IMG/VR virus record: IMGVR_UViG_3300028883_000053
Span: 1-59,403 of that record
Reading direction: 5' to 3' (one strand)
Source of the DNA: a virus
Lineage: Duplodnaviria; Caudoviricetes
Length of the DNA: 59,403 bases
Shown: piece by piece, positions 1 through 59,403 of the stretch
How positions within the stretch are numbered: the stretch's first letter is position 1
How the letters are laid out: each line of letters opens with the position of its first letter
Program-made: the position numbers and the translations under genes
Notes under the pieces: model-generated
Database searches by the model: none
Told to the model about the DNA's origin: nothing
What the model saw: only the letters and a program-made list of their open reading frames with translations

Positions 1-137
1 CCCAATTGCCTGGGACACGTATCCTCTCTATTGACTGGCCGTGGTTGATGTTCACCTGCGCATAGCCCGCATAGGTCCAGGCGCGACCTAGAACCCTACT
101 AACCGAAGACGCTCCCCATGCGCCTCCCCTCGGTGCA
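1..137. repeat. Terminal direct repeat, left copy (circular assembly overlap)
   Basis: 1-137 equals 59267-59403 except C127 vs A59393; the overlap lies inside the integrase ORF. Confidence 0.95.
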
Positions 138-790
138 GGCACGTGCGCAAGACCTGACGCTAGCGCCGTCGCAGACATGCCACCGTACACGTATTCATCA
201 AAGATGCGACGCACGATATTCGCTTCTTCAGGCACGATGACGACCTGACCATCCTTGCCGCCGATCTTGATGTAACCGTACGGCGCTCCCCTTGGCATCT
301 CGCCTCGCTTGACCTTTCCGATTGTACCCATCCGGTTGCGATGACGCAGGCGGATCATCTCGGCCTGGGACATCGCAGACTCTAGCGCCAACATCAGCGT
401 AGCGCCTTCCTGGCGGGATTGCTCGGTTGCGTCGATGCTAGACGGCGGCGCAGATCGGCTATATATAGCGATGCCTGATTGATGGCAGTATGATACGACC
501 TGCATGATCAGCGCAGTCGTTCGACCCAGCCGAGACAGGTCACGGCATACGAGCAGATCAGCGCCACGGTTCTGCATGATTGTTCGTAGTTGTGCGTACG
601 CCTCGATACGGCTGCAGGCATCGTCGAAGCCGATGATTTCGCGCGACTCGCCAGGTACCTCTAGCGATGCGACCTGCACGCCACCGATCTCGTCAATCAG
701 CGCCTTATTTCTGTTCGCTTGGTCTATCGGGGATTCCTTTTCGGTCTGCGGTTTGGACGACACAGCAACCCACGAAATGCACCTGATCAT
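1..790 (-). CDS. int: Large serine recombinase/integrase, N-terminal part; continues across the junction into 59266..58611 (about 481 aa total)
   Basis: Manual translation from ATG 790: MIRCISWVAVSSKPQ...CRDLSRLGR...GAPYGY...IVPEEANIVRRIFDEY (resolvase catalytic and recombinase motifs); AAGGA RBS upstream; in frame with ORF 58611..59321. Confidence 0.9.
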   Translation of the reverse strand, partial: MIRCISWVAVSSKPQTEKESPIDQANRNKALIDEIGGVQVASLEVPGESREIIGFDDACSRIEAYAQLRTIMQNRGADLLVCRDLSRLGRTTALIMQVVSYCHQSGIAIYSRSAPPSSIDATEQSRQEGATLMLALESAMSQAEMIRLRHRNRMGTIGKVKRGEMPRGAPYGYIKIGGKDGQVVIVPEEANIVRRIFDEYVYGGMSATALASGLAHVPAPRGGAWGASSVSRVLGRAWTYAGYAQVNINHGQSIERIRVPGNW

Positions 791-968
791 CCGATTCCTT
801 ACTTTTGGCTTCTATGGTAAGTAATGTAAGATAAGTGGCTATGGCAGAGGTCTGACATCAAGGAAAGTTGTCATGGCTAGTAAATATCATATAGATTTTA
901 TTCATCGCAGGCAGGGACATAGAGACGGCTGGCTGTTTCACCGACTAAACAAAGATAGTAGACGCAAG

Positions 969-1520
969 TTAGTCGACCTTACCATCTCTTTCATCCAGGA
1001 TACGACGCCACCGCCGAAGGGCGTTCTCGTACTCGACGATCATCGCATCGGGACCGCTAGACGCAAACGTACTGGCTAGCGAATGCGCCAGTTCTTCTGC
1101 GGCTTCGTCGCCTATACGGTCAATGAGGGCATCACGCAGCGCATACCATACTTCTTCTTCTCGACTTGTTCGTAGCAGTGTTCGGCCAATATCCAGTAGT
1201 TGCGCCTGATAGACGGGACCTAAGCTCTTGGCGACCTCTGTAATATCGTAAACGATACCCTCGCCTACCTGATTTATTGGTGGCTGCGGGTCGTCCGATA
1301 TCAGTAATAAATAGTCTGCGGTCGTCCCTAGCGACTGCGCGAGCGCTGCGATGATATCCCCGCTGGGTATCCCATTGGACCGCTCTAGCTTGCTGATATA
1401 TGTCTCGCCTACATGCACACCGTATAGGCGCATACGGTCCCACAAATCCTTCTGCTTAAGATCCAAATCTTGCCTCAATACCCTGACCCGCTTGCCTGTC
1501 GTATCCAGCATATGCTGCAT
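969..1520 (-). CDS. XRE-family HTH repressor (CI-like)
   Basis: RVRVLRQDLDLKQKDL...ETYISKLERSNGIPSGDIIAALAQSLGTTADYLL is an HTH_3 pattern; adjacent to the integrase. Confidence 0.85.
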   Translation of the reverse strand: MQHMLDTTGKRVRVLRQDLDLKQKDLWDRMRLYGVHVGETYISKLERSNGIPSGDIIAALAQSLGTTADYLLLISDDPQPPINQVGEGIVYDITEVAKSLGPVYQAQLLDIGRTLLRTSREEEVWYALRDALIDRIGDEAAEELAHSLASTFASSGPDAMIVEYENALRRWRRILDERDGKVD

Positions 1521-1582
1521 CTTTCGTCTCTTCTAATCGTCGAGGTTTCGATAAATAATTACTATGAAAATACAATAAATTG

Positions 1583-1611
1583 TTGACAAGGCGGTCTGAC
1601 GAGTGTATACT
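1583..1611 (+). promoter_or_regulatory. sigma70-type promoter divergent from the repressor
   Basis: TTGACA-17 nt-TATACT. Confidence 0.7.
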
Positions 1612-1947
1612 TACTGTTGTTGGTAAATTCCGCACGCTATCATAGGACCATATGACACATGGCGCATGGCAAGCTCAATCAGATCGAGGTCGCTAGTGAC
1701 GACGGTCACGTTTTTGTTTTGTTTGGACGCAGGTCACTGAAAGATGCAGCGACTGATATGTTACAGAATGCTGTCGATTCTGCTTGGACCGGACAGCTTC
1801 GGCATGATATACCTGCTTCTACGGTAAAATATAGCACAAATTCACAAGATTACAATACCGGATTTGCCAAATAAGCGCACAATTCTGTGTTTTTGTGTAT
1901 ATGAGTATATCAGGGAACGGGACAGATAGCGCAATCTAAGGAGGCAT

Positions 1948-2520
1948 TTGATGTCGCTGGATACGAATTGCACGCAGAATATGATGGATGGCTCAGGCAA
2001 GGTCGTGGGCGTCAGCCTGTCGCACTTTGCGTTGCCAGATAGCAAATACAGGCTGGCTCGCTGCTCGTTGCGGGACGAGTACGCAGCGCAGGGTCAGACC
2101 ATCGCACGGGTGACGGCGATAGACAAGCACGGCGTCCCGCAGCGTGGCAGGGTCGCATTGCTGTGGCCCTACAATGGCAACACAGACTTCGGTCACAGTG
2201 CGGTGACGAATGACGTCACACCCATCGAGCATATGATCTCGAACGCATACACGCCACCTAACGTTGGCCCGCTGGCGATAGCGATCCTGGACGATGACGG
2301 CTTTGCGTCTGACGTCGTCGCTGGCCTGGGATTACCCTACGGTCATCACGTCAGCTTTGACATTGTATTCCAGGAGCGTGGCGCTGACGTCGACCCGACC
2401 GACGATCTCGATGACGACGAACATAACGATCTCCCTGTTGTCCCGCAGGAAGATATTCTCGCAGCGCTAATCGCAATCCGCAACGGCGTTGACAGCATCA
2501 TAGACGCATTAGAGCTATAG
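1948..2520 (+). CDS. Hypothetical protein resembling Chloroflexi surface-protein modules
   Basis: AGGAGG RBS; SDVVAGLGLPYGHHVSFDIVFQ motif recalled from Chloroflexi proteins (unverified); acidic tail. Confidence 0.6.
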   Translation: MMSLDTNCTQNMMDGSGKVVGVSLSHFALPDSKYRLARCSLRDEYAAQGQTIARVTAIDKHGVPQRGRVALLWPYNGNTDFGHSAVTNDVTPIEHMISNAYTPPNVGPLAIAILDDDGFASDVVAGLGLPYGHHVSFDIVFQERGADVDPTDDLDDDEHNDLPVVPQEDILAALIAIRNGVDSIIDALEL

Positions 2521-2557
2521 GCACACAGGACATATAAGGCCCGTCGCAAGGCGGGTC

Positions 2558-2586
2558 TTGACATTCCGTTCGTCGCATAGTAACGT
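2558..2586 (+). promoter_or_regulatory. Promoter of the replication operon
   Basis: GGGTC-TTGACA-17 nt-TAACGT. Confidence 0.5.
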
Positions 2587-2654
2587 TGCTAGCGTAGTGA
2601 CATGATCACTACGCCTCAACCTATCCACCCACCAAAGCGAACGAAGGGGAACAG

Positions 2655-2765
2655 ATGACAAACAGAAGCAAATTTGAGACTGCGATGTGGTACGTATTCA
2701 TCGTCGCTGTCTGGTCTATCGTGGGCGGTATCAGCGCTTGCATGTCTACTGTGAACGGATGGTGA
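2655..2765 (+). CDS. 36 aa hydrophobic peptide (not in ORF track)
   Basis: AGCGAACGAAGGGG RBS; MTNRSKFETAMWYVFIVAVWSIVGGISACMSTVNGW. Confidence 0.55.
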   Translation: MTNRSKFETAMWYVFIVAVWSIVGGISACMSTVNGW

Positions 2766-2768
2766 GCC

Positions 2769-2957
2769 ATGACAGACGCAGACATGATAACGAGGCTGGC
2801 TGAGAATACACGTCGCATCGTGAAGCTAACCGCAGACCTGACCAAGGCGCTGGGCGAGCCAAATAGATGGTTCATCGTCGACGAGATACAGGAATTGTCA
2901 GACGAGAACGAGCGCATACGCCTGGACTATGCGCTGAGGCTTGGTCATGACAATTGA
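2769..2957 (+). CDS. Hypothetical protein
   Basis: Tightly packed between neighbouring ORFs. Confidence 0.55.
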   Translation: MTDADMITRLAENTRRIVKLTADLTKALGEPNRWFIVDEIQELSDENERIRLDYALRLGHDN

Positions 2958-3870
2958 CATCGACAAACTGAAGGCGGAGTATCGACTAGAGGACACGGTC
3001 GAGCGCCTGACGGGCCAGCAGATCACCAAGCACAAGATAAGCTGTCCTCTGCACGAGGACAAGACACCATCGATGCACATTTACGATGACGGTCGTTTTC
3101 ACTGCTACGCATGTGGCGCTCACGGCGACGTCTTGGACTTCGTCGGCATTTACCTGTACGGGCGCAATTACAACAGCGATGCGCACTTCAAGGACGTCAT
3201 CGACCACCTCGGCGGCGTCGACATCAAGCCGATCCCGCGCACAGCGCCGTCTACACGCAGACCGAAAAAGCCAGGGCTATCAATCAGCGCCGTCGCAGTC
3301 GACAACTGGAATCTAACGATGCCTGACGACAGGCGAGAATTCTGGCATAGTCGCTGGCTGCGGGACGATGTGATTGATTTCTACAAGCTGGGCTGGGACG
3401 GTCGACGATACACCATACCTCTAGCATATCGGGGCGTCTATTTCGGCGTCAAACGGCGTAAGGCGGACGATGTGGACGACGGCATAGAGGCCAAGTATAT
3501 GATGTCGAAAGGCAGTCGAGCAGGGCTGTTTCCGGCTGATTGCCTGTTCACTGCGCAGCACGTCATCATCTGCGAGGGCGAAATTGACGCCTTGCTGATA
3601 CGACAGGCTGACCTGGACGCAGTGACGACAACGGCGGGCGCTGGGTCATGGAAGCCGCAGTGGGCGAGATTCTTCAGTCATATTCCACGCATCACAATTC
3701 TATACGACAACGACGACGCAGGGCGCGAAGGCGCTCTGAAAGTGCGAAAGAGCCTGCGCAAGGCCGAGATCGCCACATTGCCTGAGGGCGTCAATGATGT
3801 GGGCGACCTGCACGAGATATGGGGCATCGACGATGCCACCGCTTGGCTGCGAACGATTGGAGCAGAATGA
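2947..3870 (+). CDS. DNA primase (CHC2 zinc finger + Toprim)
   Basis: CPLHEDKTPSM..FHCYACGAHGD; ICEGEIDAL; YDNDDAGREGA; DVGD. Confidence 0.9.
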   Translation: MTIDIDKLKAEYRLEDTVERLTGQQITKHKISCPLHEDKTPSMHIYDDGRFHCYACGAHGDVLDFVGIYLYGRNYNSDAHFKDVIDHLGGVDIKPIPRTAPSTRRPKKPGLSISAVAVDNWNLTMPDDRREFWHSRWLRDDVIDFYKLGWDGRRYTIPLAYRGVYFGVKRRKADDVDDGIEAKYMMSKGSRAGLFPADCLFTAQHVIICEGEIDALLIRQADLDAVTTTAGAGSWKPQWARFFSHIPRITILYDNDDAGREGALKVRKSLRKAEIATLPEGVNDVGDLHEIWGIDDATAWLRTIGAE

Positions 3871-4598
3871 TGGGCTTTTCCTGTATACCTAACGACCTAA
3901 TAGACGACCCACAGATCGGCGCATACGAGATCGCAGTCTATGCGATCATAGCACGGCATAGCGACAGCGAGGGCGACAACGCAACGCCAAGCGTCAGCAC
4001 GATTTCGAGCTTGGCGGGTATCGGAGAGACGACCGTGAACAACGCAGTCAATACGCTGTCCAGACTAGGTTACGTCGCCAAGGTGCGACGATTTCTCCCT
4101 AACGGAGGCAACACATCGAACGGCTATAAACTGCCCAAACAGACGCCAGAACCCTACACCGCCACACGGCGCACGGGTCAGCCTACTGAGCACCCCCCCT
4201 ACACCGCCACACGGTCACGATCAATAGAACAACAACACCTTACTAACGTTCCTGCGGAACCCGAGCCTGCACAGACGGTTGACGATCAGCACAGATCATT
4301 TGCTGATACCGTGCAGGCATACGTCGACGAGGCAAATGCTGCAGGCAACAAGAATGCGGTCTGCATGCGGGCATACAAGGAGTTCTACGGTGGGCGAACG
4401 CCACCCGATTTCGGCTATCTCGGTCGGGTCGCCAAGAAGGTGGGCGGTCACGGTCGGCTGATTCGTATGCTGGCGGAGACGTCTATCAAGCCACCTGACG
4501 GCGACGTGCTGGCATACATTCAGGCTGTGAAGAAGGGCAAGGCTGACGAGGAAGAACGCAACACGGGAATGAGCCGAGCGCGTGTCTTGGCTGAGTGA
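3867..4598 (+). CDS. HTH replication initiator (HTH_36-like)
   Basis: PSVSTISSLAGIGETTVNNAVNTLSRLGYV...SNGY; internal direct repeats. Confidence 0.75.
   Translation: MMGFSCIPNDLIDDPQIGAYEIAVYAIIARHSDSEGDNATPSVSTISSLAGIGETTVNNAVNTLSRLGYVAKVRRFLPNGGNTSNGYKLPKQTPEPYTATRRTGQPTEHPPYTATRSRSIEQQHLTNVPAEPEPAQTVDDQHRSFADTVQAYVDEANAAGNKNAVCMRAYKEFYGGRTPPDFGYLGRVAKKVGGHGRLIRMLAETSIKPPDGDVLAYIQAVKKGKADEEERNTGMSRARVLAE
4152..4214 (+). repeat. Iteron-like 18 bp direct repeats in the initiator gene (putative origin)
   Basis: CCCTACACCGCCACACGG at 4152-4169 and 4197-4214. Confidence 0.65.
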
Positions 4599-4623
4599 CC
4601 TACGGGTCAGAAAGGAATGCAGT

Positions 4624-5007
4624 ATGTGGCTGTATACGACAGAGGGATTCTATAGCATCGTGCAGGACCGAAACAACGCATCACGTCTGATGGTGCGAGC
4701 GAGGGACCTGAACGACCTGCGCAATTTTCGACATCGTCTGCGGGACGCCAATCCAGACGACAGGGTAGACATCGTCGAGACGGTCAATGCGGATTACCTG
4801 TATAGGCTATTTGCGCCACGCCAGGACGTCATGCGGGTCGTTGGCGACCTAACCTGCAGCATCGACTACGACAACTACAAGAACGCTGTCAGCATCGTAC
4901 AGGGACACGAGCGGGCTAGCATATACATGCGAGTCTGGTCTGCGATGGTCGACCTACAGAAGCCCTGGCGCGACAGGCTGTTTGGGTGGGAATCGCACCA
5001 AAACTGA
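4624..5007 (+). CDS. Conserved phage hypothetical protein
   Basis: GAAAGGA RBS; MWLYTTEGFYSIV..VRAR..DYLYR..IDYDNYK. Confidence 0.7.
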   Translation: MWLYTTEGFYSIVQDRNNASRLMVRARDLNDLRNFRHRLRDANPDDRVDIVETVNADYLYRLFAPRQDVMRVVGDLTCSIDYDNYKNAVSIVQGHERASIYMRVWSAMVDLQKPWRDRLFGWESHQN

Positions 5008-5015
5008 CGAATCTC

Positions 5016-5069
5016 GAAATTGGGTCTTGACAACGTCATGACGTGGTGATACACTTCAATCAGTGAACG
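5016..5069 (+). promoter_or_regulatory. Repeated cassette promoter (class I)
   Basis: AAATTGGGTC-TTGACA-17-TACACT with extended TG and TGAT-N8-ATCA. Confidence 0.85.
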
Positions 5070-5098
5070 ATAAAACGCCAGACCGAAAGGACGACATC

Positions 5099-5302
5099 AT
5101 GACACGGTCAATCGACTTTAGCGACTTCCCGAACGACACAGCCTTTGCTAGCGACTTAGGCTGGCGACCAGGGCAATTTCCGAAGGTCATCAATGTCGGC
5201 GGTCACGAGTACAAGACCCGATATGTCGACGGCGCTGACGGCGAGGTCTGGTCTGTCAAGTACGCAAGCGGCTCACACTTCTTGACGGTCTACAACGACT
5301 GA
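5099..5302 (+). CDS. Small cassette protein
   Basis: GAAAGG RBS; follows the repeated promoter. Confidence 0.7.
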   Translation: MTRSIDFSDFPNDTAFASDLGWRPGQFPKVINVGGHEYKTRYVDGADGEVWSVKYASGSHFLTVYND

Positions 5303-5377
5303 CATCTGCAGGACACACACACGGGGTCGGCTACCTGTCGACCCCACACACACACTAGCGAAACGAAAGGCTACATC

Positions 5378-5665
5378 ATGACCGAGCAACTAAGCACAAT
5401 GACCGTCGGGGAAATGATCGAGAGGCTGCAGGAATTCGACGAGAACACACCGGTCGTCTTTAGCTACGAATACGGCGACTACTGGCGCAACATATGCGCA
5501 AACACTGCGGGGCGGGACGACGTCGACGAGGGCGAGGTCGAATGGTCAAACTATCACAACTCCTGGAAGCTGTCGAAGGATAGCGACGAATTCGAGGACG
5601 GCGAGGACGCAGAGGACGACGACGAGCGACAAGTTGCTGTCGTAATCGGTCCGAAGTACTGGTAG
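5378..5665 (+). CDS. Small acidic cassette protein
   Basis: Hairpin plus CTAGCGAAACGAAAGG RBS; MTVGEMIERLQEFD. Confidence 0.75.
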   Translation: MTEQLSTMTVGEMIERLQEFDENTPVVFSYEYGDYWRNICANTAGRDDVDEGEVEWSNYHNSWKLSKDSDEFEDGEDAEDDDERQVAVVIGPKYW

Positions 5666-5733
5666 GCGGTATCAACGGGACCTGTCGCCTTGGCAGGTCC
5701 CTACACTATAGCGAAACGAAAGGCTACATCATC

Positions 5734-6027
5734 ATGGCAGGTAATTTTGTAATCGTATCACAGGCGCTAGATACGTATACGGGCGAGGCATCATATGTGA
5801 CGTGGGGCGGTCGTATGCTATGGCTAGGTCCCTTAGAGGGATACCCTGACGGTGTCAATACGAAGCGCTACAAGACACGGGTCGCAGCGGATCAGGCGCT
5901 GCGCAGGATGAAGCGACAGTATCCCGAATTCCCATTTGAACAGAACGCCAAGGTGACGGTCTGGTCTGCGCTTTGGCAGGACAACGACACGCCAGATTGG
6001 TCAGCATATAACGGAGGCAAATCGTGA
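5734..6027 (+). CDS. Small cassette protein
   Basis: GGGACCTG..CAGGTCCC hairpin plus TAGCGAAACGAAAGG RBS. Confidence 0.7.
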   Translation: MAGNFVIVSQALDTYTGEASYVTWGGRMLWLGPLEGYPDGVNTKRYKTRVAADQALRRMKRQYPEFPFEQNAKVTVWSALWQDNDTPDWSAYNGGKS

Positions 6028-6188
6028 CGATCATCGTTTCAGGACATCGAGCGTTCCGTGCAATAGAGGACGGCTCGTATTGGCGGGTCGAGGAATTGCG
6101 AAACGGTTTATGGGTCGCGGTCGGCTTGGCGATCAGCGCAGATGCAGCCGAGCGCCTATGCGACGAGATGCACGAAAGGGGTCTGTGA
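6024..6188 (+). CDS. 54 aa hypothetical protein (not in ORF track)
   Basis: GGAGG RBS, GTG start overlapping the upstream stop, TGATG coupling downstream. Confidence 0.55.
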   Translation: MTIIVSGHRAFRAIEDGSYWRVEELRNGLWVAVGLAISADAAERLCDEMHERGL

Positions 6189-6472
6189 TGGGCAATGCAT
6201 CGGTCAGCAAATTGTACTCGGAATGGTACAGCGAGTGGGGTGGCGGGTCACTGAATATGAGCCTGTACAAATACACATCTGAGGGCGTGATGCCAATATA
6301 CGTCGTCGATTGGACGATAGATGACAGGTACGAGCAGGAGGTAGACAGCGACCAGACAGCCACGGTCGATTGGGCGGAAAGGGACGCTAAGCATATCAGG
6401 GAGTGTATTGCACTATTTGACTCGCTCAAGGAGACGCACGCGCATGACCTGAGGGGCGAGGACGATGGCTAA
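6188..6472 (+). CDS. Hypothetical protein
   Basis: GAAAGGGG RBS; coupled start. Confidence 0.6.
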   Translation: MGNASVSKLYSEWYSEWGGGSLNMSLYKYTSEGVMPIYVVDWTIDDRYEQEVDSDQTATVDWAERDAKHIRECIALFDSLKETHAHDLRGEDDG

Positions 6473-6626
6473 AAATTCCAAGGGCGAGAAGCGGGTCTGT
6501 CCCGAATGCGGACAGACGATGGATGGATGGCGCTGCATCATGCGCCCTCACCCAAAACACGGCTGGTCTTGGCCGATTACGGTCAAGGTCTGCCTTAGAT
6601 GCCACGCAAAGAGGATCAAGAAATGA
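6465..6626 (+). CDS. 53 aa zinc-ribbon protein (not in ORF track)
   Basis: CPEC...CLRC; GAGG RBS; coupled on both sides. Confidence 0.55.
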   Translation: MAKNSKGEKRVCPECGQTMDGWRCIMRPHPKHGWSWPITVKVCLRCHAKRIKK

Positions 6627-7009
6627 ACATGATGGTATCGGCTGACGCAGTGACGAACAAACAGCAGTCTGACTTTATGGCCTGGTGCAGGGACCACGAT
6701 TCGGGCGCAGACTGCACGCCACAGGCATACGGGTACTTAGCTGGCGTGATAGACGGTATAACGCAGCCTGACGCCCACAAGGACGTGTTACAGCTACTGT
6801 TGGGGCATCGCATCGACCATGATCACAGACCTGCGGCACAGCTAGTCGACGGCCTGCTTGATTGGCTTCCCAAGACCAAGGGTCGGGGCATCAAGAAGCA
6901 GCTAAACCCGAGCTATCGACCGGACTATGCTAGCTGCATCGCCAGGCTGCATGAAACCGTTATGCGGGGCAAGGGACAGTTAGGATTCAAAGAGGTACTT
7001 TATGGCTAG
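6623..7009 (+). CDS. Hypothetical protein
   Basis: ATGA overlap with the upstream gene. Confidence 0.6.
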   Translation: MNMMVSADAVTNKQQSDFMAWCRDHDSGADCTPQAYGYLAGVIDGITQPDAHKDVLQLLLGHRIDHDHRPAAQLVDGLLDWLPKTKGRGIKKQLNPSYRPDYASCIARLHETVMRGKGQLGFKEVLYG

Positions 7010-7262
7010 GATACAGCGGGGAATGTTTGTCAGGACAACACGCAACGTACGAGCGCCTTGGCGCATGATTCCGAAAGGGTCACGGGCTCAGATCAGTGTC
7101 AGATACTACTTCCCACAGCCTAACGGCGAAGAGGAACGATTCGTCACGATCCTGTCTTTCACAGACCGCAAGCTGCGACCGCCAAAGGATGAAATGATTC
7201 TGGACGTCGGAGCAGCGGAGGGCGACGAGCTACCGTCCTGGCTGCAGGTCGACAATCGCTAA
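7002..7262 (+). CDS. Hypothetical protein
   Basis: GAGG RBS; coupled. Confidence 0.6.
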   Translation: MARIQRGMFVRTTRNVRAPWRMIPKGSRAQISVRYYFPQPNGEEERFVTILSFTDRKLRPPKDEMILDVGAAEGDELPSWLQVDNR

Positions 7263-7315
7263 GATTGGGCCTTGACATCGTCCCTACGATATGATACATT
7301 CGAATCAGTGAACGG
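7261..7315 (+). promoter_or_regulatory. Repeated cassette promoter (class I) upstream of dnaB
   Basis: AGATTGGGCC-TTGACA-17-TACATT, TGAT-N8-ATCA, GTGAACG. Confidence 0.8.
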
Positions 7316-7433
7316 CAAACCGCCAGAACGAAAGGACGCAGACGACTTCGACCTTCAACTTTAGGGTCATATCAACCATACGCTGAGGGGCGGGCGACCG
7401 TCCCTCTACTTTTTCTAGCGACGAAAGGATCAC

Positions 7434-8771
7434 ATGGCTACAGCAAACACAGACGTCGTCACAGCGGCGGAGCATCTAGTAGGCAACCTTTGGTTTCAGA
7501 TGGACGCAGTGAGCGTCATCGCATCACGTCTGCAGCCCGATACAATGCGCAACGTCGTGGGCGGTCCACCTGCGATGGCGTACTCGGAAATGTGCAGGCT
7601 GCTTCGGTCCGAGCGGGAACAGCTATCGGCGGGCGCATTGGAGGCATCGCTCAAGTCGATGAGGTTTGATTGGTCCTGGCTAGACGACCTGCAATCACGG
7701 GTCGCTTCCGAGAGCATGCCTGTACTTATGCGATACGCTGCGACGATCAACAACGCTGCAGACCTGCGGAAAATTCGCACGTATTGCGCACGAGCAGACC
7801 AAGACGCACAAAGACAGGGCGCATACGCAGAGGACGTCGCAGCAGACCTGTTGCGGGCGCTCACAGACCAAGCGGAAGCAGCCACGGAGGTCGAACACAT
7901 ATCAGCGCCGATCAGCCGACTGCGAGATCAGTTCCAGGCTATGAAAGACGGCACGTACGATTGGGGACAGAAGACCGGATTCCGAGCAATCGATACGCTG
8001 ATCAGGATGGTCGACGGTGACCTGATTGTCCTTGGCGGTCGACCGTCGCAGGGCAAGTCGTCGCTAGCGAGACAGATAGCGCTACATCGTGCGAAGGAGA
8101 TACTGCGCAACGGCGAGAAGGGTCAGGTCGTCATCTTCACGGCTGACGATACTGCGGCGAAAACCGTCGAGGCTATGGCGGGCATCGAGGCACAGGTAAA
8201 TCTTGCTAACGTGCGCACAGGCAAGGCTACGAGCGAGGATTGGGCGAAGCTAGAGGATGCGATGCAGACCATCGAGCTACTACCGATCCAGGTAGACGAT
8301 ACGACACAACCGACAGTAGAACAAATGTACTATCGTGCAGCGATGCTAAACGCCCAAGCGCCTGTCAAGCTAGCGATCATGGACTATCTCGAATTGGTCA
8401 GCGTTCCCAAGGTATCGTCCGAGCTTGAGCGGGTCACACAGGCTGCACGTGGCATCAAGAGCATCGGGTCGACCCTTGGCTTCCCCTACCTGCTTCTGTC
8501 GCAGCTTCGCAAAGATGTGGACGACAGACGGGACAAGTGGCCCACGGCTGCAGACACGAAATACGCAGGCGAGGCGGAGGCTGACGTTATGATGCTGGCT
8601 ATGCGACCTGAACACTACATCAATCGTGGCGACACGATAGAGTGCAACGACGAAGATCGTCAGGGCGTTGCGCTGATCAATGTCGCTAAAAACAAGACAG
8701 GTCAGGTCGGCGTAGCACGGCTATCTTTTCGAGCAGAGGTCAGCAGTTTTGGTGACCTGTATCGCGTATAG
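7434..8771 (+). CDS. dnaB: Replicative DNA helicase
   Basis: GGRPSQGKS Walker A; IMDYLEL; LLSQLRK; VAKNKTGQVG. Confidence 0.92.
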   Translation: MATANTDVVTAAEHLVGNLWFQMDAVSVIASRLQPDTMRNVVGGPPAMAYSEMCRLLRSEREQLSAGALEASLKSMRFDWSWLDDLQSRVASESMPVLMRYAATINNAADLRKIRTYCARADQDAQRQGAYAEDVAADLLRALTDQAEAATEVEHISAPISRLRDQFQAMKDGTYDWGQKTGFRAIDTLIRMVDGDLIVLGGRPSQGKSSLARQIALHRAKEILRNGEKGQVVIFTADDTAAKTVEAMAGIEAQVNLANVRTGKATSEDWAKLEDAMQTIELLPIQVDDTTQPTVEQMYYRAAMLNAQAPVKLAIMDYLELVSVPKVSSELERVTQAARGIKSIGSTLGFPYLLLSQLRKDVDDRRDKWPTAADTKYAGEAEADVMMLAMRPEHYINRGDTIECNDEDRQGVALINVAKNKTGQVGVARLSFRAEVSSFGDLYRV

Positions 8772-8775
8772 GGTA

Positions 8776-8804
8776 TTGACGCAGACACTACAAAATGATA
8801 CACT
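8776..8804 (+). promoter_or_regulatory. Repeated promoter (class II)
   Basis: GGGTA-TTGACG-17-TACACT with extended TG. Confidence 0.75.
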
Positions 8805-8822
8805 GACAGACAGGAGCGAGCG

Positions 8823-8996
8823 ATGATTCCAGTAGGAACTAAATTCACGATGCGGGGCGACGAGTCTGGATACGTATACGTCGTAATCAAGACGACGCCA
8901 GATCGCTTCTATAGCGTGCAGGACGGTGTGGACCGTCCAGGATTTTGGGCTAACAATCGTTTCTTCGAGACGACATGCGAGCAAATCAATTCATAG
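8823..8996 (+). CDS. 57 aa hypothetical protein (not in ORF track)
   Basis: Promoter plus AGGAG RBS; MIPVGTKFTMRGDESGYVYVVIK. Confidence 0.6.
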   Translation: MIPVGTKFTMRGDESGYVYVVIKTTPDRFYSVQDGVDRPGFWANNRFFETTCEQINS

Positions 8997-9253
8997 GCAC
9001 AGCGATCAACGTTCTATCATCTGTGGCGGGTGATGTGGGCGATATCGAAAGGCGTGCAGCGTCAGCGGGTATCGACGTAAGTCGTATCAACTGGCAGGGA
9101 AGTGCGAAAATCGTGTGGTACAGAGTGTTGCAGGAGGCGGGGAAGATTCCTGACAGCCTGGAAATACTGCTCGCAGACGTCTATAACGACTATCCCACGG
9201 ACCAGATCGCCTATATACGTTCAATGTTACTAGTAGGGAGGGATGATACCTGA
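8975..9253 (+). CDS. Stand-alone EAD1-like (effector-associated, Death-like) domain protein
   Basis: DIERRAASAGIDVSRINWQGSAKIVWYRVLQEAGK..DYP; paralog of 10682..11206. Confidence 0.65.
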   Translation: MRANQFIGTAINVLSSVAGDVGDIERRAASAGIDVSRINWQGSAKIVWYRVLQEAGKIPDSLEILLADVYNDYPTDQIAYIRSMLLVGRDDT

Positions 9254-9388
9254 GTGCGCAAGGTCACGGGGCGGCGAAACATCTAGTTGGTAATGCGAAT
9301 AGATCAGTGGACGTCGCCCTATGACCAACGGTAATTATGCGGCAACGCTATATATAAATCGACCCATCTAATAGAGACAGGAGATTAC

Positions 9389-9913
9389 ATGCAGGCTGAG
9401 ATCATGGACGCAATCAAGACGGCGCATGCGGTGCTGTGGACGAAACGCAGGGAGATCGAGGATCGATGGCCCACACCGGATCAGGGCGACAGCTTCCTGT
9501 TTGCGGTCGCGGAGCTAGGAGAGGTCGTCGACGCGCATATGCGCACAAAGGGTCAGTACGTGCGCAACAACGAGCATCTGCGCGCAGTGCAGGACGAGAT
9601 GGCAGATGTCGCCATGATGCTACTTACGGCGCTGGGCGACGATCCTGAATGGCCTGGGATGGACGACATGCCAGATACATTCGAGTCGTTTGGTATCGGC
9701 GAGATTGTGTCGACGATGAGCGAGGTCATGGCTTGGTATACGTACGCAGATGACGTCGACGTCGACAGCATAATGTCGTATCAGATCGTGTGGGTCTTGT
9801 CGGGTCTATACGTCTACTTTGAGGCACGGGGCGAGACGTTGGCGTCTGCGGTCAGCCAACGATTAGCGCGTATCGAGGCCAAGGTGACGCAGGAGGAGAT
9901 GGCAATAGCATGA
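9389..9913 (+). CDS. MazG-like nucleotide pyrophosphohydrolase
   Basis: AELGEVVD...QDEMADV acidic motifs. Confidence 0.65.
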   Translation: MQAEIMDAIKTAHAVLWTKRREIEDRWPTPDQGDSFLFAVAELGEVVDAHMRTKGQYVRNNEHLRAVQDEMADVAMMLLTALGDDPEWPGMDDMPDTFESFGIGEIVSTMSEVMAWYTYADDVDVDSIMSYQIVWVLSGLYVYFEARGETLASAVSQRLARIEAKVTQEEMAIA

Positions 9914-10149
9914 TACGCTTCCTGAGGAATGTGTGGCTGCAGCACAGCTTCAATCGTGGCGGGCGCGAATGGCGCAAATGGTATAAGGCAGTCGACGTCT
10001 ACGAGGGCGACACTAGCACTGCGTGGCACATTCCACCTTACCTGCAGCGCTACCGAGACTCTCTATATGAGGACATGACGCGCCGTGGCTTCGTTTGGGA
10101 TGGCGTCGCTTGGAATAGACGCACGTTCAGAATATCGTTATCACGCTAG
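9910..10149 (+). CDS. Hypothetical protein
   Basis: ATGA overlap; terminator follows. Confidence 0.55.
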   Translation: MIRFLRNVWLQHSFNRGGREWRKWYKAVDVYEGDTSTAWHIPPYLQRYRDSLYEDMTRRGFVWDGVAWNRRTFRISLSR

Positions 10150-10170
10150 CACAGCACGTGCAGGATGTAG

Positions 10171-10203
10171 CGCCTCGTCGATATCGGCGGGGCGTTTTTC
10201 TTT
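10171..10203 (+). terminator. Intrinsic terminator
   Basis: CGCCTCGTCG-ATAT-CGGCGGGGCG plus T-run. Confidence 0.75.
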
Positions 10204-10206
10204 CTC

Positions 10207-10257
10207 ATTCGGTCTTGACAACGTCCCTACGAGGTGATACAGTTGAATCATCGAACG
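10207..10257 (+). promoter_or_regulatory. Repeated cassette promoter (class I)
   Basis: GGTC-TTGACA-17-TACAGT, TGAT-N8-ATCA. Confidence 0.8.
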
Positions 10258-10289
10258 ACAAGCACACCAGCGACCGAAAGGACCGCAAG

Positions 10290-10532
10290 ATGAAACTCAG
10301 CAAGAACGCAGTATCGGCGATGCGACAGGCTAAAGCCCAATTTGTGAACGCCGAGCTAGAACTGTCGACCGGCGACGTGCAGAAGTCATACAGCACAAAC
10401 CTGCACGCCTGGGATATCCTGCAGGAGGGCGAGCAGACAGCCTTCAACTACGGCGAGGCGCTACCCAAGGGATACGCTGACGTATACACCATCATCGAGG
10501 CGCAGAAGGAACGCATCGGCGACAAGATGTAG
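10290..10532 (+). CDS. Monocistronic cassette (moron-like) protein
   Basis: Own promoter, AGCGACCGAAAGG RBS and own terminator. Confidence 0.7.
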   Translation: MKLSKNAVSAMRQAKAQFVNAELELSTGDVQKSYSTNLHAWDILQEGEQTAFNYGEALPKGYADVYTIIEAQKERIGDKM

Positions 10533-10550
10533 ACCGAGCACAGACCGCAC

Positions 10551-10580
10551 AGACCCTGGCACAGACGCCAGGGTCTTTTC
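10551..10580 (+). terminator. Intrinsic terminator
   Basis: AGACCCTGGC-ACAGAC-GCCAGGGTCT-TTTC. Confidence 0.8.
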
Positions 10581-10616
10581 TATTTCCGCTATATATCATG
10601 ATTCTACTGTATCAAT

Positions 10617-10645
10617 TTGACATGACATTCTGCCCATGTTATGAT
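10617..10645 (+). promoter_or_regulatory. sigma70 promoter outside the repeated family
   Basis: TTGACA-17-TATGAT with extended TG. Confidence 0.7.
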
Positions 10646-10681
10646 GTCAATAATGGCGAAAGCCGGGAGGCACGATCACGC

Positions 10682-11206
10682 ATGGGATGGTGGACTGAGG
10701 CGACGTCTGACCTACAGTCGGTCTTGGTTGGGCTATACCCGAGCCAGGCTGACATCGAACGGGTGGCTTTCTCGTCTGGTATCGACACGTCGCAAATCAT
10801 ATGGAACGGATCAGCGGCACAAAATTGGTTTCGTACGTTAAGGGCGGCGGGGAAGCAAGGAAGATTGCTCTCGGTCGTCCGTTTTGTATGCGGTGAATAT
10901 CCGAACAACGCAAAACTGGCGACGCTCGAATATTACATACGGCACAGCGAAAGGGACGCACGGTTGAAGGCGGGCGATACGGTCGACGCAGACGATACAG
11001 TGGGCGAGATGCCTATGTTCGCAACACGCGACGACAGGTGGCAGTCGTTTATGGAGGCTATCCTGCGGGTCGAGGAAAATCAGCGGGCGATATCTGACAG
11101 GCTGCTTCGGCTAGAACTGAATGCGATGACGCCAATGATGTATGGCGTTTCTACCGTCGTCATATCGACCCTTGTAACGCTCGTCCTGCACATGGTCATC
11201 TGGTGA
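10682..11206 (+). CDS. EAD1-like domain + coiled coil + C-terminal TM helix
   Basis: GGGAGG RBS; W..LQSVLVGLYPSQADIERVAFSSGID...NWFRTLRAAGKQGRL...EYPNNAKL; hydrophobic C-terminus. Confidence 0.7.
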   Translation: MGWWTEATSDLQSVLVGLYPSQADIERVAFSSGIDTSQIIWNGSAAQNWFRTLRAAGKQGRLLSVVRFVCGEYPNNAKLATLEYYIRHSERDARLKAGDTVDADDTVGEMPMFATRDDRWQSFMEAILRVEENQRAISDRLLRLELNAMTPMMYGVSTVVISTLVTLVLHMVIW

Positions 11207-11220
11207 CGACAGGAGGATTT

Positions 11221-12066
11221 ATGGCTGCGGAGCCGACGGTGAAGTTCGACACGATCAGGCTGAACTTTCGAGATGTCGGTCCTGGATGGGAAACCTGGAT
11301 TTTATCAGCGCCAGACGTTCATTGGGATAACCCGCACACAGATCGGAATCTGTTTCGGAAACACATGGATCAGGTCGTCAAGCGGGACGGTATAGCGATA
11401 TTCCCAGGTGATTTCTTTTGTGCGATGCAGGGCAAGTGGGACCCTCGCAAGACCAAGGAGGACCTGCGCCCAGAACATCAAAACGGCGACTATTTGGATT
11501 CACTTGTTCGCACTGCGACCGACTGGTTCGAGCCGTATCGTGACCACATCGGCTTTATCAGTATGGGCAATCATGAAGTCGGCATCCTGAACCGTCACGA
11601 GACGAACCTGACCGCACGTCTGTGCAGCGCCCTGGACGTGCCACAGGGTGGTTACAGCGGCTTCCTAGACATACTGACCGAGAGTGCTGCGGGTGGTAAC
11701 AGACGTCGACACAGGGCGTTTTGGCATCACGGGGATGGTGTAGGCGGTGAGGTCACCAAAGGAGCGCTACGAACAGACCGCTGGGGAAGCTGGGTAGAGG
11801 GTGTCGATATCCTGATCGGCGGTCACATTCACCAGTCGTGGGTCATCTGGACGTCGGCATTGACGGCGCTAGCATCAGGGAGACAGGAGTTGGTCGACAG
11901 GGCGCACATATGCTCGTCGACGTACAAGCAAGAATACGAGATGCAGGGTACGTGGCACGTCAGGAAAGGACGCAGACCACGACCCATCGGCGGCACTTGG
12001 ATTCACTTCTATTACGACAGGTCGGCACGCGGTCGGGTGAAATTCAATGCGTTCCGAGCAATCTAG
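11221..12066 (+). CDS. Calcineurin-like metallophosphoesterase
   Basis: DVH, GD, GNHE, HHG and GHIH motifs; AGGAGG RBS. Confidence 0.85.
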   Translation: MAAEPTVKFDTIRLNFRDVGPGWETWILSAPDVHWDNPHTDRNLFRKHMDQVVKRDGIAIFPGDFFCAMQGKWDPRKTKEDLRPEHQNGDYLDSLVRTATDWFEPYRDHIGFISMGNHEVGILNRHETNLTARLCSALDVPQGGYSGFLDILTESAAGGNRRRHRAFWHHGDGVGGEVTKGALRTDRWGSWVEGVDILIGGHIHQSWVIWTSALTALASGRQELVDRAHICSSTYKQEYEMQGTWHVRKGRRPRPIGGTWIHFYYDRSARGRVKFNAFRAI

Positions 12067-12562
12067 GAAGGACCTTTTTGGCTTGATCTGTTCTTCACCA
12101 TCGATCACCGGTCACGGCTACGACACACTAGCGGCTGCGATCCTGCAGCGAGCGTTGAAGGACTGCGTACTTGGTAGGCGAGATCGGCGTGTTGATGCGA
12201 CAGCGTGGTTGCTGCGTTGTGGCGACGATTGGGCGAAGATGATCAATGTATCCTATGACGTCCTAACGGACGTCTTGCGGCGTCTGGTCACGCCACAGAC
12301 GTATCTGGACGCTATACGCTACAACGAAGATATCGCTTGTGGCGAGCGGGTCGAGTCTGTGCGTGTTGCCGTTCGTAACGGCAGGCTGCTCATAGACGAC
12401 TTTGTGCTTTACCAGTGCTTCTGCGACGTGGTCGATGAGGACGACATCACGGCGCAGTTACTGATCGGAATATTGGACGGGTCAGCGACGATATATGTGT
12501 TCCCTGACGAAGTCGACGAGGTGCGAGCGATCTGGTCGACACTATGCGATGACGGAGGCTAA
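12047..12562 (+). CDS. Hypothetical protein (start uncertain)
   Basis: Operon position; LAAAILQRALKD. Confidence 0.55.
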   Translation: MRSEQSRKDLFGLICSSPSITGHGYDTLAAAILQRALKDCVLGRRDRRVDATAWLLRCGDDWAKMINVSYDVLTDVLRRLVTPQTYLDAIRYNEDIACGERVESVRVAVRNGRLLIDDFVLYQCFCDVVDEDDITAQLLIGILDGSATIYVFPDEVDEVRAIWSTLCDDGG

Positions 12563-12564
12563 AC

Positions 12565-12753
12565 GTGAACAAAATCTATCAGGCGATCCAGCAAATCTAC
12601 ACAGACTACGGTCTGCTGCAAATGCTGATCGTGGCGGCGCTGATCGTCGCACTATGCGTTATCGTGCTGGCTATTTTCCAGTACGCTTTTGGCTTCACGG
12701 TGCAGGAAATGTTCGAGCAGTTCAAGCTGTACTTTCCGCCAGCGGGCGCGTAA
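12565..12753 (+). CDS. Small membrane protein (possible holin-like)
   Basis: GGAGG RBS; long hydrophobic stretch. Confidence 0.55.
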   Translation: MNKIYQAIQQIYTDYGLLQMLIVAALIVALCVIVLAIFQYAFGFTVQEMFEQFKLYFPPAGA

Positions 12754-12803
12754 TTTTTTTGATCATCATGTAGTGACATGACACCTACGAAAGGAGGTAG
12801 TAA

Positions 12804-14012
12804 ATGAGTAAAGTCTATCGACTGATCGCTATCTTGTCTGTGGTACTGTTTGTGTTTGTTGTGGCCATTCCAGCATATGCGCAGGACAGCGATGATTACA
12901 GCCTGTACATGCCATCGATCAGGGCTGCGACGGGCGATCCTGTACTCGATGAACTCGATATCACACTTGAGGTAGCGGCTACATCTGAGCAGCTATCAAC
13001 ACCGTTTGGCGTAGGCATGCCTTGGCAGGCAAAGGAATACAGCAGCAGCCCATCGGACTACTATCGGCGCACGTTCAATGTACTGAAGACGACAGCGACG
13101 AGCGGGACCTATAACGGGACGGTATACAAGCCGTGGTGGTATGACTGGCAACCGGACGGCGCATCTTGGACGGGTGCGTTGTGGTGGAAACTGCAATACG
13201 TACCAATGCTGTGGGGCTGCTCGACGGATTGGGGACCATCTGGCTGTACCAACGGCGACTGCGACAGCGACGGCTACGGCGACTATTACAAGGAATTCAA
13301 GGACCTGCTTTACGAGCAATATCTCGTTGATCAGGAAGAAAAGGTGGTCCTGCTCTGCAATGAGCCGACCCAACAGGCGGGCATCGATTACGAAGACTTC
13401 TCTGGCATGCTGGCCGATCTGTACGAAGACGTATACGCGCCCGCATATCAGAATTACGGTCTGGAACCCAAGTGGATCGGTCCTAATATCAGCGTAGCAG
13501 CGGCGATTAATGATAGCACATTCATTGCGGGCGTTATCGATGAGATTGACTGGTTAGGCGGAGGGTGCTTGTGGTACGGCACGCTCCCGTGGTGCCTCGA
13601 CACTTATTACGCTCCGCTAAGTCTGTATTCGCCTCTTCACTGGGGTATCCACATCTATGATACGACGACGACTGGCATGGAGAATCAGTTGGATTGGTGG
13701 GAGGGATTCCTGGCCGATCAAATTGACGAGTCAACTTTCCTGGACGCACCAGAAACAGCGTGGATCACGGAGTTTGCGTCGCTATCCTACGACTGGAACG
13801 TTCAGAAGGCGACTGTCTCTTGGGGATACGATGCGATATCAGACACGAGCCACGATGTCGATAAGGCGTTCTGGTTCGGGGCGGACACGCACGAGGTCCC
13901 TGGCTGGTCGATTGACCCATACAACGATTTGGTGCAACAGAACGAGACGACACTGACGGGGCGAGGTACTCGGTTCGTATCTGAATTCTTGGATTGGGCC
14001 AATACACATTGA
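12804..14012 (+). CDS. Secreted clan GH-A glycoside hydrolase (GH128/Glyco_hydro_cc-like)
   Basis: Signal peptide (..PAYA-QD); WWYDW, YVPMLWG, NEP, HIY, WITEF, FWF. Confidence 0.75.
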   Translation: MSKVYRLIAILSVVLFVFVVAIPAYAQDSDDYSLYMPSIRAATGDPVLDELDITLEVAATSEQLSTPFGVGMPWQAKEYSSSPSDYYRRTFNVLKTTATSGTYNGTVYKPWWYDWQPDGASWTGALWWKLQYVPMLWGCSTDWGPSGCTNGDCDSDGYGDYYKEFKDLLYEQYLVDQEEKVVLLCNEPTQQAGIDYEDFSGMLADLYEDVYAPAYQNYGLEPKWIGPNISVAAAINDSTFIAGVIDEIDWLGGGCLWYGTLPWCLDTYYAPLSLYSPLHWGIHIYDTTTTGMENQLDWWEGFLADQIDESTFLDAPETAWITEFASLSYDWNVQKATVSWGYDAISDTSHDVDKAFWFGADTHEVPGWSIDPYNDLVQQNETTLTGRGTRFVSEFLDWANTH

Positions 14013-14086
14013 GTCGATCTGCCATGCGCAGACACGATATCGGGACCGTCATTCGTGGCGGTCCCAGCACATAGAACGGAGACGTT

Positions 14087-14437
14087 TTGCTAATCGTACT
14101 TGACGGAGAAAGACCGCCAAGCTGGAACAAGATTTACAGCGCAGGACATTGGTCTAAGCGCAAGAAGATCGTCGACCCGATACATGAGGCAGTCTGGTAT
14201 GCGATTCCCGCAGGGACCAGACCGTTCAAGCGTAGGGTCGACATCACGGTCAGGGCATATTTCCGCTCTAAGGCGCTGGATAGCGACAACATACCCGCCA
14301 AGCTGTACATAGATGGGCTGCGTGGGCGGGTCATCGTGGATGACGACAGGCGCTACGTTCGGGCGGTGACGACGCAGTCTATGCGGGACAAGCAAAGACC
14401 CAGGGTAGAGATCGAGATCACGGAGACGGGGGAGTGA
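14087..14437 (+). CDS. RusA-like Holliday junction resolvase
   Basis: PPSWN; DSDN..K..IDGL...IVDDD..YV; PRVEIEI. Confidence 0.8.
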   Translation: MLIVLDGERPPSWNKIYSAGHWSKRKKIVDPIHEAVWYAIPAGTRPFKRRVDITVRAYFRSKALDSDNIPAKLYIDGLRGRVIVDDDRRYVRAVTTQSMRDKQRPRVEIEITETGE

Positions 14438-14622
14438 AGACTTTCATCTGTCATTGCAGACAATGCACCGAAGTTCGCAAGCGACAGAGAGGCAGGCACT
14501 CGTGGCGGCACGCCGACATCAAGGCCAAGAAGCACGGTCTACGGTCGACCGTACGTACACGCTTACGACAGGGAGAATACGACGATCTGCCCGAATCGAT
14601 TACGGCAGACTATTTCGCATAA
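14434..14622 (+). CDS. Small basic Cys-containing protein
   Basis: CHCRQC; coupled start. Confidence 0.5.
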   Translation: MKTFICHCRQCTEVRKRQRGRHSWRHADIKAKKHGLRSTVRTRLRQGEYDDLPESITADYFA

Positions 14623-14631
14623 GGGGATCGG

Positions 14632-15435
14632 ATGGAACCTATCAAATGGACGACCGAGAAGCGCAGGGCGGGCGGCCTAGTTCCCTGGGATCGCAACCCC
14701 CGCACGATGACGCAGAAGCAGGCGGAGCAGCTAGAGGAATCGCTTCAGCGCTTCGGTCTAGCAGACCCGATCATCATCAACACGGACAACACGATCATCG
14801 GCGGTCATATGCGGGATCGCATCCTGCTTCTGATGGAAGAATACGGTCCAAATGCCGAGGTCGACGTGCGCGTGCCTGACCGTGAATTGACCGAGGACGA
14901 GGTCGCAGAACTGAATGTCAGGCTCAACAAATCCGGTGGTACGTGGGACATGGACGCGCTAGCGAATGAATTCGATCTGAATGACCTGATGGATTGGGGC
15001 TTTGAGGATTGGGAACTAGGCATGGGCGAGGACATCGGTGACGCAGAAGACGAGGACGTCACCACGGACGATCCTGGGCCGTCTAGCGACGAAGCACGGC
15101 AGACACTGGCAGAACGCTTCATTGTCCCGCCGTTTAGCGTCCTGGACGCACGTCAGGGCTACTGGCAGACACGCAAGCGGGCGTGGGTGGCTCTAGGTAT
15201 TCGGTCCGAGCTAGGTCGTGGGATGGACTTGGTCAGACAGTCTGCGACCGTGAACGACGAGGACTTCTACCGTCAGAAGACAGCCAAGGAAAAGGAGCTT
15301 GGTCGCGAGTTGACAACAGAAGAATTCCTGCGTGACTATCACGTGATGCCTAAGCGACTGAAGATCAGAGGGAAAGACCCTGCGCGCACGTTCGGTCAGG
15401 ACCTAATGCGAGGGGAGAATCCGAAGTATGCGTAA
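14632..15435 (+). CDS. ParB/Srx N-terminal domain + N-terminal segment of a phage methyltransferase
   Basis: RNPR..SLQRFG..PIII..IIGGHMR; PPFSVLDARQGYWQ.RKRAW..LGIRSELGRG. Confidence 0.8.
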   Translation: MEPIKWTTEKRRAGGLVPWDRNPRTMTQKQAEQLEESLQRFGLADPIIINTDNTIIGGHMRDRILLLMEEYGPNAEVDVRVPDRELTEDEVAELNVRLNKSGGTWDMDALANEFDLNDLMDWGFEDWELGMGEDIGDAEDEDVTTDDPGPSSDEARQTLAERFIVPPFSVLDARQGYWQTRKRAWVALGIRSELGRGMDLVRQSATVNDEDFYRQKTAKEKELGRELTTEEFLRDYHVMPKRLKIRGKDPARTFGQDLMRGENPKYA

Positions 15436-16855
15436 GGTCAAGATATCGGCTATGTCTGCGCGCCAGAAATTCAACGGCTGCGACCCTGATTATATAGCGA
15501 ATGTCTGTCACGCCACCTGTTGCGACGCACCGTCAAGGCCAACGGGCTGTCTGGTGACCATACACCCGACTGAGCAGGCGGCTATAGAGGGAATAGGCGG
15601 CGTTGTATCAAACGGGCTATTGCAACCGAAACAGGGCGCTAAGGGCTGTCCGTTCAAGCAGGGCGACGGTCTGTGCAGCATACACTATTCTGGCGTCAAG
15701 CCGTTCGGCTGCATCGCAAGCCCTTTCACGCTGAACAAGAACGGCACACTGATCATACGCAACCGCTATAGGATGCTTAAGTGTTTCGATGACGGTAAGA
15801 GACTGCCCGCATACGTCGCATTCAGGGAGTCGCTTAACTTGATATTTGGTGACGACGAAGCGCAGCGCATCTGCGATCACCTAGACGATGGCGGCGGTGA
15901 CATGCAGGCTACGATATCCGAGAGGAACTACAAAATACTGATGGACAACGACGAAATCAAGAAACAAGACAAGGCGAACCCGAATCACGTTGCAGACGGT
16001 CTGCTCATGCAGTCTGACAGCGGCAACGACCCACAGTTCTACTACAAAAAGCAGCAAAAGGAGAAGGAACTAGGTCGGGAATTGACGACCGAGGAATTCC
16101 AGCGGGATTACTACGAGGGACCTGACAGTTATCAGACAGGCACGTCTATCTTTGACCCTGTCCTGACCGAACTAGTGTACACGTGGTTTAGTCCTGCGGG
16201 CGCTCACATACTAGACCCTTTTGCGGGCGGAAGCGTGCGGGGCATCGTCGCAGGATACATTGGGCGAGACTACACAGGCGTGGACCTGCGAGCAGAGCAA
16301 GTCGAGGCGAATCGGGTGCAGGCTGACGAAATGATTGATGGCGACACGAAACCGCAGTGGATAGTAGGCAATAGCCTGACCGACATACCAAACGAGCGCT
16401 ACGATCTAGTTTTCTCCTGTCCACCGTACTTTGACCTAGAGATATACAGCGAAGACCCTGCAGACCTGTCAAACTACGACGGCTACGATGCGTTTCTTGA
16501 GGACTATCGGCGCATCATAGCGCAGGCTGTCGACCATCTGCGCAACGATCGTTTTGCCTGTTTCGTCGTTGGCGATATCAGGGACAAGAACGGCATATAT
16601 CGCAACTTTGTGGCTGACACGATAGACGCATTCCAGACCGCAGGAGCGCAGCTATACAACGAGGCGATCTTGGTGACCGCAGTCGGGAGTCTGGCGCTGC
16701 GGGTCGGGCGTCAGTTCACTGCAGGACGCAAGCTGGGCAAGACGCACCAGAACGTTTTGGTATTCGTGAAAGGCGACCCTAAGGCGGCTGCAGACTACTG
16801 TGGGCCAGTCGAGGTCGCAGAGCTAAATGATACGGACTACCAAGTAGGTGACTAA
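15428..16855 (+). CDS. YkgJ-like Cys-cluster domain fused to an amino-DNA methyltransferase
   Basis: CHATCC..GCPF..LCSIH..KPFGC; GTSIFDPVL; DPFAGGS; SCPPY. Confidence 0.8.
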   Translation: MRKVKISAMSARQKFNGCDPDYIANVCHATCCDAPSRPTGCLVTIHPTEQAAIEGIGGVVSNGLLQPKQGAKGCPFKQGDGLCSIHYSGVKPFGCIASPFTLNKNGTLIIRNRYRMLKCFDDGKRLPAYVAFRESLNLIFGDDEAQRICDHLDDGGGDMQATISERNYKILMDNDEIKKQDKANPNHVADGLLMQSDSGNDPQFYYKKQQKEKELGRELTTEEFQRDYYEGPDSYQTGTSIFDPVLTELVYTWFSPAGAHILDPFAGGSVRGIVAGYIGRDYTGVDLRAEQVEANRVQADEMIDGDTKPQWIVGNSLTDIPNERYDLVFSCPPYFDLEIYSEDPADLSNYDGYDAFLEDYRRIIAQAVDHLRNDRFACFVVGDIRDKNGIYRNFVADTIDAFQTAGAQLYNEAILVTAVGSLALRVGRQFTAGRKLGKTHQNVLVFVKGDPKAAADYCGPVEVAELNDTDYQVGD

Positions 16856-17394
16856 TGGCAACTGCAAAGAAGCGCAAGTCTGACGCACTGTCCAGAGCAG
16901 ACCGCAGGCGCAAAGTATCAGAGATGTATGTTAAGGCGATGGCACAGATTGACATTGCGGCTGAGCTAGGATGCAGCCAGAAAACTGTGAGCCGTGACAT
17001 TGCTGCGATCAAGGACGCATGGCTGCAGTCTGCATTGGTCAATTTCGACGAGGCGCAGGCTGAGGCGCTAGCGAAGGTCGACAGGCTAGAGAATGAGTAT
17101 TGGACGGCGTGGGAAAGCAGCAAGAAGGACAGGGTCAAGCGGTCCAAGACCGAAAATAGGAAGGGTGACGATGAAGATACACGGCTAGCGCAGGAAGTGC
17201 ATGCTAGGGACGGAAACCCTAGTTTCCTGCAGGGCGTGCAGTGGTGCATCGACCGCAGGGTCAAGATACTTGGTCTGGATGCACCGCAGAAACGGAAGGT
17301 GGAACATAGTGGGTCAATCGATGTTAGCCAGCTATCAGACGACGAACTCGATTCCCTCATTGCAACGCTTGAGGGCGGAGAGGGAGCGGCGTAG
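16855..17394 (+). CDS. terS: Terminase small subunit (HTH)
   Basis: IAAELGCSQKTVSRD HTH; VEHSGSIDVSQLSDDEL tail; precedes terL. Confidence 0.75.
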   Translation: MATAKKRKSDALSRADRRRKVSEMYVKAMAQIDIAAELGCSQKTVSRDIAAIKDAWLQSALVNFDEAQAEALAKVDRLENEYWTAWESSKKDRVKRSKTENRKGDDEDTRLAQEVHARDGNPSFLQGVQWCIDRRVKILGLDAPQKRKVEHSGSIDVSQLSDDELDSLIATLEGGEGAA

Positions 17395-18778
17395 ACGTCT
17401 GCAGCGGGGCTATACCAAGTCATTTCGTGACTTTATAGCGGAGGTCAATCCAAGATTAGAATTTTACCCGCACATCGAGAAGCTGATTGCGGTCCTGCAG
17501 CGCGTTGCAGACGACGAACTGGATCGGCTCATGATTTACATGCCACCGAGACACGGCAAGAGCGAGACGGTCAGCCGTCTATTTTCGGCGTACTATCTGC
17601 TACGACACCCGAACCGTTGGGTGGGGCTGAACAGCTACGCAGCCGAGCTAGCCTACAGCCTAAGCAGAAACGCACGCGAGAATTTCACCCGTGGCGGCGG
17701 CGAGATGCGATACGACGCAGCGGCGGTCAAGCACTGGCAAACGAACGGCGTGGGCGGCATGTGGGCGGCGGGTGTGGGCGGTCCTATCACCGGCAAGGGC
17801 TTTCACTTAGGCATTATCGACGATCCTCTGAAGAACGCAGAGGACGCCAACAGCGAGAAGATACGGGCCAAGCAGAAGGACTGGTACAGGTCGACATTCT
17901 ATACCCGTGGCGAGCCTGGAAATGCGATCATCGTAGTACAAACCAGATGGAACACAGACGACCTGTCAGGTTGGCTGTTGACGTCAGAGAAGGACGAGGA
18001 TCAGGAGCCTGAGCGATGGCATGTTATGTCGATGCCTGCGATAGCAGAGGCAGAAAAGCAGCAGTTTCCTGCAGCCTGCACGGTTGAGGACGACGAAAGG
18101 AGCGCAGGCGAGGCGCTATGTTCTGAGCGCTACGATGTCAAGAAGCTAAACGGCATCGCACGCAGGGTCGGGTCATATTTCTGGAATGCGCTCTATCAGC
18201 AGACACCGATAGCACGCGACGGGAATATGTTCCAGCGGCATTGGTTTCGATTGGTCGACGCGATCCCAGCCAATGCGAAAAAGGTCAGGTTTTGGGATAT
18301 GGCGGCGACGACACCGAAGGCGGGGTCAGACCCTGACTGGACGGTCGGCTTGTTGGGCGCAATGGACGAGGATAAGCACCTGTACATCTGCGATATACGC
18401 AGGACACGGGACACTCCAGGACAGATCGAGAAGCTAATCAGGCAAACAGCGCAACTAGACGGGCCAAATGTTGTGCAGTTAATGGGAGAGGAAGCAGGGA
18501 GTGCAGGTAAAAAGCAAATTCACGATTACGCTGTCCGCATTTTGGCTGGATTTCCTTTTGGCGGCATTCGAGAGACGGGTGACAAGGTGACGAGGGCAAT
18601 GCCGGTCAGCAGTCAAGCAGAAGTAGGCAACATCAGCATCGTCAAGGGGCCGTGGATTGACGAGTTCTTCGACGAGATAGAGGCGTTCCCGCTAGGGGTG
18701 CACGACGATCAAGTAGACGCTATGTCAGGCGCACTAATGGAGCTAATTCAGGGAGCAGGGTCATGGCTAATCGGATGA
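17321..18778 (+). CDS. terL: Terminase large subunit
   Basis: MPPRHGKS; IIDDP; QTRW; YQQTP; WDMA; HDDQVDAMS. Confidence 0.95.
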   Translation: MLASYQTTNSIPSLQRLRAERERRRRLQRGYTKSFRDFIAEVNPRLEFYPHIEKLIAVLQRVADDELDRLMIYMPPRHGKSETVSRLFSAYYLLRHPNRWVGLNSYAAELAYSLSRNARENFTRGGGEMRYDAAAVKHWQTNGVGGMWAAGVGGPITGKGFHLGIIDDPLKNAEDANSEKIRAKQKDWYRSTFYTRGEPGNAIIVVQTRWNTDDLSGWLLTSEKDEDQEPERWHVMSMPAIAEAEKQQFPAACTVEDDERSAGEALCSERYDVKKLNGIARRVGSYFWNALYQQTPIARDGNMFQRHWFRLVDAIPANAKKVRFWDMAATTPKAGSDPDWTVGLLGAMDEDKHLYICDIRRTRDTPGQIEKLIRQTAQLDGPNVVQLMGEEAGSAGKKQIHDYAVRILAGFPFGGIRETGDKVTRAMPVSSQAEVGNISIVKGPWIDEFFDEIEAFPLGVHDDQVDAMSGALMELIQGAGSWLIG

Positions 18779-20205
18779 GATATTATGTATCGGACGGGGC
18801 TAAGTCTGTCCCGCTTAATTCACTGCCCGAGGAAGCCTGGACCATCATCCAGGGCGACACGGGCGACGCAGATCAGGTGCGCAAGCTGTACGAGGTCGTT
18901 TCTGTCCTGCGACGAGGTGTCGACCTGCGGGCCAATGCACTGTTGGACGTGCCGTGGTACGTCTATCAGGGTGACGCAGAAGAGCCTGTATTAGATTATA
19001 CAGGCAATAAGGCGGTGGGCGGAGATCTGTCGTGGCTCACCGACTTACCCATGTTGCTATGGCTGACCGAGGCTGGACTATCCCTGCATCCTGAGGCTTT
19101 TTGGTTCGGAAGGATGACTAAGGAGCGCCAGCGTCGACGTAAACCCGTTGTTTGGGATAAGCTGCGCTTCCTGACACCTGCGTCGATGACGCCACAATAT
19201 GACGAACAGAGCGGGCTGACGGGCTTTGAGCGGCGTGTTGGCGAGCGGCGGGTGACGCTGTCAACGGATCAGGTGATTTACTTCAGTCTACCAAATCCAA
19301 CGCACGAAACAGACCCGAACACCGCACCTGCGCAGGCTGCAGCGGCTGCTGCTGGCGTCATATACAACTTAGACAAATTCGCTGCATCCTTTTTTGATCG
19401 AGGCGCTATCAAGGCAACATTGTTGTCTGTCCCGAACACCGCACCTGAGCTAGAGCGCAAAAAGCTCAAGACTTGGTATCAGCGGGTCGTTGCAGGCATC
19501 AATAACGCATTTGCTACCGAGGTCATATCGTCTGAGATCGAGCCGATCACGATAGGCGAGGGTACGTCTGAGATAGCAGATACGGGGCTGACCGAAACTA
19601 AGGAACGACAGGTTGCTACTGCGTTCGGCATTCCGTGGTCCAAGCTATTCGCAGACGCAGCCAACCGAGCAGTATCAGAGCAGGACGACCGCTCGTTTTT
19701 CAAGGAAACGATCCTTCCTGACGCACGTCTGATCGCACGCACCATCAATACGCATCCTATCTTCAGAGATAACGATCTGCGGCTGGTATTTGCACAGAAC
19801 GAAATGCAAATCTTCCAGACCGACGAGCTAGAGCGTGCGCAGACCTTCCAGACGTACGTCAACGGCGGAATGAAGCCGTCGGTCGCAGCCGAGATCGCAG
19901 GCGTTGGCCTGCCCGATGGCGTCAAATACGAGGACCTAGACCCTGAGGAACCGAGTCCTGAAGAATTGGATGCAGCGGCTGCGCAGAATCAGCCACCACA
20001 GCAGCCACAGCAGTCCACAGGCGAAGAAGATACAGAGGCCAAGCGGTTCAGGGCATGGGCCAAGAAACGGGCTGACAGACCCGATTTCAGCGTTGACGAT
20101 TTTCGATCTGATATCCTGTCACGGTCTGACAAGGCGTCCATCCTGATCGATATGATGGAGGGCGGCGTTGCCGTGAATGCGCCCTTTCGTCCTGGCGTCT
20201 ACTGA
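18763..20205 (+). CDS. Portal protein (HK97-like)
   Basis: Follows terL; FFDRGA, VATAFGIP motifs. Confidence 0.85.
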   Translation: MANRMRYYVSDGAKSVPLNSLPEEAWTIIQGDTGDADQVRKLYEVVSVLRRGVDLRANALLDVPWYVYQGDAEEPVLDYTGNKAVGGDLSWLTDLPMLLWLTEAGLSLHPEAFWFGRMTKERQRRRKPVVWDKLRFLTPASMTPQYDEQSGLTGFERRVGERRVTLSTDQVIYFSLPNPTHETDPNTAPAQAAAAAAGVIYNLDKFAASFFDRGAIKATLLSVPNTAPELERKKLKTWYQRVVAGINNAFATEVISSEIEPITIGEGTSEIADTGLTETKERQVATAFGIPWSKLFADAANRAVSEQDDRSFFKETILPDARLIARTINTHPIFRDNDLRLVFAQNEMQIFQTDELERAQTFQTYVNGGMKPSVAAEIAGVGLPDGVKYEDLDPEEPSPEELDAAAAQNQPPQQPQQSTGEEDTEAKRFRAWAKKRADRPDFSVDDFRSDILSRSDKASILIDMMEGGVAVNAPFRPGVY

Positions 20206-22720
20206 GCAGCCAGTAGATCACGCGGCTATACGTGCGGCGTTGCAGGCACGGCGGGACGATGACGAGTACGAGAAGAACCTGCGTATGGGATTCGAGCGAC
20301 GGGTCGAGCGGGATATCGGCGAGGCGCTATATGATGAATTTCGCATCTGGTGCATACGTCTGATCTACTATGCAAAACAGGTCGCCAGGAAGTCTGCATT
20401 TACCAAGGACTTTTGGGGCGATATCGACGCCAACAGCGAACTGGTCATGGACGACGAGGACTGGTGGGAGGCTGCGGACGAATTCATTGACGGCGGTCCT
20501 ATCATGGACGAGGTCGAAGAGGCTATGGTCAATAACCCGACACCGTTAACGGCGGCAACGGGTCAGGTCGGCACTTCAGGTCGGGTCAAGGATGCATTAA
20601 TGCGGGCGCTGTCCGAAAGCGTCAGCCTTGGCGCGGATATCGCATTCGACCAGATGGATCAGGCTGGCATGTCTTTCGACTATACGCTAGTGAACGACAA
20701 AGCACGTCAGGAAGCGCTGTTGTACGGCGGAGAATTGGTTACAGGCATCACGCAGCATACGCAGGACGTGATGCGGCGGGACATCGCACGCTGGATAGAA
20801 AACGACGAACCGCTATCGTCGCTGGTTAAGGACATCGAACGGTTCGGATTCGACCGCAAGCGGGCCAAACTGATAGCGTCTACCGAGGTCACCCGAGCAA
20901 TTGCTATCGGTCAACATCAGGCGTTCATCGAAAGCGGTGTTGAGGTGATGCAATGGCGCACCGCACGAGACGAGCGGGTCTGCCCGATCTGCGGCAAGCT
21001 GCACCGCCAGGACGTGGGCATCTACGATCGTTTTTCTGGCGCACTGCCTGACGACATGCAGCAGCGATACAAGACAACTTTCCAGCTACCGCCAGCCCAC
21101 CCGCGCTGCAGGTGCTGGATCGTTCCGGTGGTTAAGGAGATATCAGACAAGGACCTAGAGGCGCTGTCGAAGCCCGCATTGCCTGAGGGCATCCTAGAAG
21201 ACGGCTTCCCTGACGACCTGAACCGACTGGAACACGTGCGGGATTTGGGCGGGTCGACAGGCGCAAAGCTAGTACGCGACCCGAATACGGGCGCTCTGTA
21301 CGTACGCAAAACCGGCAACAGCGTAGGTCATCTGCGAGAGGAAGTGCTCGCAGACAGGGCATACAAGGCTATGGGCGTCAATGTCCCTGATCTGCACCTG
21401 TACGAGACAGACGGTGGACCTGTCAAGCTCGCTAAATTTATCCCTGACGGTACAACGCTCGGCGACCTGAAGCGCAGCGATCCTAGAGCATACAAACGAG
21501 CCGTCAAGGAGGTCAGGAAAGACTTTAGCGCAGACGCACTACTCGGCAATTGGGATGTGGTCGGCATGTCTAACGACAACATTATGGTCGACAAGGCTGG
21601 CGCTGTCTGGCGTATTGATAACGGCGGGTCGCTGCGATATCGTGCGCAGGGCGGCATGAAACCGATGGGATTCACGGAATACCCGCAGGAACTGTGGACG
21701 ATGCGCAAGCGGCGCTGGAATGACAGGATATTCGACACAACCGAGGACGTGCTGGGCGATACCAAGTGGTTTGACATCGAGAAGCAAATGCGCAGGATAG
21801 GCAAGAACGAGGACGAATTACTGGCGCTGTTTGACGAGAACCCTGACGTGCGCAAGGCGCTCAAGGGTCGGCTAGGTCACTACGACGAATTAACTAAGAT
21901 GTCATCCAAGATGCGACGGGACGATTGGGTGGGCGACTATGTCGACATATTCAGCCGTCACAATATCGGTCTGCAGGCTGCAGGATGGACCGAGACGCTA
22001 CCAGACGAACTCAAAATGGTTCGTGGTGACCTGCATCGAGTCGTAGACGGCAAAGGCAGGCGCTGGGACAATCTACGAGGTCGAGATTCTGCGTCCACTA
22101 AGCTAATGGACTACATCAACGCCAATGGTGGATCGTACGGTAGAGGCAGGAGCGATGTCGTCACCTTTTGGGCGGGAGAACAGGCTGGATCGTCCTGGTC
22201 ACCTGGGGCTATGGCGGGCAAGGCGTTCTGGAAAAGGCAGCGCAAACTTCCCGCAGACACATGGTCTTGGGGCGAATGGCGCGGCTACGACTTCAAAAAG
22301 GCAGACACATTCCTGGATCGAGCGCTGCAGATCACCGGAAAGGAGAACTACGAAGAATCGATGGCGGCAATGCATGCGGCATCCTATCAGGCTATGCTGC
22401 GGGTCAAGGGTCCTGGTCGCAACATACGCAAGCGCACGTGGCGTATTTGGCGTGGCGACAGCCCAGGATCGCTGCATGCACGGGGCATCGGTCCTGGCGA
22501 GACAGCGGTCATCCAGAAGGGAATCAGCGAGTCGACGTCAGGCTTCAAGTTCAACTGGCACGGCGGCGAGACGTATCAGGACGTGCCGTTCCACAGAATC
22601 ACTGCGGTATACTGGTTTGATCGCACCGCAGGAAGCGGAGATGGTCTGCTACTCGGTGACGGCGAGAACGAGTTCCTTGCGATGATGGACGGTATACCTA
22701 CTACTTGGAAGATGCCATAA
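20177..22720 (+). CDS. MuF minor head protein with kinase-like and ADP-ribosyltransferase-like extensions
   Basis: RAKLIASTEVTRA, DERVCPICG, PPAHPRCRC (MuF); GGSTGA..K..E..GNWD..N..IDNG (kinase-like); WRG..STS..ENE (ART-like). Confidence 0.8.
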   Translation: MRPFVLASTEQPVDHAAIRAALQARRDDDEYEKNLRMGFERRVERDIGEALYDEFRIWCIRLIYYAKQVARKSAFTKDFWGDIDANSELVMDDEDWWEAADEFIDGGPIMDEVEEAMVNNPTPLTAATGQVGTSGRVKDALMRALSESVSLGADIAFDQMDQAGMSFDYTLVNDKARQEALLYGGELVTGITQHTQDVMRRDIARWIENDEPLSSLVKDIERFGFDRKRAKLIASTEVTRAIAIGQHQAFIESGVEVMQWRTARDERVCPICGKLHRQDVGIYDRFSGALPDDMQQRYKTTFQLPPAHPRCRCWIVPVVKEISDKDLEALSKPALPEGILEDGFPDDLNRLEHVRDLGGSTGAKLVRDPNTGALYVRKTGNSVGHLREEVLADRAYKAMGVNVPDLHLYETDGGPVKLAKFIPDGTTLGDLKRSDPRAYKRAVKEVRKDFSADALLGNWDVVGMSNDNIMVDKAGAVWRIDNGGSLRYRAQGGMKPMGFTEYPQELWTMRKRRWNDRIFDTTEDVLGDTKWFDIEKQMRRIGKNEDELLALFDENPDVRKALKGRLGHYDELTKMSSKMRRDDWVGDYVDIFSRHNIGLQAAGWTETLPDELKMVRGDLHRVVDGKGRRWDNLRGRDSASTKLMDYINANGGSYGRGRSDVVTFWAGEQAGSSWSPGAMAGKAFWKRQRKLPADTWSWGEWRGYDFKKADTFLDRALQITGKENYEESMAAMHAASYQAMLRVKGPGRNIRKRTWRIWRGDSPGSLHARGIGPGETAVIQKGISESTSGFKFNWHGGETYQDVPFHRITAVYWFDRTAGSGDGLLLGDGENEFLAMMDGIPTTWKMP

Positions 22721-22721
22721 T

Positions 22722-22994
22722 ATGATGAATCTCGAACGAACACGGCGATCTAGACGTATGGGTCATGATATCCTGTTGCTAACGATAGACGGCGAACAGG
22801 CGGTCGTGGCTGACGATCTCAGCCAAGGGCTACTGTGGGATTACGGCGTGGTCTACCTTGGCCTGGAATGGCGGGACAAGATATCGGTCACGGTGCGGGA
22901 TCACGATCTGAAAGGGGCGACCGACGATCCTGACATCGTCGCAGCAGTCAAGGAATGGGCGACAGACATATTCGAGGTCGATAGCGATGCCTGA
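22722..22994 (+). CDS. Small protein after MuF (candidate immunity protein)
   Basis: Position only. Confidence 0.5.
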   Translation: MMNLERTRRSRRMGHDILLLTIDGEQAVVADDLSQGLLWDYGVVYLGLEWRDKISVTVRDHDLKGATDDPDIVAAVKEWATDIFEVDSDA

Positions 22995-23394
22995 GATATC
23001 AATCGAGATTGAGGGGATCGAAAAAGCCCTGTCGAGGCTAGACGAGCGCAAGGTACGCAGGGAAATGAACAACGCTATGCGGGACGTCGTCAATAAGGTG
23101 CATCATGACATCACCGACTACCCGCCAGAATTACCTAATCAGGTATACGTCAGGAAAGGCAGCGGCGGTCTTGGCGGCAGTTTTACGACCAAGGTCAAGA
23201 CGTCGCTACGGTCTGTCAAGGGGATTGTCGGGTCAGTCCTGGGCTATGTTCCCTGGGTCGTATCAGATGCGTTTCAGGCATCGATTCATCGTGGAAGATG
23301 GAAAACAGACCGTCAGGTCCTAGAGAAGAATGCGAAGTATTTCGAGAAGCGTCTGCGGGCTGCAGTGTTGAGGGTACTTAACGGCTATGTCTGA
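22987..23394 (+). CDS. HK97 gp10-like neck/tail completion protein
   Basis: ISIEIEGIEKALSRL...GIVGSVLGYVPWV. Confidence 0.6.
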   Translation: MPEISIEIEGIEKALSRLDERKVRREMNNAMRDVVNKVHHDITDYPPELPNQVYVRKGSGGLGGSFTTKVKTSLRSVKGIVGSVLGYVPWVVSDAFQASIHRGRWKTDRQVLEKNAKYFEKRLRAAVLRVLNGYV

Positions 23395-23489
23395 GTGGGT
23401 CGACCTGCGACAAAATGGTGTCAAATGGGGCGAATACAATCCCCGCACGAATGAGGTTCGTTTCGTGCGGGGCAAGCGGTCTGCATGCT

Positions 23490-23720
23490 TCAATCTCGCT
23501 CGTCTGCGTAAGCAGCGGCGTCGACGTCGAGGGTCAGGTCCTGACCAGAATCAATCCGCTCGGCGATAATAGCCTCGACGGTCATGTTGACCGACAGCTT
23601 CGCAGCGTCTGATATTGCACGCAGCCAACGCCACATATCGGGCTTTAGCATGATGCGATAGCGCTGCTCCCTGCTTTCCATTGTAGGCACTGCCTCAGCC
23701 ATTTTCTCGCTCCAATCCAT
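23490..23720 (-). CDS. Ribbon-helix-helix-like DNA-binding protein
   Basis: YRIMLKPDMWRWLRAIS...SVNMTVE; similar to the adjacent ORF. Confidence 0.55.
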   Translation of the reverse strand: MDWSEKMAEAVPTMESREQRYRIMLKPDMWRWLRAISDAAKLSVNMTVEAIIAERIDSGQDLTLDVDAAAYADERD

Positions 23721-24009
23721 GCAGCCTGAATTCTTCCTGCTTGTCTGCTACCAGCATCTCGATGACCTGATTGACGCTAACCTTGTAGGATGACGGGCGC
23801 TCTATGTCGCTCATGTCTACTCCGTCAGCCTTAGCTTTCTTATACGCCTTCAGCGCCGTCGCTCGTTGCACGTCTAGCTGTTCAGCCTGTCCCTCTAGCC
23901 ATTCCCACATATCGGGTCGCAGACGTATCGTCATGCCACCTGGTGTTTTCTTAAGCGCAGGGTCAATCGGCTTTCTGCCCGACCCTTCACGCCATCCACC
24001 TAATGTCAT
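23695..24009 (-). CDS. Ribbon-helix-helix-like DNA-binding protein
   Basis: GGWREGSGRKP..TIRLRPDMWEWLE...SVNQVIE; own promoter. Confidence 0.65.
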   Translation of the reverse strand: MTLGGWREGSGRKPIDPALKKTPGGMTIRLRPDMWEWLEGQAEQLDVQRATALKAYKKAKADGVDMSDIERPSSYKVSVNQVIEMLVADKQEEFRLHGLERENG

Positions 24010-24027
24010 AATTCGCTCCTTTCGTTA

Positions 24028-24070
24028 TGATACAACTGTATCACAGCGCCTCGTCTGCGTCAAGCGCCCA
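24028..24070 (-). promoter_or_regulatory. Repeated promoter with palindrome TGATACA-AC-TGTATCA
   Basis: TTGACG-17-TACAGT on the minus strand. Confidence 0.75.
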
Positions 24071-24286
24071 CTCGACTAATTCACGCAGACGCCCTATAAA
24101 GTCCTGATAGAAATAGACCTGCACGATCTGATTCGGGTCAGTCAACACTTTGTCGGCTGCGGCGTACAGGTCCATGCTAACTACTTCCCTCGGCTTGTTC
24201 TGCGGCAGACCGACCGTAATCAGACGACCGTGACGCACTATCACACCGATAGACGACTTCCACCCTCCCGATCCTGATACAGCCAC

Positions 24287-24514
24287 CTATGTTCGCCTCA
24301 GCAGTTCATACAGGCGAGCAAAGATACCCATGTCCTCGTCCGGTCCGTTTGGATGCAGGGCATTAAGGCCGTACATCGACACGTGCCGACTCTGTACGAA
24401 ATCGACTGCACCGCAGTGGATGCAGTGGTCACCGTCTATTGGCGTCATTCCACCGCAGTATACGCAGTCAACCTTGTCTTGATGCCTCGGCGGCGGCGGT
24501 ATCGTGTAGCCCAT
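24287..24514 (-). CDS. Zinc-ribbon protein
   Basis: CVYC..CIHC. Confidence 0.55.
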   Translation of the reverse strand: MGYTIPPPPRHQDKVDCVYCGGMTPIDGDHCIHCGAVDFVQSRHVSMYGLNALHPNGPDEDMGIFARLYELLRRT

Positions 24515-24515
24515 T

Positions 24516-24929
24516 TTACTCTCTCTCCTTGGCGAAATCGCTCCATTTCTCGACACGTTTGATTGACAGGTATCGCTTGCCTCGCTCCTTGGCGACCATA
24601 GCAGCGCCGATCTCGTCCGCACTGTATACGACAGGAATGTTGTGGTCACGGGCGACCTTAACCTCTCGGTCAGCGCCTGCAGATTCACCGCCCAGGCGCA
24701 GCAACACGTCGCAACACGGCACGAACGCAAGGTCTTGTGCCATCCATTGCTCATAGGTGATATGCGCACCGTGACGCCCTGTATAGAAGTGAGCCATTAG
24801 CGGATTGAAGACCGCGTACCCATCGTCGATGAGACGTACAGCCTCACCCATCATGCGGTGCGTATTTTCTATTGCGGTTGTTGGGTCACCGTCACCGGTG
24901 TACGGTCCCGATAAGAATACCTTGATCAC
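24516..24929 (-). CDS. DUF4406/nucleoside deoxyribosyltransferase-like protein
   Basis: VFLSGPYTG..FNP..CDVLLRLGGESAGADRE..A..IPV. Confidence 0.75.
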   Translation of the reverse strand: MIKVFLSGPYTGDGDPTTAIENTHRMMGEAVRLIDDGYAVFNPLMAHFYTGRHGAHITYEQWMAQDLAFVPCCDVLLRLGGESAGADREVKVARDHNIPVVYSADEIGAAMVAKERGKRYLSIKRVEKWSDFAKERE

Positions 24930-25351
24930 TACGAAATCCTCCTTGCAACTCTGACTTGTTCGCCCAACCCAATGTCGTACTTCTCTCCGTCGAATTGCCT
25001 GGAATATGGCGGAAGTTTGTCGTAACCAGCCATATCGAAGCTATAGTCTCGCTCAAGCGTCACGTCGACATATTCACCGATCTCAGCCTGCGCAGCGTCC
25101 TGCAGGCTGATTACGACGCTGCGGCGATAGCGTCTGAACGGTATCAGATCGTCCCGATATCCCTCCCGCCAAGGCCCGACTATAACACTGTATCGTCTGC
25201 CATCCTCGATCGCCTGCATGATCTGCTCGCCGATTGTGATATTGGCCATGCGCTTGCGTTGGGCAACGATCTCGTCTGCACACACCAGAACAAGCGCCTC
25301 GTCATTTGCGACGAATTCCAGCGTAAAGATGCCCGTCTTTTTGTCGGTCAT
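24929..25351 (-). CDS. Hypothetical protein
   Basis: Coupled operon member. Confidence 0.55.
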   Translation of the reverse strand: MTDKKTGIFTLEFVANDEALVLVCADEIVAQRKRMANITIGEQIMQAIEDGRRYSVIVGPWREGYRDDLIPFRRYRRSVVISLQDAAQAEIGEYVDVTLERDYSFDMAGYDKLPPYSRQFDGEKYDIGLGEQVRVARRIS

Positions 25352-25701
25352 TCGCTCGCCCATGCGCAGTCTCCTTTGCATATCTCGGACAGCCTGACAG
25401 ACCGTGCCGCTCCATCCTTGTAGTGTATGTTGACGAATCGTCGTTCAGGGAACGGAAGCGACAGGTGCGACCAGCGTATTGCGCCGTCCTGCGCAGCGTC
25501 TATCGTGGGCCAATCGCACGGGGTCGATATCCAGCCACCGTAGCAGACGTGGATGCTCTCGACGTCGTCACCGGTTACGATCTCAACGCTGTATCGTTCC
25601 CCGCCGTAGTACTCCACACGAGCTTCGATGGGCTGCTCACCCTGTATGAATGGAAGCCATATGGATATCGTCAGCAGCAAGCCCATAATCGTGCTAGTCA
25701 T
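25348..25701 (-). CDS. Small exported/membrane-anchored protein
   Basis: LLLTISIWLPFIQ N-terminus; paralog of the adjacent ORF. Confidence 0.6.
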   Translation of the reverse strand: MTSTIMGLLLTISIWLPFIQGEQPIEARVEYYGGERYSVEIVTGDDVESIHVCYGGWISTPCDWPTIDAAQDGAIRWSHLSLPFPERRFVNIHYKDGAARSVRLSEICKGDCAWASE

Positions 25702-25705
25702 TCTG

Positions 25706-26053
25706 TTAATCCTTTCTCCATCCGCACTCACCTACACAGACATCGGCCAGCGGGAATATCGTCCTAGTGTCGTTCTGCGTCACGATCTCGATCACGTGCA
25801 TTCTAGGAACTTGAACCGAACCACCGATCCAAATGTGTTGCTCTGCGTACATATCCTGCAGGCGCAGCGGTTGATACGCCAGATTTGTGTTGTAGACGAA
25901 GCACAGGTTTACTTCCTGCACGTCGTTTCGTGCCTTGACCTGAAAGTCATACAATTCGATGTCGGCTATGCGGGTCATTTCGACCTGCACGGGCGAGGGC
26001 GACTGCATGAACGGAAGCCACAGTGCAATGGTCAGTAGTAGTGCGTTAATCAT
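25706..26053 (-). CDS. Small exported/membrane-anchored protein
   Basis: LLLTIALWLPFMQ N-terminus; GGAGG RBS. Confidence 0.6.
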   Translation of the reverse strand: MINALLLTIALWLPFMQSPSPVQVEMTRIADIELYDFQVKARNDVQEVNLCFVYNTNLAYQPLRLQDMYAEQHIWIGGSVQVPRMHVIEIVTQNDTRTIFPLADVCVGECGWRKD

Positions 26054-27470
26054 CCTCCAAATCCTTTCTCCAATCCCATCCTTGGATCGCTCCCTCGGGC
26101 CACCCAGGGCCAAATACTACAATCGCAGTCGCATGGCCGGGCCTTTTCTTGTTCTCTACGCCCTCGGGCGGGTCGAACGCAACCCGTCCACGCAACAGAT
26201 AGATCGAACCCTTCATCGCTAGTTCGTGCCACCATGCGGTATCGGTGGACGCTCGCAGCACGCAGACGGTCGTCACACCGTTCGCTCTTTCGTCCAGCGC
26301 CTTCGTCAGCCACACTTCAGTCTGACCGTATGGTGGATTACAGAACGCTAATCGACTTTTGACACCGTATTCCCACCAGTCAACCTTCAAGCCGTTGTTT
26401 GCGGGCGTGATATAGTTTTCGGCTTTCGCATTGTCGTCAGTTGCACAGACGTCCAGGTCAAATGCGCCGAACTTCGACTCTAACGCTTCCATCAAATCGT
26501 CTGGCGTCGACCAGTCCTGATACCCGTTCGTCTTGACGTGCGACATAACGTTGGTTTCGACCTGTTCGGGTACAGTGTATCCGTTGCGTATCGCAGCGAT
26601 CAGATCGTCCTGTACTCCGATCTTGTTCTTGATCGACCATCGATCATAATCCTCCCAACGATACAGGCATGAGCAGTGTATCTTCTGATTGCCTGCGACC
26701 TGATTCCAGCGGTCGACCTCAGCGTACATCTCCTGCACCCAACCGTCGTTGACGTCTGCCCATGCCTCGTCGCCCTGATCAGTCTCGGTGATGTAGACGG
26801 GAAGCGACGTCATGCCTGCGGGTATAGCGTGCATGAAGTCCTGATAGCAGCGGAAATGCCAGCGCCAGCCCTCAGGATGAACAGCGTCAGACGCCACAAA
26901 CGACGGGTCAGCACCGTGAGTGTAGGCATGAAGGGCGATACCGTCCAGATTGCCAGGGCCTACTACTTTGAGGATTGTACCGAAGTATGAGATCGGGTCG
27001 ATGCCTGTCTGCATGTTCCACGGAGCTACAGCAGCAACGATCACCTCGTCATTTTCGTGGCCGTCTAGCGACCTGATTGCAGTGCGGCACAGCTTGAACG
27101 CCCGTGCGTAGTCTCCGGCAGCAATCCAGCCATCTTCGGGCCACTCGTTTTCGTGGTTTGGTTCGTTCCCTATAATCCAGCGTGTGACGCTTTGCGTGCG
27201 TGCGACGTATTGCGCACAGCTAGATGCGAAACGCTCGTATTCATGTATCATCGGGAGCGTACCCGTCGACCCGTACCCGTTATTGATGCGCACGATCACG
27301 TCAATTTGGGCGTCCGCCAGTTCGGAGTAGTCGGTTCGAGCGTCCCGTCCACCGTCCAGCCCGACTGCGACCGTATCGACGACCCAGCCGGACGTGCGAT
27401 CACCGGTCACATTTTCGTGCAACAAATGCGCCCCGCCAGCATCGTGTATGCCGTAGATTGATTTTCTCAT
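26046..27470 (-). CDS. Clan GH-A glycoside hydrolase fused to a phage Dam-type N6-adenine methyltransferase
   Basis: WIIGNEPN, LHAYTHG, PVYITE; then WSTP..FDLDVCA..FCNPPY..STDTAWWH..RGRVAF; no stop between domains. Confidence 0.8.
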   Translation of the reverse strand: MRKSIYGIHDAGGAHLLHENVTGDRTSGWVVDTVAVGLDGGRDARTDYSELADAQIDVIVRINNGYGSTGTLPMIHEYERFASSCAQYVARTQSVTRWIIGNEPNHENEWPEDGWIAAGDYARAFKLCRTAIRSLDGHENDEVIVAAVAPWNMQTGIDPISYFGTILKVVGPGNLDGIALHAYTHGADPSFVASDAVHPEGWRWHFRCYQDFMHAIPAGMTSLPVYITETDQGDEAWADVNDGWVQEMYAEVDRWNQVAGNQKIHCSCLYRWEDYDRWSIKNKIGVQDDLIAAIRNGYTVPEQVETNVMSHVKTNGYQDWSTPDDLMEALESKFGAFDLDVCATDDNAKAENYITPANNGLKVDWWEYGVKSRLAFCNPPYGQTEVWLTKALDERANGVTTVCVLRASTDTAWWHELAMKGSIYLLRGRVAFDPPEGVENKKRPGHATAIVVFGPGWPEGAIQGWDWRKDLEDD

Positions 27471-27673
27471 TCGCCAGTCTCCTTGAACGCCCGTTCGCAG
27501 TCCTTCAGCGTAATGCCTAGTTCGCCGAAGAAATCGCGCAACGACATGCGTTCGCCTTCGATACCGACGCACCCGTCATACCAACCGCCTATTGCTATGT
27601 CGCGGCTTGTTTTGTAGAAGGTCACGTCGATTCCTGAGTAATCAAAGTCGCCAATGTAATATGTCTTAGGCAT
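27467..27673 (-). CDS. Hypothetical protein
   Basis: Coupled operon member. Confidence 0.55.
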   Translation of the reverse strand: MPKTYYIGDFDYSGIDVTFYKTSRDIAIGGWYDGCVGIEGERMSLRDFFGELGITLKDCERAFKETGE

Positions 27674-28100
27674 CGTCAGCCTCCGGTCGCATACGCAGCG
27701 TCGTTCGCCAGTCGATACCCATCGGCAGACGCAGCCCGCTTGTACGTGGAAAAGACATATCCACTATTGGCAAATTCCCCCAGCCCTGTTCGGTCGGTTC
27801 GTCCAGGTAATCTCCTGGAATCAGCCAAATACCGAGTCCGGTTGGCGTAAACGCATGGGCCGTGGCGACGTCCGGCGCTTTGGACCAGTCCGGTTCGGGT
27901 ATCCTCGACAGGTCCCTGATCTGGTCTATCAGCGGGACGAGTATCAGCGCAAAGCGGATCAGCCAGCCTGCGTACCCTACCAACTGAGGCGCATTTTGGG
28001 CGTTGATAAATTCCCGAATCCCGCTTCTGGTTCGCCTGTCCTGCGGCGTTCCATCGGCTAGGTAATCCATCATCTGTTTGATGTCCTGGTCTGTCGTCAC
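27666..28100 (-). CDS. Hypothetical protein
   Basis: Coupled operon member; AGGAG RBS. Confidence 0.55.
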   Translation of the reverse strand: MTTDQDIKQMMDYLADGTPQDRRTRSGIREFINAQNAPQLVGYAGWLIRFALILVPLIDQIRDLSRIPEPDWSKAPDVATAHAFTPTGLGIWLIPGDYLDEPTEQGWGNLPIVDMSFPRTSGLRLPMGIDWRTTLRMRPEADDA

Positions 28101-28720
28101 GGCATCTCCTTTCCCGCTACGATCTGCTCGTACGCATGCTTGAATAGCCCTGCGTACAATTCGACCTGACCTGTTCCGTTGTACAGCGCAGCGACCCTGG
28201 TCCAGTTTGCATTCTGCAGCGCCGTCACCGCACCAACCCGATACAGGTAAGCGAACACGGCTGCGACCTGATTTAGCTCGCCTGTCTCGCTGTCACTGAA
28301 CGACTCCATCATTTCCTGCACGGAAGCGTAGCCTATACCGCCATAGTTGAAGCCCATCACCTGACCTGCACCCATGCCGATGGATCGCATCGAAGCGTTC
28401 CGGTCGACGTCTGCGAAGTGCTGGAACGCATGCCATTCTTCCTCCTGCGACGCATGCAAGGCACGCCAATCTTCATCTTCGCTAGGTCGCCATTCTTGGT
28501 ACTTCCACGGCTCGTCCTTGTCATACACGAGCGTCTTTTCGTACAGATCGATGTTGGGCGTTAGCGAGTCGAAAACATGCGCCTCGAATCGTATGATCAA
28601 TCTACCCGCAGGGCTGAAGCCAGACCCGCCAGACTCGACCCTAAGCAGCGCCCTGATATAATCTGGGTCGATGCCCAATATGCGGGACTGTGCCTCGATA
28701 AACCATCGTTTCTCGTTCAT
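28097..28720 (-). CDS. N-acetylmuramidase (DUF3380-type) endolysin
   Basis: VESGGSGF..IRFEAHVF..SIGMGAGQVMGFNY..W..VA.LYNG. Confidence 0.88.
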   Translation of the reverse strand: MNEKRWFIEAQSRILGIDPDYIRALLRVESGGSGFSPAGRLIIRFEAHVFDSLTPNIDLYEKTLVYDKDEPWKYQEWRPSEDEDWRALHASQEEEWHAFQHFADVDRNASMRSIGMGAGQVMGFNYGGIGYASVQEMMESFSDSETGELNQVAAVFAYLYRVGAVTALQNANWTRVAALYNGTGQVELYAGLFKHAYEQIVAGKEMP

Positions 28721-28731
28721 TCAAATGCCTC

Positions 28732-29082
28732 CTAAATCAGCGATTCCTGCTTCAGCCATTGCGGTATATTTCCCTTCCGTATCGATTGCTTGGCCTTGCG
28801 CAGATCGTCCTCCTTGCGCCCTATTTCCTGCATCGCAACCCGCAGCGCGTCGGTCATCGGCTGCACGTTGCGCAGGTCGACCCAGCGCCCTAAGCCTGCG
28901 TCTGCGTCTCGCTTGTCGGTTGCTATGCGCACCTGATCAACACCTTCTGATCGACCGAACACACCGAACAGACAATCGCTTGTTACCCATGCCTGTCGCA
29001 GTGACGGCTCGTCGAATCCCGACGCAAGATACCAGCATATTTCGTCCAACGGTTCTAGCGCCGTCACAGCACGCCTCCCCAC
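28732..29082 (-). CDS. Hypothetical protein (start uncertain)
   Basis: Operon member. Confidence 0.5.
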   Translation of the reverse strand: MGRRAVTALEPLDEICWYLASGFDEPSLRQAWVTSDCLFGVFGRSEGVDQVRIATDKRDADAGLGRWVDLRNVQPMTDALRVAMQEIGRKEDDLRKAKQSIRKGNIPQWLKQESLI

Positions 29083-29450
29083 ACTTCGGGGTCAAGTATC
29101 GGATCATCGTCGTCATCGTCCTGTGGGCTGTCTGTGGCGTCCTCGTCGTCGCCTGGACCTCCTGCCTGCCCGATAAGCAGGTTGCGGCTAATCAATCCCT
29201 CTAGCATGTCATCTGACGGCTTCGACCAATCGCTGGTCGGGTCGCATACGGCTATGTGGCCTCGCCACTTCCCATCATCGTCCAGTGATAGTTCCTGGCG
29301 CACAAGGACGACAGACTTAGTCGACGGCAGTATGAGCGTTATCGTGCGCAGCTTGTGATGGTCTTTCTCGAAGTCAGCGATGACTGCCTCGCTTTTGTCA
29401 ATCTCCCAGGCGATCCAGTTGCCGCGTATGTATTTCGGTTCTTCTTTCAA
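29064..29450 (-). CDS. Hypothetical protein with acidic tail
   Basis: GGAGG RBS, TTG start. Confidence 0.55.
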   Translation of the reverse strand: MKEEPKYIRGNWIAWEIDKSEAVIADFEKDHHKLRTITLILPSTKSVVLVRQELSLDDDGKWRGHIAVCDPTSDWSKPSDDMLEGLISRNLLIGQAGGPGDDEDATDSPQDDDDDDPILDPEVWGGVL

Positions 29451-30176
29451 TTAAGCCTCCGTCCATTCCAAGAATCGTTTGCGGTCCCACACTGACGGGT
29501 CATCCATCCACGATGTATCAGGCACGGATAGCAGAAGCGCATCACGCACCCGCAGCCACCCGTTGCGCAGAGGCATTCTGCTTTCCTTGCCTGCGCGCGT
29601 CGTCCAACGCATAGCCTTCGCTTTTTCGCAGGCAATCGCGACCTCGACCGTCGAGACTGCGTCCTGCGTCACGTACTCTAGGACCTTGTCAAACTCGCCA
29701 TCACGCCACATCTTCGGCGCTAGCGCTCCCGACATACCCTCTGTCTTACCTGCGAGATTCATCGTCTTAGCGACCGTATCCAGACCGACACCGAATCCCT
29801 TTGCGCAGACCACATGAAACATCATGTCGATGTGGTTTAGCGCTATCCGTGCGCAGTCTGCATAGCGCCCTGATTCGATTGCCAAAACACGGAAATCAAA
29901 TGCTAGCCCGTTCCAGGTGACGAGCGTGTATCCTGCGTCGACGAAACGCTGCAGTTCGTCGACCATAATGGACGCTTCCTGTTGCGACATCTGGCCGTTG
30001 TGTGGCACGTTCTGCGGCGATGTATAGCCAGCGTGCCACGTGTACGGCGCAGCGCCGTCTGCGTACGCCATAGCGCCCACGGTGATACCCAGCGGAACTA
30101 GGTCGAGCCAGTCTTCGCCCTGCTCGATGTCCTTGTAGATTTCGATGTCCCATCCGCACAACTTGCGGTCTATCAT
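29451..30176 (-). CDS. RNase H-like (DEDD) 3'-5' exonuclease
   Basis: WDIE; TWNGLAFD; HIDM; YVTQD. Confidence 0.8.
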   Translation of the reverse strand: MIDRKLCGWDIEIYKDIEQGEDWLDLVPLGITVGAMAYADGAAPYTWHAGYTSPQNVPHNGQMSQQEASIMVDELQRFVDAGYTLVTWNGLAFDFRVLAIESGRYADCARIALNHIDMMFHVVCAKGFGVGLDTVAKTMNLAGKTEGMSGALAPKMWRDGEFDKVLEYVTQDAVSTVEVAIACEKAKAMRWTTRAGKESRMPLRNGWLRVRDALLLSVPDTSWMDDPSVWDRKRFLEWTEA

Positions 30177-30239
30177 TACCCGATCCTTTCTGCGGGCTGT
30201 GACGCTCCTCCGAACGTCCCAGCCCGCACGATGTATCAC

Positions 30240-30629
30240 CTAGAACGGGATGTCTTCACCGTATCCTGCGTCACCGCCACCACTAGACGGCGCTGGCGCA
30301 TCTGACTTGTTGCCGAGGAAGTTGACGACACGTGCCGTCACCTCAAGTGACGTGCGATGATTCCCTTCACGGTCCTGCCAGACCGTCGGCTCCTTGACCT
30401 CACCCAGGACCATCACCTGACGACCCTTGGCTAGGTGTTCGGATACCGTGCTGGCTAGCCTTCCCCAGCAGGTCACCTTCCACCAGATGGTTTCCTCCTG
30501 CGTCTCACCGTCCTTGGTCCAGCGGCGTGACGTCGCCATACTGAAGTCCGCTACCTCTGTCCCTGACGGCGTATACCGCATTTCAGGGTCGCGTCCTAGG
30601 TTGCCGATCAGCGTGATTTGTTGAAACAT
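30240..30629 (-). CDS. ssb: Single-stranded DNA-binding protein
   Basis: LIGNLGRDPEMRYTPSG; C-terminal DIPF. Confidence 0.95.
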   Translation of the reverse strand: MFQQITLIGNLGRDPEMRYTPSGTEVADFSMATSRRWTKDGETQEETIWWKVTCWGRLASTVSEHLAKGRQVMVLGEVKEPTVWQDREGNHRTSLEVTARVVNFLGNKSDAPAPSSGGGDAGYGEDIPF

Positions 30630-30656
30630 AGCGCCTCCTTTGTAGGCTGCGTGTGG

Positions 30657-31199
30657 TTATTCAGACCAGGCATTTGCCAGACGGTCGACCGATTCCTTCA
30701 GGGCTAGCAGCGCATAGATGATGCCTGCAGCGGCGGCGTTGCTGTCACCGAGCATTTCTGCATAGTCACGTGCGTGGTCCTCGGTCACAACCTTCTCGAT
30801 CATCGGGTCTAGCACCAGATCGGAATTACTGTATTCGAATGCCTCTGGCGGCAGTTCGTCGATGTCTGGCAGCGGTCCAAAGTCAGGCTGCGACCCCTTG
30901 CCGTTGCTGTTGATCCGCAGCGTGGCGGCTTCTTCATTGTACGCTTTCTTGGTGTCTGACAGGCTCTTCTTCAGGTCCTGGTACTCACAGCCGAGAATTT
31001 CTGCATATGCCCGCAGAGCGTCTGTTGTGGTCCCACGTGCGGGAAATTCACCCCGCTCTATCATACTAATCACGTACTGATAGAAGTCCTTGTCACCGGT
31101 CAGTTCGATGACACGTTCAGACATTTCAGCCTGCGTCATCTTTGCGCGCTTGCGCAGGACGGCGATCAGGTTGCCAAATGTGATATTGTAGGTACTCAT
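30657..31199 (-). CDS. XRE-family HTH regulator
   Basis: FGNLIAVLRKRAKMTQAEM..ISMIERG. Confidence 0.75.
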   Translation of the reverse strand: MSTYNITFGNLIAVLRKRAKMTQAEMSERVIELTGDKDFYQYVISMIERGEFPARGTTTDALRAYAEILGCEYQDLKKSLSDTKKAYNEEAATLRINSNGKGSQPDFGPLPDIDELPPEAFEYSNSDLVLDPMIEKVVTEDHARDYAEMLGDSNAAAAGIIYALLALKESVDRLANAWSE

Positions 31200-31256
31200 T
31201 TGCGATTCCTTTCGTTTCGCTTGGTGACAGACTGCACCGTGCAGCCTGTATTATCG

Positions 31257-31289
31257 AGTGTATCATAGCGTCAACATGATGTCAATACC
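31257..31289 (-). promoter_or_regulatory. Repeated promoter (class II)
   Basis: GGTA-TTGACA-17-TACACT. Confidence 0.8.
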
Positions 31290-31296
31290 GATACAC

Positions 31297-31331
31297 TAAA
31301 AAGACGGGATCGGCCTCGACGACCGATCCCG
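31297..31331 (-). terminator. Intrinsic terminator
   Basis: CGGGATCGG..CCGATCCCG stem followed by TCTTTTT on the minus strand. Confidence 0.7.
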
Positions 31332-31343
31332 ATTGGTGACTCG

Positions 31344-31565
31344 CTATGCTGCGAAGGTCCAGCGCATGACATTGCCGTCACGTACCCAGCCGATCTGCAG
31401 CGTATACATTCCGTCGATATACTCGCCCGTTATACCCCAGATATCCCAGACCTGTCCGAGGATTTTCTTCGGCTCGTACCCCTCGGTGTGGTACTTCTTG
31501 ACGAAGATCGTGGCCTTGTCTCGCTTGACCTTTCGCATCTTCACTCGCTGTTGTCGGGCTGTCAT
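31344..31565 (-). CDS. Monocistronic cassette protein
   Basis: Own promoter, AGCGACGAAAGG RBS and terminator. Confidence 0.65.
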   Translation of the reverse strand: MTARQQRVKMRKVKRDKATIFVKKYHTEGYEPKKILGQVWDIWGITGEYIDGMYTLQIGWVRDGNVMRWTFAA

Positions 31566-31595
31566 GTCGCTGTCCTTTCGTCGCTGGTCTGTTTT

Positions 31596-31645
31596 CGTTC
31601 ACTGATTGAAGTGTGTCACAGCGTAGTGAGTATGTCAAGACCCAA
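31596..31645 (-). promoter_or_regulatory. Repeated cassette promoter (class I)
   Basis: TTGGGTC-TTGACA-17-CACACT-TCAATCAGTGAACG. Confidence 0.8.
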
Positions 31646-31648
31646 AAC

Positions 31649-31682
31649 AAAAGTCGGGACAGACCGCCTGATCTGTCCCGAC
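31649..31682 (-). terminator. Intrinsic terminator
   Basis: GTCGGGACAGA..TCTGTCCCGAC plus T-run on the minus strand. Confidence 0.7.
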
Positions 31683-31690
31683 ATGACGCC

Positions 31691-31909
31691 CTATTCCAGC
31701 AGGCTACGCAGGTAGTTCTTCAGGTCGCCTTCGTCACCCTCGCAGACGACGATTCCCGTATCGTGGCAGACCCTCTCTAGCATGCGATAGTTGCCAGCGC
31801 CTCGGTCGACGTCGCAGCGTACATAGTATGTGCCGCCGTATTCCTCGTTGAAAGCCTCGACATAGTCCTCTAGTACGGTCAGGTCGTCTAGCACGTTTGC
31901 GGTTGTCAT
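31691..31909 (-). CDS. Monocistronic cassette protein
   Basis: CTAGCGAACCGAAAGG RBS. Confidence 0.65.
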   Translation of the reverse strand: MTTANVLDDLTVLEDYVEAFNEEYGGTYYVRCDVDRGAGNYRMLERVCHDTGIVVCEGDEGDLKNYLRSLLE

Positions 31910-31966
31910 GATGCAGTCCTTTCGGTTCGCTAGTTGGGGCTGGACAGGTCGCCCAGCCCCTTGATG

Positions 31967-32014
31967 CTGATTGAAGTGTATCACTATGTCGGTACGTTGT
32001 CAAGACCCAATCTT
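31967..32014 (-). promoter_or_regulatory. Repeated cassette promoter (class I)
   Basis: AGATTGGGTC-TTGACA-17-TACACT-TCAATCAG. Confidence 0.85.
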
Positions 32015-32109
32015 AGAATTGGCCTGTTTTGGTCTGGTGACAGGCGCTGCGCAGGGCAAGCTATTAATAGAGCGCTGCGTCGACCTGCAGACCAATCTTC
32101 ACGAATTTC

Positions 32110-32157
32110 GAAATTGGGTCTTGACATCATACCCACGTTCTGATACACTCGAATCAG
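32110..32157 (+). promoter_or_regulatory. Repeated cassette promoter (class I)
   Basis: AAATTGGGTC-TTGACA-17-TACACT-CGAATCAG. Confidence 0.85.
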
Positions 32158-32207
32158 ATGCAGGACAACACGGGCGACAGCCCACAAGTGTACGAAAGGA
32201 CGCAGAC

Positions 32208-32441
32208 ATGAATGCAGAATACGGAGTAGAGGCGCTAGAGGCACTGCGAGTCGCAAAGCAGGCGCTGAAGGATCGGGACCTGACGACCGCCAACAAGTAT
32301 CAGGGTGAGGCGATCGACCTGGTAGGCGAAACGCCCGAGGTCTGGCGAGTCGGAAAGGCGATCCTGGCCCTTGAGACACTGCCAGAGTCTGGCTGGCCCA
32401 AGGTCGAGCCGTACATCGTCGACCTAATGCCGGAGTCGTAA
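32208..32441 (+). CDS. Small cassette protein
   Basis: GAAAGGA RBS. Confidence 0.65.
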   Translation: MNAEYGVEALEALRVAKQALKDRDLTTANKYQGEAIDLVGETPEVWRVGKAILALETLPESGWPKVEPYIVDLMPES

Positions 32442-32499
32442 ATCAATCAGGGACCTGTAGGAATGCAGGTCCCACCACCACCGACCACAGGGAGGCATC

Positions 32500-32697
32500 A
32501 TGAAGGCTACAGTCATCGAGGTACGTCACCCGAACCAGTACGAACGCCCCAAGGTCAAGGTTCAGGTGCGCAGGCGGTCGAGACCCGACTATCTTTTTAT
32601 GCGGGACCACCGCCACCTGTACGACCAACTGCAGGTCGGCGACACCATCGAGGTCGTACGCCATACCAACAACCCGTACGTCGTCCCTGTCGAGTGA
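32500..32697 (+). CDS. Small cassette protein
   Basis: Hairpin plus GGGAGG RBS. Confidence 0.6.
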   Translation: MKATVIEVRHPNQYERPKVKVQVRRRSRPDYLFMRDHRHLYDQLQVGDTIEVVRHTNNPYVVPVE

Positions 32698-32726
32698 CAG
32701 GGACCAACGCCCAAAAGGAGCGCATT

Positions 32727-33059
32727 ATGCTATACCGAGTCTACTATCAGAACGAGCCGAGCTTCGAAATCCCGAAGCAGATCATCGTAGGCGAGACCCA
32801 CACCTTCGTGCGCAAGGTCGAGGCGCTATCTCCCGAGGACGTCTATCGTGAGATGCAGGCGGAAATCTGGTCGCCAAACGGCGAGGCCAGGGACTTGATC
32901 CGCAAGCTGGGTCTCCGCCACACGTCAATGTCCGTGGGCGACGTGATACGCAGCGAGGACGGCTTCGAGGTCTACGTCGTCGACGATGTCGGATTTCGTC
33001 AGGACGTCACATTCTGGACGCGAACACCTGCGTATGAGCCAATCATCGCAGCGAGCTAA
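32727..33059 (+). CDS. YodL-like domain protein
   Basis: HTSMSVGDVI...VDDVGF. Confidence 0.6.
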   Translation: MLYRVYYQNEPSFEIPKQIIVGETHTFVRKVEALSPEDVYREMQAEIWSPNGEARDLIRKLGLRHTSMSVGDVIRSEDGFEVYVVDDVGFRQDVTFWTRTPAYEPIIAAS

Positions 33060-33112
33060 TCATCATAGGGACCTGTCACCGAGGCAGGTCCCGCAATCGA
33101 AAGGACTACATC

Positions 33113-33475
33113 ATGAACACCCGATATACACTCGTCGACTTTCACGTACCCAACATCGTGTCGGACGGCTGGACCATTTGGAACGCACCAAGACCGCTCG
33201 CGGGTCAGGTCGTATGGCAGAGCGATTTCGTCAAGGGCATCTTCTACGCTGCAGCCGATCCTGGCGACGTCGAGGGCTACGAGTACGCAGCCGACTTCAA
33301 CGAACGCATGGATGCCTGCATCCTGGTTAGGGCGACCGAGCAGCAGTGTGTGGACAGCGCTGTGGCGCATCTGACCGACAGAGGATATAAGCCCCTAGAC
33401 GTCAGCGTCTGCGTCCAACAGGACCGTGAGTGGGCTATACAGCGGGGTCTGGACGTGATGAACGGCTACGAATAG
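33113..33475 (+). CDS. Small cassette protein
   Basis: Hairpin plus GAAAGG RBS. Confidence 0.65.
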   Translation: MNTRYTLVDFHVPNIVSDGWTIWNAPRPLAGQVVWQSDFVKGIFYAAADPGDVEGYEYAADFNERMDACILVRATEQQCVDSAVAHLTDRGYKPLDVSVCVQQDREWAIQRGLDVMNGYE

Positions 33476-33484
33476 CCCGCACAA

Positions 33485-33558
33485 TACGAAAGGCCCTGCA
33501 GACGTGAGGCGTCTCAGGGCCTTCCTAGCGAACGAAAGGTTTTTTGTAAACCCACCGT
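33485..33558 (-). ncRNA. Candidate anti-RBS small RNA
   Basis: Minus-strand promoter at 33565-33593, no ORF, contains CCTTTCGTTCGCTAG, ends in the AAGGCCCTG..CAGGGCCTT hairpin. Confidence 0.45.
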
Positions 33559-33564
33559 GACATC

Positions 33565-33598
33565 ATATTAACACAGATGCCTCGCTGCGTCAATACCC
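33565..33598 (-). promoter_or_regulatory. sigma70 promoter for the candidate sRNA
   Basis: GGGTA-TTGACG-17-TAATAT with extended TG; first 14 nt identical to 8771-8784. Confidence 0.65.
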
Positions 33599-33624
33599 TG
33601 TCGGGACGAAAATAAATATTGGTC

Positions 33625-33678
33625 GAAATTGGGTCTTGACATAGACCCTACATTCTGATACACTCGAATCAGTGAACG
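33625..33678 (+). promoter_or_regulatory. Repeated cassette promoter (class I)
   Basis: AAATTGGGTC-TTGACA-17-TACACT-CGAATCAGTGAACG. Confidence 0.85.
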
Positions 33679-33709
33679 AGATAACCCGCCAGTCTGAAAG
33701 GACACAGAC

Positions 33710-34231
33710 ATGAAATTCTTCACAGGTATCAAGACCGCAGCGGACGCCAAGAAACTGTATCGCGAGCTAGCGATGCAATTCCACCCCGACAGAGGCGGCG
33801 ACGTCGAGACGATGCAGGCGATCAACGCCGAGTATCACGAGGTCCTGGCTAGCATGCACGGTCAGACGACGACCCAGGCAGACGGCAAGGAATGGACATA
33901 CTACTACAACGAGACGGTCGAGCAGGAAATCATCGACCAGATCGACGCCACGCTGAAGGCGGCAATCCTGACCGACAGCCACGACTTCAACCTTATCGGT
34001 CGCTGGCTTTGGGTGACGGGCGATACCCGACCCATCAAGGAGGGTCTGAAACAGCTACACTTTCGCTGGCACAGCAAACGAACCGCTTGGTATTGGAAGC
34101 CGTCGACAGCCAAGCGTAGCGTCTACAACAAGGGCGCTAGCCTGCAGGACCTAGCACGAACCTACGGTGCAAGCCACATCGGAACCGACCGTCAGGAGGA
34201 CGAGGCGAAGCAGGTCAAGGCGCTGACCTGA
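33710..34231 (+). CDS. J-domain (DnaJ-like) protein
   Basis: KKLYRELAMQFHPDRGGD..MQAINAEY. Confidence 0.85.
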   Translation: MKFFTGIKTAADAKKLYRELAMQFHPDRGGDVETMQAINAEYHEVLASMHGQTTTQADGKEWTYYYNETVEQEIIDQIDATLKAAILTDSHDFNLIGRWLWVTGDTRPIKEGLKQLHFRWHSKRTAWYWKPSTAKRSVYNKGASLQDLARTYGASHIGTDRQEDEAKQVKALT

Positions 34232-34249
34232 TACGGGCGACACACAAAC

Positions 34250-34277
34250 GGGACCTGCGCGCTGCAGGTCCCTTTTT
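34250..34277 (+). terminator. Intrinsic terminator (repeated GGGACCTG..CAGGTCCC hairpin)
   Basis: Stem plus TTTTT. Confidence 0.7.
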
Positions 34278-34288
34278 CATGAAGGGAT

Positions 34289-34693
34289 ATGACGATGTCT
34301 AACCAGTACTCAAGATCAAAGATAGCACGCATCGCAGCCAAGACCGATTGGCATTGCTGGTATTGCGGGCGTGAAGTCAGGCGCTACGGAATCGGTGTCA
34401 GCCATGCCGAGACGCTGCACCTAGAACATAGCACGCCACGATCTGACGGCGGCGACAATAGCGATGACAATCTGGTCCCTGCATGCGGGACATGCAACAC
34501 GTCGAAGCAGACTAAGGACGTAGAGCGATACCGTTTTTCCTGTATGCTGAAGGACCTGGGCATCGTGGAATTCTCCGACGCGCAGATAGACGCACTTGTC
34601 ACGATCCTGGGCTTCGATTTATACGAATCAGTGAGGGTGATGTATCGGAAAAAGCACGGCTGCGACATGCGCTTTTACGGCGAGGACTGCTAG
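34289..34693 (+). CDS. HNH endonuclease
   Basis: CWYCG..EHSTPRSDGG..NLVPACGTCNTSK. Confidence 0.85.
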   Translation: MTMSNQYSRSKIARIAAKTDWHCWYCGREVRRYGIGVSHAETLHLEHSTPRSDGGDNSDDNLVPACGTCNTSKQTKDVERYRFSCMLKDLGIVEFSDAQIDALVTILGFDLYESVRVMYRKKHGCDMRFYGEDC

Positions 34694-34696
34694 CTT

Positions 34697-34795
34697 ACCC
34701 TACATCGCATGGCGGTCATGGGTCAGGCGCATGAGCACCCCCCCCTACACCGTGTGGCGGTGACGATCAATATAAATACTTACTACTTACTAACG
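34697..34795 (+). repeat. Diverged copy of the origin-like segment 4151-4248
   Basis: Shared ACCCTACA, GGGTCAG, TGAGCACCCCCCC(C)TACACCG, ACGATCAATA and CTTACTAACG in the same order and spacing. Confidence 0.75.
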
Positions 34796-34869
34796 GCGCA
34801 GAAGCGCCAACAGCGCAGACGACGCTGCGCAGACTGTGCAGGCAATCTTCACGACTTTCGGAAATTCCC

Positions 34870-34920
34870 GAAATTGGGTCTTGACAACGTACCCACGTCA
34901 TGATACACTCGAATCAGTGA
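34870..34920 (+). promoter_or_regulatory. Repeated cassette promoter (class I)
   Basis: AAATTGGGTC-TTGACA-17-TACACT-CGAATCAGTGA. Confidence 0.85.
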
Positions 34921-35024
34921 AGGGCAAGACACAAATCCGAAAGGAAAGACGATAGACTGACAACACAACAAGTAGGGTCGGGCGACATGCCTGACCCGAC
35001 ACACAATCAAGAAAAGGCTACATC

Positions 35025-35225
35025 ATGCGACAGTCACAGAAATACAACGCCAACGTCGAGTCAATCATCAATATGCGCAGAGAGGTCGATGAGGGGCTGC
35101 AGAAAATCGACGAACTGCTAGAGGGTCACTACTACCACCCGATCACAGACCAGATCGTCGAGGAACAGGAACGCATCATCAAGTGCTACAAGTCTATGAC
35201 GTACGCGCTACAGGGCATGAAGTAG
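35025..35225 (+). CDS. Small cassette protein
   Basis: Hairpin plus AAAGGCTACATC-ATG, as at 5378. Confidence 0.65.
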   Translation: MRQSQKYNANVESIINMRREVDEGLQKIDELLEGHYYHPITDQIVEEQERIIKCYKSMTYALQGMK

Positions 35226-35293
35226 GCTGCAGGTCATCATACACGGGGCGGTCGTCTGACCGTCCCGACACCCAACCACGAAAGGCGAGCGAA

Positions 35294-35617
35294 ATGACAA
35301 CATCAAGTGACGTATACGTGAAGATCGAGCAGGGACAGACGGCGCGACATAGTCGACACTTTTACAAGGCGGCGCAACTACTGAGCCAGTCGATGCAGAA
35401 GCTACTAGCAGACGTGCAGGTCGAGAGGGACAAGCTAGAGGCGCAAATGGACGCCATCGAGGAAACGATGAAGAAATATCCTGCGATGCCACATAGCGAC
35501 GCCAAGGCATGCGACTACTTCGAGAAGGTCGAGCAGGAACGGGACGATCTGCAGGCTGCATACATGATAGCGCTGCAGGTATACGAGGAGTCAATCGAGG
35601 GGCTGAAGCTACTCTAG
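35294..35617 (+). CDS. Small helical cassette protein
   Basis: Hairpin plus GAAAGG RBS. Confidence 0.65.
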   Translation: MTTSSDVYVKIEQGQTARHSRHFYKAAQLLSQSMQKLLADVQVERDKLEAQMDAIEETMKKYPAMPHSDAKACDYFEKVEQERDDLQAAYMIALQVYEESIEGLKLL

Positions 35618-35634
35618 TTGCAGACGCAGACACG

Positions 35635-35670
35635 AAGACCCTGGCCCTAGCGGTCGGGGTCTTTTTATTT
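35635..35670 (+). terminator. Intrinsic terminator
   Basis: AAGACCCTGGCC..GGTCGGGGTCTT plus T-run. Confidence 0.75.
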
Positions 35671-35736
35671 TGCTGCCACAGCGCCACAGGCGCACGCTGT
35701 GGCGTTCTACGCACATAGCTGGTATATCAGGTCGAT

Positions 35737-35765
35737 TTGACAGCGTAGTGACGCTGTGATACACT
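35737..35765 (+). promoter_or_regulatory. Promoter of the capsid/tail operon (repeated family)
   Basis: TTGACA-17-TACACT; palindrome ACAGCGT-AGTG-ACGCTGT. Confidence 0.8.
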
Positions 35766-35854
35766 GCAGACAGTCGAATATTTGAGCGCTAGACGCCGAC
35801 GGGAGTGGATTCCGCATCCACGCTGTCGGCGCTTTTCATTTACACGGGGCGAAT

Positions 35855-37819
35855 ATGGACGAGCTAATTGCATTTGGGGCGACGCTGAAGGCGCGACAGG
35901 TCGATGACGAGACAGGCATCGTCGAGGCGCTTGGCGTGCGATTCAGTGACCCTAGCGAGCTTGACCTGTACGGGGATTACTTCGACGCACGCACCGACTT
36001 TGGACCGCATAAGGGCAACGGCATGGCTGCGACGCTGAATCACCGAATGCCGATGCACACCGACAAGACGTCAGGTCCCGAGGCGACCAAGATGGAGCGG
36101 CTGTCGAAGCTGAAGTTTGGGAATCCGGTCGTGGCCGAGATGACTGACGCAGGCATCTTAGCCCGACACGTGCTTGACCTGCGGGACGAGTACGAGCGCA
36201 TGATCTTCGAGCTAGCGTCGCAGGGCAAATTGTCCTGGTCTAGCGGGACCGCACCGCACATGGTCGACCGTGGCGACGACGGGCATATACGCACGTGGCA
36301 CATAGTCGAATGGGCATATACGCCAACACCCGCAGAGCATCGATTGCCTTCAATCATGCCTGCGAAATCATATGTCGAATTAGTGAAAACCTGGGCAGAG
36401 CAGGCTTCCGGTTCAGAGGTGCAGATGCCAGAGGACGCCAGATCAGCGTCAGCGCAGAGCACAGAGGCGGAGCAGGTCGACAGCCCACCGAATCGTGACG
36501 CAGTATCAGATACTACGGAGGACTCCAAAATGGAGGCACCAAACGTCAACAAAGGGGTCGACCAGGAGGCACTGACCGCAGAAGCCATGAAGGCTCTGCT
36601 AACCGAATGGAAGGCCGAAATGGTCACCGAAGCCGAGACAAAGGCTGCGGAGGCTGCAGGGAAGTCTGTCGAGACGCTGAATGAGCAGATCAGCGGTCTG
36701 ATGGACATGCTGGAAGATCAGAAAATGGCGCGCATGGCCGAGGACGCAGGATATATCAGCAATATCGGCGGCACAGCCGATCCTGAGGTCAAGAGTTTCG
36801 GAGATTTCTGCCTCGCAGTGCGGCGCAAGGACACGAAGCGACTGGTCAAGGTTTACGGGTCACAGCCTGACGGCAGCGACACGAAAGCCCTGGAACTTGG
36901 CGACGGCAGCGGCGCTGGCTGGTTGGTCCCGATGGACTACAGCACCGAGCTTATGCGAGTCTCCGAGATTCAGAGTCCGGTCATGTCGCGTGTTCGCGTG
37001 ATTCCTGTGGGTGTTCCTGCAGGCTCATGGCCCGCTCTGGATCAGTACACCGCACCGTCTACCGCAGGCAACGGCGACACCGCATTTGCGGGCGGCGTAA
37101 CGGCTGCGATGACTGCGGAGGGCGAGGCGCTGACCGAGACCGAACCGGACTTTAGCATGCTAGAGTGGCGTGTTCACAAGATCGGCGGAATCACCAAGAT
37201 CAACAACGAGCTAATCGCAGACAGCCCGCAGACCATCGACGCCTTGCTGTCGGGTCTGTTCGGAATCGCTGTCGGGGCGAAGATGGAGAAATATGTCATC
37301 CGTGGAGACGGCGCTGGCGAACCGCTCGGAATCCTGAATTCTGGCGCAATCGTCAACGTGACACCTGACACGGATGGATCGTTCACGTGGCCCGATGTGG
37401 CGTCCATGACGGCACGTCTTCGCAGCGTAGGCGGTCAGGCTATCTGGCTTGCGCATCCTAGCGTGTGGCCCGATATCCTGCAGATGGAAATCGGCACTGC
37501 AGGCGCAAATGCCTGGACCGCAAACATGCAGGCTGGTCAGGGCGGGACGATCAACGGTTATCCGATTGTGAACTCCGAGCACAGCCCGCAGAAGGGCAAT
37601 GCTGGCGGCGTAGTCTTGGCTGACCTGAGCGCCTACATCGTGTGGCGTCGCGAGGGTCTGTCCATCGCATTCAGTGAGCATGTTGACTTCGCCAACGACC
37701 GAGGCACATGGCGCTTCACTGCACGTGCGGACGGCAAGCCGTGGCTGAAGGACGCCATCACCCTTGCTGACCCGCAGGGTAGTTACGAGGTCAGCCCGTT
37801 CGTTGTCCACAACGACTAA
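35855..37819 (+). CDS. Prohead protease fused to an HK97-fold major capsid protein
   Basis: N-terminal DLYGDYF..H..WSSG..E.AYTPTPAE; C-terminal GWLVP, ELIADS, GDGAGEPLGILN, RADGKP. Confidence 0.9.
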   Translation: MDELIAFGATLKARQVDDETGIVEALGVRFSDPSELDLYGDYFDARTDFGPHKGNGMAATLNHRMPMHTDKTSGPEATKMERLSKLKFGNPVVAEMTDAGILARHVLDLRDEYERMIFELASQGKLSWSSGTAPHMVDRGDDGHIRTWHIVEWAYTPTPAEHRLPSIMPAKSYVELVKTWAEQASGSEVQMPEDARSASAQSTEAEQVDSPPNRDAVSDTTEDSKMEAPNVNKGVDQEALTAEAMKALLTEWKAEMVTEAETKAAEAAGKSVETLNEQISGLMDMLEDQKMARMAEDAGYISNIGGTADPEVKSFGDFCLAVRRKDTKRLVKVYGSQPDGSDTKALELGDGSGAGWLVPMDYSTELMRVSEIQSPVMSRVRVIPVGVPAGSWPALDQYTAPSTAGNGDTAFAGGVTAAMTAEGEALTETEPDFSMLEWRVHKIGGITKINNELIADSPQTIDALLSGLFGIAVGAKMEKYVIRGDGAGEPLGILNSGAIVNVTPDTDGSFTWPDVASMTARLRSVGGQAIWLAHPSVWPDILQMEIGTAGANAWTANMQAGQGGTINGYPIVNSEHSPQKGNAGGVVLADLSAYIVWRREGLSIAFSEHVDFANDRGTWRFTARADGKPWLKDAITLADPQGSYEVSPFVVHND

Positions 37820-37888
37820 GGACTAGAGCCTAAGTAGGGAGTCGGGCGACCGGCTCCCAAGGCATAAAGACCAAGGAGGATTTCAAAA

Positions 37889-38341
37889 ATGAGTTTGAAT
37901 GCACAGGGTCAGATGTCCGAGCGTCTCGCTGTCGTTGCCTGCATCGATCCAGACGCTTATACGACCGGCACAACCGCATCTGACACCATCGACATGAAGA
38001 ATCGTGGCCGAGTGATGTTCATCGTTCAGGCGGGTACGCTTGGTTCGTCTGCGACGCTTGACTTCAAGCTGCAGGGCTGCGCAACCAGCGGTGGCACGTA
38101 CGCAGACATCAGCGGTAAGGCCGTCACGCAGTTGACCGAAGCAGGGACTGATAGCGACAAACAGGCTATTGTCGAGATCAGCGCCGAGGAATTGAAGGAC
38201 CTGGGCTACAGGTACATCAAGGGTCAACTAATTGTCGGCACAGCGACGAGCGACGCAGGTGTTGTGGCGCTAGCGGGCGACCTCGCCTACTATCCCGCAG
38301 CCGACGTTGACCTGACGTCTGTCGACGAGATTGTGGCGTAA
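37889..38341 (+). CDS. Capsid cement/decoration protein
   Basis: Follows the capsid gene; beta-rich; GGAGG RBS. Confidence 0.6.
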   Translation: MSLNAQGQMSERLAVVACIDPDAYTTGTTASDTIDMKNRGRVMFIVQAGTLGSSATLDFKLQGCATSGGTYADISGKAVTQLTEAGTDSDKQAIVEISAEELKDLGYRYIKGQLIVGTATSDAGVVALAGDLAYYPAADVDLTSVDEIVA

Positions 38342-38364
38342 GCGCACGCAGAAAGGAGCGCATC

Positions 38365-39168
38365 GTGCGAGTACTGGTCTATTGTCCAGTCGCACCAAAA
38401 ACGCCCAAGATATACGGAAGAACGCTCCAATCGATCTTTAGGCTCGATTGGAGCTTTCCGCTTGATTACGTCTTTGGGCGCGAAGATCATCCTGCCGGCA
38501 CAGGTTACGAGAACATACGGGATAAGCACAATCATGCGCGGCGCATCGTCCTGAATGACGGCTACGACGCAGTCTTGTTTGTAGAGGCTGACATGGTCAT
38601 ACCGTCTGACGCACTGCGCAAGCTAGTTAGCGTCGACGCAGATGTGGCTTATGGGCTGTACGTCAATCGGCACGGTTGGAGGCGCTGGCTAGCGTTCACG
38701 ATGCTAGACCGAAACGGGGCGCAGAGTCTGTCGCAGAAGCCCGACCTAGCGCAGGCATGCTGGGGAAGCCCGATTGAGACGCAGGGCGCTGGTATGGGCT
38801 GCACGCTGATCAGGCGGCATGTCCTAGAGAAACTAGAGTTCCGGCTCCCGCAGGACGGCGGCGACGACGTCGCAGACGACTGGATGTTTGCGCTCGACTG
38901 TCAGCGGCTAGGATTGCGTCAGGTCCATCACTTGGGCGTTGTCTGTGGTCATATCAGCCCAAACGGTGTGTTGTGGCCCGATCCTGAAGCAAAGGACCTA
39001 TGTCGCACCGAATTCGACGAGGATACGCCACCTGCGGGGCAGATAGCGACCAAGGATAAGCCGGTGGTGATTGACATCACCGGATTGAACAGAAAGGACG
39101 TATACGGATGGCAGACGGAAATGCGAAACCCAAACGTCGCACCGCAAAGCCCGAGCGGTATCGAGTAA
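38365..39168 (+). CDS. GT-A fold glycosyltransferase (GT2-like)
   Basis: YDAVLFVEADM; GAGMGCTLIRRHVL; DDWMFALD; VCGH. Confidence 0.8.
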   Translation: MRVLVYCPVAPKTPKIYGRTLQSIFRLDWSFPLDYVFGREDHPAGTGYENIRDKHNHARRIVLNDGYDAVLFVEADMVIPSDALRKLVSVDADVAYGLYVNRHGWRRWLAFTMLDRNGAQSLSQKPDLAQACWGSPIETQGAGMGCTLIRRHVLEKLEFRLPQDGGDDVADDWMFALDCQRLGLRQVHHLGVVCGHISPNGVLWPDPEAKDLCRTEFDEDTPPAGQIATKDKPVVIDITGLNRKDVYGWQTEMRNPNVAPQSPSGIE

Positions 39169-39293
39169 ATGTCGCCCTGGTCTATCAGAATCGGGGCTTA
39201 AACGTTGGCAACGTCATAAGCAGCAAGGACTATCCAGCCAGCGTACTAGTCGACTGGCTAGCGAAGGGTCAGGTGCAGAAATTTGAGACTTGA
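39108..39293 (+). CDS. Small head-module protein
   Basis: AAAGGA RBS; position. Confidence 0.5.
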   Translation: MADGNAKPKRRTAKPERYRVNVALVYQNRGLNVGNVISSKDYPASVLVDWLAKGQVQKFET

Positions 39294-39834
39294 GGTAATC
39301 ACCAGAACCTATATGCGACCGCAGATGCTACGGCGCAATTGGGAAAGTTTAGTCGAGCAGACAAGCAACGATTGGATGCAGACCAGACTCCCTGATTTGG
39401 TCGGGATCGGCGTTGAGGCTGCGAACGCCAAGATAGCGGAAATCGCACCTATGCTGACTGGTGATTACATCTGGATACTGGACGATGACGACGAGTGTTT
39501 TTATCGGCGCTTCGTGCAGGAAGTGCTAAATATCGCAGTATTGCACAATCCAGAACTGATCATGGTGCGTATGGATCACGGTCTGCTGGGGATACGACCG
39601 AATGACAGGGCGTGGCGCAGGTCACCGACGCACGGTCAATACGGGTGCAGTTCATTTGTGGCGAGGCGAGATCTGTTTCAGACGCACGCGCACCGGTGGG
39701 CGACGGGCGTCTATCACGCAGACTATATGTTCCTTGAGACTGCGTACAGGCACGCATCGCTGCGCAATGCAGTCTACTGGCATAACATCGTCGCTAGTCG
39801 GGTGCAGCGCATTAGTTACGGAATGCCGGAATAA
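39283..39834 (+). CDS. GT-A fold glycosyltransferase (GT2-like)
   Basis: ITRTYMRP..L..SL..QT; GDYIWILDDDD; ADYMF. Confidence 0.8.
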   Translation: MRLEVITRTYMRPQMLRRNWESLVEQTSNDWMQTRLPDLVGIGVEAANAKIAEIAPMLTGDYIWILDDDDECFYRRFVQEVLNIAVLHNPELIMVRMDHGLLGIRPNDRAWRRSPTHGQYGCSSFVARRDLFQTHAHRWATGVYHADYMFLETAYRHASLRNAVYWHNIVASRVQRISYGMPE

Positions 39835-40415
39835 TGTCATACATCACCAAGACAGAATTCAAAGCATATCGAGGAATCAGCGGCACGGGCGACGACGACC
39901 TGATTGACGACCTGATAGCGGGCGCACAGAAGAAGGTCGACAACTATTGTCATCGCACATTCGAAGCTAGCGCAGACACGACACGCTACTTTGACGCCGT
40001 GGACGATGTGGACGGCTACACGCTGTTTCTGGATAGCGACCTATGCGCTATCACCACAATCACCAACGGTGACGCTGACGGCACTGAGATTCTGTCCACA
40101 CAGTATGTGACGGAGCCGCGCAACGACACGCCATACTATGCGATCAAGCTGCTGGCGTCGTCGGGTCTAGCTTGGGAGTACGAGGACGATCACGAAAATG
40201 CGATCAGTATCGAGGGTCGCTGGGCATACAGCACAACCGCAGACGATCTGATCAAGAAGGTTATGTATCGTCTCGTCGCCTACTACTACGACCAGCGCAA
40301 GAATGCGGCTGACCTGGACCGACCGATTGTCACGGGGCAAGCGACCGTTCTACCGTCAAAGTTGCCGTCTGACATCGCAGACGACCTAGCGCCCTATGTG
40401 AGGTTGGTTTTCTAA
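39834..40415 (+). CDS. Head-tail connector (gp6-like)
   Basis: YITKTEFKAY..DDDLIDDLI..VDNYCHRTF..LAPY. Confidence 0.8.
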   Translation: MSYITKTEFKAYRGISGTGDDDLIDDLIAGAQKKVDNYCHRTFEASADTTRYFDAVDDVDGYTLFLDSDLCAITTITNGDADGTEILSTQYVTEPRNDTPYYAIKLLASSGLAWEYEDDHENAISIEGRWAYSTTADDLIKKVMYRLVAYYYDQRKNAADLDRPIVTGQATVLPSKLPSDIADDLAPYVRLVF

Positions 40416-40816
40416 TGGCATACACAAATCTGGCTGGTCTAATGTCTGACCTGATGGACCTGACCGTCACAGACGTGGCGACGGTCCTGGATCAGCCACC
40501 GGAATTCATAAACGACACCGACCTGCCTTTGATGTGGCCCAACCTTCCAGAGCAGTCGGGAGAGCTAGTTTCTGTCGGTGGCGCTGTCGGGCTTGCCGTT
40601 GGTCGGGCTGAGGTCATCATCGCAATCGAGCCTGAGGCATTCGAAAGTCATGCGGTCAATTTCGCTTTGGCCGTATCGATTGTCGACGATCTGTATGCGC
40701 AATTCAGCGCTAACACCGTCGCTATCGGCATCGATAGCTGGACTATAGCGGTGGAGCGCAGGGTCATCAACGAGGCGGCGTATTGGTGCGTGGTAGCAAC
40801 TGTGGAGGCTAGCTGA
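40415..40816 (+). CDS. Tail terminator-like protein
   Basis: Position and size. Confidence 0.5.
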   Translation: MAYTNLAGLMSDLMDLTVTDVATVLDQPPEFINDTDLPLMWPNLPEQSGELVSVGGAVGLAVGRAEVIIAIEPEAFESHAVNFALAVSIVDDLYAQFSANTVAIGIDSWTIAVERRVINEAAYWCVVATVEAS

Positions 40817-40818
40817 TA

Positions 40819-41550
40819 ATGGCTCCGACCAAGGGAACGAATGCGAGCTTATTTGTAGACGAATTCAAGTTTGACAGCGCAACAGCAAAGCTGACGGTAG
40901 ACATCAATGTGGGCGAAGGGTCTGCGATGAGTCTGGCGTCGACCGGCGAGGAATACGCAGCGCTGCTCGGCACGATGCGAATCATGCAGGACGGCTACGT
41001 TCAGGGCTTCAATGCAGACGAATTCGAGGCGGAATTATACGACCGGCTCGGCGTGACTGGCGTTGTCGTATCGGCGCTATTCGGGACGCAAAACACGGCA
41101 TGTCCTGCGTACATCATACCGGATGCATTCGACACAAAGATGGAGTTCGCAGCGCCTATCAAGGACGTCATGACGCTGAACGGCGAGTGGGCTGCATCTG
41201 ACGATTGCTATCGTGGCATTCGCATCGTCGACCAAGTGACGATCTCGGCTACGGGCGCAGAGGACGCCATTGACCTAGAAACCGCAGGGTCAAACGGCGG
41301 GCTGTTTGTCGTCCATGTGACAGCTATAACGGGGTCAGCAACAGACGCAATGGTCAAGCTGCAGTCTGCATCGACCGAGGGCGGTTCGTACAGTGACGAG
41401 GCTACAGTGACGTTTAGCGATGTCGGTGGCTTTACGGCTGTCGTCAGCGACGCTGTGGATCGGTGGGTACGGCTAAACTGCACCAGCTTAGGCGGTGCAA
41501 CATCATTCGTGGTGACGGCTATCGCGTGCGTCGACGGCGTCACAATGTAA
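40819..41550 (+). CDS. Tail-tube-like protein with a C-terminal cement-like domain
   Basis: N-terminus resembles 41565..41975; C-terminus resembles 37889..38341. Confidence 0.55.
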   Translation: MAPTKGTNASLFVDEFKFDSATAKLTVDINVGEGSAMSLASTGEEYAALLGTMRIMQDGYVQGFNADEFEAELYDRLGVTGVVVSALFGTQNTACPAYIIPDAFDTKMEFAAPIKDVMTLNGEWAASDDCYRGIRIVDQVTISATGAEDAIDLETAGSNGGLFVVHVTAITGSATDAMVKLQSASTEGGSYSDEATVTFSDVGGFTAVVSDAVDRWVRLNCTSLGGATSFVVTAIACVDGVTM

Positions 41551-41564
41551 CGGAGGACTAAATC

Positions 41565-41975
41565 ATGGCAGGTGTGAAAGGGGCTGGCAATGTAACGGTC
41601 ACCTACAACAGCAACGAGATCACGAATTACCTGAGTCAGGTGCAGTTGCAGGGCGTAATCAGTGAGCTAGAGGCTACGCATATGGGCAGCACAGCCGAGG
41701 AATACGTTCCTGGGCTTGCGTCCTGGTCTGCGACGATTGACCTGATCGGATGGGATTCTACGGTGGACGGCTATCTTGCGCCTGATATCGTTAGCCCAGG
41801 CACGAAGCGGACCTGCGCAATTGCGTTCACGAACGGCGGAACTACGGTTACCTACACGTGGACGTCAGAGGCGTTTATAACGTCATTCAGTCTGCAGGCT
41901 GCACCGTCCGAAATCATCGGAGCGGCTGGAATTCAGCTTCGCCTGAACGGAGCACCGGCACGGGCAACCAGCTAA
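41565..41975 (+). CDS. Major tail tube protein
   Basis: ELEATHMGSTAEEYVPGL; precedes the chaperone genes. Confidence 0.7.
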   Translation: MAGVKGAGNVTVTYNSNEITNYLSQVQLQGVISELEATHMGSTAEEYVPGLASWSATIDLIGWDSTVDGYLAPDIVSPGTKRTCAIAFTNGGTTVTYTWTSEAFITSFSLQAAPSEIIGAAGIQLRLNGAPARATS

Positions 41976-41989
41976 TCGAAAGGAGCAGT

Positions 41990-42373
41990 ATGCGCTACGA
42001 ATGTGACGTAGAGGGATTCGAGGGGAATTTCGTCAATTTCTCGGACTCGTGGACTCGCAAGGAGATTCGCGAGTTTTGGGATAAAAGCAGCGATAACACG
42101 ACCGCAGATGAATTCATGAAGTTGGTATCGTCCAAAGTCAAGGGGCTGCATCTTGACGTCGTCTATGGCGATCAGATTACCGAGCCTGTACAGTTGACCG
42201 AAGATGCGCTCGACAGGATAGACAACAGGCTGTTTCGATGGATTACATTCGTCATCATCGACGCAGCGCATGAGGTAGTTAAGCTGGGAAACGCAGTCGG
42301 GGAGCGATTGTGGGCTACAGTCGAAACATCGCAAGACACGTCGCTCCCGACGAACTCACAGACGGATGGCTAA
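41990..42373 (+). CDS. Tail assembly chaperone (G-like)
   Basis: Lies between tube and tape measure; AAGGAG RBS; contains a slippery site. Confidence 0.7.
   Translation: MRYECDVEGFEGNFVNFSDSWTRKEIREFWDKSSDNTTADEFMKLVSSKVKGLHLDVVYGDQITEPVQLTEDALDRIDNRLFRWITFVIIDAAHEVVKLGNAVGERLWATVETSQDTSLPTNSQTDG
42286..42292 (+). promoter_or_regulatory. -1 frameshift slippery site G GGA AAC
   Basis: In frame in the chaperone; the -1 frame is open to 42606. Confidence 0.7.
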
Positions 42374-42606
42374 TGCGGCTTTTTCCAGGTCGCACACTGG
42401 ACGAACTAGACCAGATGGATTTCGCACGTCTGCAGCGCGCATTGGATGCACGCGCGGTCGAGCGGGCTGAGGACAAGCGCAAGCGCCTGTTTGACGGCGA
42501 GATCAATGCGGGCGATATCGACGAAAGCGAATGGGAGATCATCCTAGAGAACGATGCTATCGAGCAGAAGCTACTAGAGTCTAGCACGGACGACACAGAA
42601 GATTAG
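42292..42606 (+). CDS. Tail assembly chaperone frameshift extension (T-like)
   Basis: -1 frame ORF with no clear RBS of its own. Confidence 0.65.
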   Translation, partial: RSRGAIVGYSRNIARHVAPDELTDGWLMRLFPGRTLDELDQMDFARLQRALDARAVERAEDKRKRLFDGEINAGDIDESEWEIILENDAIEQKLLESSTDDTED

Positions 42607-42659
42607 CTGGCAACAGCCGTCCGATATCGGGCGGCTTGCTGCGTCAGCGGGAACACACA

Positions 42660-44774
42660 ATGGCTGCATCAAAAGTAGACCTAATTCTCGACGCCAAGAA
42701 TAAGGCGTCCGGCAAAATCAAGCAGGTCGGCTCGGACCTAAAGGGGCTTGACAAGGCTGCGGGCGCTGCATCCTCAGGCATCACGGCGCTGGCTGGTGCG
42801 GCTAGCGTTGCGGCGGTCGCAGGGCTGTCTGCGATGGCGTTTGAGATGACGTCGACCGCCAAGCAGTTCGAGGCGATATCGGTCGCAGGTCGACGCATGG
42901 CTGCGGAAAATGGCGACAGTCTCGACATGATGCTGGCTGCGATGAAAGAAGCGTCTGCGGGCATGATTAACGAGACAGACCTGATTCTGGCTGCGAACAA
43001 GGCTATGACATTGGGCGTCGCATCGTCTACCGAGGACCTTGTCGCGCTAATGAATCTAGCGGCTGAACGAGGACCTGCGCTTGGTCTTTCGATGGCCCAA
43101 GCATTCGACGACTTGGTCACTGGTCTTGGTCGTGGGTCTGCACTAATCCTCGACAATTTGGGCATCGTGATGGACCTGAACACGGTCAACAAGGAATACG
43201 CAGACAGCGTAGGAAAGACCGTGCAGGAACTGACCGAGGCCGAGAAAAAGCAGGCGCTAGTCAATTCTGTTTTGTCCGAGGCCAAGGGCAACACAGAACT
43301 GATCATCGACCCGACCCAGCAAGCTGCAGCGGCGTGGAAGGGCTTCAGGACGCAGCTCGCATTGATGGTCACGGAGGGCGGGGCGGTCCCTGGCGTCCTA
43401 AATGCTATCACGGGCGCTCTTAACGGGATCACCGACACGCTACTGACCGTCACTCCTGGCGAGGAATTTGCATACACGGCGGCGATGCTAGAAAAGCTCA
43501 AGGGCGAGAACGAGGAACTAAATCGTATCGTCGAGAGCAGCCTGACGCCAATGTTCCTCAAGAATCAATACCTGCAGAAGATAGCAGCAAATGAGGAACT
43601 GATTACGGAATTGCAGCAGCGCAATGCGCAGTCTGCGTTGGACATGGCAAATGCCGCAGGTCAATATTACGGCGGCGCGGACAAGCTAGCGCAGGACGCC
43701 ATCGCATCGCAGGAAGCGCTAGAGCAACAGGTCAAGGCTACGACAGATGCCCTAAATGCACTTCAGGCAAAATCGGAATCAGTCAAGGCTAGCATCACGT
43801 CGTCTCTTATGAGCGGTGCGACTGACTTCGTAGGCGGTGATGCGGTCGCAGGCTACAACATAGCACGTGAGAAGTCTGTCGAGCTAGAGACACAGTTAGC
43901 ACAGATAGCGCTCGCCAACAATATCTCGATGGAGGATGCCAACAAATACATTCTCCCCGAACTGATTGCTGGGCAGACTGACCTGTGGCGTGAGGCGACC
44001 AAGACATCTAGCGCCGTCGCACAGATCAGCGATGAATACAGGAACCTGCAGAGCGCCGTCGATAGCGTCCTGAGCGAGGCGCTGGACGTTGGCGTGGGCG
44101 ATGCGTGGCGGGAAGGTCTACCAAGACCAGAAGCAGTGAACGAGGACGCCAGACGGCTTGCAGACGTCGCTGTTCAGGGCTTCGCTAGCCCTTGGGCGAA
44201 GTATTTCCAAGACACGTTTCCTGACCTGTGGGGCGAGATGACTTCAGGCGGTGACATACAGTCGGCTGCAGCGGAAATCTTGAATCAATTCGAGCAGGGT
44301 CTGCGACCTGAACTAATCGACAAGGAGACAGCCAAGGAGCGCGTGCGCAAGATGATAATGGGCGACGCTAACTTGGCCGAGCTAGCGCGTGAAATCACGA
44401 ACGAACTGGCGGCTGAGATGGGCGTCAGCGCCGAAACGATACGAGGGTACGCAGACAGCGTTCTAGGCACAAACGACACGTCTACCGCAGGCACAGACGC
44501 ATCTAGCGCCTTTGGTGACGGAGCAGTCTCACAGATCAAGGAGGCGCAGACAGGAGCCATCGTCGTGGGCGAGTTTCTGGCACAGATTCGCGAGAATTTC
44601 GAGACGATCAAGACCGAGGGTAAGAATGCTGGTAAGGAATGGGGCGGCGGTTTCTTGGAGACAGTGCGGGACGGCGTACCTGCGGAACTCGTCAGTCTAC
44701 TAACCGACCTCGTCACCCCTGGCGTGATGGCTAATCTGTCGCAGTATGGGACACTGACAGGAGCAGATCAATAA
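42660..44774 (+). CDS. Tape measure protein
   Basis: Ala-rich, helical; GRGSALILDNLGI. Confidence 0.88.
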   Translation: MAASKVDLILDAKNKASGKIKQVGSDLKGLDKAAGAASSGITALAGAASVAAVAGLSAMAFEMTSTAKQFEAISVAGRRMAAENGDSLDMMLAAMKEASAGMINETDLILAANKAMTLGVASSTEDLVALMNLAAERGPALGLSMAQAFDDLVTGLGRGSALILDNLGIVMDLNTVNKEYADSVGKTVQELTEAEKKQALVNSVLSEAKGNTELIIDPTQQAAAAWKGFRTQLALMVTEGGAVPGVLNAITGALNGITDTLLTVTPGEEFAYTAAMLEKLKGENEELNRIVESSLTPMFLKNQYLQKIAANEELITELQQRNAQSALDMANAAGQYYGGADKLAQDAIASQEALEQQVKATTDALNALQAKSESVKASITSSLMSGATDFVGGDAVAGYNIAREKSVELETQLAQIALANNISMEDANKYILPELIAGQTDLWREATKTSSAVAQISDEYRNLQSAVDSVLSEALDVGVGDAWREGLPRPEAVNEDARRLADVAVQGFASPWAKYFQDTFPDLWGEMTSGGDIQSAAAEILNQFEQGLRPELIDKETAKERVRKMIMGDANLAELAREITNELAAEMGVSAETIRGYADSVLGTNDTSTAGTDASSAFGDGAVSQIKEAQTGAIVVGEFLAQIRENFETIKTEGKNAGKEWGGGFLETVRDGVPAELVSLLTDLVTPGVMANLSQYGTLTGADQ

Positions 44775-45133
44775 TGGCAGCGCCTTCATTGAACAGTAAC
44801 ACGATTGCGTATCCTGCGACCTACGAGCCGAATATAGGCTATCGTGGCGGCGCACGGTCTATGGCTGACGGCACAATAGTTCGTGACCTAGTGAATTCGA
44901 GCTACAAGCGAACGATCAGGATGACATTCAGGCTGATCACAGAGGCGGAGCTAGACACGCTGATCGCGTCCTATCATGCGGCGGCAGATGACGCAGGCGT
45001 TATCTTTACGGATCATAACGGTGACAGCTATACGGTCACGCAGCCTGTATCGGCTACTGAACTGCAGATATCGCAGATCAGGCTAACTAGCAGTTATCGA
45101 TACAACGTGACAATGGTCCTGCAGGAGGTTTGA
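44774..45133 (+). CDS. Distal tail-like protein
   Basis: Follows tape measure; SMADGT. Confidence 0.55.
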   Translation: MAAPSLNSNTIAYPATYEPNIGYRGGARSMADGTIVRDLVNSSYKRTIRMTFRLITEAELDTLIASYHAAADDAGVIFTDHNGDSYTVTQPVSATELQISQIRLTSSYRYNVTMVLQEV

Positions 45134-46620
45134 TGACGACCCGCGAGATAGATTATCACTTCAGAGTTGATTGGGATTTCGACGGCAGTTATACGGACGA
45201 ATCTCTGCATTTGATCAGCGCTAACGGACGTCTGCGTCTGGCTGCACCTGCATCTTCTATCGCATCACCGAAGGGTATTGTGGATCAGATGACGGTCGTT
45301 CTCGATAATTCAGAGGGCAGATACAGCCCTATGAATTCAGCGGGCGCTTTGTACTCTAGCATTCAGGACGGCGGCGCATATCATGCACCATGCTATTTCG
45401 AGGTCAGCATAGACGGCGGCTCTAATTTCTATCGCACCTTTACGGGCGTAATCAAGATTCCTGTCGAGCAGGGACCTACGATAAGAACGACTGCGATAGT
45501 GTCAATAGATTGTCGGGGCAGGGACGAGACACTGCTCAATAATCGGGTCAGCACGACGCAGACACGCTTCCAGACGGCATACGCCAACTACTGGAATGAG
45601 GCCGAAATCATCGATCAGTGGCTGACAGATGCAGGGCTGTCAAGCGGCAGTGACTATGTCGTGGACGAGGGTCTGTTTCGTGTTCCGTGGGTCTGGCTAG
45701 ACGACGAATCACCTATCGAGGAAATATGGGCGCTGGCTGCGGCGTGCGGCGGTCGCTTCTACTGCGATCCTGATGGCGTGTTTCGATACGAGAACGCCTA
45801 TCACTGGCTGTTATCACCGCACACAGTCTCGCAGGAGACGATTACGGAATCTAATCACGCACAGATCATGCCATACTATAGCGACAGGGACCTATATAAA
45901 TCTGTCACGGTCGAAACGTCCGGGCGTGCGTTAGCGGCAATCGACACGATCTGGCAAGCGGAGAATGTCGTCACCGTCGCACCCAATACGACCAAGACAG
46001 TAACTGCGAAAATGCGCCAACCCTGTTACTCAGTGAATGCGATATCCTACACGGCGGTTACTCCTGGCGGAGTCGACCTGGACAGCTACATTACGGTTAC
46101 TGCGACATACTATGCGCAGCGCATAGAACTGTCAATCGAAAATGCACACACAGAACAACAGGCAATGCTGATCGGTCTGCAGGTGACAGGCATCGCAGTG
46201 GACGGTCGACCGTCGCAGGAGGAAACGTACGATTCTGACGATACGTCATATTGGAACACTAGTAAGCGTCAGGGTCGCACGCGTGCGTTACGATCCAATG
46301 CGTGGGTGCAGACCAGGACGCAGATGGAATTCCTTGGAACTTTCCTAATCGATCGTTGGGAGAATCCTATCCTAGCCTATCGTCTGCAGGGCGTCCCTGG
46401 CGACCCACAGCGGCGTCTGGGCGACCGAATCACGATAGACGATGAATCGGTCATGTCTAGCAGTCGGGACGCATACGTCACCGAGATTACGTGGCGGGCT
46501 GACGGGACAGGATTCGTTCAGGATATCATCGCATACGATGCGCTCAATATGTTCCCATCATCGAGCTATTTCGTGCTCGGAACAAATCAGTGCGGTGACA
46601 CGGAGGTCCTTTTCTACTGA
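45130..46620 (+). CDS. Baseplate hub/minor tail protein
   Basis: VDWDFDG; LDNSEGRYSP; GRFYCDPDGVFRYE; LGDRITI. Confidence 0.7.
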   Translation: MMTTREIDYHFRVDWDFDGSYTDESLHLISANGRLRLAAPASSIASPKGIVDQMTVVLDNSEGRYSPMNSAGALYSSIQDGGAYHAPCYFEVSIDGGSNFYRTFTGVIKIPVEQGPTIRTTAIVSIDCRGRDETLLNNRVSTTQTRFQTAYANYWNEAEIIDQWLTDAGLSSGSDYVVDEGLFRVPWVWLDDESPIEEIWALAAACGGRFYCDPDGVFRYENAYHWLLSPHTVSQETITESNHAQIMPYYSDRDLYKSVTVETSGRALAAIDTIWQAENVVTVAPNTTKTVTAKMRQPCYSVNAISYTAVTPGGVDLDSYITVTATYYAQRIELSIENAHTEQQAMLIGLQVTGIAVDGRPSQEETYDSDDTSYWNTSKRQGRTRALRSNAWVQTRTQMEFLGTFLIDRWENPILAYRLQGVPGDPQRRLGDRITIDDESVMSSSRDAYVTEITWRADGTGFVQDIIAYDALNMFPSSSYFVLGTNQCGDTEVLFY

Positions 46621-47231
46621 TGGCATATCAGGCTATATCGTCCCTTTCTGCGGGGAGTACGGTCACGGCATCGTATCTCAACAGGTTGGCTGACAACGCC
46701 GAGTTCATATACGACGTCATGGATCAGGGCAATACTCCCTTCGCATCCTACAGTCGCGAGTCTGTTTCGTCTATCGACGAGACAGATGTCTTGTGGCGAT
46801 TCAGGCATCGCAATCGATACCTGAATTATCAGATATGGTCGCTGGGCTACACGCATATTCGAATCTACTACAACGGCGTTCAGGTCGCAGGGAGCGAATC
46901 ACCGACTGCAGGATATTACACGGGCGTTGCAGACCTAGAGGACATAACGTCCTGGTCGAATTACGAGGGCGGCTGGCTGATCACAACGGTCTACGCAGGC
47001 GGGACCGGCGAGGCAGACATCGTCATCAATGACGGGACATACTATCTCTGCACTGCAGATCACACGGCAGACGCATCAAACGAACCGGGCGTTGGCGGGT
47101 CTTGGACGTCATATTGGGCGGCGATAGCAGAGCCTGTCATCGGCTCGATCTACACGGTCCACGTCGACATCGGTTTTGACGAGAACAGGGTCGGCATCGT
47201 CGACTACCTGATGGAAGGGTATGGGCTATGA
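46620..47231 (+). CDS. Minor tail protein with a CBM5/12-like module
   Basis: IVINDGTYYLCTADHT..EPGVGGSWTSYW. Confidence 0.6.
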   Translation: MAYQAISSLSAGSTVTASYLNRLADNAEFIYDVMDQGNTPFASYSRESVSSIDETDVLWRFRHRNRYLNYQIWSLGYTHIRIYYNGVQVAGSESPTAGYYTGVADLEDITSWSNYEGGWLITTVYAGGTGEADIVINDGTYYLCTADHTADASNEPGVGGSWTSYWAAIAEPVIGSIYTVHVDIGFDENRVGIVDYLMEGYGL

Positions 47232-48070
47232 CATTCGAGAAGCTAGCGGACCGAGTCGACGATGAACTGTTGACTGCGACCTGTCTTAATGCACTGTCGC
47301 AGAACGTCGAGCACGCCTTCGGAATGACGCAGGGCATGAACGTCGGCTTCCAGACCTACGTTGGCGATGTCTCAGACCTGACCGGATCAGACGTTATTTG
47401 GATGATACGGCACAAGCTAGACTACTTTCACTACAACATCGTTGTTGACGCTGACCTGGACGATATATATATCAAGGCGCTACTGGTCGATAATTCAGGA
47501 AGCACGATCACGCTATACAGCAACGCCTCGCCAGGGTCTACGCATACGTTCAGTGGCTATGTCGACGTATCGAGCCTGTTGTCTGCGAGCAACTGGTACA
47601 AGGTGTGGGTCGAGATAGACTACTCGGATGGGGAGACCCACGCAACGTACGTCTATGACCTGTACGAGTCTGACGCCACATCGTTAGGCACGTCGACCGA
47701 GTCGAGCTACGCAGCACCGCAGCGCTGGTCGCACGGTGACACCGTATCGGCTGCGAATATGAACAAGTATAAGACGGCGCTGGACGCTGCTTACAGCCGT
47801 TCAGGTGACGAGCAGTATATTCAATTGGTTCGTCAGAACAACACGCCAGACGGCGCTAGTGGCTATCGTGGCGGCTACTTTTTCGTACACCGTCAGCGCT
47901 GGTTGCACTTTGTCGGGGATCAGGTCGAAATCGTCGACCCTATTCTAGGAAATGATACGCAGGAAGAAACGACGAGTCCGGTTGACCTGTACACGGTCGA
48001 TTGGCTTGCCGAGGGCATGCTGTACGAGGTCAAGGACTGCGTATTCTGCACGGAGGACAGCGATCCATAA
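47228..48070 (+). CDS. Minor tail protein, paralog of 46620..47231
   Basis: Shared TA..LN.L..N.E and DV.W..RH motifs. Confidence 0.6.
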   Translation: MTFEKLADRVDDELLTATCLNALSQNVEHAFGMTQGMNVGFQTYVGDVSDLTGSDVIWMIRHKLDYFHYNIVVDADLDDIYIKALLVDNSGSTITLYSNASPGSTHTFSGYVDVSSLLSASNWYKVWVEIDYSDGETHATYVYDLYESDATSLGTSTESSYAAPQRWSHGDTVSAANMNKYKTALDAAYSRSGDEQYIQLVRQNNTPDGASGYRGGYFFVHRQRWLHFVGDQVEIVDPILGNDTQEETTSPVDLYTVDWLAEGMLYEVKDCVFCTEDSDP

Positions 48071-51000
48071 TGCCGAAAGATCAAAAAGAACGGATAATTG
48101 ATACTCCATTCACAGCGCCGTCACGCACGGGCGCTTCATCCTATGTTCCAGGTACGTCTGCAGGGACGATTACGGAACACACGCTGAACTCGCACACGGG
48201 CAATCTGGACTGGTCACGGGTCGACAAGACCGGATCAGCGCTGTCTGATATCGTGAGCAGACCGCACAGCGCCTTGACCGGCATCGCAGCGGACGATCAC
48301 CACGATCCTGTCACCGTCACAACACGGCTCACGCTAGACACGCAGCTAATCGACATCAATCTGGCAGCAGCCTTTTCGTGGACGGGCAGTCATTCCTGGA
48401 CGCAGGACCTACAGGTCAACGCAGACCTTGACTTCATAGGGGCGCAGTCAATCACGACGTCGAGCGGAGATCTAACGATAGCGCCAACTGACGACATCTC
48501 GCTGATTCCTGGCGAGGGCGAGGTCAAGCTGACGGGCGACCTGAAGTTCATGGGCGACGCACGCAGCATTCAAACGGCATCATCCTACGACCTGACGATC
48601 ATTCCTGGCGGCAACATAGTTCTCGACCCGACAGGCGGATACGTCGAGGCGGCTGAGGGCGTCAATCTGAAGTCAGACGATTACGCATCCAGAACTACAG
48701 GCTGGCAGATCACGGACGGCGGCAACGCTGAATTTCGCAATCTGATAGCGGATGAACTACAGGTAAAGGTCTTCACGGCGGCACTAGAACAAGTCTCCGA
48801 TTCGATCTTTGGCGTCTTTCCGAGTAGCGGCATCCTGTCGCGCGATTTCAACGTGCCGAATCCTGGTAACACGCGCACGCTGTACGTTCACGATAAGGAG
48901 GCGATGCCTGACACGCGCATTTTCACGTCTGGCGACACGGTCTGCATTCAGGAATTCTCACGCAGCGCAACCGGTCTGACCGTCGCCTATTGCTGGGGCG
49001 TCGTCACCAATTACAGCGATCTAAGCGACGGCGAGCAGTCCTGGACCTTCACCCGATCATCGTCACCAAACGGCGGTAGCGCAAGCGGCACGATCCTGGC
49101 GGGCGTCCCTGTCGTCGACTACGGGACAGCGGGAGACGGCATCGTCGAGACGATAGCGACACCTGTCAGCGGGGATATTGACGAACAGGACACTCCGTTT
49201 ATGCACGTCGCTACTTGGGCGACGCATCCTGCATCACTGACCGAGCGGGTGCGCGTCGGCAACCTGACAGGATTGTCACTGACGGGAATCAGCGGTCACG
49301 GCTTCTATACGGGCGAAGGGTCGACACGCTATTTTGCTTCGACACCTGATGGAATCTACATGCGCAACGCAAACATCACGTCGAACGACGGGAGCGCAGA
49401 TACGGTCAATATTACATCTGACGGTGAGCTTAAACTAGGAACGAACGTCGACGATGACGCTACGACCTACTTCAGCGTTACCAGCGATGGAAACGTGCGG
49501 ATGGGACCGTATGCGACCGACCAGCCCAACCTCATGTGGGATCAGGCTGCAGGCGATTTCTCTATTCGTGTATACGACGAGGACGTGATTCGTTTCGAGA
49601 GTACGGGTGACAGCTACTTCACTGGCGTTATGCAGATCAATACGTCTGGTGAATTCCGATTTGGCGATTCGTCCGAGGATATGAGCGGCGTGTCGCTTCC
49701 CGATGATTTCACAGGCATTCGCATGTGGAAAGACGGGACGCAATACGCAGGTCATCTTGAATACTACGCAAACGGCGATCAGAAGTGGCACAGTGTTTAT
49801 ACGGGCGCATGGTATACAGGATATGTATACGGCACGAGCTATTTCTACGATCAAGGCAATGCCGAGCACTTGTATGATGTCCTATACGGACCATACGAAA
49901 CAGCGCAACTCAATCGCTGGGGATTGATGGTCAAGGCCCATGAGGGCGTGCCGTATATCTTTGACTATTCGCTTGGAAGCGACTATGACGATTGGTCTGT
50001 CAACGGCATAACGTTTTGGCCGCAACTCAACGACTCGATGGCGTACTCGATCAACGCCTACACTGAAAAGCCAACCGCTATGATCTTTTCGGTCGGAGAC
50101 GATACCGCAACGCATACGGTCACAGATGTCAATCTGAACGAGGACTCTCGGTTCTCGAATATGTCATCGGGCAGGGTCGGCATGCTGATGGTTGGCCCTG
50201 GCGAGCGATACGCAGACGGGGACACGTATTGGGGCGAGGTCGATCCGCTCAACTACAACTTCCTTGGCGATCCGCTATTCACCCTTAACCCTACTGTATT
50301 TCTTGGGCTATACGGGACGACCTCAAGGATAGAATTTTGGGGGGCTGATTCGTTTCGGGTCGACACTGACTCGGCGCAATTCCAGCTAGAATCAAGCTAT
50401 TCTCTCAGCACGACAACGGGCAGTATCTCGATGTTCACGGGTACGCATCATGGATTAGTACTCAGCGACACGGGTACGCATACGCTGTACGGCGCAAACG
50501 ATGGAAACACGAAATTAATTCCAGAAATCAATGCCGCAGACACCGATCCTGTAACGACAGGATACGACCTGGGCGACGGCACGCATTTCTGGCGCACGAT
50601 ATACGCACGTAGCATCGTCGGGGCAGAGGCGATCACGTCTGGCGGGGCGGTCGAATCCACGTATGTAAAGACGCAGGAATTGCGAGGCTCGCTGACAGAC
50701 CTAGCGATTGGCACTGCATCAAACGGTGGAACCGTAATCATCAAAGAGTACGATGGTGCAGGCGAGCAGAACTTGCACGTATACGGCGCAGGTCAATTCG
50801 CTAGCGGTATCAGCATCGACACGGGCGGGAAGATAGTCGGTCCTGCAAATCTGGAAATCGAACTTGGCGGCAGTTCATACGAGATCAAATCGTATTTCGA
50901 TAAAATCGACCATCACATTGACGGCTTCTACTCGTCCAGCTTGGACGACTTCACTGGCTCGCTGTCCTGGTCGAATTTGGATACCGGCGGCAGTGACCTG

Positions 51001-54000
51001 GACGACCTGCAAACGTCCCGCATTCAGGACATGACGAGCCGAGATCACGGCGAGCTAACAGGGCTTACCCACGACGACCATTCGATCTATGTTCACAAGT
51101 CGATTGCTCGCACGATCACCGCCAAGCATACGTTCAACCCATCTGTCGCAGGCGCACCGTTCATCATCGGCGCAAATGCAGATGAGGTGCAGGTCGATGG
51201 TCTGAAGGCTGAATTCGCAAGCAAGCTGAATCGTTCTGTGTTGTCGGGTGACGGCCTGTCGGGTGGCGGCAAACTGACGACCAGCCGCACACTAGCGGTC
51301 GATTCTTCGGTCGCACGGTCCACGTGGGCGGTCACAGCGGGCGCTGGGCTGACCGGAGGGGGCAACCTATCAAGCGGCGGGATTACGGTCGCTGTGGGCG
51401 CAGGAACGGGTATTACGGTCAACGCAGATGACATCGAGATCAATCAGGCTGCAGCGCTGACGCTGACGAATCTGACGGTCGGCTCGACGGGCGCACCGTT
51501 TGCGGTTGCTGCAGGGTCGCAGGGTCAGACCGTGACAGGGCTAAAGGCTGACACGGTCAACATTTCTGTTACTGGTGGTGCAGGTTTGACGGGCGGCGGA
51601 GCGCTGACGACAGATCAGGCGCTAGCGGTCGGGGCAGGAGACGGCGTGAGCGTCACCACAGACGCCGTGGCGGTCGATTCTACCGTAGCAAGGTCTACTT
51701 GGCTGATCAACACCGGTGACGGGCTGAGCGGCGGTGCAGCGCTGTCTGAGGCGGGACCGACACTCACTGTCGATTCATCGGTGGCGAGGAATTCATGGAA
51801 CGTCGATACGGGCGCTGGCTTGAGCGGCGGCGGGTCGCTATCGTCTAGCGGTCTGACGCTGACGCTCGATACATCGTACTCACCGACCTGGACGGGCGCT
51901 CATACGTTCCAGGTGACGATGACGACACGGGACCTGTTGCCGGAAACGGCGGACACGTACGACATCGGCTCGTCCTTGTACCCATATTCGAATCTGTGGG
52001 CGTCGCAGGTCAATGCGGTGATCTTCGCAGAGAACACGCAGCAACTAATCGACCATATGTTTGTCATCGCTCACGGGTCTGGCATCCTGCCGGAGGTCGT
52101 ATCGACCGATACGCAGATCGATTTTGGCGACACGATGACGGTGGGCGATATCATCGTGATACGAGGACACGATACCAACGGCAACGCCAAGACCGAGTAT
52201 ATGTCGATTGACTCGCTGTCGACCGGCACGACGTACAACGTGACCAGGGACCTCGCAGCGGCGCATGCGACCGATCCTCATTGGGCGGACGGCACAGTCT
52301 ATCAAATCAATGGTCAGACGGGTGACGGGCGCATCGAGCTTGACAATAGCGACACGCCACGGATCAGCGTTATCACGCAGGGCGCAACGTACAACGCACA
52401 GACCGAGCGAGCGCGCATGGGCGACCTGGACGGCATACTCAGTCTGGCGTCCGGCACGCACGGCTTCGCAGCGGCAGCGAACCTCAACGCAGCGCAATCG
52501 TCCTTCACCGGCTTTACGGTCGACCCGACCAACGGCATGCGCCTATTCAATACCGATTACCTAGCCTACGAATCAGGCTCGCTCGTCACGCAGATCGACG
52601 AGACAGGTTTGATTTTCGGCGATAACACCAACAGCAATAATCGTAAGATATCGTGGTACGACGGCGAGGTGGGCGATGTTGGATCAGATGAGATAGCGGT
52701 CATTCGGGGATACACAGACGGCGCTGCTCGGATGGACTTTCAGACGAACGCACCGACCGGAAACGATGCGAAATTCTACTTCTACGCATACGGTACGTCG
52801 TCAGTCGATTCGGCGTCCCTAGAAATCAAACACGATTACTCGGAGACGTCACGCAACGCCATTATGATGTACGCAGACCGTATCGGGCTGGGTCACACGG
52901 GATACCCGACACGGGATGGGACGGCGATATTCACGGATTTGGACACGAGCGATTACGACATCGACGGCATGTACATGGGCAAGGTCACGACCGATAACGC
53001 CTTCGCTATGATGTTTCGACCGGAATTAGGCTATGGAATCACGATGTTCTCTTATCAATCTGGCATGTATTTCTCGGGCGAGCTTGGCTTAAATGCGACC
53101 GACCCGAGCTACGCATTCGCCCATTTCGATTCATCCTACGATGCGTTGATCGTCGACAATATCGGCATCGGCACAGACTCGCCAGACGAGATGCTACACA
53201 TATACGGGACGACCCCAACCATCAAGCTGGAGGACAGCGCAGCCAGCCTTGCGTACGCTTCTATATCATCTGACGCCACGGATGGTCGTTTGCAATTGAG
53301 CGCTGACGACGACGGCACAAACGGGAGTTCGCATATAAGCTTCGACGTAGGCGGGTCGACTCAGATGATACTCGACTCTAACGGCCTTCTGTACAATATG
53401 ACCGACATTCTGATCGGTCCAAATACGGGCAATCAGCAAGATCATCTGACGATATACAAAGGCTCGCCTACAATCACCCTCGAGGACTGGAATAACAACT
53501 ACTACTCGCAGATTTCGATGGATAACGGCAACCTGACCATTGCCACGGACGTTGGCGGCGGAAATGCGAGCGCAAACACCATCATATTCGAAATTGACGA
53601 CGACGAAGTCTTCAGGCTGAACGAGCTAAACTATATGAACTACTCACGTCTCGACCTCGCGGTCGAGGGGAGGCTCGTAACCGAATCGATATCCAGCGAC
53701 TACAGCGAGGGCATTTCAGATGACGGCGTATGGGTGGTGACGCCTCCGCAGAACTCGGGTACGGCGATCCTGTACGGGGCGGTTGGAATCACGAATCAGG
53801 CTAGGTCTGATTCGTTCGCAATTTTCACGTATAAGGTCACGTCCACAGAGACTTGCTTCATCGTCCTGCAACCCGCTAGCGAGGTCGAGGTGACGAGCGG
53901 GTCAGCCCTGACGGGAACGACCGGCACGAACGGCAAGATCACAATCAGCGCATATAACGGCGATCTATATATCGAGAATCGGCAGGGCGTCATTGCATAC

Positions 54001-54027
54001 GAGGGCATCCTGTTTCTAGGCTTCTAA
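48070..54027 (+). CDS. Very large tail fibre/receptor-binding protein (~1985 aa)
   Basis: Gly/Thr/Ser-rich; GxGL(S/T)GGG repeats; NIGIGTDSP motif; end of tail operon. Confidence 0.75.
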   Translation: MPKDQKERIIDTPFTAPSRTGASSYVPGTSAGTITEHTLNSHTGNLDWSRVDKTGSALSDIVSRPHSALTGIAADDHHDPVTVTTRLTLDTQLIDINLAAAFSWTGSHSWTQDLQVNADLDFIGAQSITTSSGDLTIAPTDDISLIPGEGEVKLTGDLKFMGDARSIQTASSYDLTIIPGGNIVLDPTGGYVEAAEGVNLKSDDYASRTTGWQITDGGNAEFRNLIADELQVKVFTAALEQVSDSIFGVFPSSGILSRDFNVPNPGNTRTLYVHDKEAMPDTRIFTSGDTVCIQEFSRSATGLTVAYCWGVVTNYSDLSDGEQSWTFTRSSSPNGGSASGTILAGVPVVDYGTAGDGIVETIATPVSGDIDEQDTPFMHVATWATHPASLTERVRVGNLTGLSLTGISGHGFYTGEGSTRYFASTPDGIYMRNANITSNDGSADTVNITSDGELKLGTNVDDDATTYFSVTSDGNVRMGPYATDQPNLMWDQAAGDFSIRVYDEDVIRFESTGDSYFTGVMQINTSGEFRFGDSSEDMSGVSLPDDFTGIRMWKDGTQYAGHLEYYANGDQKWHSVYTGAWYTGYVYGTSYFYDQGNAEHLYDVLYGPYETAQLNRWGLMVKAHEGVPYIFDYSLGSDYDDWSVNGITFWPQLNDSMAYSINAYTEKPTAMIFSVGDDTATHTVTDVNLNEDSRFSNMSSGRVGMLMVGPGERYADGDTYWGEVDPLNYNFLGDPLFTLNPTVFLGLYGTTSRIEFWGADSFRVDTDSAQFQLESSYSLSTTTGSISMFTGTHHGLVLSDTGTHTLYGANDGNTKLIPEINAADTDPVTTGYDLGDGTHFWRTIYARSIVGAEAITSGGAVESTYVKTQELRGSLTDLAIGTASNGGTVIIKEYDGAGEQNLHVYGAGQFASGISIDTGGKIVGPANLEIELGGSSYEIKSYFDKIDHHIDGFYSSSLDDFTGSLSWSNLDTGGSDLDDLQTSRIQDMTSRDHGELTGLTHDDHSIYVHKSIARTITAKHTFNPSVAGAPFIIGANADEVQVDGLKAEFASKLNRSVLSGDGLSGGGKLTTSRTLAVDSSVARSTWAVTAGAGLTGGGNLSSGGITVAVGAGTGITVNADDIEINQAAALTLTNLTVGSTGAPFAVAAGSQGQTVTGLKADTVNISVTGGAGLTGGGALTTDQALAVGAGDGVSVTTDAVAVDSTVARSTWLINTGDGLSGGAALSEAGPTLTVDSSVARNSWNVDTGAGLSGGGSLSSSGLTLTLDTSYSPTWTGAHTFQVTMTTRDLLPETADTYDIGSSLYPYSNLWASQVNAVIFAENTQQLIDHMFVIAHGSGILPEVVSTDTQIDFGDTMTVGDIIVIRGHDTNGNAKTEYMSIDSLSTGTTYNVTRDLAAAHATDPHWADGTVYQINGQTGDGRIELDNSDTPRISVITQGATYNAQTERARMGDLDGILSLASGTHGFAAAANLNAAQSSFTGFTVDPTNGMRLFNTDYLAYESGSLVTQIDETGLIFGDNTNSNNRKISWYDGEVGDVGSDEIAVIRGYTDGAARMDFQTNAPTGNDAKFYFYAYGTSSVDSASLEIKHDYSETSRNAIMMYADRIGLGHTGYPTRDGTAIFTDLDTSDYDIDGMYMGKVTTDNAFAMMFRPELGYGITMFSYQSGMYFSGELGLNATDPSYAFAHFDSSYDALIVDNIGIGTDSPDEMLHIYGTTPTIKLEDSAASLAYASISSDATDGRLQLSADDDGTNGSSHISFDVGGSTQMILDSNGLLYNMTDILIGPNTGNQQDHLTIYKGSPTITLEDWNNNYYSQISMDNGNLTIATDVGGGNASANTIIFEIDDDEVFRLNELNYMNYSRLDLAVEGRLVTESISSDYSEGISDDGVWVVTPPQNSGTAILYGAVGITNQARSDSFAIFTYKVTSTETCFIVLQPASEVEVTSGSALTGTTGTNGKITISAYNGDLYIENRQGVIAYEGILFLGF

Positions 54028-54036
54028 GGAAAAAAA

Positions 54037-54309
54037 ATGGCAAGTATCACATTCACGGTCGCAAACAAGACGTCTACGCTGGAAATCAGCGACGCACGCT
54101 TCATCGAGATCGCACGCATCATACGGGACGCAGAGCTAACCGATCCTGACGGGCAGATGACGGCGCAGGAGCAGCTAGACTGGTTCACGTTACACGTTGC
54201 ACGTATGGTCCGCAAACGGGCGATTGCGATGCGCAGACGTGAGCTTGAGCGGAACGACGAGGCGACGATTCAGACGGAGTTTGGCGAGGACTGGTCGACC
54301 GGAAGTTGA
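54037..54309 (+). CDS. Hypothetical protein (possible fibre chaperone)
   Basis: AAGGA RBS; follows the fibre gene. Confidence 0.55.
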   Translation: MASITFTVANKTSTLEISDARFIEIARIIRDAELTDPDGQMTAQEQLDWFTLHVARMVRKRAIAMRRRELERNDEATIQTEFGEDWSTGS

Positions 54310-54334
54310 CACGGTATTGACGAAATGATACACT
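54306..54334 (+). promoter_or_regulatory. Repeated promoter (class II)
   Basis: TTGACA-17-TACACT with extended TG. Confidence 0.75.
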
Positions 54335-54373
54335 GATTGCAGGGTACGATATCGACCTATTGCGAAAGGAAAT

Positions 54374-54709
54374 GTGATGCAGGAAAAGCAGGAAGTGACA
54401 GTTGCGCAGCGGCTGCAGGGTCTACAACTACAGCACGCTCAGATGGTGCAGGAACGTGACGGTCTGGAAAAGACACGGGACGAGGCCGAGGCGCGCATAG
54501 ACGCACTGACCAAGCGCATCGACCACGCCGAGGGCATGATTGCGGCGTATCAGGAAATCGCTCAGGCGGAGCAGGCTGCGCAGCCCGCACCGCAGCCCGA
54601 ACAGCCAGAGGCAAAGGCAGCGCAGAATCGGAAACAGCGCAGGGCGTCTGCGTCACACAAGCGCAAATCGACGCCAAATAAAAAGCAGCCCGAAAAAGAG
54701 GCTGCTTGA
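54374..54709 (+). CDS. Coiled-coil protein with basic tail
   Basis: GAAAGGA RBS; own promoter. Confidence 0.6.
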   Translation: MMQEKQEVTVAQRLQGLQLQHAQMVQERDGLEKTRDEAEARIDALTKRIDHAEGMIAAYQEIAQAEQAAQPAPQPEQPEAKAAQNRKQRRASASHKRKSTPNKKQPEKEAA

Positions 54710-54741
54710 TCTGGATACCACATCAATCCTTCTGTGTGACG

Positions 54742-54769
54742 GGGCGCTGTCGATACACTGACAGCGCCC
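54742..54769. terminator. Hairpin between convergent genes
   Basis: GGGCGCTGTC-GATACACT-GACAGCGCCC. Confidence 0.6.
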
Positions 54770-54776
54770 TTGTCGT

Positions 54777-55163
54777 TTAGCTATCGTATTTGATGCGGGC
54801 GTACTGCTTGGGCTTCGATCGGAAAGCATACAGTTCCTCATGAGCCATCGCATATCCCTCTAGCATCTTGGCGTCCCATATGGCGGCGGGCGTGACTATC
54901 ATAACCTTCATGTCGTCACCCTGGACCGACTGACCGAAATCCACGACGGCGTTACGCAGGCGCTTCTCTAGCGTCTTGATCTCGTCGTCTAGCTCGAACA
55001 GTGCGTTGTCTGTCTCGTCCTCGATCCTAGCGACTGCGTCGACCTGTTCTGGCGTCAGTATATCGTTGACGCGGCGGCGTCCTGACGCGGCGGTCTGCTT
55101 CCGTTCATGACGTGCCTCACTGAGGCGGATCATCATCTGATTGATACCTGTTGCATTCGTCAT
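54777..55163 (-). CDS. Coiled-coil hypothetical protein (possibly Gam/Gp157-like)
   Basis: GAAAGGA RBS; helical N-terminus. Confidence 0.55.
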   Translation of the reverse strand: MTNATGINQMMIRLSEARHERKQTAASGRRRVNDILTPEQVDAVARIEDETDNALFELDDEIKTLEKRLRNAVVDFGQSVQGDDMKVMIVTPAAIWDAKMLEGYAMAHEELYAFRSKPKQYARIKYDS

Positions 55164-55168
55164 CGTTC

Positions 55169-55504
55169 TTATTCCTTTCGTGCTTGGTCTGTGGCGGCGT
55201 CTGCTAGCGCATTCGCCATTCTGTTTATGCACTTATGGGCTATCACCGACATCTGATCCTGTATGCGAATCTTCTGCTCCTGGCTGGCGATGTAGGCATC
55301 GGCGCTGTTGCGTGATTCCCTGCTCATGCTTCCTGCGCGATACCTAATCGCCAATGCACCCGTTAGTCGTTCGTTGATCTGATCGTGTTCTGCACGCAGC
55401 CTTTCTGTAACGCTATCGTCCATCCCTAACATCAATCTAGCTGTCTCCCTGATCGTATCGGGCGTGGCGTCTTCGTCTATGTCTATCACTACTTCGATTC
55501 TCAT
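55169..55504 (-). CDS. Hypothetical protein
   Basis: AAGGAG RBS; ATGA overlap. Confidence 0.55.
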   Translation of the reverse strand: MRIEVVIDIDEDATPDTIRETARLMLGMDDSVTERLRAEHDQINERLTGALAIRYRAGSMSRESRNSADAYIASQEQKIRIQDQMSVIAHKCINRMANALADAATDQARKE

Positions 55505-56157
55505 TTTGTCTCCTTCACGATTCTATAGCGACCGTCTGCATCCTTGGTGCGCAGCCAGACCTCGCCGTTGACTTCAAATTTGTGTTCTACTGTCGAGCCG
55601 TCATCGGTCGCATGCATTGTTACCGTTGTGGATGCCTGTGGCCGTCCCTGTGGGCGCTTCGGCGGCATCGCAGGCTGCTCGTCCCGCTCACCGTCTACGG
55701 CGCTATATAGGTGTTTTACAGCGTGCCAAGGGACCTCCGAGGCTACTAGGTCATAGGCTGCGATAAATTCAGGACCGTGCTGTTTCGGCGCAGCGCTTCC
55801 GTTCGAACCGATCATCTGCAGCAAGTGCGCAAATTCGTGGCTGACGATCCAGTACAGCGCCTCGCTTCCTCGTGCTTGTCGGTCCTTTGGTATGTTGTGA
55901 CCTAGCATAGCCATGCTGCTGAGCACCGTTTCATACTCTATAAAGCCAGTGCGCATGCGATAGTGACCAAGTCTAGCGCCGAAAACCCAGCGATGCTTGG
56001 ATGACATCTTGGCCTTGCGGTCGTATTGGCACTTGTGATATATGCGACGTCCGCTCGTGAATTTTGTCTTGGATGATACATTGAAGCGGTCCCGCAGCAT
56101 CTGCAGGTGTTTGGTTATTGCTGTCCGTTCGGCTGCGGTCCAAGTTGCCTTTGCCAT
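55501..56157 (-). CDS. Zincin-like (SprT/M48-like) metalloprotease
   Basis: HEFAH..HGPEF. Confidence 0.65.
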   Translation of the reverse strand: MAKATWTAAERTAITKHLQMLRDRFNVSSKTKFTSGRRIYHKCQYDRKAKMSSKHRWVFGARLGHYRMRTGFIEYETVLSSMAMLGHNIPKDRQARGSEALYWIVSHEFAHLLQMIGSNGSAAPKQHGPEFIAAYDLVASEVPWHAVKHLYSAVDGERDEQPAMPPKRPQGRPQASTTVTMHATDDGSTVEHKFEVNGEVWLRTKDADGRYRIVKETK

Positions 56158-56252
56158 TTTCGGATTACCTTCGTTCGCTTGTGACCCGCCAGATTACGCA
56201 GGGCGGGTCGTCTGCGGTGACCTGTCATCGGTCCGGTCACCCGACTCGTCTT

Positions 56253-56447
56253 CTAGACTGAGTAACCGAAGTCGTGACTGTCGGCCCACTGCATCTCGGA
56301 CTTCCAGAGTGACTTGACCTCTCGGTACAATTCCTTCGGAGTCGGATTCCATTCGGGGTTAGGCTCGAATGGATCGTTACGATACGCATCGAGTAGTTCC
56401 GCCGTGTCGATCCCGAACATCTGCTTGCAATATTCTCGGACTGTCAT
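56253..56447 (-). CDS. Small cassette protein
   Basis: AGGAG RBS; downstream of a class I promoter. Confidence 0.6.
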   Translation of the reverse strand: MTVREYCKQMFGIDTAELLDAYRNDPFEPNPEWNPTPKELYREVKSLWKSEMQWADSHDFGYSV

Positions 56448-56518
56448 GTTGTTCTCCTAGAAGTTTCGGCCTGCTGGCCTCGTCGGAGCGACTAGCTTGT
56501 CGCTGACTTCCCGTTCCT

Positions 56519-56566
56519 ATGATACAAGTGTATCATGATGTGGTGACGATGTCAAGACCCAATTTC
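56519..56566 (-). promoter_or_regulatory. Repeated cassette promoter (class I) with palindrome ATGATACA-AG-TGTATCAT
   Basis: AAATTGGGTC-TTGACA-17-TACACT. Confidence 0.85.
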
Positions 56567-56847
56567 GGCTGATATTTGTTACGCCTCCGTTGATGTGCTT
56601 TGCGGGCTGCATCTGCGCGCAGGTGACAGGGCGCACATAGCGCAGCCACGAAAACGACGGGCGCATCTGGTGCGTGGTTATCAGGGTATAGATGGGCGAC
56701 CGTCAGCGCACGTTTATTGGTGTCAAACGGCTCGCCAGGACGTCTGCAGACCTCCCCGCATTGCTGACAGGTCCAGTCTGCGGCGTCCTTGATCTCGGTC
56801 GCTATGTTCTCCCAATCGACGGGATAGCGCTCGCGCTGCATTGGCAT
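56533..56847 (-). CDS. HNH-like endonuclease
   Basis: RYPVDW..CQQCG..LTVAHL..ALCAPCHL. Confidence 0.7.
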   Translation of the reverse strand: MPMQRERYPVDWENIATEIKDAADWTCQQCGEVCRRPGEPFDTNKRALTVAHLYPDNHAPDAPVVFVAALCAPCHLRADAARKAHQRRRNKYQPKLGLDIVTTS

Positions 56848-56848
56848 G

Positions 56849-57685
56849 TTACGCAGCCAGCGCCAAGTCGTAATACTCGCTGTACAGCTTGGGCAGGTCG
56901 TCCTTTGTGAACGAACCGCCAATCGTCGTCTGGACCATCGCAGACCAAGCCTTGCGCGCAGACCCGATATCCTTCACGTCGTCGACGTACGATACAGCCC
57001 ATTCCTGGGCATCTGACGGAGCCTTCCAGGTCGCTATGATGGCGTCCTTGGCCTCCTGCTGGTCTGCGTTCAGTTTCGGCGTTGTTGGCGTCTGTGGCTG
57101 CTCCTGCGGCGCTTCAGGCTGTGGGTCAGGGTCTACAGCCTCGACGTCATCTAGTGACTGCACGGGCGGTTTCTCGCCGTTGCCGTTCCCGTTGGTCGAC
57201 TGCGCAGCGCCGTTTCCGTACGTACGCTGCACCCACTTCGCCATGCCGTTTCTCAGCTTGGTGACGGTATCGTCTGCGAAGATATCGTTCTTTCCTCGCT
57301 TCTTGGTGATGGCCCACGGAGACGATACGGCGTACAGGTATCGACCGATTCCAAGCTGCGCACAGGCACGCTTGAACGCACGTGCCTCGGCTGACATCAA
57401 ATCGGTGTCAGACGCTGCAGCCTTGCGGGTGACGGTTCTACCGTCTGGCATCATCACAGACAGCGTAGAGATGGCGTTTTTGTTGTCTAGGAATTCGACA
57501 TCTGTGGACCAGCCCATAGGACCGTATACGCTGTCGAGGCGGTCCATGTAGGCGCGTGACTCGGCGTAGGCGAGGGCAAGGCCCATCGTCTTGCCATCCT
57601 TGGTGTATGTCGACCCGACCCGAAACTCGATAACGTCCATGTCAAACGGTTGTGCTAGCGCCTGCATCATCTGCTTGTCGTTCAT
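56849..57685 (-). CDS. Rad52/Rad22-family (Sak-like) single-strand annealing protein
   Basis: LAYAESRAYMDRLDSVYG..W; AFKRACAQLGIGRYLY. Confidence 0.88.
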   Translation of the reverse strand: MNDKQMMQALAQPFDMDVIEFRVGSTYTKDGKTMGLALAYAESRAYMDRLDSVYGPMGWSTDVEFLDNKNAISTLSVMMPDGRTVTRKAAASDTDLMSAEARAFKRACAQLGIGRYLYAVSSPWAITKKRGKNDIFADDTVTKLRNGMAKWVQRTYGNGAAQSTNGNGNGEKPPVQSLDDVEAVDPDPQPEAPQEQPQTPTTPKLNADQQEAKDAIIATWKAPSDAQEWAVSYVDDVKDIGSARKAWSAMVQTTIGGSFTKDDLPKLYSEYYDLALAA

Positions 57686-57743
57686 TTCTGCGTCCTTTCG
57701 CATAGGGTAAATGTAGGGCGACCTCGGTCGCCCTGTATCGTGA

Positions 57744-58070
57744 CTAGAAAAGAATTGGTTCACCGTATGGATCGTGCTCGGGCAGACCTGTATAGTAGTT
57801 AAGCGGCTCGCCGTTTGGACCGTAAGACAGACCGGAATTGTAGTATTCGATCTCGGTCATGTACTTGGTGGGTCGGGTATCGATGCCCTTTGCGTCCTGC
57901 AGCGCACGCTCTGTCTCGGCGTCTGCCTCAGCCTCTAGCGCAGCGCATTCGCCCGTTCTGGCTAGCTTCCAGCCCCTACGTTCTAGCTCGCTTGCGCAGG
58001 ACTCGATTGGTTCGCAGCGCATATATTTGATGTAGCCCTGCATCGATTCTGAAAATTGTGCCTCTGTCAT
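57744..58070 (-). CDS. Hypothetical protein
   Basis: TAGCGAACGAAGGAG RBS; own promoter. Confidence 0.6.
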   Translation of the reverse strand: MTEAQFSESMQGYIKYMRCEPIESCASELERRGWKLARTGECAALEAEADAETERALQDAKGIDTRPTKYMTEIEYYNSGLSYGPNGEPLNYYTGLPEHDPYGEPILF

Positions 58071-58118
58071 GACTGTCTCCTTCGTTCGCTAAAGGGTGGT
58101 TTTGTTTGACTCGAATCG

Positions 58119-58201
58119 AGTGTATCATGATGTAGGCACGATGTCAATACCAACCTGACAGACAATTGAGTATTGACATCGTATTGACGGCGTGTTACCC
58201 T
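58119..58201. promoter_or_regulatory. Back-to-back promoters of the repeated family
   Basis: Minus TTGACA(58147)-17-TACACT; plus TTGACA(58173)-17-TACCCT. Confidence 0.75.
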
Positions 58202-58241
58202 GAAATCACCGACCAAGGGACATAGTAGAAAGGATCAGGTT

Positions 58242-58496
58242 TTGGCAAAGAATCAGCGGGATCGCTGGGTGCAGGTGCGCATGAGCGCAGAGGAAAAGAA
58301 AGACCTGCAGCGACTGGCTACGGACTACGGGATGGATAGTTCAAGCATGATGCGGGCTATGGTGCAGTACTTCAAGGACGTGCGTCCTATCCTGCAGGTA
58401 TCACCGGTGGGAAAAGGATCAGCCCCAGCGCCTTATACGATGCTATCGAGCGCCTTGAGAGCGACGTTGACGAAGCGCTCGGCGGTCACAGCGTAG
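58242..58496 (+). CDS. Ribbon-helix-helix (MobC/CopG-like) protein
   Basis: RDRWVQVRMSAEEKKDLQRLATDYGMDSSSMMR. Confidence 0.7.
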   Translation: MAKNQRDRWVQVRMSAEEKKDLQRLATDYGMDSSSMMRAMVQYFKDVRPILQVSPVGKGSAPAPYTMLSSALRATLTKRSAVTA

Positions 58497-58610
58497 AAAG
58501 CTGACCTGGGGCTATTTAGTGCGGCGGTATAGGCGGTTCGGTTTGCGGGCATACAAACACAAATTCCTGAACGTGTGCTTGTATAGCTGTATACGTCGAG
58601 TAGACGCGTG

Positions 58611-59403
58611 TCACAGGTATTCGATGCTAGACACCTTATTGTCTGCGACGTATACGACGAAGTGCTTCCTGACCCATGCGTTCAGTCGTTTGATGTCTGG
58701 ATTATCCAGCATATCAAGACCAGCAGACGCCACTGTCTCGTATCGGCTGCGGCGTACATTTGGCGTCTCGGCTATTTCTATTTTGTTGCGCAGGTCATCC
58801 AGCCTCTTTGTAGCAGACACTAGCTGGTTTTCTAGGTCACCCATTATTTGCATATATTCATCGTCAGACAGCGTGTTTAGCGTATACGCCTTAACTAAGC
58901 GTATACGCTGTCTTTCTATGCGGTCGGCTATCGACTGCGTTTGTCTCGCCTCGATTTCTATACGGTCTGTTTCGTCGGGCATGCTGTCGACTATCTGATC
59001 GATCATCGCTTCATCGGACAGCGCACGAATAGCGGCTCGCAGGGCTGCGGTCACCCTAGACTCTATTATATGACTCCCTAAACATTTGTTGCTGCAGCGA
59101 TACCCTCGCTCTCCGGTTGCATTCTTACCCATCGCATACAGCGCAGCACCGCATTGATCGCAGTGCAGGACACCGCTATAGGGTATAGGACCTACACGCT
59201 TAGAACTGGCGCGTCGCTCCTTTATTTCTAGCGCCTGCTTTGCGACGTCATCGCTTATGATCGCCTCCCAATTGCCTGGGACACGTATCCTCTCTATTGA
59301 CTGGCCGTGGTTGATGTTCACCTGCGCATAGCCCGCATAGGTCCAGGCGCGACCTAGAACCCTACTAACCGAAGACGCTCCCCATGCGCCTCACCTCGGT
59401 GCA
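58611..59403 (-). CDS. int: Large serine integrase, C-terminal part (zinc ribbon + coiled coil)
   Basis: WEAIIS; SGVLHCDQCG..YRC..C. Confidence 0.9.
59267..59403. repeat. Terminal direct repeat, right copy
   Basis: Matches 1-137 with one mismatch. Confidence 0.95.

Follow-up and report, generated by a model that had tools for sequence, protein, structure and literature searches.

The occurrence of two enzyme-less copies of the adaptor domain EAD1 in a single phage genome raises the question of which partners these copies may engage, and whether they would serve the phage against its host or the host that carries the phage. The domain (PF19955) was described by Kaur, Burroughs, Iyer and Aravind (eLife 2020 and 2021), and has the widest distribution among the adaptor domains predicted there. 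In the architectures set out in Kaur et al. (2020), the EADs are predicted to couple a hub, built on a STAND, vWA-MoxR, or GTPase core, to killing enzymes by homotypic contacts in the immunity of multicellular bacteria, with one copy on a VMAP, iSTAND, GAP1, or STAND hub, and the others on effectors of the same genome. In the literature consulted, no experimental demonstration of the homotypic binding of EAD1 was found, and neither was a printed description of a phage-encoded EAD1.

The DNA analyzed here, referred to as the window, is the whole stretch of 59,403 nt of the record IMGVR_UViG_3300028883_000053, which originates from marine sediment. The same phage segment recurs, at 0–1 differences, in a run that belongs to a second study, and no RNA run was listed as containing it. 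The two ORFs reported in an initial annotation of the window are both present on the + strand, at positions 8975..9253 (ORF A, 92 aa) and 10682..11206 (ORF B, 174 aa), and the family that had been proposed for them proved to be the right one. Against PF19955, A scores 24.8 bits (E 3.1e-5, residues 12–76), which is marginally above the gathering cut-off of 24.2 bits, and B scores 38.3 bits (E 1.9e-9, residues 9–82). A six-frame search with the same model recovered these two places only (A at 23.9 bits, or 24.2 with its neighbors in frame, and B at 38.5), and no EAD1 elsewhere in the record. ORF A is a divergent member, with V17-A18-G19 where the family has an L-Y-P motif, and matches 13 of the 24 conserved columns of the family, compared with 17 in B. 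Like other EAD1 proteins, both are small, all-helical, and non-enzymatic, and they keep the conserved W, R, and Y-P positions.

The AlphaFold model of A (pLDDT 93.5, pTM 0.84) contains five helices in the 92 residues, and EAD1 is the sole domain recognized in the protein, in agreement with its initial description as domain-only. In the model of B (pLDDT 88.9), residues 1–96 (10682..10969) form a block of five helices as in A, with pLDDT of 82–98. The best structural match of both in VIA-align is the CARD 9frr_A (Z 7.9, rmsd 2.8, and 80 residues for A; Z 8.2, rmsd 2.7, and 82 residues for residues 1–96 of B), values to be read with the tool's own note that small helical bundles often give a Z of under 8. 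Structures of the CARD, DD, DED, and PYD types account for 46 of the 50 matches listed for A, the remainder being unclear (two) or other (two); bacterial death-like or CARD structures are among those listed, and the matches of the N-terminal domain of B give the same Death-fold picture. The proposed Death-like fold was supported by these alignments and not by Foldseek, which returned no match in either the PDB or BFVD at E up to 0.001; on the predicted models, the EAD1 domains of both proteins look Death-like.

The remainder of B follows the layout initially suggested, i.e., a coiled coil and a C-terminal transmembrane helix. Residues 97–115 (10970..11026) form an acidic linker, modeled at low confidence (pLDDT 55–61) and with no secondary structure, and residues 116–173 are modeled as a single helix. 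The first part of this helix (residues 116–153, 11027..11140) is amphipathic and is a putative coiled coil, with hydrophobic residues at a heptad-like spacing of 3–4, as judged by eye (W120, F123, I127, V130, I137, L141, and L144), and only coiled-coil-type structural matches in VIA-align, at a Z of about 6. The last part (residues 154–174 and the stop codon, 11141..11206) is hydrophobic (Kyte–Doolittle mean 2.12 over 19 residues), reaches the C-terminus of the protein, and is a predicted transmembrane tail anchor.

A search of 5.8 billion proteins recovered a single close relative of B, here P0003 (171 aa), together with a truncated copy of B itself, and no relative of A of comparable length except A. 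The P0003 protein is 70% identical to B and keeps its whole layout; its first eight residues are identical, which backs the start at 10682, and the tail segment is conserved, while the linker is poorly conserved. A low-depth variant contig (run X1) differs at 30 bases, and the 26 substitutions listed fall, in the frame of B, at the third (15), first (9), and second (2) codon positions; judged from these sequence comparisons, B is under coding constraint. The remaining relatives are more distant. The best of them for B, of any origin, is 46% identical, and the best-scoring relatives of both proteins are tandem EAD1-only proteins. No match to A or B was found by tblastn in 50,697 GenBank phage records, or to the region by blastn in GenBank phages, and no relatives were recovered by scans of IMG/VR (with B, A, P0076, the alignment A4, P0015, and P0018 as queries) or of metagenomes (with the alignments A4 and A5).

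Neither protein has a match to an enzymatic or defense family in NCBIfam, PADLOC, or PHROGs, and a Pfam scan of B at E up to 10 recovered EAD1 only. The initial characterization of both as being without effectors holds insofar as neither has a recognizable enzymatic domain, and is doubtful for B, given its membrane tail, which recurs in other proteins. Three more specific identities were considered for B and rejected. The tail might have been EACC1 (PF19953), a single-TM module that is sometimes fused to EAD1, as stated in the relevant part of Kaur et al. (2020), but a search of the window with this model, taken to an E of 1, gave no match, and B and its 10 aligned relatives of the same layout (0/11) matched EAD1 only in Pfam at E up to 5, negatives that should be read in the light of the HMMER filters, which discard most matches above an E of about 0.1. 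An EACC1 two-gene system was rejected on the gene that lies 3' of B, which is metallophosphoesterase-like rather than a caspase or cyclase. A holin or lysis regulator was rejected on the muramidase (28097..28720), which is encoded 17 kb away on the opposite strand, and on the single helix of B, at its very end.

The phage that makes up the window is temperate, and its sequence was assembled as a circle. It encodes a cI-like HTH repressor and a serine recombinase, the latter reading continuously over the junction of the circle. A and B are found in an accessory region, with the replication genes on one side and a ParB-methylase/terminase block on the other; no tRNA was found in the window. No NTPase hub, vWA, MoxR, protease, caspase, or TIR domain was found among the 84 other ORFs of the window that were scanned with Pfam, and a cognate hub or EAD-linked enzyme for A and B is absent from it, on which ground a complete, phage-borne EAD system was rejected. 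The rule presented in Kaur et al. (2020), of a core copy and effector copies in one genome, does not hold inside the phage genome, though it may apply to the phage and its host taken together; in bacteria, the hub and the effectors of an EAD1 system share a genome, whereas A and B are encoded by a phage that has neither. Given the lack of both a hub and an EAD-linked enzyme, the only EAD1 partners available to A and B are the proteins of the host, or each other.

The named relatives of the capsid and terminase suggest that this host is a filamentous member of the Chloroflexota. Among the 120 capsid homologues listed, only two have a taxon name, one from an Anaerolineae MAG (63%) and the other from a Promineifilum MAG (51%). 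For the terminase, the best genome matches are to MAGs of the Promineifilaceae (52%) and the Saprospiraceae (54%). The EAD1 domain is common in the order of the Promineifilaceae MAG, where 30 of the 121 genomes encode it, one of them in as many as 17 copies; it was found in 8/251 genomes in a sample of the wider class, and in 2/201 in the order of the Saprospiraceae MAG. None of the three named genomes with related terminases has an EAD1 above the cut-off (one match reached 22.4 bits). With B as the query, two of the 121 genomes of the candidate order were matched, at 29–31% identity, these being the closest EAD1s there, and no close host look-alike that would point to mimicry was found in this order. 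The terminase and capsid queries had no match in five EAD1-rich genomes, and the loci with related terminases have few genes in common with the window, so that there is no synteny to read.

The phage precedent invoked in the initial annotation does exist, in the form of the CARD-only protein (pCARD) of the Acinetobacter phage 133, which weakens a CARD-dependent gasdermin system of Lysobacter (Wein et al. 2023 preprint, PMC10312443). Compared by the description of pCARD in that preprint, A is likewise phage-encoded, with nothing attached to its predicted Death-fold domain, while the putative coiled coil and the membrane anchor of B have no counterpart in this description. By analogy, the idea that A and B may share with pCARD is the jamming of the homotypic adaptor step of a bacterial cell-death defense, although pCARD, in the same account, is CARD-like and was assayed on a gasdermin system, whereas A and B are assigned to EAD1 by sequence, and their activity is predicted.

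The DED-, pyrin-, and CARD-only inhibitors of animal viruses are also domain-only Death-fold proteins that compete for homotypic assembly. One of these, the DED-only inhibitor vFLIP MC159, is among the best structural matches in VIA-align (Z 7.5 for A and 6.7 for B), at a level that is common for small helical bundles, and it belongs to a virus of another superkingdom, with no sequence relationship to the phage proteins. In the case of B, the order of the parts recalls that of MAVS, an animal CARD adaptor that is held at the cytoplasmic face of the membrane by a C-terminal tail anchor. In each, a Death-fold domain (predicted, in the case of B) at the N-terminus is followed by a linker and, at the C-terminus, by one membrane helix, and B has a putative coiled coil in addition; MAVS is a host signaling protein rather than a viral one, and the likeness is presented as an analogy, with no homology being claimed.

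The best explanation of these data, to which we assign a rough probability of 40%, is that A and B are phage copies of EAD1 that act as decoys on the EAD1-linked immunity of the host. Such an activity, which we infer, is plausible. With regard to the timing of expression, the target, and the effect on defense, both proteins would bind the EAD1 domains of the host during infection, and this binding would block or misdirect the recruitment of effectors, such as EAD1-trypsin proteases. The soluble A would act as a cap, and B as a multivalent sink, drawing EAD1 proteins off the hub, with its coiled coil forming dimers or oligomers and its tail anchor holding it at the inner face of the membrane. 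The narrower proposition that a phage of filamentous Chloroflexota turns two tiers of Death-fold mimics on the EAD1 network of multicellular bacteria, with A as the soluble cap and B as a MAVS-like, tail-anchored coiled-coil sink that carries targets such as trypsin-like proteases to the membrane, is doubtful. The decoy reading as a whole is weakened by the patchy occurrence of EAD1 in the other two samples of genomes, by its absence, at the cut-off, from the named terminase-bearing genomes, by the lack of close mimicry, and by the recurrence of the layout of B outside this phage. It is weakened, too, by the transcription signals found around B.

The claim that B has its own promoter was borne out in a consensus scan, in the form of a near-consensus site (TTGACA, 17 bases, and TATGAT, with a TG extension; 11/12) at 10617..10645 on the + strand, 37 bases 5' of the start of B. 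This site follows a terminator-like hairpin of 10 pairs and a T run (10551..10576, +), which closes the preceding small cassette. A weaker site on the same strand (8776..8804; TTGACG, 17 bases, and TACACT; 9/12) precedes a 57-aa ORF (8823..8996, +) that leads into A. This ORF has no assigned function and no match in Pfam or PADLOC, and its 3' end and the start of A have 22 bases in common, an overlap that may couple the translation of the two. All of these promoters are predicted sites, given that the scan found four where 3.1 were expected by shuffling. A near-consensus promoter that follows a terminator in a temperate phage fits the prophage "moron" genes, which serve the lysogen more often than they serve counter-defense.

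This arrangement also favors the strongest rival of the decoy reading, in which B, expressed from its own promoter in the lysogen, joins an EAD1 hub of the host as an additional membrane effector or anchor, with A as its soluble regulator or antidote. In this scenario, the firing of the hub, upon superinfection, for example, would drive the EAD1-mediated clustering of the coiled-coil and tail-anchor helices of B, which would damage or mark the membrane. The temperate character of the phage is consistent with such a role, although the expression of B in lysogeny is presumed, and B heads a longer predicted transcription unit, the later genes of which look like ordinary phage accessory genes. It is not a single-gene cassette, as its stop codon overlaps the GTG start, at 11203, of a gene of the same predicted unit (11203..12066, +). 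The 287-aa product of this gene is calcineurin-like metallophosphoesterase or SbcD-like, with a match to PHROG 7339, "DNA repair exonuclease" (E 2.3e-8), and a weak match to Pfam Metallophos that is below the cut-off (E 0.083).

The tail of B also bears on this rival. Among the 148 other relatives examined, 11 have a hydrophobic C-terminus, which comprises two segments in two cases, and nine, all metagenomic proteins, have the full layout of EAD1, coiled coil, and single tail anchor; many more have EAD1, then a TM helix, and then a longer tail. This recurrence implies that the tail of B may be a working part, i.e., an anchor or a membrane effector. The occasional fusion of EACC1 to EAD1 reported in Kaur et al. 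(2020) also favors the rival. Against this, a tail anchor of one helix, at which the protein ends, is a weak pore candidate, EACC1 was found neither in B nor in its same-layout relatives, and none of the bacterial EAD1 ORFs that were fetched ends in a TM helix.

A bacterial locus, from a member of the candidate host class, lends further weight to a role within the host network, given that it unites an EAD1-NB-ARC-TPR protein, an EAD1-trypsin, and P0171, an enzyme-less EAD1 coiled-coil protein that adjoins the EAD1-trypsin and is near the EAD1-NB-ARC-TPR. The B protein is 31% identical to P0171 over 106 residues, whereas A has no significant pairwise match to it, and P0171 differs from B in having no membrane helix and in sitting in a bacterial operon with its partners. 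Its presence in this EAD1-STAND/EAD1-trypsin locus implies that such proteins are native parts of the system, and not viral inventions. A structure search of the ESM Atlas also recovered a cluster of 89-aa EAD1-only proteins (52 members, most commonly from the Chloroflexota), while a feature search of the same resource gave no usable match. Given that enzyme-less EAD1 proteins are native to bacteria and form bacterial clusters, the lack of an enzyme alone is not the signature of a viral decoy. On balance, a contribution of the prophage to the immunity of its host is unlikely, though likelier than the other alternatives to the decoy reading.

A third account, which we consider improbable, is that of a self-contained pair, in which A would bind the EAD1 of B in a membrane process of the phage itself, related to timing or localization, and with no EAD1 partner in the host. 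The paralogy of A and the N-terminus of B, noted at the outset, is confirmed by 27 identities in 65 positions (42%, E 6e-12), with the motifs DIER, GID, W.GSA, AGK, and YP visible, and the two have three departures from the family consensus in common (E for R, W for F, and V for A). EADs that are encoded nearby tend to be mutual closest relatives, according to the section on this subject in Kaur et al. (2020), and a 49-row tree in which A, B, and P0003 are grouped is 26 log units likelier than that of the free search, and is not rejected (p-AU 0.79). However, the identity of A and B is no higher than that with some outside EAD1s, which reaches 41–48% for A and 46% for B, and the two are not neighbors in the free tree of 208 EAD1 rows, which is poorly resolved. 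They are, moreover, in separate predicted transcription units, 1.4 kb apart.

The notion that A and B are passengers, i.e., captured fragments of host EAD1 genes with no role, draws on the scarcity of their close relatives (none for A and one for B, with none in the GenBank phages or IMG/VR scans), and is very improbable in view of their intact ORFs and confident folds, the conservation of the whole layout of B in P0003, its third-position substitution bias, and its near-consensus promoter.

Whichever account applies, a phage with two enzyme-less copies of EAD1 provides a natural handle on the predicted homotypic binding of this domain. If the decoy reading is correct, and either A or B binds and blocks an EAD1 system of the host, the coupling by EAD1 would be real, and phages would attack it. 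This would extend the single tested case of a CARD-only protein to a second and much larger adaptor family, with B adding relocation, beyond capping, as a mechanism not yet described for phage counter-defense. If B serves the lysogen instead, it would represent a prophage that extends the immune network of its host through a shared adaptor. Under the two-tier version of the decoy reading, the metagenomic class of proteins with EAD1, a coiled coil, and a tail anchor would represent undescribed membrane-tethered regulators of bacterial Death-fold signaling.

The window encodes two small proteins of the effector-associated domain 1 family (EAD1, PF19955), ORF A (8975..9253, plus strand, 92 aa) and ORF B (10682..11206, plus strand, 174 aa), both of which are real open frames. 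The pairwise alignment of A with the N-terminus of B yields 27 identities over 65 residues (E 6e-12), and a Pfam profile scan bears out the family assignment of the initial annotation, with 38.3 bits for B and a marginal 24.8 bits for A, given the curated cut-off of 24.2 bits adopted as the threshold of membership. A six-frame search recovers exactly two EAD1 sites in the whole record, A and B, and neither protein has a match in NCBIfam, PADLOC, or PHROGs. Among the 24 well-conserved columns of the family, 13 are matched by A, which is missing the L-Y-P motif, and 17 by B, while three departures from the consensus are common to the two proteins. The start of B is placed at 10682, and not at the upstream ATG at 10598, because P0003, a metagenomic homologue of 171 aa that is 70% identical to B and covers 99% of it, opens with the same residues.

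The AlphaFold model of A (pLDDT 93.5, pTM 0.84, from a 49-sequence alignment) is a five-helix bundle, and the same bundle is found in residues 1-96 of B (pLDDT 88.9). The Foldseek search of the PDB produced no matches at E <= 0.001; its top rows, above this value, include the bacterial death-like or CARD structures 8ss1 and 9cs7, and animal CARDs with TM values of 0.55-0.6. VIA-align, a search independent of Foldseek in which 48,161 chains were compared, pairs A with the CARD 9frr_A (Z 7.9, rmsd 2.8, 80 residues), a score that should be read in the knowledge that values of Z < 8 are common for small helical bundles, and pairs the N-terminal domain of B with the same entry (Z 8.2). The best 50 entries for A comprise 46 CARD, death, DED, or pyrin domains or their carriers, two that are unclear, and two others. 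The Death-like fold proposed from the sequence is thus likely for the modeled domains of both proteins, short of proof given the behavior of small bundles at this level of Z. This agrees with Kaur et al. (2020), who treat the EADs as functional counterparts of the Death-like adaptors.

The remainder of B consists of an acidic linker of low AlphaFold confidence (residues 97-115) and a single long helix (residues 116-173), in which hydrophobic positions recur at a spacing of 3-4 in residues 120-148, as read by eye. A hydrophobic segment (residues 154-174, Kyte-Doolittle 2.12) closes the protein, and B is therefore predicted to be tail-anchored, its EAD1 domain lying in the cytoplasm. The layout described initially, that is, a domain-only A and a B with a coiled coil and a C-terminal transmembrane (TM) helix, is retained. 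The EACC1 module, which is sometimes fused to EAD1 according to Kaur et al. (2020), was considered for this tail and rejected, given that the Pfam scans return EAD1 alone, with zero matches to PF19953 in the window.

When 1.84 billion representative proteins were searched exhaustively with HMMER, 210 relatives of B were recovered at E <= 0.001. Only three of them reach E <= 1e-30, namely P0003, B itself in truncated form, and a 783-aa protein in which EAD1 is repeated six times. All 56 relatives scanned with Pfam, from 150 listed hits, carry EAD1, either in tandem arrays, one of them from a Chloroflexota MAG, or together with trypsin, TIR, CHAT, TPR, TCAD9, or other EADs, and many are short proteins. 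A hydrophobic C-terminal segment is present in 11 of the 148 other stored relatives, and nine of these, all metagenomic, share the full layout of B (EAD1, linker, helix, and single C-terminal TM). For A, no relative of comparable length other than itself was found, and B is at least as close to it as the best outside matches (41-48% over 52-76 residues). The grouping of A, B, and P0003 is not rejected in a tree of 49 rows (p-AU 0.79), where it scored above the free search, and a 208-row EAD1 tree is unresolved. A contig of low depth from record 7 of sequencing run X1 (depth 3.7 versus about 28) corresponds to 10684..10887 and is about 85% identical to the EAD1 region of B, and a diverged relative of B therefore coexists with the phage. 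Comparable variants of low depth in this run span 9833..9956 and 10214..10378.

The gene content of the window is that of a phage, with a large terminase, portal, Mu-F-like protein, capsid, and tail genes, in addition to a primase, replication initiator, DnaB, ParB-like protein, methylases, Erf/Rad52-type annealing protein, SSB, RusA, and muramidase. The phage is temperate, carrying a serine recombinase and a cI-like HTH repressor. The record is classed as linear and 71% complete; it probably represents a complete genome of about 59.3 kb assembled as a circle, and not a linear fragment, because positions 1..126 are repeated at 59267..59392, leaving the last 11 bases (59393..59403) outside the repeat, and because the recombinase reads across the join (2..790 and 58611..59321, both minus strand), its left-end part having Resolvase and Recombinase domains and its right-end part Zn_ribbon_recom.

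The major capsid gene (35855..37819) is long, at 654 aa, with the capsid domain confined to residues 355-637, and is probably a protease/scaffold-capsid fusion, since many of its relatives have the prohead protease domain PF04586 fused in front. Within the structural module, two glycosyltransferase-like genes (38365..39834) separate the capsid gene from the head-tail connector, and the sole match of a 2008-aa ORF in the tail module (48001..54027) is to PHROG 21962, "tail protein" (E 2.3e-5, about 30 residues). A 508-aa protein (26046..27572, minus strand) has a Dam methylase domain in residues 344-488 only, preceded by a weak DUF5722-like stretch, with the N-terminal 320 residues unexplained.

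Consensus matching places a near-consensus candidate promoter at 10617..10645, 37 bases upstream of B (TTGACA-17 bases-TATGAT with a TG extension, 11/12), directly behind a candidate terminator-like hairpin (10551..10576). The stop of B overlaps the start of the next gene, which encodes a metallophosphoesterase-like protein of 287 aa, so B opens a unit rather than forming a closed cassette of its own. A is preceded by a 57-aa ORF, which overlaps it by 22 bases and has a weaker promoter-like site ahead, also by consensus match. A compact cassette just upstream of B (10169..10576) has a textbook "moron" layout, with consensus matches to a terminator-like hairpin (10169..10196) and a promoter-like site (10215..10243, 10/12), an 80-aa ORF with zero family matches (10290..10532), and, as its second hairpin, the one at 10551..10576. 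The 174-aa ORF between A and B (9389..9913) has zero Pfam, PHROG, or PADLOC matches, and its acidic E-x-x-E/D helices, seen by eye, may resemble those of MazG-type pyrophosphohydrolases. After the B unit, in the same direction, come two ORFs with zero family matches (12565..14012), a hydrophobic one of 62 aa and one of 402 aa whose N-terminus resembles a signal peptide.

The relatives of the terminase and capsid, together with the habitat of the runs, provide a moderate pointer to a filamentous Chloroflexota host. The best species-genome matches of the terminase are a Candidatus Promineifilaceae MAG (52%), a family classified in Chloroflexota by NCBI, and a Saprospiraceae MAG (54%), and of the 120 capsid homologues listed, just two carry taxon names, one being an Anaerolineae MAG (63%) and the other a Promineifilum MAG (51%). 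The runs holding this DNA are labeled marine sediment metagenome, and one from a second study contains fragments with 0-1 differences. In the order to which the Promineifilaceae MAG belongs, 30 of 121 genomes have EAD1 above the cut-off, two of them with 17 copies each; the corresponding counts are 8 of 251 in a wider sample of its class, 2 of 201 in the order of the Saprospiraceae MAG, and none of the three MAGs with related terminases. As a single query, B recovers 2 of the 121 genomes of the candidate order (29-31% identity) and 1 of 301 across the phylum, with no close host look-alike in either set.

The candidate host class offers, by analogy, a picture of a possible target system in locus L040 (3799..10926, minus strand), from one of its EAD1-rich genomes. 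The locus encodes, all on the minus strand, an EAD1 coiled-coil protein (P0171), an EAD1-trypsin protein, an endonuclease/exonuclease/phosphatase-family (Exo_endo_phos) protein, an inserted tyrosine integrase, and an EAD1-NB-ARC-TPR STAND NTPase. P0171 has no enzyme and is 31% identical to B over 106 residues; it lacks a TM, whereas B has one at its C-terminus. Enzyme-less EAD1 proteins are thus native parts of bacterial EAD1 systems.

The best single explanation, we infer, with a probability of about 0.4, is that A and B act as decoys, which would bind the EAD1 domains of the host and block or misdirect the recruitment of effectors. It is ranked first because the phage has no partner for its two adaptor-only proteins, because EAD1 is abundant in the order of the candidate host, and because a phage CARD-only protein weakens a CARD-dependent defense, as reported in a preprint (Wein et al. 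2023). The missing partner is indicated by a Pfam scan of the 84 other ORFs of the window, which found no NTPase hub, vWA, MoxR, caspase, trypsin, or TIR. The main rival, itself rather doubtful, holds that B works for the lysogen, plugging into a host hub to act as membrane effector or anchor; this reading is favored by the temperate lifestyle, the promoter-like site of B behind a terminator-like hairpin, and the recurrence of its layout outside this phage. That A and B form a self-contained pair is improbable, less so than their being mere passenger genes, which is very improbable; both fall behind the decoy and lysogen readings.

EAD1 itself is a published, Pfam-curated family, and viral inhibitors consisting only of a Death fold are already known. 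Literature searches found no published description of a phage-encoded EAD1; the supplements of the Kaur papers may list cases. To this background, the window adds two EAD1 copies in a single phage and a tail-anchored coiled-coil form of EAD1, which belongs to a small, undescribed architectural class.
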